Assembly (NCBI GenBank): GCA_051362555.1
Contig: CM120646.1
Span: forward strand, 6,324,001 to 6,388,000
Origin: Lingula anatina
Taxonomy: Eukaryota > Animalia > Brachiopoda
Reading direction: 5' to 3'
Length of the DNA stretch: 64,000 bases
Part shown: piece by piece, positions 1 to 64,000 of the stretch
Position numbering within the stretch: position 1 is the first letter of the stretch
Layout of the letters: every line of letters starts with the position of its first letter
The notes under the pieces: generated by a model
What the model saw: the letters and a program-made list of their open reading frames with translations, nothing else
What the model was told of the DNA's origin: nothing
The model's database searches: none
Made by a program: the position numbers and the translations under genes

Positions 1-1013
1 TCGATACTTTTGAAGCACTCTTTACAGATCTTCTCTTTCCCATGAATTTCTAGGATCAGTTTAACTCGAGCTACGTCACCGATATTTTCGGCGAATATTT
101 TTTGGGAACGGAGGAGTTTCAAGACCATGTGGTGGGCATTTTCTCGAAGCATTTCAAGGAGCCACTGTTCGGCGTGGTGAAGTCTCTGCCCGTACGTAGA
201 CGGGCTAAATTCCTCAATCAATGCCCTGTCTCGCGAAAGATGTAAGATGTACTCTTTAGCGGGTTGGGTTTGTTCAACATTGGGCATGCTGTTATAAAAC
301 AAAGCTGTGGAGATGCGATCGGCGGAACGAGCATCGTAGCAGGTCTCATAATGGGACTTTATAGGTTGCAATGCCGTAGTTTTGCTGATGCATTTTAATC
401 CTACCCACTGGTCTTTCGTGGTTTGCCAGTTGATGCACTTTCCGTCGTACGTGTCATCGCTCACGAAGGCTGCCAGGTACGTGTCCGAGTGCAGCACGTC
501 CTCAAAAGTCCCACACGCGATATCCAGGCCACCCAGAGTCCCCGAAGGCGTCACGTAGCCATGGCACTGATCGTATATATCAGCGCCCGTCGGCCAAATC
601 TGCAAGCGTATTGCCGCCGTGCATATGTTTGCCCGCGCGGCCCCCAAGTGAAGCTTCTTTTCTCCAATCAAGCACAACTTCTGTAGGGAACTGTGAATCT
701 CGGAGGATTGGGGGCTGGCAATGGTGATCACGTCGCTGTCTGTGAGGTACTCCTGCGTGACCAGGGAGGGGGAGTCCGGGGGGCCCGGGGACATAGTTGG
801 CGGCAAAGGGGAAGGGTTCTCCTCACGCTCGGGGCTCGGGGTTGTGGAGGAAGAAGTGGAGCTCCCATTCAGGCTGTGACCCACATGGTCGCGGTGAGAC
901 ATGCCACGGAGTTGGACGTGGTCCCTGTCCCTGTCTCTGTCTCGATGGTGCTTACTGCTGGACCGGTGTCGAGCACGGAACTCTATACCCACATCAGATT
1001 CGCTTCGTGACAT
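1..1013 (-). CDS. Partial CDS (337+ codons, runs off the left edge): putative zinc-dependent cytidine/nucleic-acid deaminase-fold protein with a low-complexity N-terminus
   Basis: Manual translation from the ATG at 1013 is open to position 1: MSRSESDVGIEFRARHRSSSKHHRDRDRDRD...SP/TP-rich...NICTAAIRLQIW...RLHHAEQWLLEML...VKLILEIHGKEKICKECFKSI. HAE is at 176-168 and CKEC at 26-15. A splice acceptor (ttctttctAG|GAA) starts the exon at 1031 and adds EQNEED in frame, so upstream coding exons are possible. GC content is higher than in the flanks. Confidence 0.75.
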   Translation of the reverse strand, partial: MSRSESDVGIEFRARHRSSSKHHRDRDRDRDHVQLRGMSHRDHVGHSLNGSSTSSSTTPSPEREENPSPLPPTMSPGPPDSPSLVTQEYLTDSDVITIASPQSSEIHSSLQKLCLIGEKKLHLGAARANICTAAIRLQIWPTGADIYDQCHGYVTPSGTLGGLDIACGTFEDVLHSDTYLAAFVSDDTYDGKCINWQTTKDQWVGLKCISKTTALQPIKSHYETCYDARSADRISTALFYNSMPNVEQTQPAKEYILHLSRDRALIEEFSPSTYGQRLHHAEQWLLEMLRENAHHMVLKLLRSQKIFAENIGDVARVKLILEIHGKEKICKECFKSI

Positions 1014-2704
1014 ATCCTCTTCGTTTTGTTCCTAGAAAGAATTAAGACACAGTGCGGTCATATTTTATTAACATTTTAAAAATGTAGAAACATTTTTAAA
1101 TGTGGGAACATCAAAATGTCATTGTGGTAGGTTTATATAGGTCAGATAAAAGAAATGAATCCCTGTAGTACGTGACAGTAGGTCAATACTGCACCTAGAC
1201 CCTTAGATAAACTACATGCAAGACCCAAATTCCATAATTTACATAGTCATCCTTGATAACTGAAATGATCGCCTAGATAGACAAGTTGTTGCCAGGATGA
1301 TAAAAACAGACAGATATGCATGTAAAGGAGGCCAAGTAACTGACAGTGAAACACACAAAAATTTCATGATTAAATAGGAACTCATGTATGTAGTTCTACC
1401 TCAGATATGAATGCGATTGATTCTAATGACACTTTAAAGGACCTACCCCAACATAGCTCTACCTACCTCAACTGGGCATAGAATCTCAGCCATGTTGAAA
1501 TGCAATTAAAATATCTTTCAAGCTATACGCTATCGTGCGACAAAATGTCCCTTTCGGTATTGAAAAGCTTGACTTTCTCTTTCTCTCACGAAAGTTTGAC
1601 GATATTGGAATAAGATTGTGACGTTTATAATTATTGCTAAGCCTAAAGACCCATGCAGATTATCGATGCTAGACGGGGGGAGATCTGGGGATTACAGGGG
1701 TTTTCACTTGTTACCAGATAATTAAATGACAATCACATGTTCAAAGTGCGCCAATGTTAGAACTCTGTATATTGTCAACATCAAAACCAACCCAGCGACC
1801 CCTCCTCACATAACCGATGAATTTTATAGATCAAATTATCGCTAAGTCATAGCACAAGGTTTCTGTGGACGACCAGCAAATGCTCATAATTGACTTACAG
1901 AGTGCATTAAACGTGTTGTGACGGTAGTCGGCACAACGATAAATCTGTGTCGAAGGCTTAATGGAAATCAATTAATAGATTTCACTGCACGACTTACAGG
2001 TATTGTTGCATGGGTGAATGGATGGGACTAGTGGGAGGCTCGGTATTACCTTTATTGATACAAAATATATTCCCTTTGTCTATCTTTCGAAAAAAGACCC
2101 CTTCTGATCGAAAACCTGATGATATTATAAACATGCAAGATGTATTTTAGGAGGTGATGAGGGGGGGGGGGGGGGGTGCAGCGATGGCTATTAATTTAAA
2201 AAATCGTACTGTCACGTAAAGTATCCAGGATCGACCCTGCATTATGCCACAACAACAAGAAATAACGAGTCTAAGCTTTGATATTCACGATAACTACTCT
2301 CAAAATGTTTAAAAGGTAATTTGTTAGTTTTTAAGGTTGGGGAAAGAGCATTTGACTTTCAGCATTTTTTACTTTAAATTATTGGTAGTGTATATTTTGT
2401 TCTTTGATAATGAGATTTTTAAAACCTAATCTATTCAGCATCAAATTAAAAAGCGTGAAATATTACACCTTGATTCAATGCCATATCCTGCTGTATAGTC
2501 GATGTTTAGGTGAAAATCTCTTTAGGATTTGCCTTTAACATATTATAGAGTTTATCCATATCCTATAGATTTTGCCCATAACATGTTTAAATACTGCAGT
2601 CAATAAAGATGCAGTACTAGTAGTACATGAGGTTAACATAAAACTTGTTAAAACAGATATAACAATGATATTGTATACCTTAATTTATCCCGTCACAAAA
2701 AAAA

Positions 2705-2756
2705 AATAAATAAATAAATAAATAAATAAAATAATAATAATAATAATAATAATAAT
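2705..2756. repeat. (AAAT)n/(AAT)n microsatellite
   Basis: Direct reading. Similar (AAAT)n tracts occur at 3361-3405 and 11547-11581. Confidence 0.9.
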
Positions 2757-3361
2757 ATTTAAAAAAAATAATACCAATAATAAAATAATAATACAATTTT
2801 AAAAATACAATATGGAATAAGATGAAAACTTCATAGGAAATATGACAATCCAATGATCAGACATCAGACACTGCCTTTCCCGTTGAAACCTGATGCAATC
2901 GATATGTTGTTGGGTTGAAACGGTAACCGGAAGCGCATATTTTGTTTCACAAAGCCTAGATACACTGGCTGGTCAAAACGCCGAGGAAGCCGACGAGCTC
3001 TTAATAAAATCGCATTCAGTTATCTCATTTCGAGCTAGATCAATTAAATTAGCGACGGAGAACATTTTCAGAGCGTATAGTATTTAATCAATATGAGAGT
3101 ATCCGGTGCGAGGGATTATCAAGTCTGTTTCTTTTCTCGTTACCGTATTGTCGCTTTTCTTTTTTGAGGGTATTTTGCAAGGCATTTATCGGTTGCCATG
3201 AGAACATGTCTGTGACTTTTCAGGATATCTATTCCCCTAGGAGTCTGCCAGACACGTGCCGATGAATCTTCTTTTGATAATGGGGAATATTATACTTTCA
3301 TAAGGAACTTCTGCATAAAGATACACCAACCGCTTGTCTGAGAGTCAACTCCGTCTTGGTA

Positions 3362-3400
<39 letters not shown>

Positions 3401-6400
3401 AATAAATAGATAAACAGAAATAAATAGAAAATCAATATTATAAGAATACTGTAATAAATCATTTTCCGTGAAGTGTTTTGTGACCTGTATTTTCTCTTTC
3501 AGAACAATTTTTTTTCAAAGCTAGTTTGAGTGGAAACTTATTAAACAATCCTTACTGCAATTTTACTAAGGCTGAGAACATATGTAGATGAGACGTGGGT
3601 TTACAAGTAAAGCTCATTTTCTAAGATTGAAGCAATAAAGAACGTAATCAATGCGAGTCTTATTTGATTCATTAAAATTACAGCTTTTCATCTAGTTACA
3701 GGTTTGTTCATCGGTCCAGATTCACTTTTTAAAATATGGGTAAAAGCGGCTTATATTCAACCATCTACAGAGGCAAAAACCGTTCGCTCCATGCTATAAT
3801 AAAACAGCAAAGCGACAGCTACTTAGGCACAACAAAATCTGAATAGTCTGTGGTTTAGCCAAGAATGCGTTTACAACTAGCCGACAATTGAAGCGTAACA
3901 GGGTCGTTGGCGCTACCGTCTACTGGCGGTAAATTAAAGTACATTGAAAACCGCCTACATACGTCTTATGTCATATTTACCACATATAAAACTGTTTATG
4001 CTTCGATTATGCAACACCTGTCGTACTTAACAGCACCTAACCATAACATTATTAATGTTCTTTGTCTTTTTTATTTCTTTTTGTGTGTTGTTTAGATTTT
4101 TACGGTCGTTAAGTTTATTAACCCAAGTTACCTTTTTCGTACCTGAATTTAATCTATATTCTCATATGAAAACAGATTTCTAACATCTTGTTCGTGGCCT
4201 ACTCATAAGCTAAGGTTTAAGTCTATACCTACCTAAGACAGTAACTGACTTACCTAAGACATTCAGACAGTTGTTCTCTTGATGTCCTAAAGTTCCAATG
4301 TCCACTTTTTATTCATCTTTTTTATACCACCAGAGCTACATGTACGCTCCATCAACCTCTAACGCCTTGACTTTAAAACAAAAGCAAATGAATACCGTGT
4401 CTCACTTGCTTATTCCATAGCTAAACTGTCATGATCATGAGATATTATCTATGTTGTTGTCTCATCTTTGGCATTATAGTCAAGAATATCGATATTTCCA
4501 CAAATTCGTTCTACTGAGATAATTGGAGTGCACTGACCGTTACCTAGAACTGACCGGACGATGGGCGGTGTTGTTTTAAAGTTGCATAGGTGACGAGTGT
4601 GACAACAGGGAATACACTGACCACTACAGGGAACAGACCAGAGGATAGACTGATCGCCAAGTCCAGTACACTAACGCACGAGATGTTTTAAAAAGGGCTC
4701 CTCTTTAAACCAGCTTTCGTAACGAATTTAGTTTTTGAAATTGTGTCAGGCCTAGCTAAATAACCGTTGGTACGCAGTATAAGTCATTTTCTGAGACAAT
4801 TTGACATGCCACTGTGACCTCAAATGACTAGAAATTTCAATTTGAGAGGAGGGTCTTTTAGTGAAAAAGTGAACATTTTACCATAAAACCTTCGTTTACC
4901 CATATCAAATTTTACCTAGAGCGGACCTTTTCCAAGCAAGAAAGGGCGAACCCCCTCCCTCCGAATCCCCATGGCTACGGGCTTGTTTTCTGAGTATTAT
5001 TTTTTGTGACTGATAATAGCATACATATAACATTACATACCTTTATCTACTCCTGTCTGCGTAACTGTGTATATTTGCACAAATCCGACTCCTCCTTTCC
5101 GTATATCTGAGTTATACGTGCCTGGCCAGGAGACCGTTGGTACGGCAATGCTTGAAACTGTTCGAGAAACTTTTCAATTTGCTTTCCTAAATAGATCTAC
5201 CGAACGACCAATGATTAAAACAAAAACTTGTCGCGGGTTCCCACTGAATGAAACGTCTTTACACGTATGTGAACGGTCTGCAGGTGCCCGTTATATTCTT
5301 GCATGTATATACTATCAATATTGCCCCCCTTGATCCCACACGGCTCTCTCCATTCATTCTGAAATCCCGGCGGTACCCACAAAGTGCTCAGCCAAGCTGG
5401 CCGTTCTTTAAAACGCAAATTTTCTTTCATGACTTTGTGACTAATAGAAATACGGGACCTTCTCTGCTTAGAATTTACATACTTTTCAACTATGAAACAA
5501 CAAAACCCGGTGGAATTTCTTTACATATTTGTGTTACACAATGAAATGTTACAACAAAAACAGAAGCGAAATTGTTTGTGTGGGGCTGCGTGTTGTTGTT
5601 TTGTGCGATAGAAAAAGCAAACAAATGCGATTCATGGTCAGTGCGAAGTTTACAAACACGCCGATTGTTGTTTGGTGTTTTGGTTGAATTAGTAAGCAAT
5701 GTCGGTTACAATTATTTTTCGTTCCAGTGGGGGTCTGGTCTTCTGCGTTTCAGAATATGCAATTCAGTCATGGATTAAGAGATATGAGGACATATACGTA
5801 ATACAGCTAGTGTTTCAAGGTGACACTTAATGCCATACAGAATTATAGCATTCAATACAAATGCTACGGAAGACAGAAATATAAAAGTAAAGATGTTATT
5901 TTTCCATCCTGTTGCAAATGTATTGATTTTTGAAAACGAAGTTTTTTCATATTTTTCATTAAAAGTTATTCTTTGTAATCAAAATATTTAATAACTAATG
6001 TAACTTAGGCAAAAAAAAAAGGAAAAAAAAGTGTGCTTATTTTCTGTTTTGAAAAAGTTATTAAGAAAATCACGAACATATTAAAAGTACATGAGTGAAC
6101 ATTATTGGGTTCTTGATAATAATGTTGATATACTTGTTCTATTTTAAACCTGAATAATTATTTTAAAAATTATTTTAAAAAAAAAGGTTTGCAGAGATAT
6201 AAGAAATACATCTAAAATTCATTTTGCATGCAATGGGTTAGGGCCACTGGAAGAATAGGGGTGAAAGGAAAGAGACAAAAATTATTTGATAATCACCAAT
6301 TTTTATTCTTGACAATTATCGTATAACCACACCAGATTAGCAACTGTGACTTATGCTTATCCCACCTGAAGATATGCTTTGTAATTTAGAAAAATTTAAA

Positions 6401-7696
6401 CTTCTATAAATCCACATTTTCACTTTTGCCATTTAACTTATGAAAATTTGCCAGGTTTGGAACGTCAAAAGGTATCCCGAAACCTACGGGGATTTTGTGA
6501 TTAAATCACCCATTCGAGAGAATCTACTGAGTCTTTTATAAATTGCATAATGCAAAATTGACGCACGGTGTGTTTATTTTCATACACCGTTGAATTTATT
6601 CTAAGATTGTGAGCACTTTCATCGTCTCCCGTGCGTGGGTCTTTTTTTCCATAAATAAATGATAATTGCCGTTTGCCCGCCGGGCCAAAAAGTAAAATGC
6701 TGTAAAGAAATTTCTCGTGCAAGGGTGAACGAAGACCCTGGGGATAATTCCCAGTCACCTTAAGTAAAGGTCGAGGGGGCATTTGTATATTTGCCACTCA
6801 TAAAACTTCGTGAACACGCTTTCTGAAAAGCCCGAGTATTCTGTAAAAACATAATCGTTATTATTTGGAGGTTCTTTTATATTGTTGGGTTGCAAAGGGG
6901 CACTCTTAACTTTAGAGCATTTTTAACTTGGGCCACGTGACGTCATTTGATGAAGTTAGTGAACAAATACATGCAACACTGATCTAAAATGTTCAATTTT
7001 ACTTATCTTCTATATTTGATAAGAATAGATTGGTTTATCATTTTTCTTGTGGAAAAGTTAAACATGAAAACAGAGAAATACTGGTTAAAAGCAATCTAAC
7101 AGGCCTGCCGCAGACCGATGTGCTTCTAAAACAGTCTGAACAATTTTAAAAATTCAGCGGACACTTTTATGTTTGACGAGCATGGTCGCTTGTTTCAAAT
7201 CTGACAGTAGATTAAATGGGATTTTCGAGCGAAAAGATACACTCCACGAATTTTCCTTACTTCTTAAACAATTCTTTTTAAGTACTCATGTACCAGCACT
7301 CTATCATGCAGTTTCAAATTGTTCTATAAACACACCAAAATACCAGGCATTTCAATTTAAACCTATCTGAAGTCATTTAAATGGTCATGCAACGCCAGCA
7401 TTTTCATTTTGCGTGCAAATGCAATTTTGAGTAGGGGTATTAATTTGATTATTCACAAATTAATGGGAGTTACATGCCTTTGAGATACATGCATAAACTG
7501 GCTACCTAAAAAGCACTGTCATTTTAAGTTTGTAGTCTTAATTCAATCACGAACAGCTGCCTAAATCTTCCTTTGAGCATTTTAAATATTTCGCAAATAC
7601 AGCTAGTCGAACAGAAGTTGAAGAGAGAGCTGTGCTTTTTAATGGAGTATTATTCACTGCTGCACTTCCTTGTTTGTGGAGTAAAATTTCAAAGTC

Positions 7697-7733
<37 letters not shown>

Positions 7734-10700
7734 AAAATCCATCTTGAAAACAACAGAAACTGCATTTTCTTTTGCAATTCAAACCTTTTTACTTGCAAGC
7801 ATTTGGCCAAGCACTCACAAACAATCTTATTCTACAATTATGCTCCGGACAATATTACCAAACAACACACTAGGGTCTCCTCTAGCGTCACTTCCTCAAT
7901 TCTCTTAAAGCGTAATGCATGGATCCAGCTAAACTACGGATTCTCATACCCAGCATAAAGTAAGTTGAAAACCAACCCCCTGAATGCTAATTTTCCTAGG
8001 ATCCCCGGGGAATACTTGTTTTTATAATCTGAGGTCAAACTGTTTTGTAAGTAACGAGTATATAATTATATCTGCCGTCAAAAATTGACGTAAGGAAGTG
8101 ATGCCAGAGTATAAGTCTACAGGTACAATAGATTTATTATGTAAAAATGAAAAAAAAAAAATCTAAAATTTTACAGTAAAAACGCATGAAAACTGCAACC
8201 ACTAATCTATGTAAAATCCAAAATCAAGGGCCTACAAGTAGAAAATATCCTAATTTTTAAGATAATTTAGGAAATCACAGATGTAAGTGAGATGAGCTTT
8301 AAATAAATGACACAAAACTCTAGGAAGCATTCAAATTAAAATGTCTTGCCTAATTAACATTTAGCTATTACAATATCAAAACAATTGGAAAACATTTTTT
8401 AAGATAAATTTGAATAAATCAACTCTAGGTATCATCACTAATGATAAAAATTTCAATAACACGCAAATAAAAAAGTAGAAACAGTATATACAACTTATAA
8501 ATCTAACTTATGTATATTTGCGATAGGTGCAAGCCAGCAGTGAATAGGTGCAAAAACATTAAACAAATGTAAATTATGGTTAAAAAGCTGCAAACAAAAG
8601 TAACACAAACCAACCGTAATGGGACTGGAATACTATCATTCCTTGTCTATTCCTTTAATAATTCCACTCTCATTCAAAGCAGTACATCACTAATATTTAT
8701 AAAATATATATTATCAATAATATGTATTTTATATACAGATTTCATTGCCATCACAAACATATTCATCTTCACTTAAAAATAACACTAAGCTCTGACAGTA
8801 TCACTGACATTCTTGAATGTGCCGATAGAGGACACATTTGATCAGATTAGATCATTTATATGCAAATGGACGCATATCTTTGTCTGGCTATACATGTAAT
8901 ATTCAGACAAAAGTGAATTGCTATTACAATTCAAAACACTGTGCCCAGACAGATATTTTCAACGTTAATCAGTTGCAATATTTCAAAGTTATTACTGTAC
9001 ACAAGACAACTAAAGTAATGCTGATTTTTGTTATATTTTACGCAAGAGAAAATTTTCAATTTAACACATCTAATGCATAAAATTCTTATCAGTAACACAA
9101 TACTCTTTGTTCTTAGAAAAACAATCAATTCCCATGCCTGTCTGCATTGCTCTTGTTCAGTTGATATTGAACATCGCCTTTCTCAGCATAAAGTTGGGCA
9201 TGAAGCTAAAATTAAGCTCACCAAATAGATTTATCAATGTCAACACCTTTTTCTCATCCATGCCTTATGCTAATTCACAATTACCTGCATAAAAATATGC
9301 TTCAGATTAGATAAATATATATTCATGTCTTAATAAAGGGAATGCAATTATTAAGGACTTAATAAATGGAATGCATCGAGTTCGCATATAAACATTATCA
9401 ATTTATCTTTTCACCATACCTGTGACAGCTGAGCGACAAGGACTGGTTTTTCATCATCTAAAATGTTAAAAGCCTTCAATTATTTATTGAATCTTTCCTC
9501 GCATTCTATCATAAATGAAAAGTGCCAGTCCACACGTCACTTTTGTGCATTGGCTTCCTTCACTGGGACTATCATGGATACTTGGCATGTGCAGCCCTCT
9601 AGTGGGCATTAACGACACAACAGAAATCAATCCACAAGTATCTCAAGTTGTGTATGTATTCCCCCAAATGCACAGTCGACATATTTGAAATCATCCCAAC
9701 TGTCAACCTCTTAACAAGATTATTGCATTTTCAACAGCTATTAGTACAATGAAAAATATCAAATTTCATAATCATGACATATACTAGTGCTTCAATACAT
9801 TCTGCTTTTTTCTGTAATGGATGTATTATTATTATACTGTAATATATACCAGTATGCTATTTGACTTAATAACAGGTTTTAGTGGAACAGCAAAAGCTTC
9901 AAAACTGATACGTATATATATATATATCCAAAAAGATATATAAATCAATAAACATGATAAAAAAACACATACCCCTCAATAAAGAAAACAACAACAAACC
10001 ACCCCAACTCCAACCAAAGCCACTTTCGGAAACATGAAATGTGTCTGAGAGGTAAATGTACTTTCCAATACTCCTGGAATGTGTCTCAGTTGTGAAGGTA
10101 AAAACATCAACTTACTGCCAAGTGTGAAATATACTTCAAGGGCACTTACTAAAAACAAAATATTAAAAAAAAATGTTTTCAACATTTGTGTTGAAATGGT
10201 AACATGTGTCTTTATAAAATGACTCCAATTAAAGGTCTACATAAAAGGACTAAAAATACATTTATTAAGTGATATTTCTTTAAAGCCTAAAAATCAAACA
10301 TTGGTTCCATTGGGTAGTGCCAGTCCAAGTTAAATTAACATTTATTATAACCTCTACCTGAGAGGGACTAAGTATACAGGAAACATTGCAAAATCATAAT
10401 TAAAACAGCCCAAAGACAAATGTTTGGAATGTGGTAATCTTTCAAAGATGTAATAAATTAAATACACCAAAAATGGATTGATCAGTTTGCTCATTTAGTG
10501 GCCAAACCTCAAACATGACTTAGCCAAAAAGAAAACAAATAGGGATTTGAATATTTCTACAGCAGAAATAATGTCACAGGTATTTACAAGAATGTACCAT
10601 CTGTCTACCCAGCATCAAACCTACATGTACCTGGATCTTAAACAAGTCTCCCTAACAAAAACTTGTCTACCTGACAAAAACTTGTGTACCTCATATCATT

Positions 10701-11545
10701 TCATCTCCAAGTGCCCAAATTTCCCTTTTTTTTTTTTTTTTGGCATGCCCCTACTGTCACTATATTAACTACAGGGTGACAAGAGGTTCAATATGGATTT
10801 TGTTTAACGTTTCAGTCTGAGGTATCTGTTATAGTTACGTCAGGTGGGACAGATGTTCCCAGGAGAGAGAACTGGCTGTCACAGTGGAACACAGAATCTC
10901 AATCAGCTGATTAATTGGTAACAGATGGCAAGTGAAGTACACAAGGACTCTGATAACTTGATCACTATACGGTAATCTCTCCATAAATTTGAACAAAATT
11001 AATTATTGATATTTTCCCCACACAAAACGGAATGAAATTTTGGTTGTCTAAAAGGAGCGATTTCTGGTCTGTGTTAATTCTGAGTAGCTAAATATAATCA
11101 ATCTTGAAGTGATTGGAATACTTGTTGAAATAAGTGAATCAAATGCTAAAATATGTCATGTCTGACAGAACCAAGGTCATATGATAAATTCTGAGTAGTG
11201 TGGGATGAAGATCATCTCACATTCCTAGTAGATGAGGATTTATAATCAGTACATCTGAGCTATAAAATGTGTCACCTTGATGGGCCGGCCCAGTCTTGGT
11301 TAAAGTGCCCACGTAACAACTGTTTTGTACTAAGTCAAAGAACTATTGTCTGTGTAAAAGTGTATGGATTTTAGAGGCAATGCTGTCTGGAATGCTCTGT
11401 TTCAATGAGCAACAGTTGCTCAAGCCATTGTAGGACTCGTAAAACATTGCTAAGGAAATTGTCTTAATTATTTTTCTATAATCTTCATACTAGCTTTCTG
11501 CAGAATATTTCGCCAGTTCATAGTTATTGCAAAATGTACCTGTAC

Positions 11546-11580
<35 letters not shown>

Positions 11581-11823
11581 ATTATACAAGTCAAGTAGGA
11601 CAAGTGAATCTGAAGAAGATAGTCTGTCTGCTCTCACAGAAAAACATAATTCTTCAAATCTGTTATCCGAAATTTAAATTAGGTAATCCAGATTGCCAGA
11701 TTAGATTTTTCAATTCAATAACATGGACTTTGTGCTGCCAACAATATGATTAAATATAAAAATATGAATTATCAGATAAATATGACTGTGGATCTACATA
11801 CTGTACGGGTATGAGAGGACTAA

Positions 11824-12088
11824 GGGTTCATTAGGAACAGAAGATCCAAGGATGAACTGATCCACGGATCAAATATGGCCGACCCTACATGACAGAAGCA
11901 TCGATTTATCCGCTGATGGTCTCCCTGCCTCCACACAAGCCATTAAACGGATTAAATCAAGGCTCCAGGGTTTAATTGCTAGACTCCTGCAAGGACAGCA
12001 CTTGTGGAAGCAGTAAGACCATCATGTAGGGTCTGCCCTATTTGATCAATGGATCAGAAGATCCTCGGATTTTTTATTCTGAATGGCC
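11824..12088. mobile_element. Palindromic MITE (family D) in the putative desaturase 3' UTR
   Basis: Long imperfect inverted arms (gatccacggatcaaatatggccgaccctacatga ... tcatgtagggtctgccctatttgatcaatggatc). Related copies at ~26399-26608, ~46560-46915, ~48687-49110 and ~58890-59080. Confidence 0.7.
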
Positions 12089-12387
12089 TCCAATATGCTG
12101 CATGGCCAGGTACATGTAATAAACATGCACGGCTATTACTGACTAGTAATATCATAACAAAATTATACTGTAACTTACTACTGTTGATTGTAGAAGACAA
12201 CTATAATGCTTAAAGCTAACATGCATATAGGTTTGGGGTTTGACCAAAATACTACTTTTCTTGCAAAATCCCTGGTTGCACAAAATGTAGGAAGTACAAT
12301 GCATCACAAAATAATGAAACAGTAAAAAACAATTCTATGTAATAACTTCATGAAATTTTTTTAGTAATAAATTCTACTAAATCTTTT

Positions 12388-13731
12388 TTAATTTGGGTTC
12401 AAACTGAAATGAGTGGACATCTTCTTCAGATGCTGGATGGTTCTTATCACAGCTTCCGACCACGTGCATTCGTCGAACGTAATTCCCAGCTCTTTGCAGA
12501 CATGTTTCACGTGTTTGTTGGCCTTGCGATAATTGTGTCTGGGCATCAAGGGAAAGAGATGATGCTCGATGTGGAAGTTGAGACCGCCATGAAACCAGTC
12601 CATCCAAACAGGATTGACGATGTTGATGTTGGAGATCACTTGCATACGGTACCAGTTTTGTGTTGTACATATGTCATTTTCGAGGTAAAATGGTTTGCAA
12701 TAGTGACTTATAAGCAGTTGGATGTGGAGGACGCCTTCGAAAATAGCTGCCATGCTGTAAAACACAAAGCATTCATACCATGTTGGTAGAAACGAGAGCA
12801 ACAGACATATCCATGTCCAGTGGATCACAAAAGCCACCCATTCCCTCACGTTTTTCTCTTCGCGGAAACTGTCCAGAATGATAGCCACACGGCCAAACAA
12901 AATGCACGTGGGTAAGAAAGTGATGTGCTGGACTTTGATTGCATAGTATTCGAAGAGGCTGTTGTGTAATGGGAAAAGGCGTTCATTTTGAGCAAATATT
13001 GCCTCGTGAGCCTGAGGGTCACTCCATTTGGTCTCTGGGTTGACTGTATTGGTCAGTGCGTGGTGGCTAAAGTGCTCATCTCTCCACCAGCTCCCCGACA
13101 CCCCAAGACACACGGTACCGAAGAAAGTTCCAAGCCAGCGGTCAATCTTGGCCTTATGGAAACCCTGGGTATGCATGAAATCATGCATGAAAAATCCACA
13201 CTGATGCCAAAAAGAGGCAAGAAAAAAGGCCCCTAGGTAGTGTACATACCACTTTTCGCTGGCTATCACGCAGAGAAAGGACAATGCCAGGAGACAGAAA
13301 GTAATGGCAAATTTACCCGCGTACCACAACATGCTGGTTTCAAAATATCCATTTTCAATAAAAAATTTTTGCAGCTGGCGGAATGCTTCTGTTGCTGGGT
13401 CCTCGTCCAGCTCGAAATCTCCTACTGGCTTTCTGTGCTTCAAGACGTCCCTTTCATGAAAACTATGAAACACTGCTGTGGCATCTCGGCCAATGAAATG
13501 TTTGATAATATCCCCACCTGGATGATGGGGGATGAATGTGGTGATGTCATACCATTTCCCATCGATGCCAATAAGTTTTCTTTCACCTTGGTCTTGGTGA
13601 GTCGAGGCTTTACGGTTGACCTGATTGTTGTTTTCACCCACTGATATTGTACGTTGAGATCGTGAGCGTGGTTTGTTGTCTGCCACCTCTGCAGACGTGG
13701 AGGAAGACATTTCCTGCTCTTGTAAAGTCAT
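12388..13731 (-). CDS. Cytochrome b5-fused front-end fatty acid/sphingolipid desaturase (FADS/SLD-like), 447 aa, single coding exon
   Basis: HPGG heme motif, His boxes HDFMH, HFSHH and HIEHH, transmembrane segments and WMDWFHGGLNF. The likely start is MTLQEQ (ATG at 13731), 7 nt after the acceptor ttttttcttcAG (13740-13739). The ORF-track extension to 13797 is intronic. Confidence 0.93.
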   Translation of the reverse strand: MTLQEQEMSSSTSAEVADNKPRSRSQRTISVGENNNQVNRKASTHQDQGERKLIGIDGKWYDITTFIPHHPGGDIIKHFIGRDATAVFHSFHERDVLKHRKPVGDFELDEDPATEAFRQLQKFFIENGYFETSMLWYAGKFAITFCLLALSFLCVIASEKWYVHYLGAFFLASFWHQCGFFMHDFMHTQGFHKAKIDRWLGTFFGTVCLGVSGSWWRDEHFSHHALTNTVNPETKWSDPQAHEAIFAQNERLFPLHNSLFEYYAIKVQHITFLPTCILFGRVAIILDSFREEKNVREWVAFVIHWTWICLLLSFLPTWYECFVFYSMAAIFEGVLHIQLLISHYCKPFYLENDICTTQNWYRMQVISNINIVNPVWMDWFHGGLNFHIEHHLFPLMPRHNYRKANKHVKHVCKELGITFDECTWSEAVIRTIQHLKKMSTHFSLNPN

Positions 13732-15440
13732 GGTAAATCTGAAGAAAAAATGATAAAAAGGATTTTTTATCATGAAATTTATTCTTTTGTCAATCAAGAA
13801 ACTACTGTCCCTAAACTAGAATGCAGCCCACCCCTCCCCCTGAAAAACATGCACACACATGCACATGTATATCCCATTATAGTCTCATCTGAGGGTCATT
13901 GTACTGACCAATACATTAACGAACCCATAGGGATTTCACAGCCAGGCATTGCAATCAAGTGTGTACTTCCTGACAGAGTTTAATACAGGTATTTTTATCT
14001 CTGCCAATTAAAGATTTTTTTCCTATTTTTTTATCTTTCAGCTGAAAATCACTCAAGCTCAGGCTTTACTTATATATATATATATGTTCTGTTGCTGTTC
14101 TATTTCCTCCAATGTTCCAATGCAAACATTTGCCATGAACTCTAAACTTAAATATTGACACTGTCTGGCCTTGTAATTAACTACAAATACACTGTTTGTA
14201 TCCTAGTCAATTCCCATTTTATAAAATAGCACTGCAAACATCCTTTTAATTCACTTATAGAGAGAGAGAGGGACAGCTTGAAAACCCACATGTGCGGGGT
14301 ATGTAGCAAACACAGTCACCGTTCCCACACATACACAACTTCTGAATGCCAAATCAAATAGCTGGCAATTAAAAGCAAGCATGGATTACTGTAACAAATT
14401 ACATGCACTCAATAAAGATCTATAAAGTGAGGCCATTTCATTGGGCAACAAAGAAACAATGACCATTAGCAATCAGTAGGAGTCCATTGTCTAATGAGAT
14501 TGGGTTCTCACCATGCTTCAGGTTTAACCACAAACTGTTTTCTCTTTTTTTTCTTTTTTAATTTAAGGTGTTTACTAGTACCCAATAACATGTTACTAGC
14601 AATCTATAATACTTACTACAGCATATGATGTTCATTTTTTTAAACCAAAATTTCCAAAACTTTTTCTTTTTGCCAAGTGCAGTCAAATCAAAAGTTTATG
14701 TGTGAGATAATTCACTGTCACCCAAGCTTATATGCCAGAACACTTTGGGAGCCAGCAAGAGCATATAAGGCATAATTCATGTGAGGGTGGCAGTGTATTA
14801 TTTGACATACCTACTGACAGAGAGTAGTCACACTTTACTTCAAAACACCCTCAAACCTAATAAATGTATGTCACCATAGTCACAGAACCCCTCTAGGTAT
14901 TTATATACAGATATAAACATGTATATAACCTAATATTTTACTTCAACTGAAAAAGCTCAACTGGTGGTGGTTGAAATAACTGCACTATAAATACATGATT
15001 CAAATCCTGTCTCTTATAATATTGATTTATGTATGATGCACCCCATAATACACTCCAAAAGCCTTGTAACTGTAATGAAACAAACACTAAATGAGTTAAA
15101 ACAGTGTTTTCAATGCGTAGTGATAAGAGCCAGGCCCCAAGGTAATGAACGCTAGTTGCTATGGGTAACTAACAACAAAACGATGTCTAAAATAACTTTA
15201 TTGGTTTAGGGGACAAAGCAGAGCGGGGTCAAGCAGATTTATCTTACACTCAGGCATCTAATAATAGGTAGTCGTGGGCACAATTGATTTGATCTCCTTA
15301 CAAAACCCACAACTTTGGTTATCCAACACAACAAAACTCTTCCTTCATTTTGGATTTCTGAGCAAAGATAGTTCTTGATAGCATATAATTGAACCTCAGA
15401 CAATTTTGATTTCACTAAGCGATAAACTATTATTACAGTA

Positions 15441-15555
15441 GTTCTTTTAAAGTCTTTAATTAAACCACCTTCAATTTCTTTAAAATTCAATAATTCAATA
15501 GTTCTTTTAAAGTCTTTGATTAAACCAGCTTCAATTTCTTTAAAATTCAATAATT
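15441..15555. repeat. Two-copy 60-bp tandem duplication
   Basis: gttcttttaaagtctttaattaaaccaccttcaatttctttaaaattcaataatt at 15441 is repeated at 15501 with 2 substitutions. Confidence 0.9.
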
Positions 15556-16304
15556 TTGAAATTAGGCTAAAACAAGAATTAAGTCGTTTGGTTAAGCTGC
15601 CTGAGGTTAGACACGTCCGTCGTGCGTTTTATCATTAATCAAGGAGGAAAATAAACGTACATGAACCAATATCAGCATATCTACAATATCATACACCCAG
15701 AGTGTGAGAGAGAACACGTAACCCGCCTCCACTGTCAGTGCGACCCACTGATAACACAGGTGAGTCTCCAATGACCACAGAACCTCGGGGTCATTCCACA
15801 AGGATGACAGATAACAGGTTCTTTTAGGTCAGTAGGATCCTGAGCAGCACAGGTCATCCAAGGCCATCAATACATCTAATAAAAAGGTCACACTTAGGGG
15901 GTGTCATACTATCTCATCACCCATAGGGTCCCATTAAGGGGGTGTGGCACTATCTCGTCAACTAATGCAGCATGGGATATGTTAATTCCTATTAAAAGGT
16001 CACATTCATCTGAGGGTGTGCCTCTGTATCATCACCAATAGAGACATTGCAGACAACTCTGGACAAATCATACATGTCTAACAAAAGAACTCATTAAGGG
16101 GGGTGTGACACCAGCTCTAATTATTGTAAAGTGCCACCTTTTTTGTGTACCAAGTCTATATTTTTCTGTTTGGCTGGATTGAAGCAACTTGAATGGATAG
16201 AGACATGGTTGGGAGAGGCCTTCAGTACATGTATGTTTGGACAATCACTTACAATATTTAGTGGACCTCCACATACGATGTGTGTGTGTGTGTGGTTGGG
16301 CATA

Positions 16305-16335
<31 letters not shown>

Positions 16336-19300
16336 AGTTGGGCATGTCTGTATATATATGTGTACTAGTAGGTGTGTGTATGGAAGTACATACCTGAGAC
16401 CACATGGTAGACTAACAATGGCACAGCTATCTCCATAACACACTGATTCCAGTCAGCTGAATGTGTGCGTGCATGCATATGTGCTTGTGCATGTGCATAT
16501 GTGTGCGTATTCACTTCCTTTTTTCTGCAAGTCAAATGATGGATATACAATGAAATGGATAGAAACTTGAACTACGACTGAATCAAATACAGAACATAAG
16601 TTCCTGACACTGAATTAAGTCTAACCAGAGAACTTGCTAATGATAATTGAAAGTGATCTGAATATAAAGTTGTCTTCGTATATGAGAACCCATCTCTGTC
16701 CTATCTACATATGTAAAATATACCAGGACATATACAAGTATGAATATTAGAGAGCACATGTTAATTAAGCAAAACAGTATATCCATACATCTCATATAGT
16801 ACTTCATAAGATGGCACTGCTAATGGATTAATGTTGATCGCTACACCTCTACAGCGAGAAATACACAATTGGTCAGAAAGATATAAGCCCAATAATGCTT
16901 ATCATTCTAATGAAACCCATTTATCTGGACAGATTCACACTCAGCAGGACTAAGTTGGACCTAAAACTGCCACACATGAACTCATATATACTTACATTAT
17001 ATCTTCACCATATACCCAGGGTCTTATATCAGGATGGCATTGTGACCAAACAAATGACATTACAGTATCATTTACAAGTACTTAATTTAAATGTGCAACT
17101 GAAACGGAGATCTTGAGAATGGAAACCACAACCCGAGGTCATCTTCTGACATAGACTTCGGAGCTACTACAAGTAGTTCATGTCTAGGCCCTTACATATA
17201 TGTAAGCTTTATAAAAAATATGGTCTCACTCATATTTTTGGCCACTACTCTTGCTATAATAACCCTACCTTTTTTAACAGCTTATTTTTTTGAACAAAAT
17301 TAAAAACACAACATCTTTAAACTTTTATTAATAACAAAACTAAATTTTTTCCCATAAAAGCATCTCTCATTCTATTTCAATTTTGGGTTACATTATACGT
17401 ATGATGTAATTCAGCCAATTTCTGGTTCAAATTAGACTGGGTGTAAACAGGCCCAACTTGCACTTTGCTGCCTACAAAACCAAACGTTTCATCTTTTATC
17501 ATCCAATCAATTTTTAATAACTTGCCGCATACATTTTTTAGGGTAGATCATAAGTATCCATACACAAATGGCACTGACATTGTGAACTCCTGACCTAAAT
17601 AAAACTCCAACCACCAACTTTATATATAGGCCTATACCATTTAGTTACATCTCAAAATTATAATTATTATTTTCCAATCAATTTTCTTGTTCATAAATAT
17701 ATTTTTGTCTGCTTCGATCCTCTTGACAAATCTTTAACCAAAACCAATTATTTTAACCCTGACAGTATGATATTTCCAACATTGCACACATGTTTAGAGA
17801 GTGGACTTGCTTAGAAATTTTACTGCTACGTGCACATGCATAACAGATGACACGTACTGCATCTGCGATTATGATATCCTATACCAACACAAATACTGGT
17901 TATCTATTTTACTCTTGCTTCCTGTCTAGACACTATAATGACACACTTTGAACAGCTAGCTGCATTGCTTCGTTCCTTTCCTCTAACCTTCCTTCCCTTT
18001 TTATGACTAGTAGTGCTAGTACTATTACTGGTATTCCTGCCATTCAATTAGATTGTATGTGGTGACCTCAACTGAAGAATATTTGAGTTGCAAACTTTCA
18101 ACTTTCAAAGGAGGGATACAGAAATATTTATTCATAAACAAGAAAACTTGTTGCAGATTTTGGTTAGATGCCTTTATGAAAATAATAATAATAATAAATA
18201 AATAAATAAAAATGAATGACCACATAAAATTCTTGTTACTGCTATTAGTTCACATTTAGAATGTCTTTGGTGACATGACCAGCCAAAATGAATGGTCTGG
18301 ACCCCAGCCCCAACCCCCCCCTCCCCCCCCCCCCCCACATCCACCCAGGCATATTTCCTACAACCTATTAATATTGCCCCACCAACAGACAAACTCCATA
18401 TTTCACCAAACACTAGTATACTAACAATAAACCCCTAGCCTTTCTTTTGTGAAGAACTATGAAAATAGTTTGGCTGTAAGTTATCTGACTGAAATATGCA
18501 GGTAAATAAAGCATTTGAATTCCACACAGATGCACTCACAAAAAGGCAGGGGTTATTCAATAGGGAGTTATTTAATCATATTTGTGGTATATGCGGTATC
18601 TTTGGATAAAGAGGACCCTTCAACTTTTAACATAAAAGTGCAAGTGACACCTAGTAACAAAAAGGCACGTTACATTCTGAGATGTACTGTACTGTACTTC
18701 AGAAATATTAAATTTTGTTCTTAAAACCAACACAAGTAATACTGTTTGTAACAGTATGTAATATATACAGCATTATATCAAAGATACAATTATTTAACTT
18801 ACAGGTGTTTTAAGTCCCCACATGATATTCAGTGCTCTACATGAGATAGATTTTACAGACTTTGTAAATTATGATACAATAAAGTTACAATCTTATCTTG
18901 AAAATATGGCACATCCAGCTGCAATCTTTTAGATAGAAGAAGTGAAAGGGCTTGGCATTGTTTGATACTTCTAATATCTTTGAAAGTTTTAACTCAAGTA
19001 TTCTTCAGTTGAGGTCATAATATACAGCCTCAGCACATGGCACAAATACCAGTACTATTTCTAGTCATATCAGGAATAAGGAAGGTAAGAAGGAAGGAAG
19101 GAAGGTTGGAGAAAAGGAGAACAGCCATCATACAGATCATAACGCCTAGCTCATATAACACATATTTTCAAACAGTGTTACCATTTTACCTCTAAACCCC
19201 AGAAAGCTGTCCAGCCGTCATTTGGACAACAAATGGCCTCAAAATATGGCCTATGTTTTCAAAAACGAGTGGACAGCTTAGGAAATCTCTGGGAAACGAC

Positions 19301-21253
19301 AGGTTGGGGGCTTGACTTGCTTGAGTTGGAAAAATCGGTGGCAAAATTACAGATTCACATATTGGACTCTCTGTACCCTAAACCCTGCGGAAATCTTTCC
19401 ACATCTAGATTCTCTTACCCTTTTTGATGCAAACATCATTTTTCCTTTCTTTACAAAAAGATACTAAGTTGTTAATTTTTATCACACATATACTGGTAGA
19501 TACATGATATTGCATTACTTTACTGTCTGACTCTTACAGTGTAGCTATGAAATAAACTGTTAACAGAACTATTGTCAGGGAAAAACAGTGAATAAAGAAG
19601 AGGTCAATGACAGTAACACCCTTGAACATAATCCTTTTAACCCGTTTGACCTTTTTATATGATGATATTCTAAGTTTAGCTTGCATGTACAAAAAAATAT
19701 CTTTTTAAAGGCATAGGGGGTATTTTGTTGACCCACTTTCCCCTTCATTCCTAACTTTAGCTTTACCACCCCTAACATCGCATGTAAAACACATTTTTCC
19801 GATTAATTTTTCTACCTACCAAAATAATGATAAATGTCCAAATGAGTGTCCAAAGAAAAACCGTGTGACCATACAGAGTGGTTAAAAAAAGATACATCAT
19901 CATCCTCCCCCAACCCACCCACCCCTGCCATAAATTAATGCCATCCCTTTTCTTGTCAGTTAACAATCTTAATGCATACAATACAGGATGTCATTTTTTT
20001 TTGCAGGGTGAAAGCACCCTGAGATTCAGAGGTCACTCACTGGTATTATTAAATCATCTCATGCTGATAACAGGGGAGTTTTCCGTTACCAAAGAAACGC
20101 AGGGTAGTTAGAGCCCATACTCTTTCTTAAGCAACAGGATTATATTACAAACTTTTGGGGGCTTGGCAGGCCATATTCTGTACTGTTCTGGACTGTCTGA
20201 CTGGTACATACTAGTATATACAGCAAGCTTAGTAAAGACTATCATTTCAGAAGTTTAGACAGACTCAGATAATGAAGATATTTTCATAATTACTGGGCCA
20301 TTCCACCCCTCCCCTCCCCCCCCCCCCCCCCCAAAAAAAAAAAAAAAAAAAAAAGATGTTAATGTCAACGTTTACTATATATATAATTTCTCCTGTACCC
20401 TCCAAATCTTATGTAACAGTTCACCTTGCAACAAGTCTTTGATCTTCTGTTTTCCAAACATTGTATCCCATAATTATTCAATAGTATTTATTGATCAAAT
20501 TAAGTAATATTAATATAATCAATATTTGAGTCGTTAAGTATTTTTCTCCTGCTGTGCTACACTGTATCTCTTCATTAATCCAAATATTGTGCATTCAGGA
20601 CTGCATATAATTAAAGGGACTTACTTGGGGTGGATGGGGATGGCGGGGGGGGGGGGGGGGGGGGGGGGGGATGGGGGGGGGGCCTAATAAAAAAATCATG
20701 TGGACTTTTAAATAAAATCAGTCATAGACAATTCAGGGGGGTGGGGTGTTATGTACCCCAATGCCCCGCCCACATCCCCACCCCAACCCGTCTGTGTACG
20801 TACATCGCATGATATATACCTGAGATAATACCAAAGCCATAGCGGGGTGTTTGCGTTAAACTAGGCAACAAAGAATACGTATATATTTACCTTAGCATAA
20901 GGCCTTATACTCTGTGACTCTCACGTACCGCTTTAACTTCGTTTAAACTGCTTCTTAACCACAGTTAGGCTTTAATTCAAAGTGCAATAAGTATTTAACA
21001 GTAGCCCATCCGCATTTCAAAATATCAGTATGGTGAAATATAACGAGGTTCTGTGGCGAAACGAAAGTAACCGACCCTACTAGTACCTAAACTCTTCGTT
21101 GATACAACTTTAGCTTGACCCGACCGCCTTGGGAGTAATCAGTAACCGCACATGGAAACACCACAAAAGCCGGTGTCGCCCAAACCACCTCGCATTAACG
21201 ACAACGACGACAACATCTACCTGTGGCAAAGGTAGAACATTGTTTCAGCTTAC

Positions 21254-21340
21254 CTGCTTTTCTAGGTGTGTCGGAGTTATCTTTTGAGCTTGATTAACGC
21301 CCCTGATTTCATGCTGAACAGCACGCTTACCCCACCGAGG
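21254..21340 (-). other. Candidate non-coding first exon and promoter of the desaturase
   Basis: Strong donor AAGCAG|GTAAGC (exon end at 21254) in a locally CpG-rich patch with a GC-box-like cccgcc near 21346. It would pair with the acceptor at 13739 (intron ~7.5 kb). The 5' boundary is approximate. Confidence 0.5.
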
Positions 21341-21597
21341 CTTTCCCGCCCAGGCGGTCTTATCTATTTACTACGTTCCCTCACAACTTCCGACTGTCAA
21401 AATGAGCTCAACTACAGGTCTAAATAGACTGATGAGATATACCTAAACCCCGTTATCAATGCCAATATTTGTATATATTAGTTTTCATTTCGTAAATAAT
21501 AGGAAAATATGACATGATACAATATAAATGAGAGTTTATAATAATAAGTATCCTATCTACAGACGTACGTCTTTCCCTTCTCTGTCAAAATTTGTGT

Positions 21598-21628
<31 letters not shown>

Positions 21629-22759
21629 GGGGGGGGTCAGCGCAACGTTTCTTGGTTCTGACGCTGGCAAAACGAAACCTGAAGCACACTAATAGACATA
21701 CATAGGCTACATATGTAAGGTGATTTTGTGGTTGGCCTAGCTATATAGTTAGCGGCTACATGTAGTTCTTTCATGTAAATTAGACAAACAATTTAAAATG
21801 ATCTCTACTCACCCCAAATTAAAGGACAGCTAAGGCTGCACTCTATTAGCAAAAAGAACCACTTGTCCAGTATGTCTCCAAAGATGTTCTCACATTAATC
21901 GCTGTATAAGGCCTATAGTTACATAAACACAATTAATATCATAAACTTCCACGCATGCTTGGGCAATAAACATTGATCTGTTAAGACCTGTAGCATGAAA
22001 CCATTCCATTCAATGGCTGTGAATATAAACATTGCAAGCATAGCAACAGCGGCCGTTACTTCTACCTAGCATCGATCGAGGGCAGGACTAAACCCTGACC
22101 AAAACAAAAGGCGCTGAGAAAACACGAGACAATGCACCGTACAATCTATACATCTCATATAGTGCATGCTTTTATGTTTACGAAGGCAATCGCTATAAAA
22201 TTACAAAAACAAACCAATTAGTCTGCGTACCGTGCAAAAAGTATATGCCTCAAACACTACTGCATGGTAGCTAGTATATACAGAGCCGCACAGACTTACA
22301 TATGCGGGTAGACAGCATTTCTGGGTTACGTAATTTTAAAAGGTGTAGGTCTTAACCGTGATTTCTTCTCCGTCAAATCGAACTTTCATTGAAAAAAAAA
22401 AGCAAATTTCGCCTCCTCACGAATCATATTGCTCGACCAGTTCCTGAACTTCGATTTGACGTTTCATGCCATTTCTAATTTAATAATTTAGATCTAAATG
22501 ATTGGCAAATCACTTAGACTGCCCTGTCTTCCTGTGCATTTCCGTAGGAAATAACGAAATTAGGCACTTAATTTATTGAAGGGGTTCTCTTTTTTCTAAG
22601 GTCTGAAATGGGAAAGTTTTTGCAAAACATAGAAAATATGCTTGGACACTTTCAAATACAGATAGTATACCTCTATCTTACCGAACAAATACTACTACTT
22701 TATCTTGAATAAACATTGCTATATATATACTGTGCAAATACGAGGAAAGCAATCGTTAA

Positions 22760-23079
22760 AGGGATAATAACTCTTCGTTTCGGCCAAAAAATGAATTTTC
22801 CTGGAGTAAACAACAATTTTCCCATACTTACTAATGGTTAATGAATCCATTTTTACATTCAAAGTTAGTCCCTGGTTTTTTTCTAAAAAGTTTGGTTTTT
22901 TGTTTTTAACAGAGTATAGCCTTCAATGGAGGTCACGTGGTCTAAAGACAAGCTCGGATATCAGAATAAGAGCTATAACTGCCGTTTTTGTGGTAAAAAA
23001 GAATGTATTATATTTCTGTGAGTTCTTCACAATGTTTTTATTGCGAAATATAGATCTCATACGAAGAGTTATTATCCCT
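22760..23079. mobile_element. Kolobok-like non-autonomous DNA transposon
   Basis: TTAA TSD at both ends and TIR AGGGATAATAACTCTTCG...CGAAGAGTTATTATCCCT. A partial copy lies at ~23788-24020 and a fragment at ~41380-41480. Confidence 0.8.
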
Positions 23080-23467
23080 TTAAGTACACGTTCATTGTAG
23101 ATCATAGTAGGCTACACCTCATGGTTTCCTTTCAAACTGAGTAATACTAAAACCATTGCTTTACATAATTAAGATAAGATTTTGCGATAGCCATCTATAC
23201 TTGTAGGTAAGAAAATGAATGATACAAATAATTATTGTAATAATAATACTAAATTGTTGAGCAGTAAATAAATGAGCTTGGCAATTCATTGGAAAACAAA
23301 GTCAGCGTACGCCCCATTGCCCCTTGACCACTCAGTATGTGTATATTGTGTTTACCCAGCACGTATGATAATATTATTGATTGGTCAATATGTTTGGACT
23401 GGAGAGCACATGCACAGTCGTTCACGTATATAAACTATTTGTTTCCAAGTCATCAATCGAATGAGGC

Positions 23468-23633
23468 CAGGCCCGTAGCCAGCAAAGTCAAAAGGGGGTT
23501 CTTTTTCTGAAAAAGTGGACCTTTTATAATGAAACCTTTGTGTACCTAGATCAAATTGTACCCAGAATGGACCTTTTTCTGACAAAAAAGACGGTTCTTT
23601 CGGACCCCCCGAACCCCCCTGGCTACGGGCCTG
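23468..23633. mobile_element. hAT-like MITE (family A) with a 5-bp TSD
   Basis: TIR CAGGCCCGTAGCCAG...CTGGCTACGGGCCTG with TSD GAGGC. An inverted copy is at 61246-61409 and a decayed copy at ~4850-4985. Confidence 0.85.
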
Positions 23634-24551
23634 GAGGCCGATAGGCTCGTACTCCCTTTGCGAAAGCCACCCTCCCCACACGAAGCTCTATTATGCTTGA
23701 GTTCTCAATATCCCTATCCACTTTTCAGATCAAAATGCTTATTTACTGGTGTTTTTGTAGCAGGTCTTCTTAATGATCGTCAATTAAAGGAATAACAACT
23801 GTTCATTTTGGCAAAAAAAAAAAAAAAAAAAATTAATTTTCCTCGGGTAAATGGCAATTTTCCCATACTTACCAATGGTTAATGAATCCATTTCTACATT
23901 CAAAGTTAGTCCATGTTTTTTTCTCTAAATTTTTTTTTCTTCTTTCTTTTTTTTTTTTTTTTGTAATAATCTCTTCAAAGGTTATTGCAGAGTACTGGCA
24001 ACCATGGAGGTCACGTGGTCGGATGGCAAGCACAGATTTCAGATAAATTGCTATAACTACCTGCGATGCTACCTGCAAAGACGTCACGTGCTAGCGTAAG
24101 CTATAGCTAGCGAAAAGAATTGATTGTCCAAGTTGAATTTCTCTTTCATCAGTCTTGAATAATAAAAAAGTTACCAGATTTATCTGATCTCACACAAAAG
24201 ACATTAACTTTCTAAATTATAAATCTTCGTTACTGTCGCGCGCAGCACCATTTTAAGCCTCGGTCACAACCGGACGCACGAATTTTAGGATCGTACGTCC
24301 CCTACGAATTTTGGGTGCAGCGGAGGCCGTGGAGTTCGTAGGGGTAGAGGAAAGTCCGCCTTGCAAGTCGCAAGGGCTTCATGAGTTGTCCTTTCAAGCA
24401 GTGACGCTAATTGCAAGGAGCGATGGCCGTGGAAATTGCACTCACTCCTTGAGTTTGTGTTGCTTCCTGCGTATGTGGCACACACTCACCACTACTCAAC
24501 ACGCAAAGGGCACTTGCTTCTTCATGGCTTGCGCCGTGCGTTTTGCACAAC

Positions 24552-24882
24552 CAGGCCTACCCAACTACCAGACTCGGCACCTAAGGATCCTGAATTAACC
24601 GGTATATCGGACCACACTACCCGTTTTCAAGGTGTGTGTCAGATCGCATTTCGGAGTATCATACCCCAGAGCAAATTTTGTAGCACGACTGCGGGCTCAT
24701 CCACGCTCGGCTGAACAACCTTAAACTGTACTCTTACTTTAGAGTACTCTATTTTATTGTCCCTATGGGGATATATGGGGACTTTGCGACATTCGGTTTG
24801 AATGTTTTAACCACTTTTGATAGGTGTTTTTTTTTTCCACTGTATTAGATTAATGTGGCAGTCTGGTAGTTGGGTAGGCCTG
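24552..24882. mobile_element. hAT-like MITE with a 5-bp TSD, nested in an older inverted-repeat element (~24290-25040)
   Basis: TIR CAGGCCTACCCAACTACCAGACT...AGTCTGGTAGTTGGGTAGGCCTG with TSD ACAAC. Confidence 0.85.
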
Positions 24883-25050
24883 ACAACGCACGTCTCACTT
24901 GCTAACTCCATGCAAGGGGACCAAGTTACGCGTGCGGCCTTGCTGTTCGCAGGCTATTCGTACAATCGTTTGGACATGTACAACATCCTCCGTAGGTGCT
25001 TACGGGCTGTCTGCGAACTCGAATTTTCGTAAGAAGGACCTCAGTGGGAC

Positions 25051-25302
25051 CAGGCCTACCCAATTACCAGACTCGGCACATAAGGACCTTGAATTAACCG
25101 TTATATCGGTCCACACTACCCGTTTTCAAGGTGTGTGTCAGATCGCATTTCGGAGTATCAGTCAGAACACGGACAGGATGAGCCCGCGGTCGCCCTACAA
25201 AATTTGTTCTGGGGTATGATATTCCAAAATGCGATCTGACACACACCTTGAAAACGGGTAGTGTGGTCCGATATAACGGTTAATTCAAGATCCTTATGTG
25301 CC
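25051..25302. mobile_element. Rearranged fold-back derivative of the 24552 element
   Basis: 25051-25160 repeats the left arm of the 24552 element. 25161-25302 is an inverted copy of that arm, giving an ~85-bp stem. Confidence 0.75.
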
Positions 25303-25831
25303 TTATGTACCCCAATCAGTTGATGATCAACTTCAAGTACATAATCCCCACCCGGCCAACCCAATAAATTTGTGAATGCTTACCAACGCCCCCCCCCTCC
25401 CTCTTCCCCTCAAACTTTGCCTCCTTTTTCGCGCCTGTCTACATATATGATTAGTCTTGCTGTCTCTGAAAATGGTACACATGGGGGTCCATGAAAAATA
25501 TCTTTCAACTTTGCGTACAGTTACAAGCAATGATTTATAAATTTCTGTTCAATTTGCAGTCGTAAACTCAAAATATCGAGGATTTTTGATAACTTTGACT
25601 TGGGCAGATCTAGGATATAAATACGCATACCCTCGCATTTTTGAGCTTACATCTACACATTGAAAAGAAATATATAAATCATTGATATATGCGATGCAAT
25701 GCGACGGGGAATCAATCAACAGCATAATGCTTTTAATTCTTTAGGGAGATTAACTTAAGAATAAAAAATATCATGAATACTTCACGTAAGTTCAATCATA
25801 GCCTGGTTTTAGTTACACACATTATGTGATG

Positions 25832-25929
25832 CAGTGGCGGATTTAGAGGGGGGCAGGGCAGGGGGGGGGGAGGTGCGGCTTCGCATCTGCGGACCCCCTC
25901 CCCTTCAAATAATCCTGGATAAGCCCCTG
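25832..25929. mobile_element. Short hAT-like MITE upstream of UGT copy 1
   Basis: CAGTGGCGGATTTAG...CTGGATAAGCCCCTG with TSD TGATG. The empty site (cattacgtgatgctatattcagata) is present in the paralogous regions at ~34583 and ~37584. Confidence 0.85.
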
Positions 25930-26133
25930 TGATGCTATATTCAGATATAACCACTGACAAGGTTGAAGGTGACCAAATGAGCACACTTGAAGACTGACTA
26001 ACTTAGTTGATCAATGCTTATTTGTACTAACATATAGCGTAAGTAACTAAAAGTGGGGCAGAGGGAGTATGATATCGTTCCATGCTTGAAACTTCTCAAC
26101 TTATCAGTTCACTAGAGCTCAGTGTGGTAATAA

Positions 26134-26352
26134 AACCCCCTTTACACTGGACGGCGTCCTTTTTGGGTCCTTTGTGCGACCCTGAAACTGGCGTCGCTGA
26201 GGTTGAAGAAAGAAGGCACAAGCATCGCTGTTGTTGCAGAAAAAATGCTCAATGACCGGCCAGTTGTTGGCACATATATATATATTTTTTCACTCTCAAA
26301 CGGGGCCGTACTACGGGACGCAGAAAGGACGCCGCCCAGTGTAAAGGGGGCT
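26134..26352. mobile_element. PIF/Harbinger-like MITE
   Basis: TIR CCCCCTTTACACTGGACGGCGTCCTT...AAGGACGCCGCCCAGTGTAAAGGGGG. It is absent upstream of UGT copies 2-4. Confidence 0.75.
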
Positions 26353-26398
26353 TGATTGGAGATAAGATGCCTGCAAGTTGCCAATGGCTCTACTGATC

Positions 26399-26608
26399 GG
26401 CCATCGGTGCATTCAGAGGCAGTTGATCTGTGGACTAACTAGTCCGCGGATCAAATATGGCGCCATCCACTTGAAAAAGTGCCGAGATTTTATTACTCTT
26501 CCCCGGCAGGATCGGCGCGCTTTGGCCTCAGGTATCAATTGTTAAGTGCGCCCCATATTTGATCCGAGCACCTGTTAGTCCGTGGAACAACAGGTTGTGA
26601 ATATGGTC
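26399..26608. mobile_element. Family D palindromic MITE ~130 bp upstream of UGT copy 1
   Basis: ggatcaaatatggcgc...gcgccccatatttgatcc arms. It interrupts the tgatcggc..tatca-gtaactgacg sequence that is contiguous at ~34911 and ~37876. Confidence 0.7.
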
Positions 26609-26738
26609 TATCAAGTAACTGACGAGGGGCAAAATACAGGACAGTCTGGGTCATAGACCAACCTTATTTTTCTTGCTGGCTCTTGTCAACACGTTATTCT
26701 TCTGTCTGCTCGGTTATTTAAAGTTGTCTGTATCATAA

Positions 26739-28346
26739 ATGAACGAGATGGCAAGTAAAACTGGTATGTCACTGGCTGTATTGTACGTTCTTTTGTTGTG
26801 CTCTTCAACCTCTGACGGTGCAAGAATTCTGTCGCTGGTTTACCCTGGAAGGAGCCAATTAGGCCTTACCGTGACAGTGCTGTCAGAGCTGAAAGGTCGA
26901 GGGCACGACGTTTGGGCGGTGTTTGCGGACACGTTCGAAATATCGCAATCGCTGCTGCAAGAAAGTGAAATTAATCTGCTGACTTTTAGATCAAAGGAGA
27001 AGATGTTTCTGGACGATCCAGAGTTACAGAGGGACATTTACATGGCGGCCGTTGAAAAACCAGAACTACGCAGAAGCCTGTTCCATTTGGCGTCCACTAT
27101 TCAAAAAGCTTCTAGGATATTCGAAAGTTATTTGGAAGAGATGTTTGTGGACAAGGAACTGGACAGAAAGGTCAGGGAGTTGAACTTTGACCTCATGATT
27201 GTTTACGGTTATTGGTTTTTTGCAAAGGCCTACCTCTTCCCTCACCGGTATGCGGTCCCTTACGTGTCCATAGTCCTAGATATGCAGCAGCTTGCTGGTG
27301 TTCCAATGCTGCCTTCATTTGTCCCTAGTCTAGCGATAACTGCCAAGTGCTCCGACAACATGAGTCTTTCTCAGCGAATGCTCAATATCGTTCCTTACGT
27401 TTTACTGAGGCATTCCTTACAACCTATTACGCCGGAACTTTCCCAGAAGCATGCCCCGGGACGCCCTTACATGTCTACGCCAGAGCTGATGGCAGAATCA
27501 GAGTTGTGGATAGTGGACGGAGGCCAGCCCGCCATTGACCACGTCAAACCGTCACTGCCCAACGTCAAGTACCTGGGAGGTCTTATGACGCGACCCGCAA
27601 AGCCACTGCCGAAAGACTTGGAAACTTTTCTAAAAAGGCATGACCACGGCGTGGTTCTTGTATCGTTCGGCTCCCTGGTCAAATACATGCCGGACAGAGT
27701 AGTTCAGGAACTTTTCGAAGCCTTCAAGAACGTGCCTCATGGTGTTATATGGAAGTATAATGGACAACCACTAAAGAATGTCCCGGATCATGTTAAGATT
27801 ATGTCTTGGATGCCACAGAATGATATTTTGGGGCATCCTAACACTAAGCTCTTTATAACACACGCTGGAAACAACGGGCAGATGGAGGCACTATACCACG
27901 GTGTGCCCATGATAAGCATACCTTTGTTCGGTGACCAAGATTACAACGCGGCAAGGGCGGAACAAAAAGGCATTGCAATAACAATGGACCCGGCATTCTT
28001 AAAATCCGAGGATCTTATTTCTGCCATTAATATGATGATGCAAAATGAGACCTATGCCAAGAATATGCGTAGGGCGTCCGCCATTTTCCGCGATCAACCT
28101 GGCACCCCCGTGGAACTGGCAGGTTTTTGGATTGACCACGTGATCAAATATGGCGGTTCCTATATGAAGTCCCATGCAAGATTGCTTCCCTGGTACCAGT
28201 TCTATATGCTTGATGTTATGTTGGTGTTTATAGCAATTATGTTTATGATTTTTTTGTTCTGTGCAGTTTGTTGTTCTTTTGTGTGCAAAAAATTACGTAG
28301 TCATTCAACTTCCGCTGGGAAACAAAATACTAAAAAGACCGAATAG
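26739..28346 (+). CDS. UDP-glycosyltransferase (UGT family, GT1), copy 1, single coding exon
   Basis: Signal peptide, UGT signature WMPQNDILGHPNTKLFITHAGNNGQMEALYHGVPMISIPLFGDQ, C-terminal TM helix and KKTE tail. The start homologous to the paralogs is the ATG at 26748, which has the better Kozak context. Confidence 0.95.
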   Translation: MNEMASKTGMSLAVLYVLLLCSSTSDGARILSLVYPGRSQLGLTVTVLSELKGRGHDVWAVFADTFEISQSLLQESEINLLTFRSKEKMFLDDPELQRDIYMAAVEKPELRRSLFHLASTIQKASRIFESYLEEMFVDKELDRKVRELNFDLMIVYGYWFFAKAYLFPHRYAVPYVSIVLDMQQLAGVPMLPSFVPSLAITAKCSDNMSLSQRMLNIVPYVLLRHSLQPITPELSQKHAPGRPYMSTPELMAESELWIVDGGQPAIDHVKPSLPNVKYLGGLMTRPAKPLPKDLETFLKRHDHGVVLVSFGSLVKYMPDRVVQELFEAFKNVPHGVIWKYNGQPLKNVPDHVKIMSWMPQNDILGHPNTKLFITHAGNNGQMEALYHGVPMISIPLFGDQDYNAARAEQKGIAITMDPAFLKSEDLISAINMMMQNETYAKNMRRASAIFRDQPGTPVELAGFWIDHVIKYGGSYMKSHARLLPWYQFYMLDVMLVFIAIMFMIFLFCAVCCSFVCKKLRSHSTSAGKQNTKKTE

Positions 28347-28596
28347 AGCATAATTTTACTTTGTAACGAAATATATTACCTCTGCATATATTTCAGTATT
28401 TTTTCATTGCGAATGTGTCTAAACAGATAGACTATGTCTTATTTAAACTTCTCAGATAGATTCCCAACCTTTTTCGCCGTTTCTATCTACACTGTAACTT
28501 CAAATTCAATCGTATTTCATGGACGACGTGGCAAGAAAGCATTGTTTAGACTCTCAAAAAAGTTAATTGTTGTTAATTCACATATCAAGAAAGCTA

Positions 28597-28602
28597 AATA
28601 AA
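28597..28602 (+). terminator. Polyadenylation signal AATAAA of UGT copy 1
   Basis: Positionally conserved ~250 bp after each UGT stop (also 32534, 36899 and 39863). Confidence 0.55.
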
Positions 28603-30448
28603 GTGGATATGGAATACCGGTTTGGCATTATCTCTCAGTTTTCATAATTCGGAAGCTGAATATCTGTGATTGTCAAATACACGAAAACGACAAACAGCAT
28701 CCTCTTTTGTGGATGGTGATAGAATGCTAGTATCGACCCTTTATAAATCAATTTCTCAAAATTAGTGATTGACGCTTGATGCCTACCAATGGTGTGCATG
28801 TTCCATTTTTCCCTTGTGACGTCACAATTTACTTTTGACTTCCTCGCATTCGTCGGTGTGGCAACCGCCGGAAATGAATAATTAAATGATTTATTGAGTA
28901 TGTAAAATTTTTATCCTGTCCATGATCTCAATTCTGTCTGCAGCTACATGGGTATTAAAAAATTACTATAGAAAATTGTTCAAATTCTCAAAATGGCATG
29001 TACTTTCAGTAATAAAATCAGACTAGTAAATTGTCATTAGAGCTGTCTTTCAGCTCCCTTTCTCAAAGACAAATACAATGACCACACCTTGTGGGGAACC
29101 CCCTTAGACCATCCCGGGCCCCACATTACATTAAATAACACTTATTAATATTAAAATCCCAGGGTTTGGGCACAATGGGCTGTTCTTGGGATAACGCTAT
29201 CTGCAATACTGCTACAGAGATTCCCAGGTTCCTTGTCTTAAACTCTTCACACGGAAAAGAATGAAACTACATGTTGTAACTTCAACAGAATAATATTTCT
29301 TTGCTACACTAACAGTTACATGGTACAAGCCTCTCTCTCCTCCTCTCTCTCTTCTATCCAGTCTCAATTCTACATCTTCCTCTCCTCCCTTCTCTCCTCT
29401 ATCCAGTCATTTCTACATCTCACTCCTCCCTAGGTTTAAGTTCCCAGATTTTTTATACTAAACTTTATCTACTAAATTGTCAATCACAAAACTTAAAAAC
29501 TGATTGGTTACTTCATACGCAAGTCCACCCCTTCCTGGTGGTCACTGTTAATAAATCCCTGTAATCAAGTTCTAACAAATTACCGGCTTCGAAACAAAGG
29601 ACATTAAAATTTGAACTGCAAGGTGTGAAGTACATGTTTTATCTAAAGCTACTTATACAACATGGCTTCTCATGTATGAATTTTATGAAACAATGGCTTC
29701 CTCTGATTGAGTTAATACTACACCAAGTATGCAAGTTTTAAAGGTACTAATTACACTTTTTTTTATACTGTGGTTCCTGACAACCTGTGAAGGTCATATC
29801 TGTTTTAGTTCTATTTGCTACAATGACACCAACTGATAAGATCACTTTCTTCCAATTAAACCACCTCAAGGGGCTCTATGATTGTTTGAAGATCGAGGTA
29901 AGTTCTGTTCAATCGCTGTCAGTGGACAGATTCATCCGATAACAAAGACATTGCAACTTCTTACCTGAAAAACAATCAGAACTGCAGCTCATATAATTAC
30001 AGTGTAAGAGAGGTGCATTTCAATCGCTTATAAAATCGGCATCAATACTAGAAAAGGTCCTTGATGGCCATTTCCTGGCACTATATACCTATGCTGATAT
30101 AATTAAACAGTTGTCAAGTTTAATTATCAACCGGTGTGAGAGATACAGACGATCAAAGTTGATCATTTTAACATTGGGAGTAATGGAGCTTACGGATTGG
30201 TTTACCCTAGTCCGGGCATGGCGGCCATCTTGTGACGTCATGCCGACTGTAAGAATAGGGGTGAAGGTGTCGAAACTAGCACACTTAGAGACTGCATGAA
30301 CAAAGGAAGTCGACCCATATGCGTCCTTGTACTGTACAAACATAGAGCGCACATAACTAAAAGTGGAGTCAGAGGGAGCATGATATATTTGTCATCTTTC
30401 TGTTCTCGGGATATCTCGACTTATCATGGAAGTTACCAAGGGCACTTT

Positions 30449-30536
30449 TGGGCCCCGTAACTCGATGGCATCGCGCATTGCGACCGATCGCAGGCGTCTC
30501 CATTCCATAACTAGCCCATACTCGCGTCATATAATA
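30449..30536 (+). promoter_or_regulatory. ~70-bp MITE followed by a TATA-like TATAATA upstream of UGT copy 2
   Basis: The same arrangement occurs at 34810-34897 and 37775-37862. The 70-bp element also occurs alone, inverted, at 62891-62961. Confidence 0.45.
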
Positions 30537-30675
30537 CATTTAGGGGAACTGACGGAAGCCAAAATATAGGACAGTCTGGGTCATAGATATAGGTTCTCTT
30601 ACAGACTGTTGTCAACACGTTATATTCTTCTGTCGGCTCGGTTATTTATACTTGTCTATGTCATAAAGGAACGAG

Positions 30676-32274
30676 ATGACGAGTAAAACTGGTATGTCAC
30701 TGGCTGTATTGTACGTTCTTTTGTTGTGCTCTTCAACCTCTGACGGTGCAAGAATTCTGTCGCTGGTTTACCCTGGAAAGAGCCAGTTAGGCCTAACCGT
30801 GACAGTGCTGTCAGAGCTGAAAAGTCGAGGGCACGACGTTTGGGCAGTGTTTGCGGACACGTTCGAAATATCGGCCTCGATGTTGCGAGAAAGCGGAATT
30901 AATCTGCTGACTTTTAGATCTAAGGAGAAAATGTTTCTGGACGATCCGGAGGTACAGAGAGATATTTTAATGGCGGCCGTTGAAAACCCAGAACTACGCA
31001 CAAGCCTGTTTCATATAACGTCCGCTATTCAAAAATTGTCTAGGATATTCGAAAGTTATTTAGAAGAGATGTTTGTGGACAAGGAACTGGACAGAAAGGT
31101 CAGTGAGTTAAACTTTGACCTCATGATTGTAAGCGGTTATTGGTTTTTTGCAAAAGCCTATCTCTTCCCTCACCGGTATGCCGTTCCTTACGTGTCAATA
31201 GTCCTAGATATGCAGCAGCTTGCTGGTGTTCCAATGCTGCCTTCATTTGTCCCTAGTCTAGCGATAACTGCCAAGTGCTCCGACAACATGAGTCTTTCTC
31301 AACGAATTCTAAACGTTCTTCCTTACCTTTTCCTGAAGCATTCCTTACAACCTATTACGCCGGAACTTTCCCAGAAGCATGCCCCGGGACGCCCTTACAT
31401 GTCTACGCCAGAGCTGATGGCAGAATCAGAGTTGTGGATAGTGAACGGAGGCCAGCCCGCCATTGACCACGTCAAACCGTCACTGCCCAACGTCAAGTAC
31501 CTGGGAGGTCTCATGACGCGACCCGCAAAGCCACTGCCTAAAGACTTGGAAACTTTTCTTAAAAAGCATGGCCACGGCGTGGCTCTTGTATCGTTCGGCT
31601 CCGTGATCAAATACATGCCGGACAGAGTAGTTCAGGAACTTCTCGAAGCCTTCAAGAACGTGCCTTATGGCGTTATATGGAAGTATAATGGGCCGCCGTT
31701 AAAGAATGTCCCGGATCATGTTAAGATTGTGTCTTGGATGCCACAGAATGATATTTTGGGTCATCCTAACACTAAGCTCTTTATAACACACGCTGGAAAC
31801 AACGGGCAGATGGAGGCACTATACCACGGTGTGCCCATGATAAGCATACCTTTGTTCGGTGACCAAGATTACAACGCGGCAAGGGCGGAACAAAAAGGCA
31901 TCGCAATAACAATGGACGCGGCATTCTTAAAATCCGAGGATCTTATTTCTGCTATTAATATGATGATGGAAAATGAGACCTATGCCAAGAATATGCGCAG
32001 GGCGTCCGCCATTTTTCGCGATCAACCCGGCACCCCAGTGGAACTGGCAGGTTTCTGGATTGACCACGTGATCAAATATGGCGGTTCCTATATGAAGTCC
32101 CATGCAAGACTGCTTCCCTGGTACCAGTTCTATATGCTTGATGTTATGTTGGTTTTTTTAGCAATGATTTTATTAATTTGTTTGTTCTGTGGAGTTTGTT
32201 GTTCGTTTGTTTGCAAAAAATTACGTGGCCAGTCAACTTCAGCTGGGAAACAAAAGACCCAAAAGACCGAATAG
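30676..32274 (+). CDS. UDP-glycosyltransferase copy 2, 532 aa
   Basis: Intact ORF with the UGT signature, TM helix and lysine-rich tail; close paralog of copy 1. Confidence 0.95.
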   Translation: MTSKTGMSLAVLYVLLLCSSTSDGARILSLVYPGKSQLGLTVTVLSELKSRGHDVWAVFADTFEISASMLRESGINLLTFRSKEKMFLDDPEVQRDILMAAVENPELRTSLFHITSAIQKLSRIFESYLEEMFVDKELDRKVSELNFDLMIVSGYWFFAKAYLFPHRYAVPYVSIVLDMQQLAGVPMLPSFVPSLAITAKCSDNMSLSQRILNVLPYLFLKHSLQPITPELSQKHAPGRPYMSTPELMAESELWIVNGGQPAIDHVKPSLPNVKYLGGLMTRPAKPLPKDLETFLKKHGHGVALVSFGSVIKYMPDRVVQELLEAFKNVPYGVIWKYNGPPLKNVPDHVKIVSWMPQNDILGHPNTKLFITHAGNNGQMEALYHGVPMISIPLFGDQDYNAARAEQKGIAITMDAAFLKSEDLISAINMMMENETYAKNMRRASAIFRDQPGTPVELAGFWIDHVIKYGGSYMKSHARLLPWYQFYMLDVMLVFLAMILLICLFCGVCCSFVCKKLRGQSTSAGKQKTQKTE

Positions 32275-35057
32275 AGCATAATTTTTACTTTGTAACAAAA
32301 TTCAGTATATTACCTCTGCGTATATTTCAGTATTTTTTTCATTGCGAATGTGTCTAAAGAGATAGACTCTGTTTTATTTAAACTCTTCAGATAGATTCCC
32401 AATCTTTTTCGCCGTTTCTATTTACACTGTAACTTCAATTTCCATCGTTTTTCATGGACGACGTGGCAAGAAAGCATTGTTTAGACTCTCAAAAAAGTAA
32501 CTTGTTGTTAATTCATACATATCAAGAAAGCTAAATAAAATGGATGTGGACAACCAGTTTGGACCATGATATTATCTCCCAGTTTTCATAATTCGGAAGC
32601 CGAATGGCTGTTTTGATCTTATCGGGTTACATTGCTTGAACAGTAAATATATTTATTGTCAAAGACACGAAAACGACAAACAGTATCCTCTTTCGTGGAT
32701 GAGGATAGAATGGTAGTATTGTCCCTTTATAAATTTATTTATTAAAATTCGTGATGACGCTTGGTGCCTACCAATACTGTTCATGACGCATTTTTCCCTT
32801 GTGACGTCACAATTCACTTTTATATGCAGTATTGATCATCATTATAGTCTGACCATTTTGAGTGATACTGAAATTGATATAGACTATCTTTCAGATCCAC
32901 AAAACTCGCAAACGACACAATCTGCACGAGCAATGTGATATGAGTCCATCGCCTTGGTAACTAGACAGAATTTGATTGACTTTTTGCAATAAAACTTTTA
33001 ATACTCTCTCTCTCTCTTTCTCTCTCCAAAAACCAAAATTAAAAATTTGAGGTTAATGCAGAAGATTATTATAATCCAAAATTTGTTTTATTTTTCAGGA
33101 GAAAAAACATTGTTTGTAGACAAATGTCCGAAATTTATGAAACAGAATCGGACGTACCTACCTTAAGCTTGATATTGACGAGATTAACTTTGTGACTGTG
33201 ACTTTGATGAGCCACGTGCAATATTTTGCGGTCTATTAATTTCTTAGATAGAAATATTTGGTTCGCTGGACTGCACCAGTCAAGAACTCACTTCGTCTCT
33301 ACTCGTTGCAAGTCCGCAGTAGGATTTCACTGACTGTTTTTTTTTATTCCATTCAGTTTATTCTTTATGATACCATAAAACCAGGCAAAAGTTATGTAAA
33401 TTATCGGACCACTTGAACCTTCATAGATGGTTACATGTAATAATATTTTCTTCTGTAGAGATTGCACGCTTAAAAAAAGAAATGATCGATCTACTTTAAA
33501 TATGGGAATTAACGACGTTTATCTCAACAAAAGTCCGTTTCCCGCCAAAATGAAAAGCTGTTTTCTATTTAAGCAACATTGATCAACCAAACCAAATAGT
33601 ACGACAAAAAACTGACTATTACATAGGGTTGTAAAGTGAAATGAAACGCTCATCACGTACGTTAACCGGTCAATTTCAGGAGTTTACACAAGTACTCATC
33701 AGAAAATTGGAAATGTCCAATTTCTCTTCTCTCAACGCGTTGTTTGCCGTTGTACTGCACTAAAGTCTAGCACAGTGCTTCATATGACACTGTACTACGC
33801 CATGAATACGCTTCACTATTCTGGTACGTATATCTAATTATTATTAAAATAAAAATAATTATTGAATAATTTAAAAAAAACTCATGGGTTCTTCCTGCCT
33901 TTCTCTTTAATTGCATCTGTATGTTATTGGGTATTGTGTTTGTGTGGAAAAGCCCCCTGTTGTTGTTGCGGTTGTTGTAGCCCTACGATTTGTCTGAACA
34001 TTTCTTTTCCGGAATCTTCGTGCAATACTTTTGTCCCCCATTTGTATATACCAATATCTTATGTAACTAACAATGGATAAGTTTAACGATAGTGACCAGC
34101 ATTCAGTGTGGTGAATGTGTTAGCTGTGCCCTCACAGCTCACCAAATGCTGATCTCCTACGGTACCCCTTATTCAACCGGTCGAGATTCGACGCGTGGTG
34201 AGTCGTGTGAGAGGCGGAGAGACCATTTCAGGATTAAGCGGTCTTTCTTTCATGTAGGTCCGCCATTTTTAGATCGCGACCTAGCTAGCACTCGGCTCTT
34301 CTCGATCTGAATGGTGCCTCAGTGATCGAAAACCCTCGCAATTTTGAGTTAACGTCTATGCATTGAAAAGGAAAAAAAAATATTGATATGTGCGATAGTC
34401 CGACGGGGACCCAAGCGACAGCATAACAGTTTTAGTTCTTTGGGGAGTTTTCACTTTAGAATAAAACAAAAAAAATATCATCAATACTTCACCTACCAAA
34501 CATTTCATGCTTGTGGACGTTTGTGGCCGTTTGTGGTAGTTAATTAGATCTAACTTCATCATAGCCATGTTTCAGTTAGAGACATTACGTGATGCTATAT
34601 TCAGATACAACACTGATAGGGGTGAAGGTGGTGAAACTAGCACACTTAGAGACTGCATGAACAAAGGAAGATGACCCGTATGCCTCCTTGTACTGTACCA
34701 ACAAATAGCGTACGTAACTAAAAGTGGAGTCAGAGGGAGTATGATATCTTTGTCATCTTTCCGTTCTCGGGATTTCTCGACTTATCATGGAAGTTACCAA
34801 GGGCACTTCTGGGCCCCGTAACTCGATAGCATCACGCATTGCGACCATTCGCAGGCGTCTCCATTCCTTAAATCGCCCATACTCGCCCCATATAATACAT
34901 TTAGGGGGCCTGATCGGCTATATCACGTAACTGACGGTAGCCAAAATATAGGACAGCCTGGGTCATAGATCTAGGTTCTCTTGCAGACTGTTGTCAACAC
35001 GTTATATTCTTCTGTCGGCTCGGTTATTTATAGTTGTCTATGTCATAAAGGAACGAG

Positions 35058-36656
35058 ATGGCGAGCAAAGCTGTTTTGTCACTGGCTGTATTGTACGTTC
35101 TTTTGTTGCGTTCTTCAACCTCTGACGGTGGAAGGATTTTGTCGCTGGTTTACCCTGGTAAGAGCCTGTTAAGCCTTACCGTGACAGTGCTGACAGAACT
35201 GAAAAGTCGAGGGCACGACGTTTGGGCGGTGTATGCGGACACGTTCGAAATATCGGCCTCGATGTTGCGAGAAAGCGGTATTAATCTGCTGACTTTTACA
35301 TCTAAGGAGAAAATGTTTCTGGACGATCCGGAGGTACAGAGAGATATTTTAATGGCGGCCGTTGAAAACCCAGAACTACGCACAAGCCTTTTTCATTTAA
35401 CGTCCACTATTCAAAAATTTACTAGTATATTCGAAAGTTATTTGGAAGAGATGTTTGTGGACAAGGAACTGGACAGAAAGGTCAGGGAGTTGAAATTTGA
35501 CCTCATGATTGTTTGCGGTTATTGGTTTTTTGCAAAAGCCTACCTCTTCCCTCACCGGTATGCGGTTCCTTACGTGTCCATAGTCCTAGATATGCAGCAG
35601 CTTGCTGGTGTACCAATGCTTCCTTCATTTGTCCCTAGTCTAGCGATAACTGCCAAGTACTCCGACAAAATGAGTCTTCCTCAGCGAATGCTCAACATCG
35701 TTCCTTACGTCTTACTGAAGCATTCCATACAACCTATTTCGCCGGAACTTTCCAAGAAGCATGCCCCGGGGCGCCCTTACATGTCTACGCCAGAACTGAT
35801 GGCAGAATCAGAGTTGTGGATAGTGGACGGAGGCCAGCCCGCCATTGACCACGTCAAACCGTCACTGCCCAACGTCAAGTACCTGGGAGGTCTTGTGACG
35901 CGACCCGCAAAGCCACTGCCGAAAGACTTGGAGACTTTTCTCAAAAAACATGACCACGGCGTGGTTCTTGTGTCGTTCGGCTCCCTGGTCAAATACATGC
36001 CGGACAGAGTAGTTCAGGAACTTTTCGAAGCCTTCAAGAACGTGCCTTATGGTGTTATATGGAAGTATAATGGGCAGCCGCTAAATAATGTCCCGGGTCA
36101 TGTCAAGATTATGTCTTGGATGCCACAGAATGATATTTTGGGGCATCCTAACACTAAGCTCTTTATAACACACGCTGGAAACAACGGGCAGATGGAGGCA
36201 CTATACCACGGTGTGCCCATGATAAGCATACCTTTGTTCGGTGACCAAGATTACAACGCGGCAAGGGCGGAACAAAAAGGCATCGCAATAACAATGGACG
36301 CGGCATTCTTAAAATCCGAGAATCTTATTTCAGCCATTAATATGATGATGCAAAATGAGACCTACGCCAAGAATATGCGTAGGGCGTCCGCCATTTTCCG
36401 CGATCAACCTGGCACCCCCGTGGAACTGGCAGGTTTCTGGATTGACCACGTAATCAATTATGGCGGTTCCTATATGAAGTCCCATGCAAGACTACTTCCC
36501 TGGTACCAGTTCTATATGCTTGATGTTATGTTGGTGTTTTTAGCAATTATTTTATTGATTTGTTTGTTCTTTGGAGTTTGTTGTTCCTTTGTGTGCAAAA
36601 AATTACGTAGTCAGTCAACTTCCGCTGGGAAACAAAAGACCAAAAAGACCGAATAG
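35058..36656 (+). CDS. UDP-glycosyltransferase copy 3, 532 aa
   Basis: Intact ORF with the UGT signature, TM helix and KKTE tail. Confidence 0.95.
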   Translation: MASKAVLSLAVLYVLLLRSSTSDGGRILSLVYPGKSLLSLTVTVLTELKSRGHDVWAVYADTFEISASMLRESGINLLTFTSKEKMFLDDPEVQRDILMAAVENPELRTSLFHLTSTIQKFTSIFESYLEEMFVDKELDRKVRELKFDLMIVCGYWFFAKAYLFPHRYAVPYVSIVLDMQQLAGVPMLPSFVPSLAITAKYSDKMSLPQRMLNIVPYVLLKHSIQPISPELSKKHAPGRPYMSTPELMAESELWIVDGGQPAIDHVKPSLPNVKYLGGLVTRPAKPLPKDLETFLKKHDHGVVLVSFGSLVKYMPDRVVQELFEAFKNVPYGVIWKYNGQPLNNVPGHVKIMSWMPQNDILGHPNTKLFITHAGNNGQMEALYHGVPMISIPLFGDQDYNAARAEQKGIAITMDAAFLKSENLISAINMMMQNETYAKNMRRASAIFRDQPGTPVELAGFWIDHVINYGGSYMKSHARLLPWYQFYMLDVMLVFLAIILLICLFFGVCCSFVCKKLRSQSTSAGKQKTKKTE

Positions 36657-38022
36657 AGCATAATTTTTTACTTGTGACGAAATATATTACCTCTGCATAT
36701 ATTTCAGTTTTTTTTTCATGGCGAATGTGTCTAAAGAGATAGACTATGTTTTATTTACACTTCTCAGATAGATTCCCATTCTTTTTCGCCGTTTCTATGT
36801 ACACTGTAACTTCAAATTTCATGGACGATGTGGCAAGAAAGCGTTGATGAGACTCTCAATAAAGGTACTTGTTGTTAATTCATATATCAAGAAAGCTAAA
36901 TAAAATGGATGTGGAAAACCAGTTTGGTATTATCTCTCAGTTTTCATAATTCGTGCTGAAAGTCTGTTTTGATCTCATCGGTTAACGCTTGGTGCCTACC
37001 AATGGTGTTCATGACGCGTTTTCCCTTGTGACGTCACAATATACTTTTGTTGTATTCCTCGCAATCATCGGTGTGGCAACCGCCGGAAATGAATGTGATT
37101 GGTATGACAAGAGGCTATTGGTATTATTTTATAATTTGTTATGCTTGTGGATTACTGTAGTCTACGTACCCCTTATTCAACCGGTCGAGATTCGACGCGT
37201 GGTGAGTCGTGTGAGAGGCGGAGAGACCATTTCAGGATTAAGCGGTCTTTCTTTCATGTAGGTCCGCCATTTTTAGATCGCGACCTAGCTAGCACTCGGC
37301 TCTTCTCGATCTGAATGGTGCCTAAGTGATCGAAAACCCTCGCAATTTTGAGTTAACGTCTACGCATTGAAAAGGAAAAAACATTGATATGTGCGATAGT
37401 GCGACGAGGACCCAAGCGACAGCATAACAGTTTTAGTTCTTTCGGGAGTTTTCATTTTAGAATAAAACAAAAAAAATATCATCAATACTTCACATACCAA
37501 CCATTTCATGCTTGTGGACGTTTGTGGCCGTTTGTGGTAGTAAATTAGATCTAACTTCATCATAGCCATGTTTCAGTTAGAGACATTACGTGATGCTATA
37601 TTCAGATACAACACTGATAGGGGTGAAGGTGGCAAATGGTGCCTCCTTGTACATGTACTGTACTAACATATTGCGTACGTAACTGAAAGTGGAGTCAGAG
37701 GGGGCATGATATCTTTGTCATCTTTCCGTTCTCGGGATTTCTCGACTTATCATGGAAGTTACCAAGGGCACTTATGGGCCCCGTAACTCGATAGCATCGC
37801 GCATTGCGACCGATCGCAGGCGTCTCCGTTCCTTAAATCGCCCATACTCGCCCCATATAATACATTTGGGGGCCCTGATCGGCTATATTACGTAACTGAC
37901 GGAAGCCAAAATATAGCACAGCCTGGGTCATAAATCTTGGTTCTCTTGCAGACTGTTGGCAATTCGTTATATTCATCTGTCGGCCCGGTTATTTATAGTT
38001 GTCTATGTCATAAAGGAACGAG

Positions 38023-39621
38023 ATGGCGAGCAAAGCTGTTTTGTCACTGGCTGTATTGTACGTTCTTTTGTTGCGTTCTTCAACCTCTGACGGTGCAAGA
38101 ATTTTGTCGCTGGTTTACCCTGGGAAAAGCCTGTTAGGCCTTACCGTGACAGTGCTGACAGAACTGAAAAGTCGAGGGCACGAAGTTTGGGCGGTGTATG
38201 CGGACACGTTCGAAATATCGGCCTCGGTGTTGCGAGAAAGTGGTATTAATCTGCTGACTTTTAGATCTAAGGAGAAAATGTTTCTGGACGATCCGGAGGT
38301 ACAGAGAGATATTTTAATGGCGGCAGTTGAAAACCCAGAACTACGCACAAGCCTGTTTCAATTAACGTCCACTATTCAAAAACTTTCTAAGATATTCGAA
38401 AGTTATTTGGAAGAGATGTTTGTGGACAAAGAACTACACAGGAAGGTCATCGAGTTGAAATTTGACCTTATGATTGTTTACGGTTATTGGTTTTTTGCAA
38501 AAGCCTACCTCTTCCCTCACCGGTATGCGGTCCCCTACGTGTCCATAGTCCTAGATATGCAGCAGCTTGCTGGTGTACCAATGCTTCCTTCATTTGTCCC
38601 TAGTCTAGCGATAACTGCCAAGTGCTCCGACAACATGAGTCTTTCTCAGCGAATGCTCAATATCGTTCCTTACGTTTTACTGAGGCATTCCTTACAACCT
38701 ATTACGCCGGAACTTTCCAAGAAGCATGCCCCGGGGCGCTCGTACATGTCTACGCCAGAGCTGATGGCAGAATCAGAGTTGTGGATAGTGGACGGAGGCC
38801 AGCCCGCCATTGACCACGTCAAACCGTCACTGCCCAACGTCAAGTACCTGGGAGGTCTTATGACGCGACCCGCAAAACCACTGCCGAAAGACTTGGAAAC
38901 TTTTCTTAAAAAGCATGGCCACGGCGTAGTTCTTGTGTCGTTCGGCTCACTGATCAAATACATGCCGGACAGAGTAGTTCAGGAACTTTTCGAAGCCTTC
39001 AAGAACGTGCCTTATGGTGTTATATGGAAGTATAATGGGCAGCCGCTAAATAATGTCCCGGATCATGTTAAGATTATGTCTTGGATGCCACAGAATGATA
39101 TTTTGGGGCATCCTAACACTAAGCTCTTTATAACACACGCTGGAAACAACGGGCAGATGGAGGCACTATACCACGGTGTGCCCATGATAAGCATACCTTT
39201 GTTCGGTGACCAAGATTACAACGCGGCAAGGGCGGAACAAAAAGGCATTGCAATAACAATGGACGCGGCATTCTTAAAATCCGAGAATCTTATTTCTGCC
39301 ATTAATATGATGATGCAAAACGAGACCTATGCCAAGAACATGCGTAGAGCGTCCGCCATTTTTCGCGATCAACCCGGCACCCCCGTGGAACTGGCAGGTT
39401 TCTGGATTGACCACGTGATCAAACATGGCGGTTCCTATATGAAGTCCCATGCAAGACTGCTTCCCTGGTACCAGTTCTATATGCTTGACGTTATGTTGGT
39501 GTTTTTAGCAATTATTTTATTGATTTGTTTGTTCTTTGGAGTTTGTTGTTCCTTTGTGTGCAAAAAATTGCGTAGTCAGTCAACTTCCGCTGGGAAACAA
39601 AAGACCCAAAAGACCGAATAA
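38023..39621 (+). CDS. UDP-glycosyltransferase copy 4, 532 aa
   Basis: Intact ORF with the UGT signature, TM helix and lysine-rich tail. Confidence 0.95.
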   Translation: MASKAVLSLAVLYVLLLRSSTSDGARILSLVYPGKSLLGLTVTVLTELKSRGHEVWAVYADTFEISASVLRESGINLLTFRSKEKMFLDDPEVQRDILMAAVENPELRTSLFQLTSTIQKLSKIFESYLEEMFVDKELHRKVIELKFDLMIVYGYWFFAKAYLFPHRYAVPYVSIVLDMQQLAGVPMLPSFVPSLAITAKCSDNMSLSQRMLNIVPYVLLRHSLQPITPELSKKHAPGRSYMSTPELMAESELWIVDGGQPAIDHVKPSLPNVKYLGGLMTRPAKPLPKDLETFLKKHGHGVVLVSFGSLIKYMPDRVVQELFEAFKNVPYGVIWKYNGQPLNNVPDHVKIMSWMPQNDILGHPNTKLFITHAGNNGQMEALYHGVPMISIPLFGDQDYNAARAEQKGIAITMDAAFLKSENLISAINMMMQNETYAKNMRRASAIFRDQPGTPVELAGFWIDHVIKHGGSYMKSHARLLPWYQFYMLDVMLVFLAIILLICLFFGVCCSFVCKKLRSQSTSAGKQKTQKTE

Positions 39622-42450
39622 AGCATAATTTTTACTTTGTAACGAAATATAGTAGGCCTACCGCTGCATATATTTCAGAATTGCTTTCATTGTGTCTAAA
39701 CAGATAGACTATGTTTTATTTAAACTTCTGAGATAGATTCCCAATCTTTTTCGCCGTTTCTATCTACACTGTAACTTCACTTCAGTAAATTCCATCGTAT
39801 TTCATGGACGACTCCCAAATAAGTTACCTAATTTGTTGTTAATTCATATATCAAGGAAGCTCAATAAAACGGATGTGGCAAACCAGTTTGGTATTATGTT
39901 TCAGTTTTCATAATGCGGAAGCTGAATACATGTGCATCTGTTATTGTCAAAGATACGAAAACGACAAACAGCATCCTCTTTCGTGGATGAGGATAGAATG
40001 CTAGTATCGACCCTGTATAAATCAATTTCTTAAAATTAGTGATAACGCTTGGTGCCTACCAATGGTGTCCATGTCGCATTTTTCCCTTGTGACGTCACAA
40101 TTTACTTTTGACGTCTCCCTCGCCACAATCGTTGGTGTGGCAACCGCCGCAAATGAATGTGATTAGTGATGACAAGAGGCTGTTGGTATTATTTTATAAT
40201 TTGTTTTGCTTGTTGTGGATTACTTTACGTCGCTCTGAAGCAACGATATAACAGATTCAAGGTAGAAAGTAAATATTGGCCTCCCACGGTATGGAAAAAC
40301 ATGTTTACAAAATCTAAAGGCAAGTTTGCATAATAAATATCAATTTTAAATGAAAATTAAGTCTTAAAAGTTATTGACCATCAGGAACAAGCTTGTAGGA
40401 GAAGTTAGATACTGCCACAAATAGTATTTTTGTTCAATTTTGGACATTTAAAGAATACATCTTCTTCAAACATAAAAGATTCATGCCAGTACGGGGCCTA
40501 CACATGGACCATCGCTGTTAACGCAAATCCGTACAAGCATGTAATGTATAAATATAGACTACATCAAAACTCTCATTTTATAGGCACGTAATATATATGC
40601 AGAATTGAGCATCAGTATAAGTAATAATTTTGAATAATACTGAAATTTATATATTTTTCAGAGCCACAAAACTCGCAAACGACGCAATCTGCACGAGCAA
40701 TTTAATACGAGTCCATCGTCTGGTAACTAGCCAAAATTTGATTGACTTTTTGCGATAAAACTTTTAATACTCTCTCTCTCTTTTTGTTTCTCCAAAAACC
40801 AAAATTCAGAATTTGAGGCGAATGCAGATGATTATAATAATCCAAAATTTGTTTTACTTTTCAGTGATCAGGACGGGAGAAAAAAACATTGTTTGCAGAC
40901 AAATGGTCGAAATTTCGGTATTATGAAACAGAATCGGACCGTACCTACCTTAATATTGACGAGATTAACTTTGTGACTGTGACTTTGATGAGCCACGTGC
41001 AATATTTTGCGGTCTATTAATGGCTTAGATAGAAATATTTGGTTCGCTTGACTGAATCAATCAAGAACTCACTTCGTCGCTACTCGTTGCAAGCCCGCAG
41101 TAGAAGTTCACTGACTGTTTTTTTTATTCCATTCAGTTTATTCTTTATGATACCATAAAACCAGGCAAAAATTATGTAAATCAAACAATGAACGTTTCCC
41201 TGAAATAGGAAATGAAAAGTAGGGACAAGAGCAACTGTCACAATAGTTCTGAATTGTTGTTACCCTGTATATACAAGTACCAGAAAAATTCTTACCACAG
41301 TTTTTCAACGTTTCCTTTTTCACGGCTGTTTCCAGTATTAGTGAAGAGACAACAAAATTGTATATGATAATCAAGATTCTACGATATATTCATTGTAAGC
41401 AACATATAAATATGATACATACCATTTTATCACCAAAACGGCGGCTATCGCAATAAGTCTGAAAACTGTGCTTGTCATCGGACCACTTGAACCTTCATAG
41501 ATGGTTACATGTACGCTTCGTAATATTTTCTGAAGAGTTTTTTTGCACGCTTTGAAAAAAAAAAAACAACAAAAAACCATCGACCTACTATACACGTGGG
41601 AATTAACGGATTGATAACCACTGGAAAGTATGGGAAGATCGCCGTTTATCTCAACAAAAATCCGTTTCCCGCCAAAATGAAAAGCTGTTATCCCATTTAA
41701 GCCACATTGTTCAACCAAACCAAATAATACGACAAGAACTGACTATTGCATAGCGTTGTAAAGTGAAATGAATCACTCATCACTGTACATTAACCGGTCA
41801 ATTTTAGGAGTTATACAAGAATTTTAAAAGAGCATGATAAAACAACTTACAACTAATAGTACGACATCACTTTAAAATAATGCAAAAATAAGATTGTACC
41901 CAAAAGGGTTTGCCTAAAGGGCCAATGACCCATGAATGGACACCCCCAAAGATATACAAATAATAAAAACTCTACTTTAGTACTAAAAAGAACAATGTTT
42001 ACATCTAAAAACGACAATGTGTACATCTGCAGCGACCCACCCAAGTGCAAACGTTCTCGGGGTCAAAACGCTCCACCAGAAGAGTACCATAGTGCTCTCT
42101 GACGGATCGTCTAAACATTGATCTGACAGCCCCTGAACGTGTGCAAATTGGAAGGGCGTTCCAGATGGGAACAACGCGATTGAAAAAGACCGGCAAAACG
42201 TTTCGGTTCTACAGAAGTTGGTACTGTGGATGATAAAATGATCTCCCCTTGTGTTTCTGTGTAGAAAAGCTCCCTGTTGTTGTCGTGGTTGTTGTTGGCC
42301 TACGCTTTGTCACAACATTCGTTTTCCTGAATCTTTGTGCAATGCTTTTGTCACCCCATTTGATAAATAACTTATACAATATTATAAGCTAACAATGGAT
42401 CAGTTCAGCGATACTTATCATCATTCAGTGTGTTAGCTGTGCACCACAGA
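39622..42450 (+). repeat. Paralog of the spacer that follows UGT copy 2, with no downstream UGT
   Basis: Blocks ~40660-41180, ~41478-41818 and ~42255-42445 match ~32895-33400, ~33403-33690 and ~33940-34135. Confidence 0.8.
41830..42245 (-). mobile_element. 5'-truncated CR1/L2-type LINE 3' end
   Basis: The minus-strand translation CRTETF (frameshift) FFNRVVPIWNALP...FRRSVREHY resembles the C-terminus of CR1/L2 ORF2. It is absent from the paralogous spacer. Boundaries are approximate. Confidence 0.65.
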
Positions 42451-43477
42451 GATCAACTAACACAGTGTGATTTAGCGAGGCCTTGCAGCTGGTAGAGAAT
42501 AACTTGCCCGGTAACTACCTGGGTCACATTAAATGGAGTAAATCATCGAAATGTGCCTTGTGTAGGATTTTTGAAAGAGCCTCTTAAAAGATGCCAAAAT
42601 ACATTTATAATATTTAAACCGGATCTGACAATACTGCAGACCGCGGCTTCTAATTGTGCCAACGGTTGTGTAGGCCTATGTCATCTTGTAGTTATCATTT
42701 GCCGGAGTCAGTTTATTTGTATTGAGTTGAAATGCTACGAGACAGCCAGCGAGAAAGATGGAACGAAACGAGACGCATGTAACGGCACCGGTGTAACGAA
42801 AATGAGGGTCCTTGTACCAAAAGGCCTGCCCTCCCTTTAGTTATAATGATTACGGTTTGGCCCACGTACGTGCCCTGACCTAAGTGGGGGTAAAAATCTA
42901 GGGCGACGTATATCTGTGCAAATGAATGTGAAGTGAACTCTCTATCATGTGGGCTCTCTGTCACGTTACACTGGTCACCAGAATACTAGTAAAAACTGCA
43001 GGTACCTTATACGGGCAGCTGGGGTAGGTACATGTAGATGATATGATACTTCACGATTTGTGTGCCTCATTGTGTATTACTTTACGGTTTTTTTTTTATA
43101 GAAAACTACAACAGATGGGCTTCAGCAAATGGGGAAATGTAAGCATAAGTTGCCAATTATACCATAACTTTGAAAGGTACCCCCCCCCCCCCCATTAACT
43201 CCCACAACTCCAGTACTAGTGCCCCGGCCGGCCCTCCCATATTCTGCTCGACCTTGAAATATTATTTTGACGAATCGGGACGGAAATTCTGGTGCGTTTA
43301 AGGCCGAAATAAAGATGTAATCGGTTTAGAGAAATAATATAATATAATTTGAGTATCCTCCTAATATGCATTTAAGTTGCAAAGTGTTAGTTATACACGT
43401 ACCGGTGCATCGTATCAGTCAAGTCATTGTTTACCTTTGGTGAGACTTGACCTATTTCTTTAAATGACTAGTTGAAA

Positions 43478-43871
43478 TGACGTCATCGAAGGATTCCCCC
43501 GCCGTTTTATAAATTCTGTCTAAATTTCAACTTTGAATTTTATTGTCGCACATTATCATGTCTCTTATAATTCTCAGTCACAACTATCCTGGAGAAAATA
43601 CCTGGATTTAGCTCAGATTATGATTTATAGCCCATTTTATGCAGAACCACCTGACCGGATGTTGCAATGTCCAGCCAACCAAATCACTCCTTACAAACAG
43701 TGTATGGAGTTTTTCTAGGAACTGAAAGTATTCTTCGAAAACCCGATATTCCATGTGCGCGCTTTCCTGTCAATAAAACGCCACTACGATACAAGTTACA
43801 CCTTAGAAAAGATTCAAAAGAGAGGTAGAACATCGGGCAGCAATACCAGGAAATCGTCAGGAGAGGTGAGT
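43478..43871 (+). promoter_or_regulatory. Candidate STAT promoter and non-coding exon 1
   Basis: CpG-richer patch with CRE TGACGTCA (43478), kB-like AGGATTCCCC (43490), GAS TTCTAGGAA (43713), a second TTCN3GAA (43731), and a strong donor GAG|GTGAGT (intron start at 43866). Confidence 0.5.
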
Positions 43872-44966
43872 CCCTTACTACAACTAGCACTTCGGCCACG
43901 GTACATCTTTGCAAACATCTAATTTACATCACTTACTAGACTAGTCATTTCATCTACGGTAGGTCAGAGAGTAAAAAATGCAACACCTACAATATATTAT
44001 TCTAATTATCTGTTCAGAAATTACGTTTAGGAAGCTGGAAAAAGCGGGGGTGGGGAACGACGGTGGCACAATTTGAAGACCATTAGCCGGAGATGTTTTC
44101 TGGGGGTGTTTTCTGTAAAAACACAATACACGAGTAATTTAAATCGGGCAAATTATCCTCTGCCAGTAATTCACAAAAATATGACAGTTACATTTTTTGA
44201 TGATATGTGAGCTTCTGACAATTTGACTTCAAGTTAATTGTAGATATGTACGAGTATTCCCTGCATGTCTTCTTCAGTTCAACTTCTTTTAGATTTGTGA
44301 AAAATGGATTCAATTCAGGTAAAGGCATACTGAAATTTACAATGTAGTAAATGGAAAATGTAGGCAAAATTTTTGACCCTTTACGCGAAAGAAATTTTAA
44401 AAACAAAGGTGACCACATATGGGGTTATGGAACCCTATAAGTAAAAATTCTTTGCCAAATTTGAATGGTCACTGAAATTTGATAATTAAATGAAAAAAAA
44501 AAAAAGCCCAACCCCAGTTATTGAACACCGCCACATTCTCCATTTCCTCCAGAATTCTGAATGGTTTCATCGCTGACAGTGGTGTTAAATTTGACATAAA
44601 AATAAATGTCTTAATAGAATAATACTGAAACATGATTCTGCTATGATTGAGATTATTATCACCTAATGCATCAATTGTTCAGGCCTACTCAATTCTCATG
44701 TTTCCAAATCCATATTCTTTAAAGTGCGTCTCTGTGGTCATTTGGCCAAAGGTGATTTTGGTTAAATATGCTGCATTTTTGGTCAACTTATGATGGTTCT
44801 ACTTAGTATGTATTTATAATAATAGCTATAACTATGTAACTTGTCTTTCACAAATACAAGAAAAGTAACATTATAGCCGTATAAATTTTCTTATATTTGT
44901 GTAAGGTAATTCTCTGGTGAATCTGTGCTGTAATACTGATTATTTCCAATCAACAACTCCAGTTAA

Positions 44967-45303
44967 AGGCATAATAACTCTTTGTATGAGACCTATATTT
45001 CACAATAAAAACCTTGTGAATAACTCATAGAAATATAATATATTCTGTTTTACCACAAAAACAGCAGTTATAGCTTTTATTCTGATATTTGAACTTGTCT
45101 TTAGACCACGTGACCTCCATTGATGTCTATACTCTGTTAAAATCTCTTAAGAGATTTTAACAAAAAACCAAACTTTTTAGAAAAAAACCAGGGACTAACT
45201 TTGAATGTAAAAATGGATTCATTAACCATTGGTAAGTATGGGAAAATTGTTGTTTACTCCAGGAAAATTCATTTTTTGGCCGAAACGAAGAGTTATTATT
45301 GCT
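44967..45303. mobile_element. Kolobok-like element, inverted copy of 22760-23079
   Basis: TTAA TSDs, TIR AGGCATAATAACTCTT...AAGAGTTATTATTGCT, and internal identity to the 22760 copy. Confidence 0.8.
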
Positions 45304-46045
45304 TTAAACGTAAGTCTTTTGTAGAAAGTACTGGTCTCAAACAAGAGCTTGGTCTTTGTCATAATAATAATAATGGTCACAATGTTTCATTTAATTGAAC
45401 TGCAAATGATCATTTGAGCCAAAGTAGAGTGAAATGTAGATCTCAGAGAAAAAGACCCGTTTTCAGGGTGCTCTACTTTTATAGTCTGAACTAAATTGAG
45501 CTGTCTTAACTTAGCTAGAAATGCGGCTCACAGTTTTATCAGGTGTAATAGGACTGTAGAAAAGGTGTGCCGTGAAGATTTTTGACATTTAATATCTTTT
45601 TCCTGTGTATAGATAACTTCCTTAAGAAGTTTTGTATTTAGGGGTTGTTATTTCTTAATGACACTTGTCTATCACATGTTTGGAGGAGATGACAAGATTA
45701 AAGTACTTAACTACTCTCAGGAAGATGTTGAGTTTAAATACTGCTATTTTTTTTTCAAAGGATATATAAACTTATAGCTCTTTAAAGGGAAATGGAGGAA
45801 GTATTGGCTTTAAAAGCACACAATGCACATGAGGCCTTTTCATGGTGAAAAAAAAAATTATATTTTAACAAAAATTAAGATGTTGATAATGATCATTTTC
45901 CTGAAATTTTCAACAACTTCAGTTCATCTCCAAAATCATTGAAATTGTTGAGAAATGTACAATCTATAAATGAGTTTTATGAATCTAATTTTACAAGTTA
46001 CAAGTGAAATTCACTAAGCTTTCTCCATGAGTAAGTGGTACTAAA

Positions 46046-46210
46046 CAGGGGCGGATTTAGGCCGTCTTCTGGGTCCGGAAGACGGTCAGATTTTCAAGTT
46101 TACATTGAAGAGTATCTAATTTTTTGTGTCGGAAGACGGTCAAAAATGGAGGATGGATCAACAAAGATAATTTGGAAGACTGTCAGAAAATATTTCTGAA
46201 TCCGCCCCTG
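46046..46210. mobile_element. hAT-like MITE (family B)
   Basis: TIR CAGGGGCGGATTT...AATCCGCCCCTG with flanks CTAAA/CTAAG. Inverted copies are at 53124-53287 (TSD CCCAT) and 60162-60327 (AAGAA/AAGGA). Confidence 0.8.
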
Positions 46211-46644
46211 CTAAGTAAGTGGTTAACTCGATAATTAGAAACTTAATCTTACAACTGAAAAAAAAAATGAACATAATTACATTATCCATTTGTGATAAGG
46301 CACAACTTGATGATTAAGGAAAAAAAATTAAATTTCCAGGAAAATTACTCAGTTTGCTATATATTAAGCTTTGCGGTTAGCATTTTTGTTCATACAAACT
46401 CAACGACATCTGTAGGGATGAAAAACAATGTAATCAAAGCTGGGAATCATTACTTTATTTTGCTGAGATAACTCTGTGCCATGAGTTGGGCATCCCAGTG
46501 ACTGACTCCCAGTGTCTATTGGCTGGCACAGATGACCTTAAGGTCACGGCCTCTCTTTAGAACTCATTCAGAACAGATGATTGGCTGACTAAATATGGCC
46601 GACAGAATTTAAAAACAGCATCACTTGATCCTCTGATCTTCTTA

Positions 46645-46866
46645 GAGACCATTCCCACAGATATTTAGATCGATCCCCCTGGGGAGTCTCACTAGATTGC
46701 TATCAGCTTAATCGGCGTAAATGTCTGTCCAGCCTACTAAAAGCTGTAAGGGGGTAATTAACTTTGGTGCCCACTCAGCTCCTGGAAGCTGACAGCAATT
46801 TAGCGTGAACCCCCAGGGAGTTAGGTTGATCCAGATAGATCGATCTAAATCTGTGGGAACCCAGTC
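46645..46866. mobile_element. PIF/Harbinger-like MITE (family C) nested in a family D element
   Basis: TTA TSD and an internal ggggagtctcactagatt...tttagcgtgaacccccagggagttagg sequence shared with 49779-49993 and 61641-61855. Confidence 0.75.
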
Positions 46867-48686
46867 TTAGTCTGTGAATCTGTTAGTCCGTGGATTAACT
46901 CGTTCTGAATCCGCTCTTTGGAAGTGCTCGAAGTCCATTTTTAAACCGTGTTGCATGTACCCACTATAAGCTTCATGTTTCCACTGTTTGACACACATAC
47001 ACACAGCTTGCCTTATTGGGAATGGTATGAAAAAATGTAGAATTATCCCCAAGAGGAATAAGCTCGCTATAGATTTGTTTGCAGAAGTGTAAAAAATGTG
47101 AAAGTAATTGATGATACAGAATTTCTGAAGATCCATCTTCCCGCCTTGGAGATCTCCGAGGAATTTGAAACAGTAGTTCTTTTGACAAATTGGCCATTAG
47201 GTAGTGTTGATATTTTGAAAAAATTTGCTCACACAGTATATATAGATATCATGTTTAATCCAGTTATTAATTTAACCATTCGAGTATTTTGAGATGTGTT
47301 CTCACAAACAGAAATGAAACCATTTCTAAGTCAAGTCAAATGGCAGTGCAGTTATCAAAATGCTTGTCTCCCTTTTTGAAATGAAATTGGTTGAATAATG
47401 TGAAATTGAGTGGAATTAAGGTAATTTACCTGAATATTTGATGGTTTTTACACCAAAACCTTATTCTTATTCCAAAACAAAATCCTAAGATAAGCAAAGT
47501 TGAAATTTTCAAACCAGTTTTACAAGCGTGCTAAAGTAAGAACTGGCTGTCTTTTGTATTTCATCCCTTTACTAGGCATTATCTTGGCTTTTGTCAACAT
47601 CTTTATTTTAATGGACAAAATATGATTTTATCAGTCTGAAACTTTCGATTTAATGTTCTTCAAGCCATATGTATATTATATAGTAAGGTTTTTACTTTAA
47701 ATCCTATTACATATCTACAAATACTATTAGAGGCTTAAAATACATACTGTTTATTGTTTGCATGAACTCACAGACCTTATCTAGCACCTGTTGCTATAAT
47801 TTTTCATTTTAACAGCTTTATACCCATTGACTCTTCAACTATTACCATGTGTTTGTCCAAAAAGTAGCAGCATACAAGGATATTTACCTCCACCAATGAA
47901 GAGGGTTAGGATTTCCTTGATGTTGTTTTGACTGTATGTGTGTTTGTTAGTGGGAATGGAGAGCGTAGATGACCTAATAATTGTCAAAATATAACCACCC
48001 CATGGATGATAGTTTTATTTTTAGGACCATAAATTGGCCTTACTCTGTTACTTAGTCTTAGTGATATTTTAAGACAAAAATACATTGAAAAGGTCATACA
48101 TATATTTTTTATTGATAGTAGTATAAAAGTTGAGTTTTGAAAAATATTTTATAGTGTTATGTGTTATGGAATTTGCAAGTTTGAAAGATGATATTTAATT
48201 AGGAAGAGAAAATTGAGTAACTAAGGAAGAAAACTCAAATGTAAATATAATGGGATACTTTAAACCACAACTCACTGATTAAACCAATGAAAAAATAAAT
48301 GAAAATATGGTGATATTTAATTGTGTTTAATGTCTTTATTGGTGAAATTTGCATTTAATCATGTGCCATAATCTTACATTCTACCTTATCATACAGCATG
48401 ATGGATCCCACGAGATTGCGCATGCGCACTGGAAGCATCATGTGTCTGCGAACTTGTGAAGCGTCAACACACTTCTTTCGTACCTCGGTGGTTATATTTA
48501 ATTTTCATAATACTATCGACAAATCAACAACAAGAACTTTATATTTTATTGCCAATTATCACCAAAGAGGCTAACACTATTTATAGGTATATACGTGTAA
48601 GAATGAGCTACTTGTACAGTAGTTCAAGGCAGGCAGGCAGGCAGACACACACACACATACACGCGCATGCGCGCATTCAGTCAGAG

Positions 48687-48875
48687 CACCTTCAGAACAA
48701 ATTGATCCGTGGGCTAACAGATCCACGAACTAAATATGGCCAACCCATTGAAAATATGTGCCGACTAATTTCTGGATGCCCCCCCCACCTTCAGAACAAA
48801 TTGATCCGTGGGCTAACAGATCCACGAACTAAATATGGCCAACCCATTGAAAATATGTGCCGACTAATTTCTGGA

Positions 48876-48919
<44 letters not shown>
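48687..48919. repeat. Exact 99-bp tandem duplication of a MITE arm followed by a ~40-nt poly-C
   Basis: 48687-48785 is identical to 48786-48884. Confidence 0.9.
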
Positions 48920-48920
<1 letters not shown>

Positions 48921-49778
48921 CCTCCACACATACGGTCGCTGCAAGGGCATTGCAATTAAACCTCGGAACAGAGATTAAATCCTTTTAACGGCACATGTAA
49001 AAGTGGGGAAACCATCAGGGGATTAATTAAACAGTGCTGCTTTTAAGTGGGGTCGGCCATATTTAGTAGACGGATCAGTTAGTAGGCTGATCATCCGTTC
49101 TGAATGCGCTTTCATGTTTCAAGTCGACAGCCAGTTTCCTGTTTCTCATTAAAAAACATTGTGAAATAGTGATTCTGGGAAATTTTATTGCGATGATGTT
49201 GCTACATCTGAAGAAATAACTCTGGCGTAAGCATGTGCCCAGACCTTGTCCTATTTTTGTGAAAGGCTAAATATAATTTCTCAGAATTGTTCTTTGCTTA
49301 AAAATAGCAGGATTTGAATTAAAAGCTAATAAGTAAGGGAATCAATATATATATATTATCTTGAGTAAATGTCATGATCTCAGGATGCAAACGTTTCATT
49401 AGACATTTCAGGTTAAGTGCTTTATTTTAGATTTGTTTCTCAGAGGTGTAATGGTAATGTATTTTTATTATGATACAATATTTAATAACTTAAGTTACTT
49501 GACTTACTCTCCATATTAAAATATGATAAAAGTTTACTTTGGCTATTATAGTGTACATACAATAAATGATGTAAAGACATTACAGTTGATAAGAATAATT
49601 ATATTTTTAGATTGCATACTAGTACTTCAGTCTGTGTGAAAAATCTTGTGGGCTCTAAGCCCTTTGGGCCATCAGAGGGTAAAAATGGGGTTAATTAAAA
49701 TTAAAGCTATTTTTTACTAACCCTTTGTCTCTTTAGGTGTGTAATTGCCTTCAGATAGAGCCAAATGACACAGACTAA

Positions 49779-49993
49779 GGCTCTGTTCTCACAACTTTTA
49801 GATCGATCTATCACCGCGGGGAGTCTCACTAGATTACTGTCAGATAATCCCCCTTAAGTGTCCGTCCCTGCCTACTACAAGCTTTAAGGGGTAATTAACT
49901 TTCGTGTCCGCCCGGCTGACAGCTATTTAGCGTGAACCCCCAGGGAGTTAGGTCGATCCAATGTAGGTCGATCTAATCTATGAGAATGGGGTG
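49779..49993. mobile_element. PIF/Harbinger-like MITE (family C)
   Basis: TAA TSD and tagatcgatcta subterminal inverted motifs. Confidence 0.75.
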
Positions 49994-51584
49994 TAATACT
50001 TATTTGATCTTAAAATGACAATTTTCAGCAATGTGTTAAAAGACTTTGGGATATATGAGGACGTCAATTTTCAGTTAGGTAAAATAGCATTTTATTGCTT
50101 TTGAAATCGGCCAGTGTTTAACCAAAATTAAGGATTGTGTATACTTCCCTTAGTTTTCCTAGAAATCTAACGTACCTATGGTATTGTCAACTTGCGAGTA
50201 TATTCCCATATGATAACAGCTGTATATTTAAGTACACGAGTGACTGAAAAGTATTTTTCTTAGATTTGCATTAGATTTAATAGAGCATTTGATTGTCATT
50301 AATATCCTAAAGGACGGAAGATGCAATTATCATCTTGCATTTTCTAACGGAAATTAAGAATAATGATATCACATATTTTCTGTACAATAATTAATCTAAG
50401 TGTGTTGAGATACAGAAACATTTGGAGTGATTTCATTCCACATTGTTGCATGTGGATTTTAACATAATTTGATGTAAAATATATTCAAACCTGTCACTTA
50501 TGTTCTGCAAAGTTTGACAGTACGTATGGTTAATTTGACCCTCGGGCTCTCAGCAAGCGACTATCAGTAATATAAATAGTATTGCAGTCTCAGCTAGAAG
50601 AGCAATTTTTTGCAAAATATTACATATTAGATCTTTTATTAATTATTTCACCTAAAGTTTCCTTCAAAGTATTATTTTTGATTTAAGAAAAAAATCTAAC
50701 AAAAACTGGTGTGAATACAAGAAGAGTGCATTTGGATGTGTTTTGAGGTAGTGTTGACTGAAACTAAGACTCAGGCCAACATTTAATTGAATTTTCCAAT
50801 TAATTAGTTAGACTGAAGCATGGCGAGACTTCTTTTGCCTTTTGACAGAAAACTCTCTCCATTTATTTATGTTTTTATTAAAAAAAAAAAAAACAGGCAG
50901 AGTAGAAATATGAAATTAAGATGGAGAAAAGAAGACATTTAGAGAATTTTAACTCCCAACTCACTTTGTCTACTGTTAAAATCTATCATTTCAGCATTCT
51001 ACTACTATCAGTATTAAAGAGTTCTTTTAAAGAATGTGACGGTCAGTTTTGGGCTCTATAGAAAAAAATGTCGTATCACTCACGAACTTATACAGTGAAT
51101 TTCCCAGGTCAGTTATCAAATGATACTATTTATTTAAAAGTCAGAGTAAATTACCTTTTCCATTTGACATGAGCTCATTATCTAGAGTGAACTGAGGTAT
51201 AGCTGTAGAGAAATGTGGGCAGCATCTCTTGGCCTATGGGATTCCCAACTACTAGTACTAGTGTTTGAATGCAGAGATTAAAAAGGATAAAAATATGGCT
51301 GCTGACAGAATGGAGACTGATTTATTTGTCAGTGGCTCCAAATGTTACAGCATAGCAATAGGCTATTAGTTTTCTGCTCAGCCTCACATGGTGCAGCTTG
51401 GCTTTCATACAGTATTTGTGTTAATGTTATGCAGAACCAGCAGGGAATGGCAGGCGCGCACTGTTTATGGGTATATATGTACTACGTTAGAGACCTATAT
51501 TTACTATTGTATACATAGTAAGTATTTTATAGTCTCTCTCATAAGGCAGAGTGGACTTTCTCCGTGTCATTTTTGTGAACAGAG

Positions 51585-51755
51585 CCAGCCAGCCAGACAG
51601 ACAGATAGATACCAACATAGCAGGCAAATAAACGGGCTAAAAGGCAGACAGACAAGATAGGTAGCAAAAAAGGTAGGCAGGCAGACAGACATACAGAGAT
51701 AAGGCATGCAGACAGACAGACAGACATGCGGACAGACAAACAGACAGACAGATAG
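51585..51755. repeat. Degenerate (GACA/GGCA)n microsatellite
   Basis: Direct reading. Confidence 0.8.
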
Positions 51756-53123
51756 CTAAAAAGCAGGTCAAGAAACAGAGAGTTAAAGAAGCAGGCTGAC
51801 ATGTACTATTATGTGGAGTAGTTTGTATTTCCTGAAAGGAATCTAGGTGCTCTAGTACCAGGAAAAAAGGGCCTTGTAGTACTACAGGCCATGTGGATGC
51901 ACATATCGGCATACTAATACATATCTTTATTCTGCCAACTAATTATTGTAACCAATTCACCAGACATCACTTAATCATAGTCTGGGGAATTATTTTTAGC
52001 TAGCATTATATATCCTGGAGGGAAAATATGGTTTCCACTATAAATATTATATCTGAGGGCGATGTATGTGGTAATTTCTGAACTTGGGGAGAAGAAAAGA
52101 GGCAGGAAGGAGGAAGAGAGCGAGAGGGGGAGAGGATAGGGAGAAAGAGAGAGAAGGGGGTGACAGAGGACCTCTTTCAGACCTGTACTTAAAGTGATAA
52201 TGGAAAAATAAAACAAGGCTGCCTGCCTGCATAATTTTCTGCAGTCTCCCTCAAGCCATTAATCCAAAACGACTGATAAGACTGACAATCACGTGACTTG
52301 TCACGTGTCGTAAGTCAATAAACACACACACACATACGCACACACACTAAGTATTATAACATGCACAGCCCTACAAAGCTACATTTGCAATTAAAAAAAA
52401 TAATTTACCAGTCTCACAGAAAGGCCATTGCCAAGGAGCACACTTACTAATGTTCCTGTTGCATGCTGCCTCTGGTTGGGTAAGGTTGCCCTGAGCAGGC
52501 CACAGTCACCTCATGTGGTTTCTTGCCTAATGATATCTGTAAAATGACATTTCTTGGAATACAGCAAATAGAAACTGAAGGGCTCGCTAGAACTTCCTCA
52601 GGCAAGAAAAAATCATTTACTCAGCATATTACCCTTCATGTCAGGCAATACTGGAGTTAAAAATAAAACGGACCTGTCACCTCATCGCATGGAGAAAAAA
52701 CCCGGAGGAATGTATTTTATGTCATCTGAGTGAGTAAGGATCTTGCAAAAAAAAAGTCATCAAAGAGACCCCTGGAATTTCCTAGAACTAAGTCTTGATT
52801 AGACTTACATAGTGTTTTTGCTTGTACAAAAAGAAAAAAAATGGTGCATGGAATAAATTGAATAAAAGTTTGAATAAATAAAATAATTAATTAAATATTT
52901 CATTTGTGTGTATTCGATGGGGGTGGGGGGATGACCAAGAAAATCGCAATTGAGCAAACTATTGGAGATGTTCTGATGGACTTAAAGGAGTAACTTTTTT
53001 TATCAGAGACTTTTCATCTCCATTACTACAACCAATATCCACATTTATCATTATTGACACATTTCAATTTTTCTATAATTTGTCAGGTGGCAGCTAAGCA
53101 TATTTTTATATGATATATCCCAT

Positions 53124-53287
53124 CAGCCGTAGATCCAGAGGTATTTTCTGACAGTCTTCCAAATTATCTTTGTTGATTCATCCTCCATTTTTGAATGTCC
53201 CCCAACAGAAAAAATTAGATACCCATGGCCATTAATATAAGCTTGAAAATCTGACCGTCTTCCAGAAGACCCTGAAGACAGCCCCTG
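53124..53287. mobile_element. hAT-like MITE (family B)
   Basis: CAG...CTG termini, TSD CCCAT, reverse-complement match to the 46046 copy. Confidence 0.75.
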
Positions 53288-55413
53288 CCCATGTACGCAA
53301 CTTTTCAAAATTGTACTACTGAAGAAGCCACAAAGAAACCCTTCAGTATATGATAATCTTGGTTTTGATGTTTTGATGCTCAGTTGAGGGGTTTCATCCA
53401 AAGAATGTGGGCAAAAGTTCAAGTTAAAAAAAAAAATTTAGTATCTAGAGTCACTTTGTGTAGTAAATTGTAGACAATTTCTTTATGAGGAAAATCATCT
53501 CCTTTGACTTAAGAAAATGTGAGAAATCTTACCTTTTATGCCAGATTTGTTCTTGATTTATCTTAAATTTTTAATTTGACTAAAATCTACCAGATATTTC
53601 ATTAAAGACATCTTTACTTGCAGTAGGTTCAGAATGTTTCATACTGTGAAGATGGTTCTAAAATTGAATATAGTTGAAACCGTGTATGTAACAGTTTTAT
53701 GACCATCCTGATAAAACTGACCTTTTTAATGCTATCATAGATCTAGATTGTAAGATGTGTGGGGCAGTTTCTTAAGACCCCATATTAATCTATATACTAG
53801 TACCTAATAATTCATCATGCAGGCTGCACATTATATGGGTATAATATCTACTCGCAGTCTGTTTTTTGTTTCTATACTGAAAAAAATGTGATAATTATCT
53901 CGTCTTTTCAGGGCCCAAGATACTTATCAGTTATTCATCATTAAGCTACTATGTTTACAGTTTTTCACATATGATATTAACTAAGACGACGGTGAAACAC
54001 AGTTATCATTATCTCGCTCCTCGATCAACTCCTAGGTCAACGTTATAGTTTCTTATTTATATACAGTGTCTGTATATATTCCTATGGGTCTGTCTGTCCA
54101 TGTCGTTGCCGTTGTTGGCATCGTCATTGTGGCTCTCCCAACGCAAGGCATTGGTCTCTGCCAAACCTTATTTTTTGTTTTACTTTTTATTTTTACTTTA
54201 AATTGACTTGGTGGCTTTGTTTGGTAAAGAGGCATGTTGCTTTTGAAAATCAGCATAAACAGTTTACATTTAGGGTAATTATTCTGCTCTTTTTTTTTTT
54301 TTTTTTGCACAGTTTTGTGACGTTCACCCCATAACTTCCAAATCATATTTTTGTGTTACTCTAAATGTTCTGAGTGGCTTTGTTTGGTAAAGAGGCAAGT
54401 GAAAATTGGCATCATCAGTTTACATTTATGGTAATTATTATTATTATTATTTATTTATATTTTTTTTTTGGGGGGGGGGGGGTGAAATTTCCATTTCCAC
54501 GCATTGGCAAACTTGTAAACTTACAAACCTGAAAACTGATATACACTCAAGAAAACTTAACCATTGCAATTGGCTTCTAAACCCCATGGTACTGAATCAC
54601 TTACTAGTTTTTCAATGTCCATGTAACCCGTAGTACACAATGTACGAGAGCAAGAATGATTATGCTGTTTTAAAGCGTTATGTAACAGTCATCCAAATTG
54701 GCCAAAAGATTGTTTTTGGCACTTTTTTCTTCGTAATGTCTGAACATTTGACAGCTGTGCTGTTTTGTTTCCTGTATGTGTCTGTATATTTGCCAGCTTT
54801 GCTGTCTAGTTTTTCTGTGAATTTTGTTTTATTTATGATGATATATGTCTTTTTTTTTTTTGCTCTGTTTTGTGAAGTCATTTTTGTCTGAGGGATAATA
54901 AATGTTACTCTATACATAGAATTATGTTAAGATTAAAAAAAAACAAACATTCAAACTAAGTCAGTATAAGGTTATGCTATATTAAAAAAAAATTCAGTGT
55001 AGGCATTTAAAAGATTATGTAAGATAACAGTGGTTTACATGACTTACTATAACATGCCTGTCTTATTTGACTGACAAAAGTCCACGGATTTATTACACAA
55101 TCTGTTGCCATGGGCATGACCAAAATAACTTGTCACGCTAAGAGAAAAGATTTCAACCAGAAAAATGTCTGCGTGTTGCGGAGCCAGCTGAGCCAGCTTC
55201 CCTGGATTTCTGAGGATTGTGGGAACTTGCCTGAGGATTGTTACGACTCAGTATTTAAATAGCTGTGATCGGAGAGAGAACAGGACACATATTTCACATG
55301 CCTGTTCACAAGCATTACTGTTAGTACTACTGAATGGAGAAGAAAATATTTGTGACTTCTTTGTCCTTGCTGTGGTGCTAAGTTGAGAATTCTCAGGTAA
55401 GCCTAAGTTTGTA

Positions 55414-55431
55414 GAAAGTGAAAGTGAAAGT
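55414..55431 (+). promoter_or_regulatory. Triple IRF-binding element (GAAAGT)3
   Basis: GAAAGTGAAAGTGAAAGT matches the IRF-E/ISRE consensus GAAANNGAAA twice. Confidence 0.5.
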
Positions 55432-58400
55432 GCACTTTGCATTGTCAGTATGTAATCATTGGTTTGGTAGTACAAAAATTAAAAAGGCGTTAAAAAATCA
55501 GTTGGATAAAAATTGTGAAGAGACCATTTTACTGGGAGACATAATATTTAAACTTTCAACCATTGCACTGATCACATGAGTAACCGCTATTTTACTAAAA
55601 AAAAAAAAAAATTGTGAAAGAAATCTCTATAATAAGCTCGTGTAGGTCCTCAGGTTGAAGTATAAGTAATAAATTGTCAATCCCAATGTTGTCAAGCACT
55701 TAGTTGTCAAAAAGTATTTCACATTATATGTCATTAAGATATCTTATGCAGAATTAAGATAAAAGGGTCTTGCTTTCCCTGAAACTTTCAAGGTCATTAC
55801 AAGGCTCTGCTGATGTCGCGTATCAACCAATTTCCACCTCAATATGTGGGTTAGGGGGTTGTATGAACTATAGCTATGCAGAGATTTTTGTGACTACTTG
55901 GTAAGGACTACAGATAGATCTTTTATTCCAACATGAGCAGAAAGTGCAAAGTATTTTTATAAACCAGAATATACTTGATATATATACAATCAAGGTAACA
56001 AAAACATTTTTATAATGTATAAGTTGGTCAAGTCGATATGGCTTTAATACGTGCTAATAAAATGGTAACATAATGTTATTATGAGGAAAATAAACAGTTT
56101 ACAGCATATATGAAATGACACACATTGTGTGTAGGCCTGCCTCTCCAAAGATTTTCTATCGAGTTAAAAATTAACACAGGATATTCATTGCGTTCTAGTA
56201 TACACATTAATATCTTTAAGGTATATATATATTATGTACATTTGAAAACATCCCAAAGTCAAAAATTTTGCCTAGATATACCTTGGAAAGCTCCTTACCA
56301 TTCCCAATTCATAAAGAATGTAATTATTATTAAAACCAATAAAACCCTTCAAATAATAGCACTTGATGCAGATATTTCCTTTTGAAATGTCAGGAAGACC
56401 ATGGCAGTCAAAATGAATCAGGATTGGTTTAAAACAAAGTTATTTAATTACAAATGGTGTAAACCATCCAATCCAAGTGCAGGGAGAGGTCAAGCAGTGA
56501 TTTTTTAGGAGGAGAAAACTTTTTTTTTTAATCAAAGGAAATAAGATTTGGCAGGCAAATCCTGTATAGGATATTTCTATATTGATATATCTTGAATCTG
56601 TAGTGTGCTAAGGAAAGTAGACCACAATGCTTTCTGTGCAGAACATAGATAAAAAAGACCTCATCTTACAAGGAACTTTTATATCATAATCAATCAATAA
56701 GCTAGCGTGTAATAAGCCTACATAGTTGTGTGTTCACCGAGTTTTGCCAGCACACAATTAAAGAGATACTTTTCCGAGAACTTTTGGGACTGGTATTGAA
56801 GTTTGCCTTCTGTTCCGTTAAATGTCACAGTAGTAAATTTAGCAATGGTTACCGTAAGAGAGAGACATATGAACTCACCGGAATTAATGTGGCTAACAGT
56901 TATTATAATGATCAGAACTTTCTGTCCAAGACAGTGTATGACGTTTAATTTTTGTTAAAAGCTACGTCTCTTGGTATTTATTGTTTTAACTTATTTTATA
57001 TATATATGTACTATATTTGAATTGAATTGTGTTTGATGAAGATACTGCTTCATTTTCATTTTCTTTAAAATTGGAAGGTGCATTGTTTCGAATCTTGAGA
57101 ATATATGGAACTTTTATGATTCATTATTTCATTGAATATAATTTGTATTACCTTGAAAAAATAACATTTTACGAGCCCTCCGTCATTTGTAATTCTTATT
57201 GCCACAATTGAAATTATGCAGTCTTTTTCCTCCATTATAAGCTTAGATAGATTGCAAAATCTGGTAGATTCTAATTTTGTGAATGGTTTCGGATATAGTT
57301 TATGCCCAGATGATCAAGAGAAAAAGTTGAAAATTCCAGGAAAATTGAAAGTAAACTATATAAAGATTTGACATGCATAACCTTTTAGCAAAATGCCTTA
57401 TGATATCTCCAGTTCCAAGCAATGTGCTTAACTTAATTCAATTATAAGTACAATGTCCATGAGCATTTTGTGGAAAAAATTAAATTGGCTCTCAACTGTT
57501 TGTAGTCAAAATCAATAGTTTGTACAAATATTGCAGTGATGAAAACCTCTTCACATGGAGTGTAATACGTATATTAGCATTCCATTTTTGCCATTCTGTT
57601 TTATGAGGTTGAAACATGTAGCTTTCTTGCCAGCTGATGTGCACTCGTAAGGGGATCACACATAATAACCAATATGTTAGCTAATTTCATTTTTCACTCA
57701 CTGACACTTTGCTCAAAGCCTGCCATATTTTCAGTGAGATGAGTAAGTACGTAAAGTACGTAGAAAGACAAATTGTGAAAGCAGCTTACTGGTAGTTGGC
57801 CCAGGCCCGTAAATACTTCACTTAACAAAATGCTTTAAGATATAAAGTTGAGATAGAGGCTCATTGGGGTAAGACCTAATTCAAGCATCACTAGGCAATA
57901 ATTGGACTTTGATAACACAACCAATACGATTCATGTTTAAAGCAAGTCATCACATGCCCAAATAGCATAGAGGCTGTTCTCAGTGAATCTTGTCCACTTA
58001 CTAGTACATGTACTTCATGTGTACTAAAACTACAGGGACTCTCACTGATGCGATCAGGTGACCATACTAACATGCCCCTTTCTGGCATTTTGTGAAATAT
58101 AGAAAAAAGTGGTGATCATACGAGTGCGAAACAAGAAGGTGTATTAGTCTGTTAATCTGATTGTATCCAGGTTGTCGTGGAGTTAGTGCTAGGCGCCAAT
58201 ATTTATCGTGAACCTCCCCAGAGACGAGAAGGCTGTAGGCAGTAGATTTAATTATATTTTTCTAACATTTTGCAAAAAAAAAGACCTTTTCCGCCCCAGG
58301 TTGTTTTAGGTGTGAGCCTTCTGCTTGATTTACCAGTGACTGACTGGATGGTCTAGGATACAGTGGGATGTCTTCGTAGCTCGGAAATTGGCTTCTGGAC

Positions 58401-59369
58401 AGTTTTGATTTTTGTAGATTCTTTTGGTTGCTAGGTGAAATGTTTAATGAACTTCTGCCTAAAGTCATGGGGTCGTGATGTGCTTATTAGTAGAACTGTA
58501 TATGACTGCATACCTGCTGCACTGGAACAGGTGAATGTTTCAAGTTAAGGTATTGAATTGTTTTCAAAATTATTACTTGAAGTATTTGCCATGTGAAAGC
58601 GTACCATCAGAGGTAAATGATCCAATAGGTTGTTTGTTCAGGCCAATTATATAAATGTCAGAGTATCACTTTCTGTGAAAGTCGAATATAGCAACTCGGA
58701 CTTACTGATGTAGCTGTTTTCTTGAAGATAATTCTACTGAAGTCATTGTTTATTTATAAGGAGCTGTCAATGAGAATTTAGTATTTAAATTTTTCTAAAT
58801 ATATTTTTTTTCGCAAGTGTCACTGTGTGAGTCGTTTATTAAGCATTTAATGTGTTTTAAATTTATCAACTTATCAGCAAATATTACGAACACATTCAGA
58901 ACAGTGGACAGTCCGACTAACAGAACAACAATCAAATATGGCCAATCCCACAGGTATGCTTCTTGCGTAATCCCTTAGGGGAATCGATTCAGTGTCTAAT
59001 CGGGAATTAAGTGGCAACCTTTTTAATGTGTCGCTGTATTTGATCCACAGATCTGTACGTCCTCTGTGCTGAATGATCTCTAAGGTAATCAATTCTGAGA
59101 AACCGCGACGGAAGTCAGATCTGTTTGATTTACCTTATTTGAGTGGGTTCGTCAATGACTTGATTGGTTACATGAGGGGAGGTTATCACGTTGCTAATGA
59201 AATTGACAGTTTTTGTCAGATTTAGTAAGGGAAGGAGTGTTATGTATTATAGATCTATATGTTATAGAGGGGTGAATTTGGTACAAAGGTGAAAAAGAAA
59301 GGGAAAGGAAAGTTGAGCCGTACAAGAAATGAGTCTCTGGTAAGCGAGGAGAATGGAGTAAATTGCCTT

Positions 59370-59450
59370 TATTATTATTTTTATTTTATTTCATTTTATT
59401 TTATTTTATTTTATTTTATTTTATTTTATTTTATTTTATTTTATTTTATT
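59370..59450. repeat. (TTTTA)n microsatellite
   Basis: Direct reading. Confidence 0.9.
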
Positions 59451-59857
59451 TGGAACAGTCACATTTTAAAATAAAATGTTGAGTAAATTCAGTAGTCTCG
59501 TACAAAGTATGAAAAGGGGCTGATGGTCAGACATCATAACATTGAATATTTTGACAGTTGAGCTTGTTAAATGTCAGAATGTGTGATATTGCTTCTTGGT
59601 TCACCCCTTCAGAGCTGCATGTTATATTTTTTCATCTTTTCAGAAAAAATGTGTTATGGGTAGAACTATTTCCAGACATTTTGATTGTAAAGTATGCAAT
59701 TTTATATTTGAAATAATTTCAGACAGTTGTGGCTGGAGTTTTTTTTTAAATTTTAAATCTTTTTTATTTGTATTAATTAGTGTTTTTTTATTTTCAGTAA
59801 AACCTGCCTTATAGAATCGGAACATTTGTAGACAAGTACTCAAATAATAAAATTAAG

Positions 59858-59985
59858 ATGGCGCTGTGGGCGAAGGCGCAGCAGCTGGGAGGGGATGCAT
59901 TTCGACAGGTGAACTGTGTCTACGGAGTTCATTTTCCAATGGAAGTCCGCCATTACTTTGCTCAGTGGATCGAGTCCCAGCCTTG
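59858..59985 (+). CDS. STAT5: First coding exon of a STAT5-like signal transducer and activator of transcription
   Basis: Translates as [43 protein letters not shown], the STAT N-terminal domain with the FPxEVRHYxxxWIExQxW motif. The acceptor ttttcAG ends at 59797 and the donor TG|GTTTGT starts at 59986, giving 128 coding nt with a split Trp codon, as in vertebrate STAT genes. No further STAT exon was recognised in the window. Confidence 0.92.
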
Positions 59986-60161
59986 GTTTGTATAAATATT
60001 TTTTTCACCATTTTACCATTTATTTTTGATTTTCTGAATGTCAATTTTTTACAGTCTAAATTAATAACAGGTTAAAAGATATTAGTTTTAAGTAGCGTAC
60101 ACCCTAGTGAAAAGGGAAATTTTTAATTTAGAGGATTTTAAAAAGATTAATTCATCAAGAA

Positions 60162-60327
60162 CAGGCAGATCCAGAAATATTTTCTGACAGTCTTCCAAAT
60201 TATCTTTGTTGATCCATTCTCCAATGTTGATAGTCTTTCGACAGAAAAAACTAGATACCTGTCAATGTTAACCTGAAAATCTGACTATCTTTCGGAAAAC
60301 CCAAAAGATGGCCTCAATCCGTCCCTG
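60162..60327. mobile_element. hAT-like MITE (family B)
   Basis: Matches the 53124 and 46046 copies; near-identical 5-bp flanks. Confidence 0.7.
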
Positions 60328-61245
60328 AAGGATATTTTCATTTATATTTATTTATATATAGTCTAACAGCGCCCAGTATTTTATGCACTGAATGGACTTA
60401 GGACTGCTAGATAGGAATGAATCTTGTATGATTTTTTGTAACAGTACTAGACAACCTGAGCTTCTGCTACTATCATAATGATATCCATTTACAACTGTCT
60501 AGACAGGTGTTTCATGGAAAAAAATGTAGTTCAGATTTTATTTCATTGATTTGGATAGCATAAGGTAATGTGATTTGTATGTAGATAGTAGGACGTCCCA
60601 GGGACAATTTTCCAGGCAACCTTGTAATATTTTCATTCTTTTAAGATGGGACTTGATAGTAGATACCGTTGTTGAGATTGTTGTTATTTTTAGCTTGAAG
60701 TCATGATTTTTCTCTAGCAAGCAGTTACATATTTATTTACCAAAAAAAAAAAGGTGTGAAATTTTGTTATTTTGTAATAATGTCAAAGCACCTCTATGTC
60801 CAGATTTCTTATGTGTATATATGCAGTTGTAAAGAATTGACATGTTGCGTACTTGTATATGTATATGCAGTCATCCTCTTGCCAGTAAATGGATTACCTG
60901 TCTAGTTCTTTGCTAATACATTAAGCATCAGACGAAGACAACCAAGTGAAGAGATTACGATGAAAAGACTTGACATTGATTATGTAGACTGATAAAGAAT
61001 TATAAGGATCTGATGCTCTCTTTGAGGTGGTTTCCTATTCATTTATTCTTCGAAAATATCTAGAAGTTTACTCCAGCGATAAAAAACATTTATGGGCTCC
61101 TGTCTGTTTATTAGGATAGAAGCAGATATGTCAAAGCATTTTTATGACTTTGTAAGAAGCACTTGCACACACATGGGCACTTGCATATATACTAGTATAT
61201 ATATATACACCATCCTGAGCATTACAGTACATAACAGTCATTGAT

Positions 61246-61409
61246 CAGGCCCGTAGCCAGGGGGGGGGGGGTTCGAAAGAACCACCCCTTTTGCTGGGAA
61301 AAGGTCCACTCTGGGTAAAATTTGATCTAAGTACATGACGTTTTTATGGGAAAAGGTCCACTTTTTCAGAAAAAGAACCCCCCTTTTGAAATTGCTGGCT
61401 ACGGGCCTG
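61246..61409. mobile_element. hAT-like MITE (family A)
   Basis: TIR CAGGCCCGTAGCCAG with TSD TTGAT. Confidence 0.85.
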
Positions 61410-61640
61410 TTGATGCACTCAATATAAGTACTATACATGCACATGTACACGTGTGCATTCTCATAAATACATACTAGTATGCATGTAAACAAGCACAGTC
61501 AGGAAAGATGTGCATACACGCGTTCACTACAATCAGAAGCACACGAGCTTGCATGCATAAACACACTCACACACGATTTCCGACTATTACAGTACACCTG
61601 AACTTCACTTTGGATAGAGCTCCTAGTCAACTCACTCAAG

Positions 61641-61855
61641 CACCCCATTTCCATAGATTAGATCGACCTACTTTAGATCGACCTAACTCCCTGGGGGTTC
61701 ACGCTAAATAGCTGTCAGTCGGGCGGACACGAAAGTTAATTACCTCCTTACAGCTTGTAGTAGGCGGGACGGACATTTAAGTCGGATTATCTGAAAGTAA
61801 TCTAGTGAGACTCCCCGCGGGGATAGATCGATCTAAAATCAATGGGAATAGAGCC
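61641..61855. mobile_element. PIF/Harbinger-like MITE (family C), inverted
   Basis: Reverse complement of 49779-49993 with 3-bp AAG flanks. Confidence 0.75.
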
Positions 61856-62395
61856 AAGGAAATCAAGGCAACTCCATTATTTTCCAGGGAGCTAGCAATA
61901 TCCTTGGCATTGCAAACCAATCACAAATTGTATTTACCTGAGTAGGCACATAATTCATCTCACTTAAGGAGACACAGTATTGTGATTGAATCCAGGGGTT
62001 TTGTACATTTGAAGCCTTTTTTTGCTTTTAAATGTTACTGGTGTCCTCTTGCATCACTCCATGTAAGAAGAATTGCCGTAGCAAACTAATTGTCTATTTC
62101 AAATTAGATTTTCACGTGGGAGAACTCTTGATTCCATCACAAAGTGAAGAAAGACATTATTAGATAAAGTTAGAGGAGTTATATTGTAGGAGGGGTGGCA
62201 AAATCTCTCAGTAGAGATGTGCCACTGGTCAGAAAAAAAATTCTGAAGAGCGCTGTCTGTCTTTCTGTCTGTTTGTATGTGTACTTGTATGAGATTTAAA
62301 ACCCCTTTTAAGGCTAAGATTTATGAATAGATATATTTATTAAAGAATTTTTAGAGGAATCATTTTGTTAGTTTGATACCAGACCAGACCTGACT

Positions 62396-62430
<35 letters not shown>

Positions 62431-62890
62431 TAAGGAGATTCTTAGAGATAGAGGCAACATGAGGTGGGTTAAACCTGTAAGGGGGGGAGAGGTGAAAGTG
62501 GAAAAAAAAACCTTTAAACTATACCAAATTATAACAGTATTTCTCACTGTATATTTCCTGAATTTTAGAAGGCCTGGAAAAAGATTGGAATACTAGTAAA
62601 TGTGAAATCACTGAATTTTTGATATGATACTTATTGAGCATTAAAAAGTGCAGCTTATTAGCAGGTTGCTACATATGAAATTACAACTACGTCAATCTGG
62701 TCCTCACTGAATAGTTCATTAAAAATCAGATATTGAAAAGGGAATTAGAGGCTTAGTCAGCTGTGAGTTATACAAATAATATAAATGGATAAATAAACTA
62801 CTAACTTGCTCATTTTGTCCTGAGCTTCGTAACTCTAAAGCATCGAGTAATGTGAATAGCAATATCACTTAGAGGCTGCAATGTATTACA

Positions 62891-62961
62891 TGGGGCAAGT
62901 TATGGAATCGAGACGCTTGCGCTTTATTGCAATGCGAGATGCTTTCGAGTTACGGGGCCCA
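62891..62961. mobile_element. ~70-bp MITE, same family as in the upstream regions of UGT copies 2-4
   Basis: tggggcaagttatggaat...ttcgagttacggggccca is the reverse complement of 30449-30518. Confidence 0.65.
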
Positions 62962-63889
62962 GAGTTCTTGTATACTTTTGTTTGGTATTTGTGTCATACA
63001 TTTACAGCTCTGCACATACTACTGTTGCTGGTAGTGGTGCTATTGTTGCTTTAATTTATTATTTTTTTATTACATTTTTGTCTACATTTTACAATTAGTT
63101 TACAAGTTGCATGGATGCTGAAGCACAGGTATCTTACAGTATAAGCTCCCAAACCAAATGCAGTTTAACCTAATGCAAATATTTTGCCGAGATCTTCAAG
63201 TTGCAGATAACAGCCTTATTGCTTTACAGTACACTGAAATAATCAGTTTGCTCATGGAGCACCTGCTGATAATGCATTTTTTAGAAGGATGTATCTTCAC
63301 GTGAAACTCTCATCTCGATGAAATGAAGATTGCGTAATTTTTCTTGGTAATTTCCAGTGAAACCACTGTAGAATTTTTTTTTTCAACAAGTAGGCATCAA
63401 TGCAATGGAAAAGCAGGATAAGTTCAGGTCATGCTGCGCCGAACGTCTGCTTGGTGATTTCTATATATGAACAGGAGAAAAAATCAATAAGATTCCAAAG
63501 AATTCTTTTTTGGATGAGACAGTGCTTAAGTAATTTGTTAAAGAAGACAGTGACAGCCCTGATAATAGAGTCAATCTTTAGGTATAATAGAAAATGATGG
63601 CTTAGATTTCACTTTTGAAGTATGGGTTAATATATTGTCTATCAGAGCAGGAAAAATGTTCAAACTGGGTACAAGAAATGTCACGCGATTTTGCAAGCCT
63701 AACATATTTAAGTAACTTAAAAGCTTTATTTGCTGGCATTCTGAATCTTCATCATTTTTTTTTTTTGTTATTATTATTATTATTTATTTATTTTTTTGGT
63801 ACTTTTAGGTGAACCCATTTTTTTTTCAGAGGAGTTTTTCGTCTACTTCATTATATTTTTTTTAGAATGGGTTGATATTATATATTATG

Positions 63890-63891
<2 letters not shown>

Positions 63892-63939
<48 letters not shown>
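63892..63939. repeat. (CT)n microsatellite
   Basis: Direct reading. Confidence 0.95.
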
Positions 63940-63943
<4 letters not shown>

Positions 63944-64000
63944 ATGTACTAGAACACTTTCTTTTTTCCCCTTTGTTTACTGTAATGACATACATTGTGT

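What the first reader, a model, noticed from the sequence alone, without database searches (positions are those of the whole stretch)
1..1031. Hidden >1 kb exon encoding an atypical zinc-dependent deaminase-like protein
Seen: the minus-strand frame is open from 1031 off the window edge and is not in the ORF track. It ends ...QRLHHAEQWLLEML-x-VKLILEIHGKEKICKECFKSI, i.e. H-A-E-x47-C-x2-C with a hydrophobic strand before the CxxC. Established: HxE...CxxC is the Zn/catalytic signature of the cytidine deaminase superfamily (AID/APOBEC, TadA, DYW, toxin deaminases), and AID/APOBEC spacing is about half this long with SPC before the cysteines. Inference: the long helical insert, the LEIHG strand and the missing Pro fit none of the standard animal enzymes. 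From memory they look more like toxin-type deaminases of intracellular bacteria. The domain is fused to a eukaryote-like disordered N-terminus (HRSSSK, RDRDRDRD, many SP/TP sites). This could be an undescribed invertebrate DNA/RNA editor or antiviral effector, possibly horizontally acquired.
Basis: partly seen in the sequence, partly recalled or inferred. Interest (0 to 1): 0.8.

Follow-up and report, generated by a model that had tools for sequence, protein, structure and literature searches.

The report
Orphan brachiopod gene with deaminase-like site
An animal genome, likely a lamp shell's, holds an intact 343-codon reading frame with mostly silent natural variation and no relative found in our searches; it likely encodes a zinc enzyme that would edit DNA or RNA bases, but the odds are only about even because the fold is unproven and the gene's end lies outside the window.

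Summary
The minus-strand frame 1031 to 3 is open for 343 codons, starts at an AG acceptor, and carries H286-A-E288-x47-C336-x2-C339. Six of 8 variants listed in one laid DNA run are silent (P 0.002-0.007), so it is likely a real coding exon. No relative was found by any sequence, family or DNA search. The deaminase reading is about even. For it: all four ligands are in order, and the flanks fit two toxin-derived deaminase clades (PF14424, OTT_1508); 130 of 300,000 shuffles match on either profile and 1 on both. Against it: whole-domain profiles score nothing, the TadA profile scores it at random level, and an AlphaFold model guided by a deaminase alignment matched no deaminase. The CxxC could instead begin a zinc finger that is cut off by the window edge. 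It is not a member of any family tested. Horizontal transfer is unsupported, and long spacers already occur in some cnidarian and algal AID/APOBEC-like enzymes.

The parts
1..1031 (-). Open coding exon, 343 codons, running off the left edge of the window; the C-terminus is missing
   Evidence: 6 of 8 listed variants silent
1032..1046 (-). Predicted splice acceptor: pyrimidine tract and AG; its TAG is the stop that bounds the frame
   Evidence: Sequence; splicing not shown by RNA
1011..1013 (-). First in-frame ATG (Met7), a possible start if the upstream exon is non-coding
   Evidence: the neighbouring desaturase also has an acceptor-like site a few bases before an ATG; inference
720..1031 (-). 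Low-complexity N-terminal region, aa 1-104: basic patch, RD repeats (nt 977-921), Ser/Pro-rich stretch; likely disordered and possibly nuclear-targeting
   Evidence: Sequence; no Cys, 5 S/T-P sites; function inferred
189..719 (-). Middle region, aa 105-281, Cys/His-rich, fold unknown; would supply helix 1 and strands 1-2 if this is a deaminase
   Evidence: No family or homolog; MAFFT places aa 238-245 on strand 1 of PF14424, a forced global alignment
621..695 (-). Possible degenerate second module, H113 to C137, lacking the Glu and the second Cys
   Evidence: OTT-type two-block score 16.6, reached by 23 of 1,500 shuffles; direct half-against-half alignment gives z near 0; weak
168..176 (-). 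H286-A-E288: predicted Zn ligand and catalytic Glu at the start of a helix
   Evidence: flank ranks
72..146 (-). Extra helical stretch (about aa 296-320) that makes the spacer 47 residues
   Evidence: 18-residue insertion against PF14424; modelled as one helix, aa 284-317, at pLDDT 65-81 in an alignment-biased model
30..65 (-). Predicted strand 3 and G-x-x-K loop (V323-K334)
   Evidence: Strand modelled at aa 325-329; G-x-x-K lies one residue closer to the Cys than in the OTT-type set fetched
15..26 (-). C336-K-E-C339: predicted Zn ligands, or the first half of a zinc finger cut by the window edge
   Evidence: the continuation could not be fetched

Best explanation
This is an intact protein-coding exon with mostly silent variation, whose product likely folds as a zinc-dependent nucleic-acid deaminase of an unplaced clade. 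Shown: the open frame, the acceptor-like site, the ligand set and the excess of silent variants. Inferred mechanism: His286, Cys336 and Cys339 would bind one Zn, and Glu288 would shuttle the proton for hydrolytic deamination of a flipped-out base. The G-x-x-K loop would line the pocket. The roughly 18 extra residues would lengthen helix 2 and offer a basic face (K305, R308, K311) to the nucleic acid. The basic, RD-repeat, Ser/Pro-rich N-terminus would place it in the nucleus. The most likely chemistry is C-to-U on a polynucleotide, by analogy with toxin deaminases and AID/APOBEC-like enzymes; A-to-I is possible, as for fungal OTT_1508-like OLD enzymes. A role against viruses or mobile elements is a guess by analogy.
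For: All four ligands are present and in order. With ligands excluded from the score, the helix after HAE on a 97-sequence PF14424 matrix outranks 1,698 of 1,700 Glu sites and 46 of 46 HxE sites in 138 control ORFs (motif-bearing ORFs removed), and the CxxC flank outranks 13 of 13. On a 56-window OTT-type matrix, 21 of 1,700 Glu sites reach it. Of 300,000 shuffles, 8,149 carry the motif; 26 reach ours on PF14424, 105 on OTT, 130 on either and 1 on both. Our flank scores lie where true deaminases score on foreign profiles: 73 of 97 PF14424 sequences score at or below ours on OTT, and 57 of 64 OTT sequences at or below ours on PF14424. In 397 unfiltered ORFs, 34 scored above ours on the OTT two-block scan; 33 carry TadA/CDA-type HAE..PCxxC sites, and the best reversed ORF scored 17.3 against our 23.8. 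Arg at His-3 (81 of 97 PF14424), Leu-Leu at Glu+3/+4 and an aliphatic residue at Cys2+4 all match. MAFFT put R/H/E and both Cys in register without seeding. Silent variants: 6 of 8.
Against: No Pfam, PHROG, NCBIfam or PADLOC family was matched, at E up to 1-10. No deaminase appeared among PDB sequence hits. Whole-domain tests are negative: PF14424 HMM -2 bits; OTT HMM 3.3 bits, reached by 28 of 400 motif-fixed decoys; hhalign probability under 1%, reached by 54 of 150 and 36 of 150 decoys. On the TadA matrix ours is at random level (z 0.17) and below all 161 OTT and PF14424 sequences. AlphaFold given a 39-row PF14424 alignment reached mean pLDDT 53, left aa 222-280 under 50, and matched no deaminase in the listed rows (best VIA Z 4.1). 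The two-block OTT score is reached by 63 of 40,000 shuffles. On the PF14424 two-block scan at least 4 of 397 reversed ORFs reach ours, and one locus picked as a weak OTT hit (L092, no deaminase evident) scored 38.3. I chose the two clades by eye after seeing the sequence, and a genome-wide scan would meet some such matches by chance. The spacer of 47 lies outside the 27-34 of PF14424.
Confidence: 0.5

Rival explanations
1. An orphan nuclear protein in which HAE and CxxC co-occur by chance. The CxxC begins a structural zinc finger (C2H2-like) whose second half lies beyond the window edge, and the protein would bind DNA or proteins rather than deaminate.
For: The bare motif arises in 2.6% of shuffles. 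The last 14 residues read like a linker plus the first half of a C2H2 finger, with Lys at Cys2+2 and Ser at +3 (consensus recalled, from no call). Disordered Ser/Pro-rich N-termini are typical of nuclear regulators (general knowledge). The negative profile and fold results fit.
Against: Cys2+4 is Ile, as in 31 of 64 OTT and 26 of 97 PF14424 sequences, not the Phe usual in C2H2 fingers, and there is no aromatic residue two before the first Cys (recalled consensus). No Pfam or PDB hit for the last 20-64 residues, though half a finger may be undetectable. It leaves the helix-2 fit unexplained.
Confidence: 0.33
2. A sub-case of the best explanation: a very divergent AID/APOBEC-like deaminase (AAD), nearest the APOBEC4/cnidaria-algae clade, inherited within animals.
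For: Lingula has several AADs (PMC5889660, PMC5956068 passages). By eye, the Emiliania row of Fig. S1 has a similar helix-2 start, a spacer of about 55 and short likenesses to aa 142-155. Bird APOBEC1 rows also begin helix 2 similarly.
Against: 33 of the 34 Fig. S1 rows I saw have Pro directly before the first Cys (counted by eye); ours has Ile. The clade's NC motif and extra Zn site (Table S1) are not evident. No APOBEC Pfam hit. These sequences could not be scored here.
Confidence: 0.12
3. A gene of a mobile element or virus, or a recent bacterial insertion, that has acquired an animal N-terminus.
For: One long exon, GC 0.53 against 0.35 in the upstream non-coding DNA, and CpG o/e 0.92. GC3 drops from 121 of 165 (aa 34-198) to 76 of 145 (aa 199-343), p 1.5e-4, which may mark a chimera.
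Against: No relative in viral, metagenome, genome, plasmid or phage collections. No second copy in the window and no terminal repeats evident near it. The neighbouring UGT exons have similar CpG o/e (0.83-0.94). Ten DNA runs from four studies hold part or all of it, one of them a possible source (only X2 laid).
Confidence: 0.08
4. Residues 290-340 are two degenerate ankyrin repeats.
For: phmmer matched the designed ankyrin protein 4GMR at E 0.006 with a 79-residue query.
Against: That E-value sums several repeats; the best single stretch has i-E 20. Own ankyrin HMMs (29 units, 7 pairs) give at most 0.7 bits, reached by 19-28 of 400 decoys. The TPLH helix is absent and scores are far below the family minimum.
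Confidence: 0.04

Closest known systems
BURPS668_1122 / Toxin-deaminase clade (Pfam PF14424; PMC3239186 Table 1, passages read)
   Same: Arg three before the first ligand, hydrophobic pair at Glu+3/+4, mostly no Pro before CxxC, similar strand-3 pattern.
   Different: His, not Asp, as first ligand (Asp in 97 of 97); Trp, not Lys, at Glu+2; spacer 47 against 27-34; flank score 1.6 against a family minimum of 31.7; no HMM match; no secretion modules in the part seen.
OTT_1508-like deaminases (PF14441), including Trichoplax members and the Neurospora OLD-1/2 antiviral A-to-I editors (PMC3239186, PMC12754623; passages read)
   Same: HAE, a G-x-x-K before CxxC, mostly no Pro, aliphatic Cys2+4; eukaryotic and animal members exist.
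   Different: G-x-x-K is one residue closer to the Cys than in the set fetched (whose register my pattern imposed); flank score -7.3 against a family minimum of 7.1; no PF14441 hit.
AID/APOBEC-like deaminases, including Lingula LaAIDL1/2 and the APOBEC4/cnidaria-algae clade (PMC5889660 passages and supplement parts 1-6 of 50; PMC5956068 passages)
   Same: HxE..CxxC, similar helix-2 start, long helix-2 inserts in a few members, probably the same host lineage.
   Different: No S-P-C; spacer outside H[AVS]E-x24-36-PCxxC; no APOBEC Pfam hit; none of the Lingula rows I saw resembles it.
TadA/Tad2
   Same: HAE and CxxC.
   Different: Flanks score at random level on a 30-sequence TadA matrix; Pro before the Cys in 30 of 30 TadA.

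Membership tests
Deaminase superfamily (CDA fold) | HxE/CxE/DxE and CxnC Zn ligands in order | tested here: met
   H286, E288, C336, C339
Deaminase superfamily (CDA fold) | Helix 2, strand 3, helix 3 between and after the ligands | tested here: inconclusive
   Modelled so at pLDDT 65-81, but with a deaminase alignment supplied; the single-sequence model had pLDDT 34
Deaminase superfamily (CDA fold) | Five-stranded 2-1-3-4-5 sheet with the ligands around one Zn | tested here: inconclusive
   No deaminase among the listed Foldseek or VIA rows; the model is half low-confidence and the domain is cut by the window edge; no positive control
Deaminase superfamily (CDA fold) | Ligands conserved across orthologs | not testable with these tools
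   No homolog found
Deaminase superfamily (CDA fold) | Deaminase activity | not testable with these tools
   Needs an assay
AID/APOBEC-like (AAD) | S-P-C before the cysteines and a spacer of 24-36 plus Pro | tested here: not met
   K-I-C and spacer 47; motif from PMC5956068
AID/APOBEC-like (AAD) | Strand-4/loop-7 aromatic residue and extra C-terminal helices | not testable with these tools
   Beyond the window edge
BURPS668_1122 / PF14424 | RxxDxExK in helix 2 | tested here: not met
   R-x-x-H-x-E-x-W: Arg and Glu met, Asp and Lys not
BURPS668_1122 / PF14424 | Profile match over the domain | tested here: not met
   HMM -2 bits; hhalign probability under 1%
OTT_1508-like / PF14441 | GxxK before CxxC | tested here: inconclusive
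   G331-K-E-K334 is present but one residue closer than in the fetched set, whose register was fixed by my pattern
OTT_1508-like / PF14441 | Profile match | tested here: not met
   No PF14441 hit; own HMM 1.9-3.3 bits, not above decoys
OTT_1508-like / PF14441 | Strand-4 to helix-4 loop with His and axxP | not testable with these tools
   Beyond the window edge
TadA/Tad2 | TLEPCxMC-type strand 3 and loop | tested here: not met
   Random-level score
C2H2 zinc finger | CxxC followed by the His pair | not testable with these tools
   Only four residues after Cys339 lie in the window
Ankyrin repeat | TPLH helix and 33-residue period | tested here: not met

The most novel reading that the evidence does not exclude
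A new clade of polynucleotide deaminase in a brachiopod, unrelated in sequence to its AID/APOBEC, ADAR or Tad enzymes. It would have been domesticated long ago from a toxin-type ancestor, lengthened by a basic helix after the catalytic Glu, possibly preceded by a dead duplicate module, and fitted with a nuclear RD/SP tail. It would be a separate animal route to base editing and a fresh scaffold for base editors.
Probability: 0.3. Interest if true: 0.72.

Novelty: new variant of a known kind. Interest (0 to 1): 0.42.

Why it matters
Known animal nucleic-acid deaminases are chiefly AID/APOBEC-like, ADAR and Tad enzymes, with a sporadic OTT_1508-like report from Trichoplax (PMC3239186, passages). 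An active enzyme that no sequence or family search recognises would show that such clades are being missed in under-sampled invertebrates. It would give a testable candidate editor or defence factor and widen the pool of base-editor scaffolds. If the zinc-finger rival is right, it is an orphan gene of modest interest.

Tried and rejected
Homolog searches. phmmer on 1.84 billion representatives gave one hit, P0002, a CysS_C repeat protein whose score sums 7 stretches; rejected. The word-indexed search found none among near-length (847 candidates) or longer (1,350 candidates) proteins; shorter ones were not searched that way. Viral, metagenome, genome, plasmid and phage collections gave none. 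The ESM Atlas could not read the sequence. A run on a PF14424 protein (P0077) speaks only of that protein and was not used.

RNA. No RNA holder was listed. Zero reads were laid from X12, X15 and X18 (about 6, 6 and 25% of each run read), with no positive control, so this is no evidence on expression or splicing. Only window 1-2140 was laid, so upstream exons were not tested.

Extension. The two loose ends in X2 end at GATC sites and read as GATC-GATC junctions, probably proximity-ligation chimeras, so they do not extend the gene. No genome is held for the window.

Structure. The single-sequence model (pLDDT 34) was not searched. The alignment-guided model gave no match at E 0.001 in PDB or BFVD, and a best VIA Z of 4.1.

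Other tests. Internal duplication by pairwise alignment: z near 0. Of 8 pairwise comparisons with PF14424 members, one reached z 3.5 (5 of 1,000 shuffles) and seven did not. An AAC(3)-IVa hit (E 0.08-0.6) was treated as chance. PF14428 was not found in 201 genomes, PF14441 not over cut-off in 301, and PF18774 was found once in 301, so those clades were not profiled from genomes. None of 6 neighbouring proteins was found by exact look-up, so I could not test whether this genome's proteins are in the collection. No Rfam or tRNA hit in the window.

Literature. Searches showed no description of this gene. The Iyer 2011 supplement could not be read and the Krishnan supplement was cut and read only in part; either could hold a closer clade.

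Full report
Observation. The minus-strand frame from 1031 to 3 is open for 343 codons, while the other five frames hold 5-16 stops each. None of 5,000 base shuffles yields an ORF of 300 codons. The bounding TAG is the AG of a pyrimidine-rich acceptor, and the first ATG is codon 7. H-A-E starts at residue 286 (nt 176) and C-K-E-C at 336, with 47 residues between Glu and Cys. The frame leaves the window four residues after Cys339, so the end of the protein is unseen, and no genome is held for this window.

Context. The neighbours are an intronless cytochrome-b5/fatty-acid desaturase and four tandem UDP-glycosyltransferases, in 38% GC DNA with microsatellites. Earlier AI notes on this genome call it the brachiopod Lingula; I did not verify this. 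Ten DNA runs of one organism from four studies hold part or all of the stretch, one a possible source.

It is likely a real gene. Contigs of run X2, the only DNA run laid, list 8 differences inside the frame and 3 just upstream. Six of the 8 are silent; the others are F313C and S8L. Random changes would be silent 22% of the time (34% for transitions), giving P 0.002-0.007. Caveats: this is one run; one contig has a fifth difference that was not listed; and the two Cys codons were not covered. Three RNA runs gave no reads but had no positive control, so they say nothing.

No relatives found. Pfam, PHROGs, NCBIfam, PADLOC and PDB sequences give no family. phmmer over 1.84 billion representatives gives one spurious repeat protein. 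Near-length and longer protein searches, and five DNA collections, give none.

Testing the motif. The bare motif is cheap: 2.6% of shuffles have it. I therefore fetched three deaminase sets and scored the flanks with the ligands left out. PF14424: 120 proteins listed of 131, 101 kept with a near-full domain, 97 with the motif. OTT_1508-type: 119 pattern matches, 80 listed and examined, 64 in frame; 9 of 10 checked are PF14441. The pattern fixed their G-V-S-K register and limited their spacer, so neither describes the family. TadA: 30 sequences.

Results for. On PF14424, the helix after HAE outranks 1,698 of 1,700 Glu sites in control ORFs and the CxxC flank outranks 13 of 13. With the motif fixed, 5 of 2,000 shuffles match the helix, 359 of 2,000 the Cys flank and 12 of 2,000 the sum. 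On OTT, 21 of 1,700 Glu sites reach ours. Of 300,000 shuffles, 8,149 carry the motif, 130 reach ours on either profile and 1 on both; our scores lie where true deaminases fall on foreign profiles. Of 397 unfiltered ORFs, 34 beat ours on an OTT two-block scan, and 33 of them carry TadA/CDA-type sites. The missing Pro is normal in these clades.

Results against. On TadA ours scores at random level, below all 161 OTT and PF14424 sequences. Its scores are far below the minimum of either family. HMMs and hhalign over the whole domain do not beat decoys. The OTT two-block score is reached by 63 of 40,000 shuffles. On the PF14424 version at least 4 of 397 reversed ORFs reach ours, and one OTT-selected locus without an evident deaminase scored far higher than ours. 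I picked the two clades after seeing the sequence, and real helices and strands beat shuffles, so these p-values flatter the case.

Structure. Alone, aa 105-343 gave pLDDT 34. With 38 PF14424 rows, aa 222-343 gave mean pLDDT 53: a long helix at 284-317, a strand at 325-329 and a helix from 337 at pLDDT 65-81, with the first 59 residues under 50. It matched no deaminase in the listed rows. The domain is truncated and there was no positive control, so this is inconclusive; but it failed under conditions that favoured the hypothesis.

Rivals. The last 14 residues also read like the start of a C2H2 finger (recalled consensus); the deciding half lies outside the window. An ankyrin hint failed direct tests. 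AID/APOBEC membership fails on S-P-C: 33 of the 34 Fig. S1 rows I saw have the Pro. Yet that figure shows spacers of about 37, 40 and 55 (by eye), so a long spacer is not unprecedented. Horizontal transfer has no direct support: there is no bacterial relative, and CpG content is like that of the UGT exons. GC3 does differ between the two halves of the exon (p 1.5e-4), which is unexplained. A possible dead upstream module at H113-C137 is weak (23 of 1,500 shuffles; no pairwise self-similarity).

Mechanism. If it is a deaminase, His286, Cys336 and Cys339 would hold Zn and Glu288 would activate water (established for the superfamily; PMC5889660 passage). The long basic helix would help grip the nucleic acid, and the RD/SP tail would place it in the nucleus (both inferred). 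Toxin deaminases DddA, SsdA and DddB and Lingula LaAIDL1 act on cytosine in DNA, while fungal OTT_1508-like OLD enzymes edit A-to-I in mRNA during antiviral defence. I take C-to-U as more likely, but the substrate is untested.

Papers seen. PMC5889660: passages, supplement parts 1-6 of 50 and search hits (file cut). PMC3239186, PMC5956068, PMC12754623, PMC13346905 and PMC8195603: passages only; the last was not relevant, and the PMC3239186 supplement was unavailable. Other papers: search listings only. Seven searches showed no account of this gene.

Verdict. A real orphan coding exon. Deaminase fold about 0.5, zinc finger or chance motif 0.33, mobile or viral origin 0.08, ankyrin 0.04. It works like a toxin-type deaminase if it works as one at all, but it is not a member of any family tested. 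Interest 0.42; 0.72 if the novel case (probability 0.3) holds.

Noticed in passing
window 26739-39621, + strand: Four tandem intronless UDP-glycosyltransferase ORFs of about 531 aa, 91-95% identical to each other.
   Followed up: partly
window 12388-13731, - strand: Intronless cytochrome-b5/fatty-acid desaturase (447 aa) with an acceptor-like site a few bases before an ATG, the same layout as the exon studied.
   Followed up: partly
window 3-932, - strand: GC3 falls from 0.73 (aa 34-198) to 0.52 (aa 199-343), p 1.5e-4; neighbouring genes have 0.51-0.53. Possibly a chimeric exon.
   Followed up: partly
window 27 and 1259-1270: Loose ends of run X2 end at GATC sites with GATC-GATC junctions, probably proximity-ligation chimeras rather than real sequence.
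   Followed up: yes
window 11829-12085: Inverted repeat with 64-nt arms, 80% complementary, 129 nt apart, just downstream of the desaturase; MITE-like or a 3' UTR hairpin.
   Followed up: no
window 24385-25219: Two short frames share a near-identical peptide stretch, which suggests a local duplication or mobile-element remnant.
   Followed up: no
Atlas result for P0077 (not in the window): Mostly eukaryotic clusters (few with taxa, ciliate where known), some with FAST/RESC-type families, match a PF14424 model at TM about 0.75, under the bar for naming a family.
   Followed up: no

What the first reader, a model, noticed from the sequence alone, without database searches (positions are those of the whole stretch)
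26739..39621. All four UGTs appear to lack both residues of the catalytic His-Asp dyad, and these sites keep diversifying
Seen: after the first strand (ARILSLVYPG-x-S), where UGTs have S-H, the codon is CAA Gln (26856), CAG Gln (30784), CTG Leu (35166) and CTG Leu (38131). In FDLMIV-x, where UGTs have Asp, it is TAC Tyr (27204), AGC Ser (31132), TGC Cys (35514) and TAC Tyr (38479). These are single-step paths from CAY and GAC. The ORFs and the UDP-sugar-binding signature are intact and identical. Established: His (UGT2B7 H35) and Asp (D151) deprotonate O-acceptors, and human UGT1A4 (Pro) and UGT2B10 (Leu) lack the His and specialise in N-glucuronidation of amines. Inference: this is an amplified clade convergently specialised for N- or S-glycosylation (e.g. 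dietary alkaloids or own toxins), or acting as non-catalytic binders. Three different residues at one active-site position among near-identical paralogs hints at positive selection.
Basis: partly seen in the sequence, partly recalled or inferred. Interest (0 to 1): 0.75.

Follow-up and report, generated by a model that had tools for sequence, protein, structure and literature searches.

The report
Brachiopod sugar-transferases without the catalytic pair
Four neighbouring detoxification-type sugar-transferase genes of the lamp shell Lingula lack both amino acids that such enzymes normally use to activate their target, as do all their close Lingula relatives seen here, and they likely still work, on targets that need no activation; the loss is old and recurs in other invertebrates.

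Summary
Four intact, intronless, tandem UGT genes (91-95% identical; best hits are Lingula anatina RefSeq proteins) carry Gln/Gln/Leu/Leu at the catalytic His site and Tyr/Ser/Cys/Tyr at the Asp site. Alignments and an AlphaFold model place both sites where the dyad belongs. The donor site is intact, the genes are under purifying selection (omega 0.32), and copy 2 is transcribed with Ser153 kept.

The interpretation needs correcting. The loss is not recent: 18 of 18 sequences of a Lingula clade (six sub-lineages, 35-56% identical) lack both residues, with Gln probably ancestral. Dual loss also recurs in about eight other invertebrate lineages. Positive selection at the dyad sites is not shown: two of three site tests are non-significant, the His site is not a hit, and fewer three-state sites are seen (5) than near-neutral drift predicts (9).

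New here: a Lys/Arg two residues before the His site is invariant across the clade. Most likely these are base-free glycosyltransferases for amine, thiol or already ionised acid acceptors. No activity was tested.

The parts
26739..28346 (+). UGT copy 1 (U1), intronless ORF; shared ATG at 26748; Arg35, Gln37, Tyr153
30676..32274 (+). UGT copy 2 (U2); Lys35, Gln37, Ser153; transcribed on the + strand in 3 poly(A) runs
35058..36656 (+). UGT copy 3 (U3); Lys35, Leu37, Cys153; nearly the same as RefSeq XP_013413406.1 (P0123)
38023..39621 (+). UGT copy 4 (U4); Lys35, Leu37, Tyr153
30784..30786 (+). His site in U2 (CAG Gln37); others 26856, 35166, 38131
31132..31134 (+). Asp site in U2 (AGC Ser153); others 27204, 35514, 38479
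30778..30780 (+). Lys35 of U2, two residues before the His site; basic in 18 of 18 clade members; Arg in U1 and in the expressed allele of U2
31732..31917 (+). UDP-sugar-binding region of U2 (residues 353-414), identical in protein in all four copies
26609..40227 (+). Tandem duplication units of about 2.1-2.8 kb, 89-92% identical, holding each gene with its flanks

Best explanation
These four tandem Lingula UGT paralogs lack the His-Asp dyad but keep an intact UDP-sugar site, and they are likely active membrane-bound glycosyltransferases that work without a general base, holding the donor next to an acceptor that needs no deprotonation (an amine, a thiolate, or an already ionised acid such as a carboxylate or acidic phenol). 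Shown: dyad absent, donor site, N-terminal and C-terminal hydrophobic helices and GT-B model intact, purifying selection, expression of copy 2, and loss shared by an old Lingula clade. Inferred: His became Gln once in the clade's ancestor; the Asp site then lost its partner and now drifts as an ordinary pocket residue; the invariant Lys/Arg35 would supply a positive charge that binds an anionic acceptor or the UDP phosphate.
For: Purifying selection: omega 0.32 overall (p=4e-13 against 1), 0.39 in the acceptor domain, 0.20 in the donor domain. Donor-contact residues are as conserved in sequences without His or Arg at the site (247 of 253) as in His-bearing ones (652 of 660). The two losses are coupled: an acid at the Asp site in 55 of 60 His-bearing but 1 of 23 non-His/non-Arg sequences (10 of the 23 are Lingula, so not independent). 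18 of 18 clade members lack both residues, over six sub-lineages 35-56% identical (clade support 0.999, 0.998). U2 is read end to end on the sense strand in runs X1-X3, and 0 of 15, 0 of 18 and 0 of 7 reads differ at 31132. Precedent, passages read: PtUGT1 His26Gln loses O- and keeps N- and S-transfer, and thiophenolate reacts without any catalytic residue (PMC8819650); UGT72B1 H19Q loses 300-fold in O- but 2-fold in N-activity (PMC8558338); natural Cys-Asp UGT76C enzymes prefer N-glycosylation (PMC12246196). Lys35 is 1 of only 5 clade-specific invariant residues in the acceptor domain and is basic in 24 of 124 His-bearing homologs.
Against: No activity, substrate or donor was measured. All precedents I read are single losses: UGT2B10 keeps Asp, UGT76C keeps Asp and its Asp-to-Ala mutant lost N-activity, UGT89C1 and UGT706F8 keep His. 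His-to-Leu in SfUGT33F28 gave no N-activity. His-less UGT1A4 and UGT76C2/3 still make some O-glycosides. Lys at -2 also occurs beside an intact His in fly UGTs (3 of the 46 sequences), so it need not compensate for anything. Only copy 2 shows clear stranded expression.
Confidence: 0.55

Rival explanations
1. Ordinary O-glycosyltransferases that use a relocated base: Asp178 (just after strand 172-176), His113, Glu40 in the sister lineages, or Lys35.
For: PaGT2 uses an extra His81, and some plant O-GTs rely on spontaneous deprotonation (PMC10641439). Asp178 is invariant in the four copies, and Glu sits one turn after the Gln in most sister paralogs.
Against: No His/Asp/Glu candidate is shared by the clade at these spots: Asp178 is limited to the window's sub-lineage, His113 is Gln in U4, position 40 is Leu in the window copies. 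Lys35 is exchanged for Arg in U1 and in the expressed U2 allele, which fits a charge better than a base. Acidic residues 72, 92 and 131 are clade-wide, but their position relative to the site was not measured.
Confidence: 0.2
2. Catalytically dead proteins kept as UDP-sugar or ligand binders, or as partners that modulate other UGTs in heterodimers.
For: Both canonical catalytic residues are gone; the Asp site varies freely; human UGTs modulate each other on co-expression (PMC5075577). Purifying selection does not prove catalysis.
Against: Donor-contact residues are kept across all six sub-lineages, and variation among the four copies is concentrated in the acceptor domain (42 of 251 against 17 of 212 sites, p=0.005), the usual pattern of UGT families with diversifying substrates. 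No His-bearing Lingula partner turned up among the Lingula-named proteins seen, although the search was not exhaustive.
Confidence: 0.15
3. One reading: a recent, convergent specialisation for amine N-glucuronidation, with positive selection acting on the two dyad positions.
For: M8a vs M8 p=0.015; site 153 ranks second (posterior 0.88) and needs three amino-acid-changing base changes; a neutral Tyr or Cys site shows three residues only 3-4% of the time. U3 and U4 have Leu, as UGT2B10 does.
Against: M1a/M2a p=0.105 and M7/M8 p=0.07; site 37 posterior 0.09; 11 of 32 informative sites conflict with the main tree, which suggests gene conversion; several top sites are multi-base codon changes; 5 three-state sites seen against 9.2 expected. 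The loss predates the four copies. A fixed positive charge at 35 would disfavour cationic amines (inference).
Confidence: 0.1

Closest known systems
Lingula anatina RefSeq 'UDP-glucuronosyltransferase 2C1-like / 1-2-like / 2B37-like' (XP_013413403.1, 405.1, 406.1, 413.1, 417.1)
   Same: Same gene cluster or its allele: 89-94% identity for the two representatives, five models on one 289,020-base scaffold.
   Different: Automatic names only; 4 of the 5 models lack the N-terminus with the His site. The window's exact proteins are not in the collection.
Human UGT2B10 (Leu) and UGT1A4 (Pro), N-glucuronidating UGTs
   Same: Same family and topology; His replaced, by Leu in U3/U4 as in UGT2B10 (the Pro of UGT1A4 is recalled).
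   Different: UGT2B10 keeps Asp150; here both residues are gone. Separate origin; donor sugar unknown.
Plant PtUGT1 His26Gln and UGT72B1 H19Q mutants; Arabidopsis UGT76C Cys-Asp enzymes
   Same: His-to-Gln is the substitution seen in U1, U2 and most of the clade; it removes O- and spares N-/S-transfer.
   Different: Soluble plant enzymes, single substitutions, Asp retained.
Other invertebrate UGTs lacking both residues (Lymnaea P0053, Physella P0067, Mytilus P0114 and unnamed records)
   Same: Dual loss with intact donor site.
   Different: Separate lineages in the tree, other residues, and Lys/Arg at -2 in only 3 of 22. I found no functional data on them.
Tetranychus UGT202A2, Bacillus YjiC (solved GT-B structures)
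   Same: Top structural matches, Z 33.3-33.7, rmsd 2.7-3.0 A over 349-405 residues (Foldseek).
   Different: Soluble, 18-20% identical; no residue-level superposition was available.

Membership tests
GT1 / animal membrane UGT (Pfam UDPGT) | UDPGT profile match over the whole protein | tested here: met
   308-316 bits, cut-off 19.5, 4 of 4 copies
GT1 / animal membrane UGT (Pfam UDPGT) | C-terminal UDP-sugar signature (W354, Q357, H372, G374, E380, D396, Q397) | tested here: met
   All present; aligns with human UGT2B7/2B10/2B15 donor domains
GT1 / animal membrane UGT (Pfam UDPGT) | GT-B fold, N-terminal signal helix, C-terminal membrane helix, basic tail | tested here: met
   Model pLDDT 91.8 with helices 4-18 and 488-523; Z up to 33.7 to GT-B structures; lysine-rich tail read from sequence; no signal-peptide predictor was run
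Canonical His-Asp O-glycosylating UGTs | His at the start of the first N-domain helix | tested here: not met
   Gln, Gln, Leu, Leu
Canonical His-Asp O-glycosylating UGTs | Asp/Glu at the end of the fourth N-domain strand | tested here: not met
   Tyr, Ser, Cys, Tyr
UGT2B10/UGT1A4-type N-glucuronosyltransferases | His replaced by a non-basic residue | tested here: met
UGT2B10/UGT1A4-type N-glucuronosyltransferases | Asp retained | tested here: not met
   UGT2B10 D150 conserved; absent here
UGT2B10/UGT1A4-type N-glucuronosyltransferases | Measured N-glucuronidation with UDP-glucuronic acid | not testable with these tools
   needs an enzyme assay
Pseudoenzyme | Decay of the donor-binding residues | tested here: not met
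   omega 0.20 in the donor domain, 0 amino-acid changes in 353-414
Pseudoenzyme | No catalytic turnover | not testable with these tools
   needs an enzyme assay

The most novel reading that the evidence does not exclude
Lingula has an old, expanded UGT clade, possibly most of its repertoire, that dropped the whole His-Asp dyad and instead uses an invariant Lys/Arg beside the old His site to bind pre-ionised acceptors (carboxylates, halogenated phenolates, thiolates): a natural, base-free, cation-anchored GT1 mechanism in an animal.
Probability: 0.2. Interest if true: 0.7.

Novelty: new variant of a known kind. Interest (0 to 1): 0.38.

Why it matters
GT1 catalysis without the dyad is known mainly from engineered single mutants and from a few natural enzymes that keep one of the two residues. 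An expressed, conserved natural clade lacking both gives ready-made proteins to test whether positioning alone is enough for transfer. It also shows that automatic 'glucuronosyltransferase' labels on invertebrate UGTs hide a sizeable non-canonical fraction: 10 of 90 representatives scored here, 3 of them from this clade, in a sample biased towards the query. My ten literature searches of the open library found no study of Lingula UGT function (2 papers, neither on it by title or abstract) and no characterised natural dual-loss enzyme; subscription journals were not covered.

Tried and rejected
No whole genome is held for this window, so the full Lingula UGT repertoire could not be counted. No RNA holder was listed by index; raw-read runs were laid instead. 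Misalignment as the cause of the 'loss' was rejected. A fifth copy or fragment in the window: tblastn finds only the four. Residue-level superposition on solved structures was not possible: PDB sequence searches aligned only the donor domain in the shown matches and the fold searches give ranges only; alignment A3 was made for this and not used. The N-terminal-only homolog search returned just 2 Lingula proteins. Of 20 representatives looked up by name, 16 have none. The primary papers on UGT2B7 His35/Asp151, on His/Pro swaps and on position 33 are not held; I saw the last two only as reference titles, so UGT2B7 numbering is recalled. Paper searches gave nothing; searches gave nothing of use beyond that title. 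Three look-ups in earlier findings returned nothing. No complex prediction was run. No parametric bootstrap or recombination-aware selection test was run; site models were my own implementation (F3x4, naive empirical Bayes, four sequences). No supplements were read; those of PMC12246196 and PMC7781194 hold the mutant data and could refine the precedents.
Full report
1. What is there. The window is animal DNA; the best protein hits are Lingula anatina RefSeq UGTs at 89-94% identity, five models on one scaffold. Four intronless ORFs lie in tandem on the + strand at 26739, 30676, 35058 and 38023, inside duplicated units of 2.1-2.8 kb; tblastn finds no further copy. They are 90.6-95.1% identical in protein and align without gaps. 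All match Pfam UDPGT. An AlphaFold model from a 108-row alignment has pLDDT 91.8 and matches GT-B structures at Z up to 33.7.

2. The observation. In a MAFFT alignment with the 120 listed homologs (of 220 found), the two columns hold His in 64 of 108 and Asp in 84 of 116 sequences that have a residue there, including mammalian, zebrafish and Xenopus UGTs; the mammalian protein has His36 and Asp153. A profile alignment to the zebrafish protein agrees. In the model Q37 lies at the start of the first helix and S153 at the end of the fourth strand, the canonical places by established GT1 anatomy. The dyad is really absent. Residues 353-414 are identical in all four copies and every donor-contact residue checked is present.

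3. The loss is old. Other Lingula UGTs, on other scaffolds and only 35-39% identical to U2, also lack both residues: Gln with His, Asn, Gln, Ser or Tyr, and Val with Gly. They form one clade with the window copies (FastTree support 0.999). Eighteen of 18 sequences (4 window copies and 14 RefSeq proteins, among them an isoform pair and the probable model of U3) in six sub-lineages lack both. Gln is the likely ancestral replacement (inference), and Leu in U3/U4 is one later step from CAG.

4. The loss is not rare. Of the best 150 representatives at 50% identity, 92 were 480-600 aa and 90 could be scored: 71 have His, 19 do not, and 10 lack both residues, 3 of them from the Lingula clade (one His-scored row, P0155, is misaligned). 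In a second sample (46 of 49 new hits kept by length, 42 scored) 2 lack both. In the tree, dual loss appears in about eight lineages outside Lingula, including Lymnaea, Physella and Mytilus proteins; deep nodes are weak, and I left out P0021 as a probable alignment shift. A further group has Arg with Asp kept (25 of 25). Loss of His and of Asp go together: acid at the Asp site in 55 of 60 His-bearing and 1 of 23 other sequences, as expected if the Asp only serves the His.

5. The genes are maintained. Omega is 0.32 overall, 0.39 in the acceptor domain and 0.20 in the donor domain, each well below 1. U2 is covered end to end by sense-strand poly(A) reads in X1, X2 and X3 (175-257 reads from about 6% of each run), and not in X4. 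No read differs at 31132 in those three runs, and no difference at codon 37 is among the 40 rows shown (87 weaker rows were not shown). Of 17 allelic differences listed in the coding sequence 11 are synonymous; one is Lys35Arg. U1, U3 and U4 have only thin unstranded cover in X7, or reads in the near-identical donor region, so their expression is not shown.

6. Positive selection is not shown. With four sequences, M1a/M2a gives p=0.105, M7/M8 p=0.07 and M8a/M8 p=0.015. The leading sites are 121, 153, 143 and 67; site 153 has posterior 0.88 and site 37 has 0.09. Against the weak signal: 11 of 32 informative sites conflict with the main split, several top codons differ by two or three bases at once, and the near-neutral model predicts 9.2 three-state sites where 5 are seen. 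For it: a neutral Tyr or Cys codon reaches three residues in only 3-4% of simulations, and by plain counting two chosen N-domain sites both vary with chance 0.03. Relaxed constraint on a pocket residue explains this; mild diversifying selection on the acceptor pocket is not excluded.

7. What replaced the dyad? Only five residues of the acceptor domain are invariant in the six sub-lineages yet rare in His-bearing homologs: Lys35, Phe80, Gln94, Gly184, Ile227. Lys35 is two residues before the His site and is basic in 18 of 18 clade members against 24 of 124 His-bearing homologs. The same position is aromatic in the mammalian UGT2B-like protein, and a paper title calls position 33 of UGT2B4/2B7 critical for substrate specificity (reference list of PMC10708323; paper not read, numbering recalled). 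Its exchange with Arg suggests that charge matters, not base chemistry. Caveat: fly UGTs have Lys there next to an intact His, and other dual-loss lineages mostly lack it (3 of 22). No His/Asp/Glu near the two sites in sequence is shared by the clade; Asp178 is a candidate base for the window's sub-lineage only.

8. Mechanism. Passages read: PtUGT1 His26Gln loses O- and keeps N- and S-glycosylation, and a thiophenolate needs no catalytic residue (PMC8819650). UGT72B1 H19Q behaves alike (PMC8558338). N- and S-transfer depend on positioning (PMC10641439). Natural Cys-Asp UGT76C enzymes prefer N but keep weak O-activity (PMC12246196). UGT2B10 lacks His but keeps D150 (PMC8781437). His-to-Leu in an insect UGT gave no N-activity (PMC7781194). 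I conclude that the proteins most likely transfer sugar by positioning alone to amines, thiolates or ionised acids (0.55). Donor and acceptor are unknown.

9. Verdict. A real, well-supported feature; a member of the GT1/UGT family by profile, fold and donor signature, but not of the His-Asp class nor strictly of the UGT2B10 class. It is a new variant of a known kind: single-residue losses are in print, dual loss is a recurring minority state among invertebrate UGTs, and I found no characterised natural example in my searches. Interest 0.38.

Noticed in passing
window 12388-13773 (-): Intronless 461-aa front-end fatty acid desaturase (cytochrome b5 domain with HPGG, Pfam FA_desaturase E 1e-32). 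Native or horizontally acquired origin not examined.
   Followed up: partly
window 29085-30219: Spliced minus-strand RNA between U1 and U2 (joints 29085-29783 and 29959-30189, CT..AC ends) in 4 of 4 runs for the first joint; the reads carry many differences, so they may come from a related repeat elsewhere.
   Followed up: no
window 30036-30675: Sense-strand reads extend several hundred bases upstream of the U2 ATG with no joint listed: a long unspliced 5' leader.
   Followed up: no
window 30560-32400, run X8: Unstranded reads with a T at the first base of codon 153 (11 of 11) and changes at 30943 and 31012-31013 seen in none of the four copies: a further paralog or divergent allele.
   Followed up: no
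P0027, P0050, P0062 and relatives: A large clade of unnamed invertebrate UGTs has Arg in place of the catalytic His with Asp kept in 25 of 25.
   Followed up: partly
P0320, P0324, P0326, P0331, P0332: Diabrotica UGTs keep His but have Thr or Ser at the Asp site.
   Followed up: no
window 22756-26602: Cluster of short inverted-repeat elements upstream of U1 (for example arms 22756-22778/23061-23083, 24552-24574/24860-24882, 26129-26170/26316-26357), MITE-like; 22756-23083 recurs at 44963-45307.
   Followed up: no
window 32821-34110 and 40594-42432: Downstream flank of U2 is repeated after U4, a sign of a larger duplication unit; no fifth UGT follows.
   Followed up: partly
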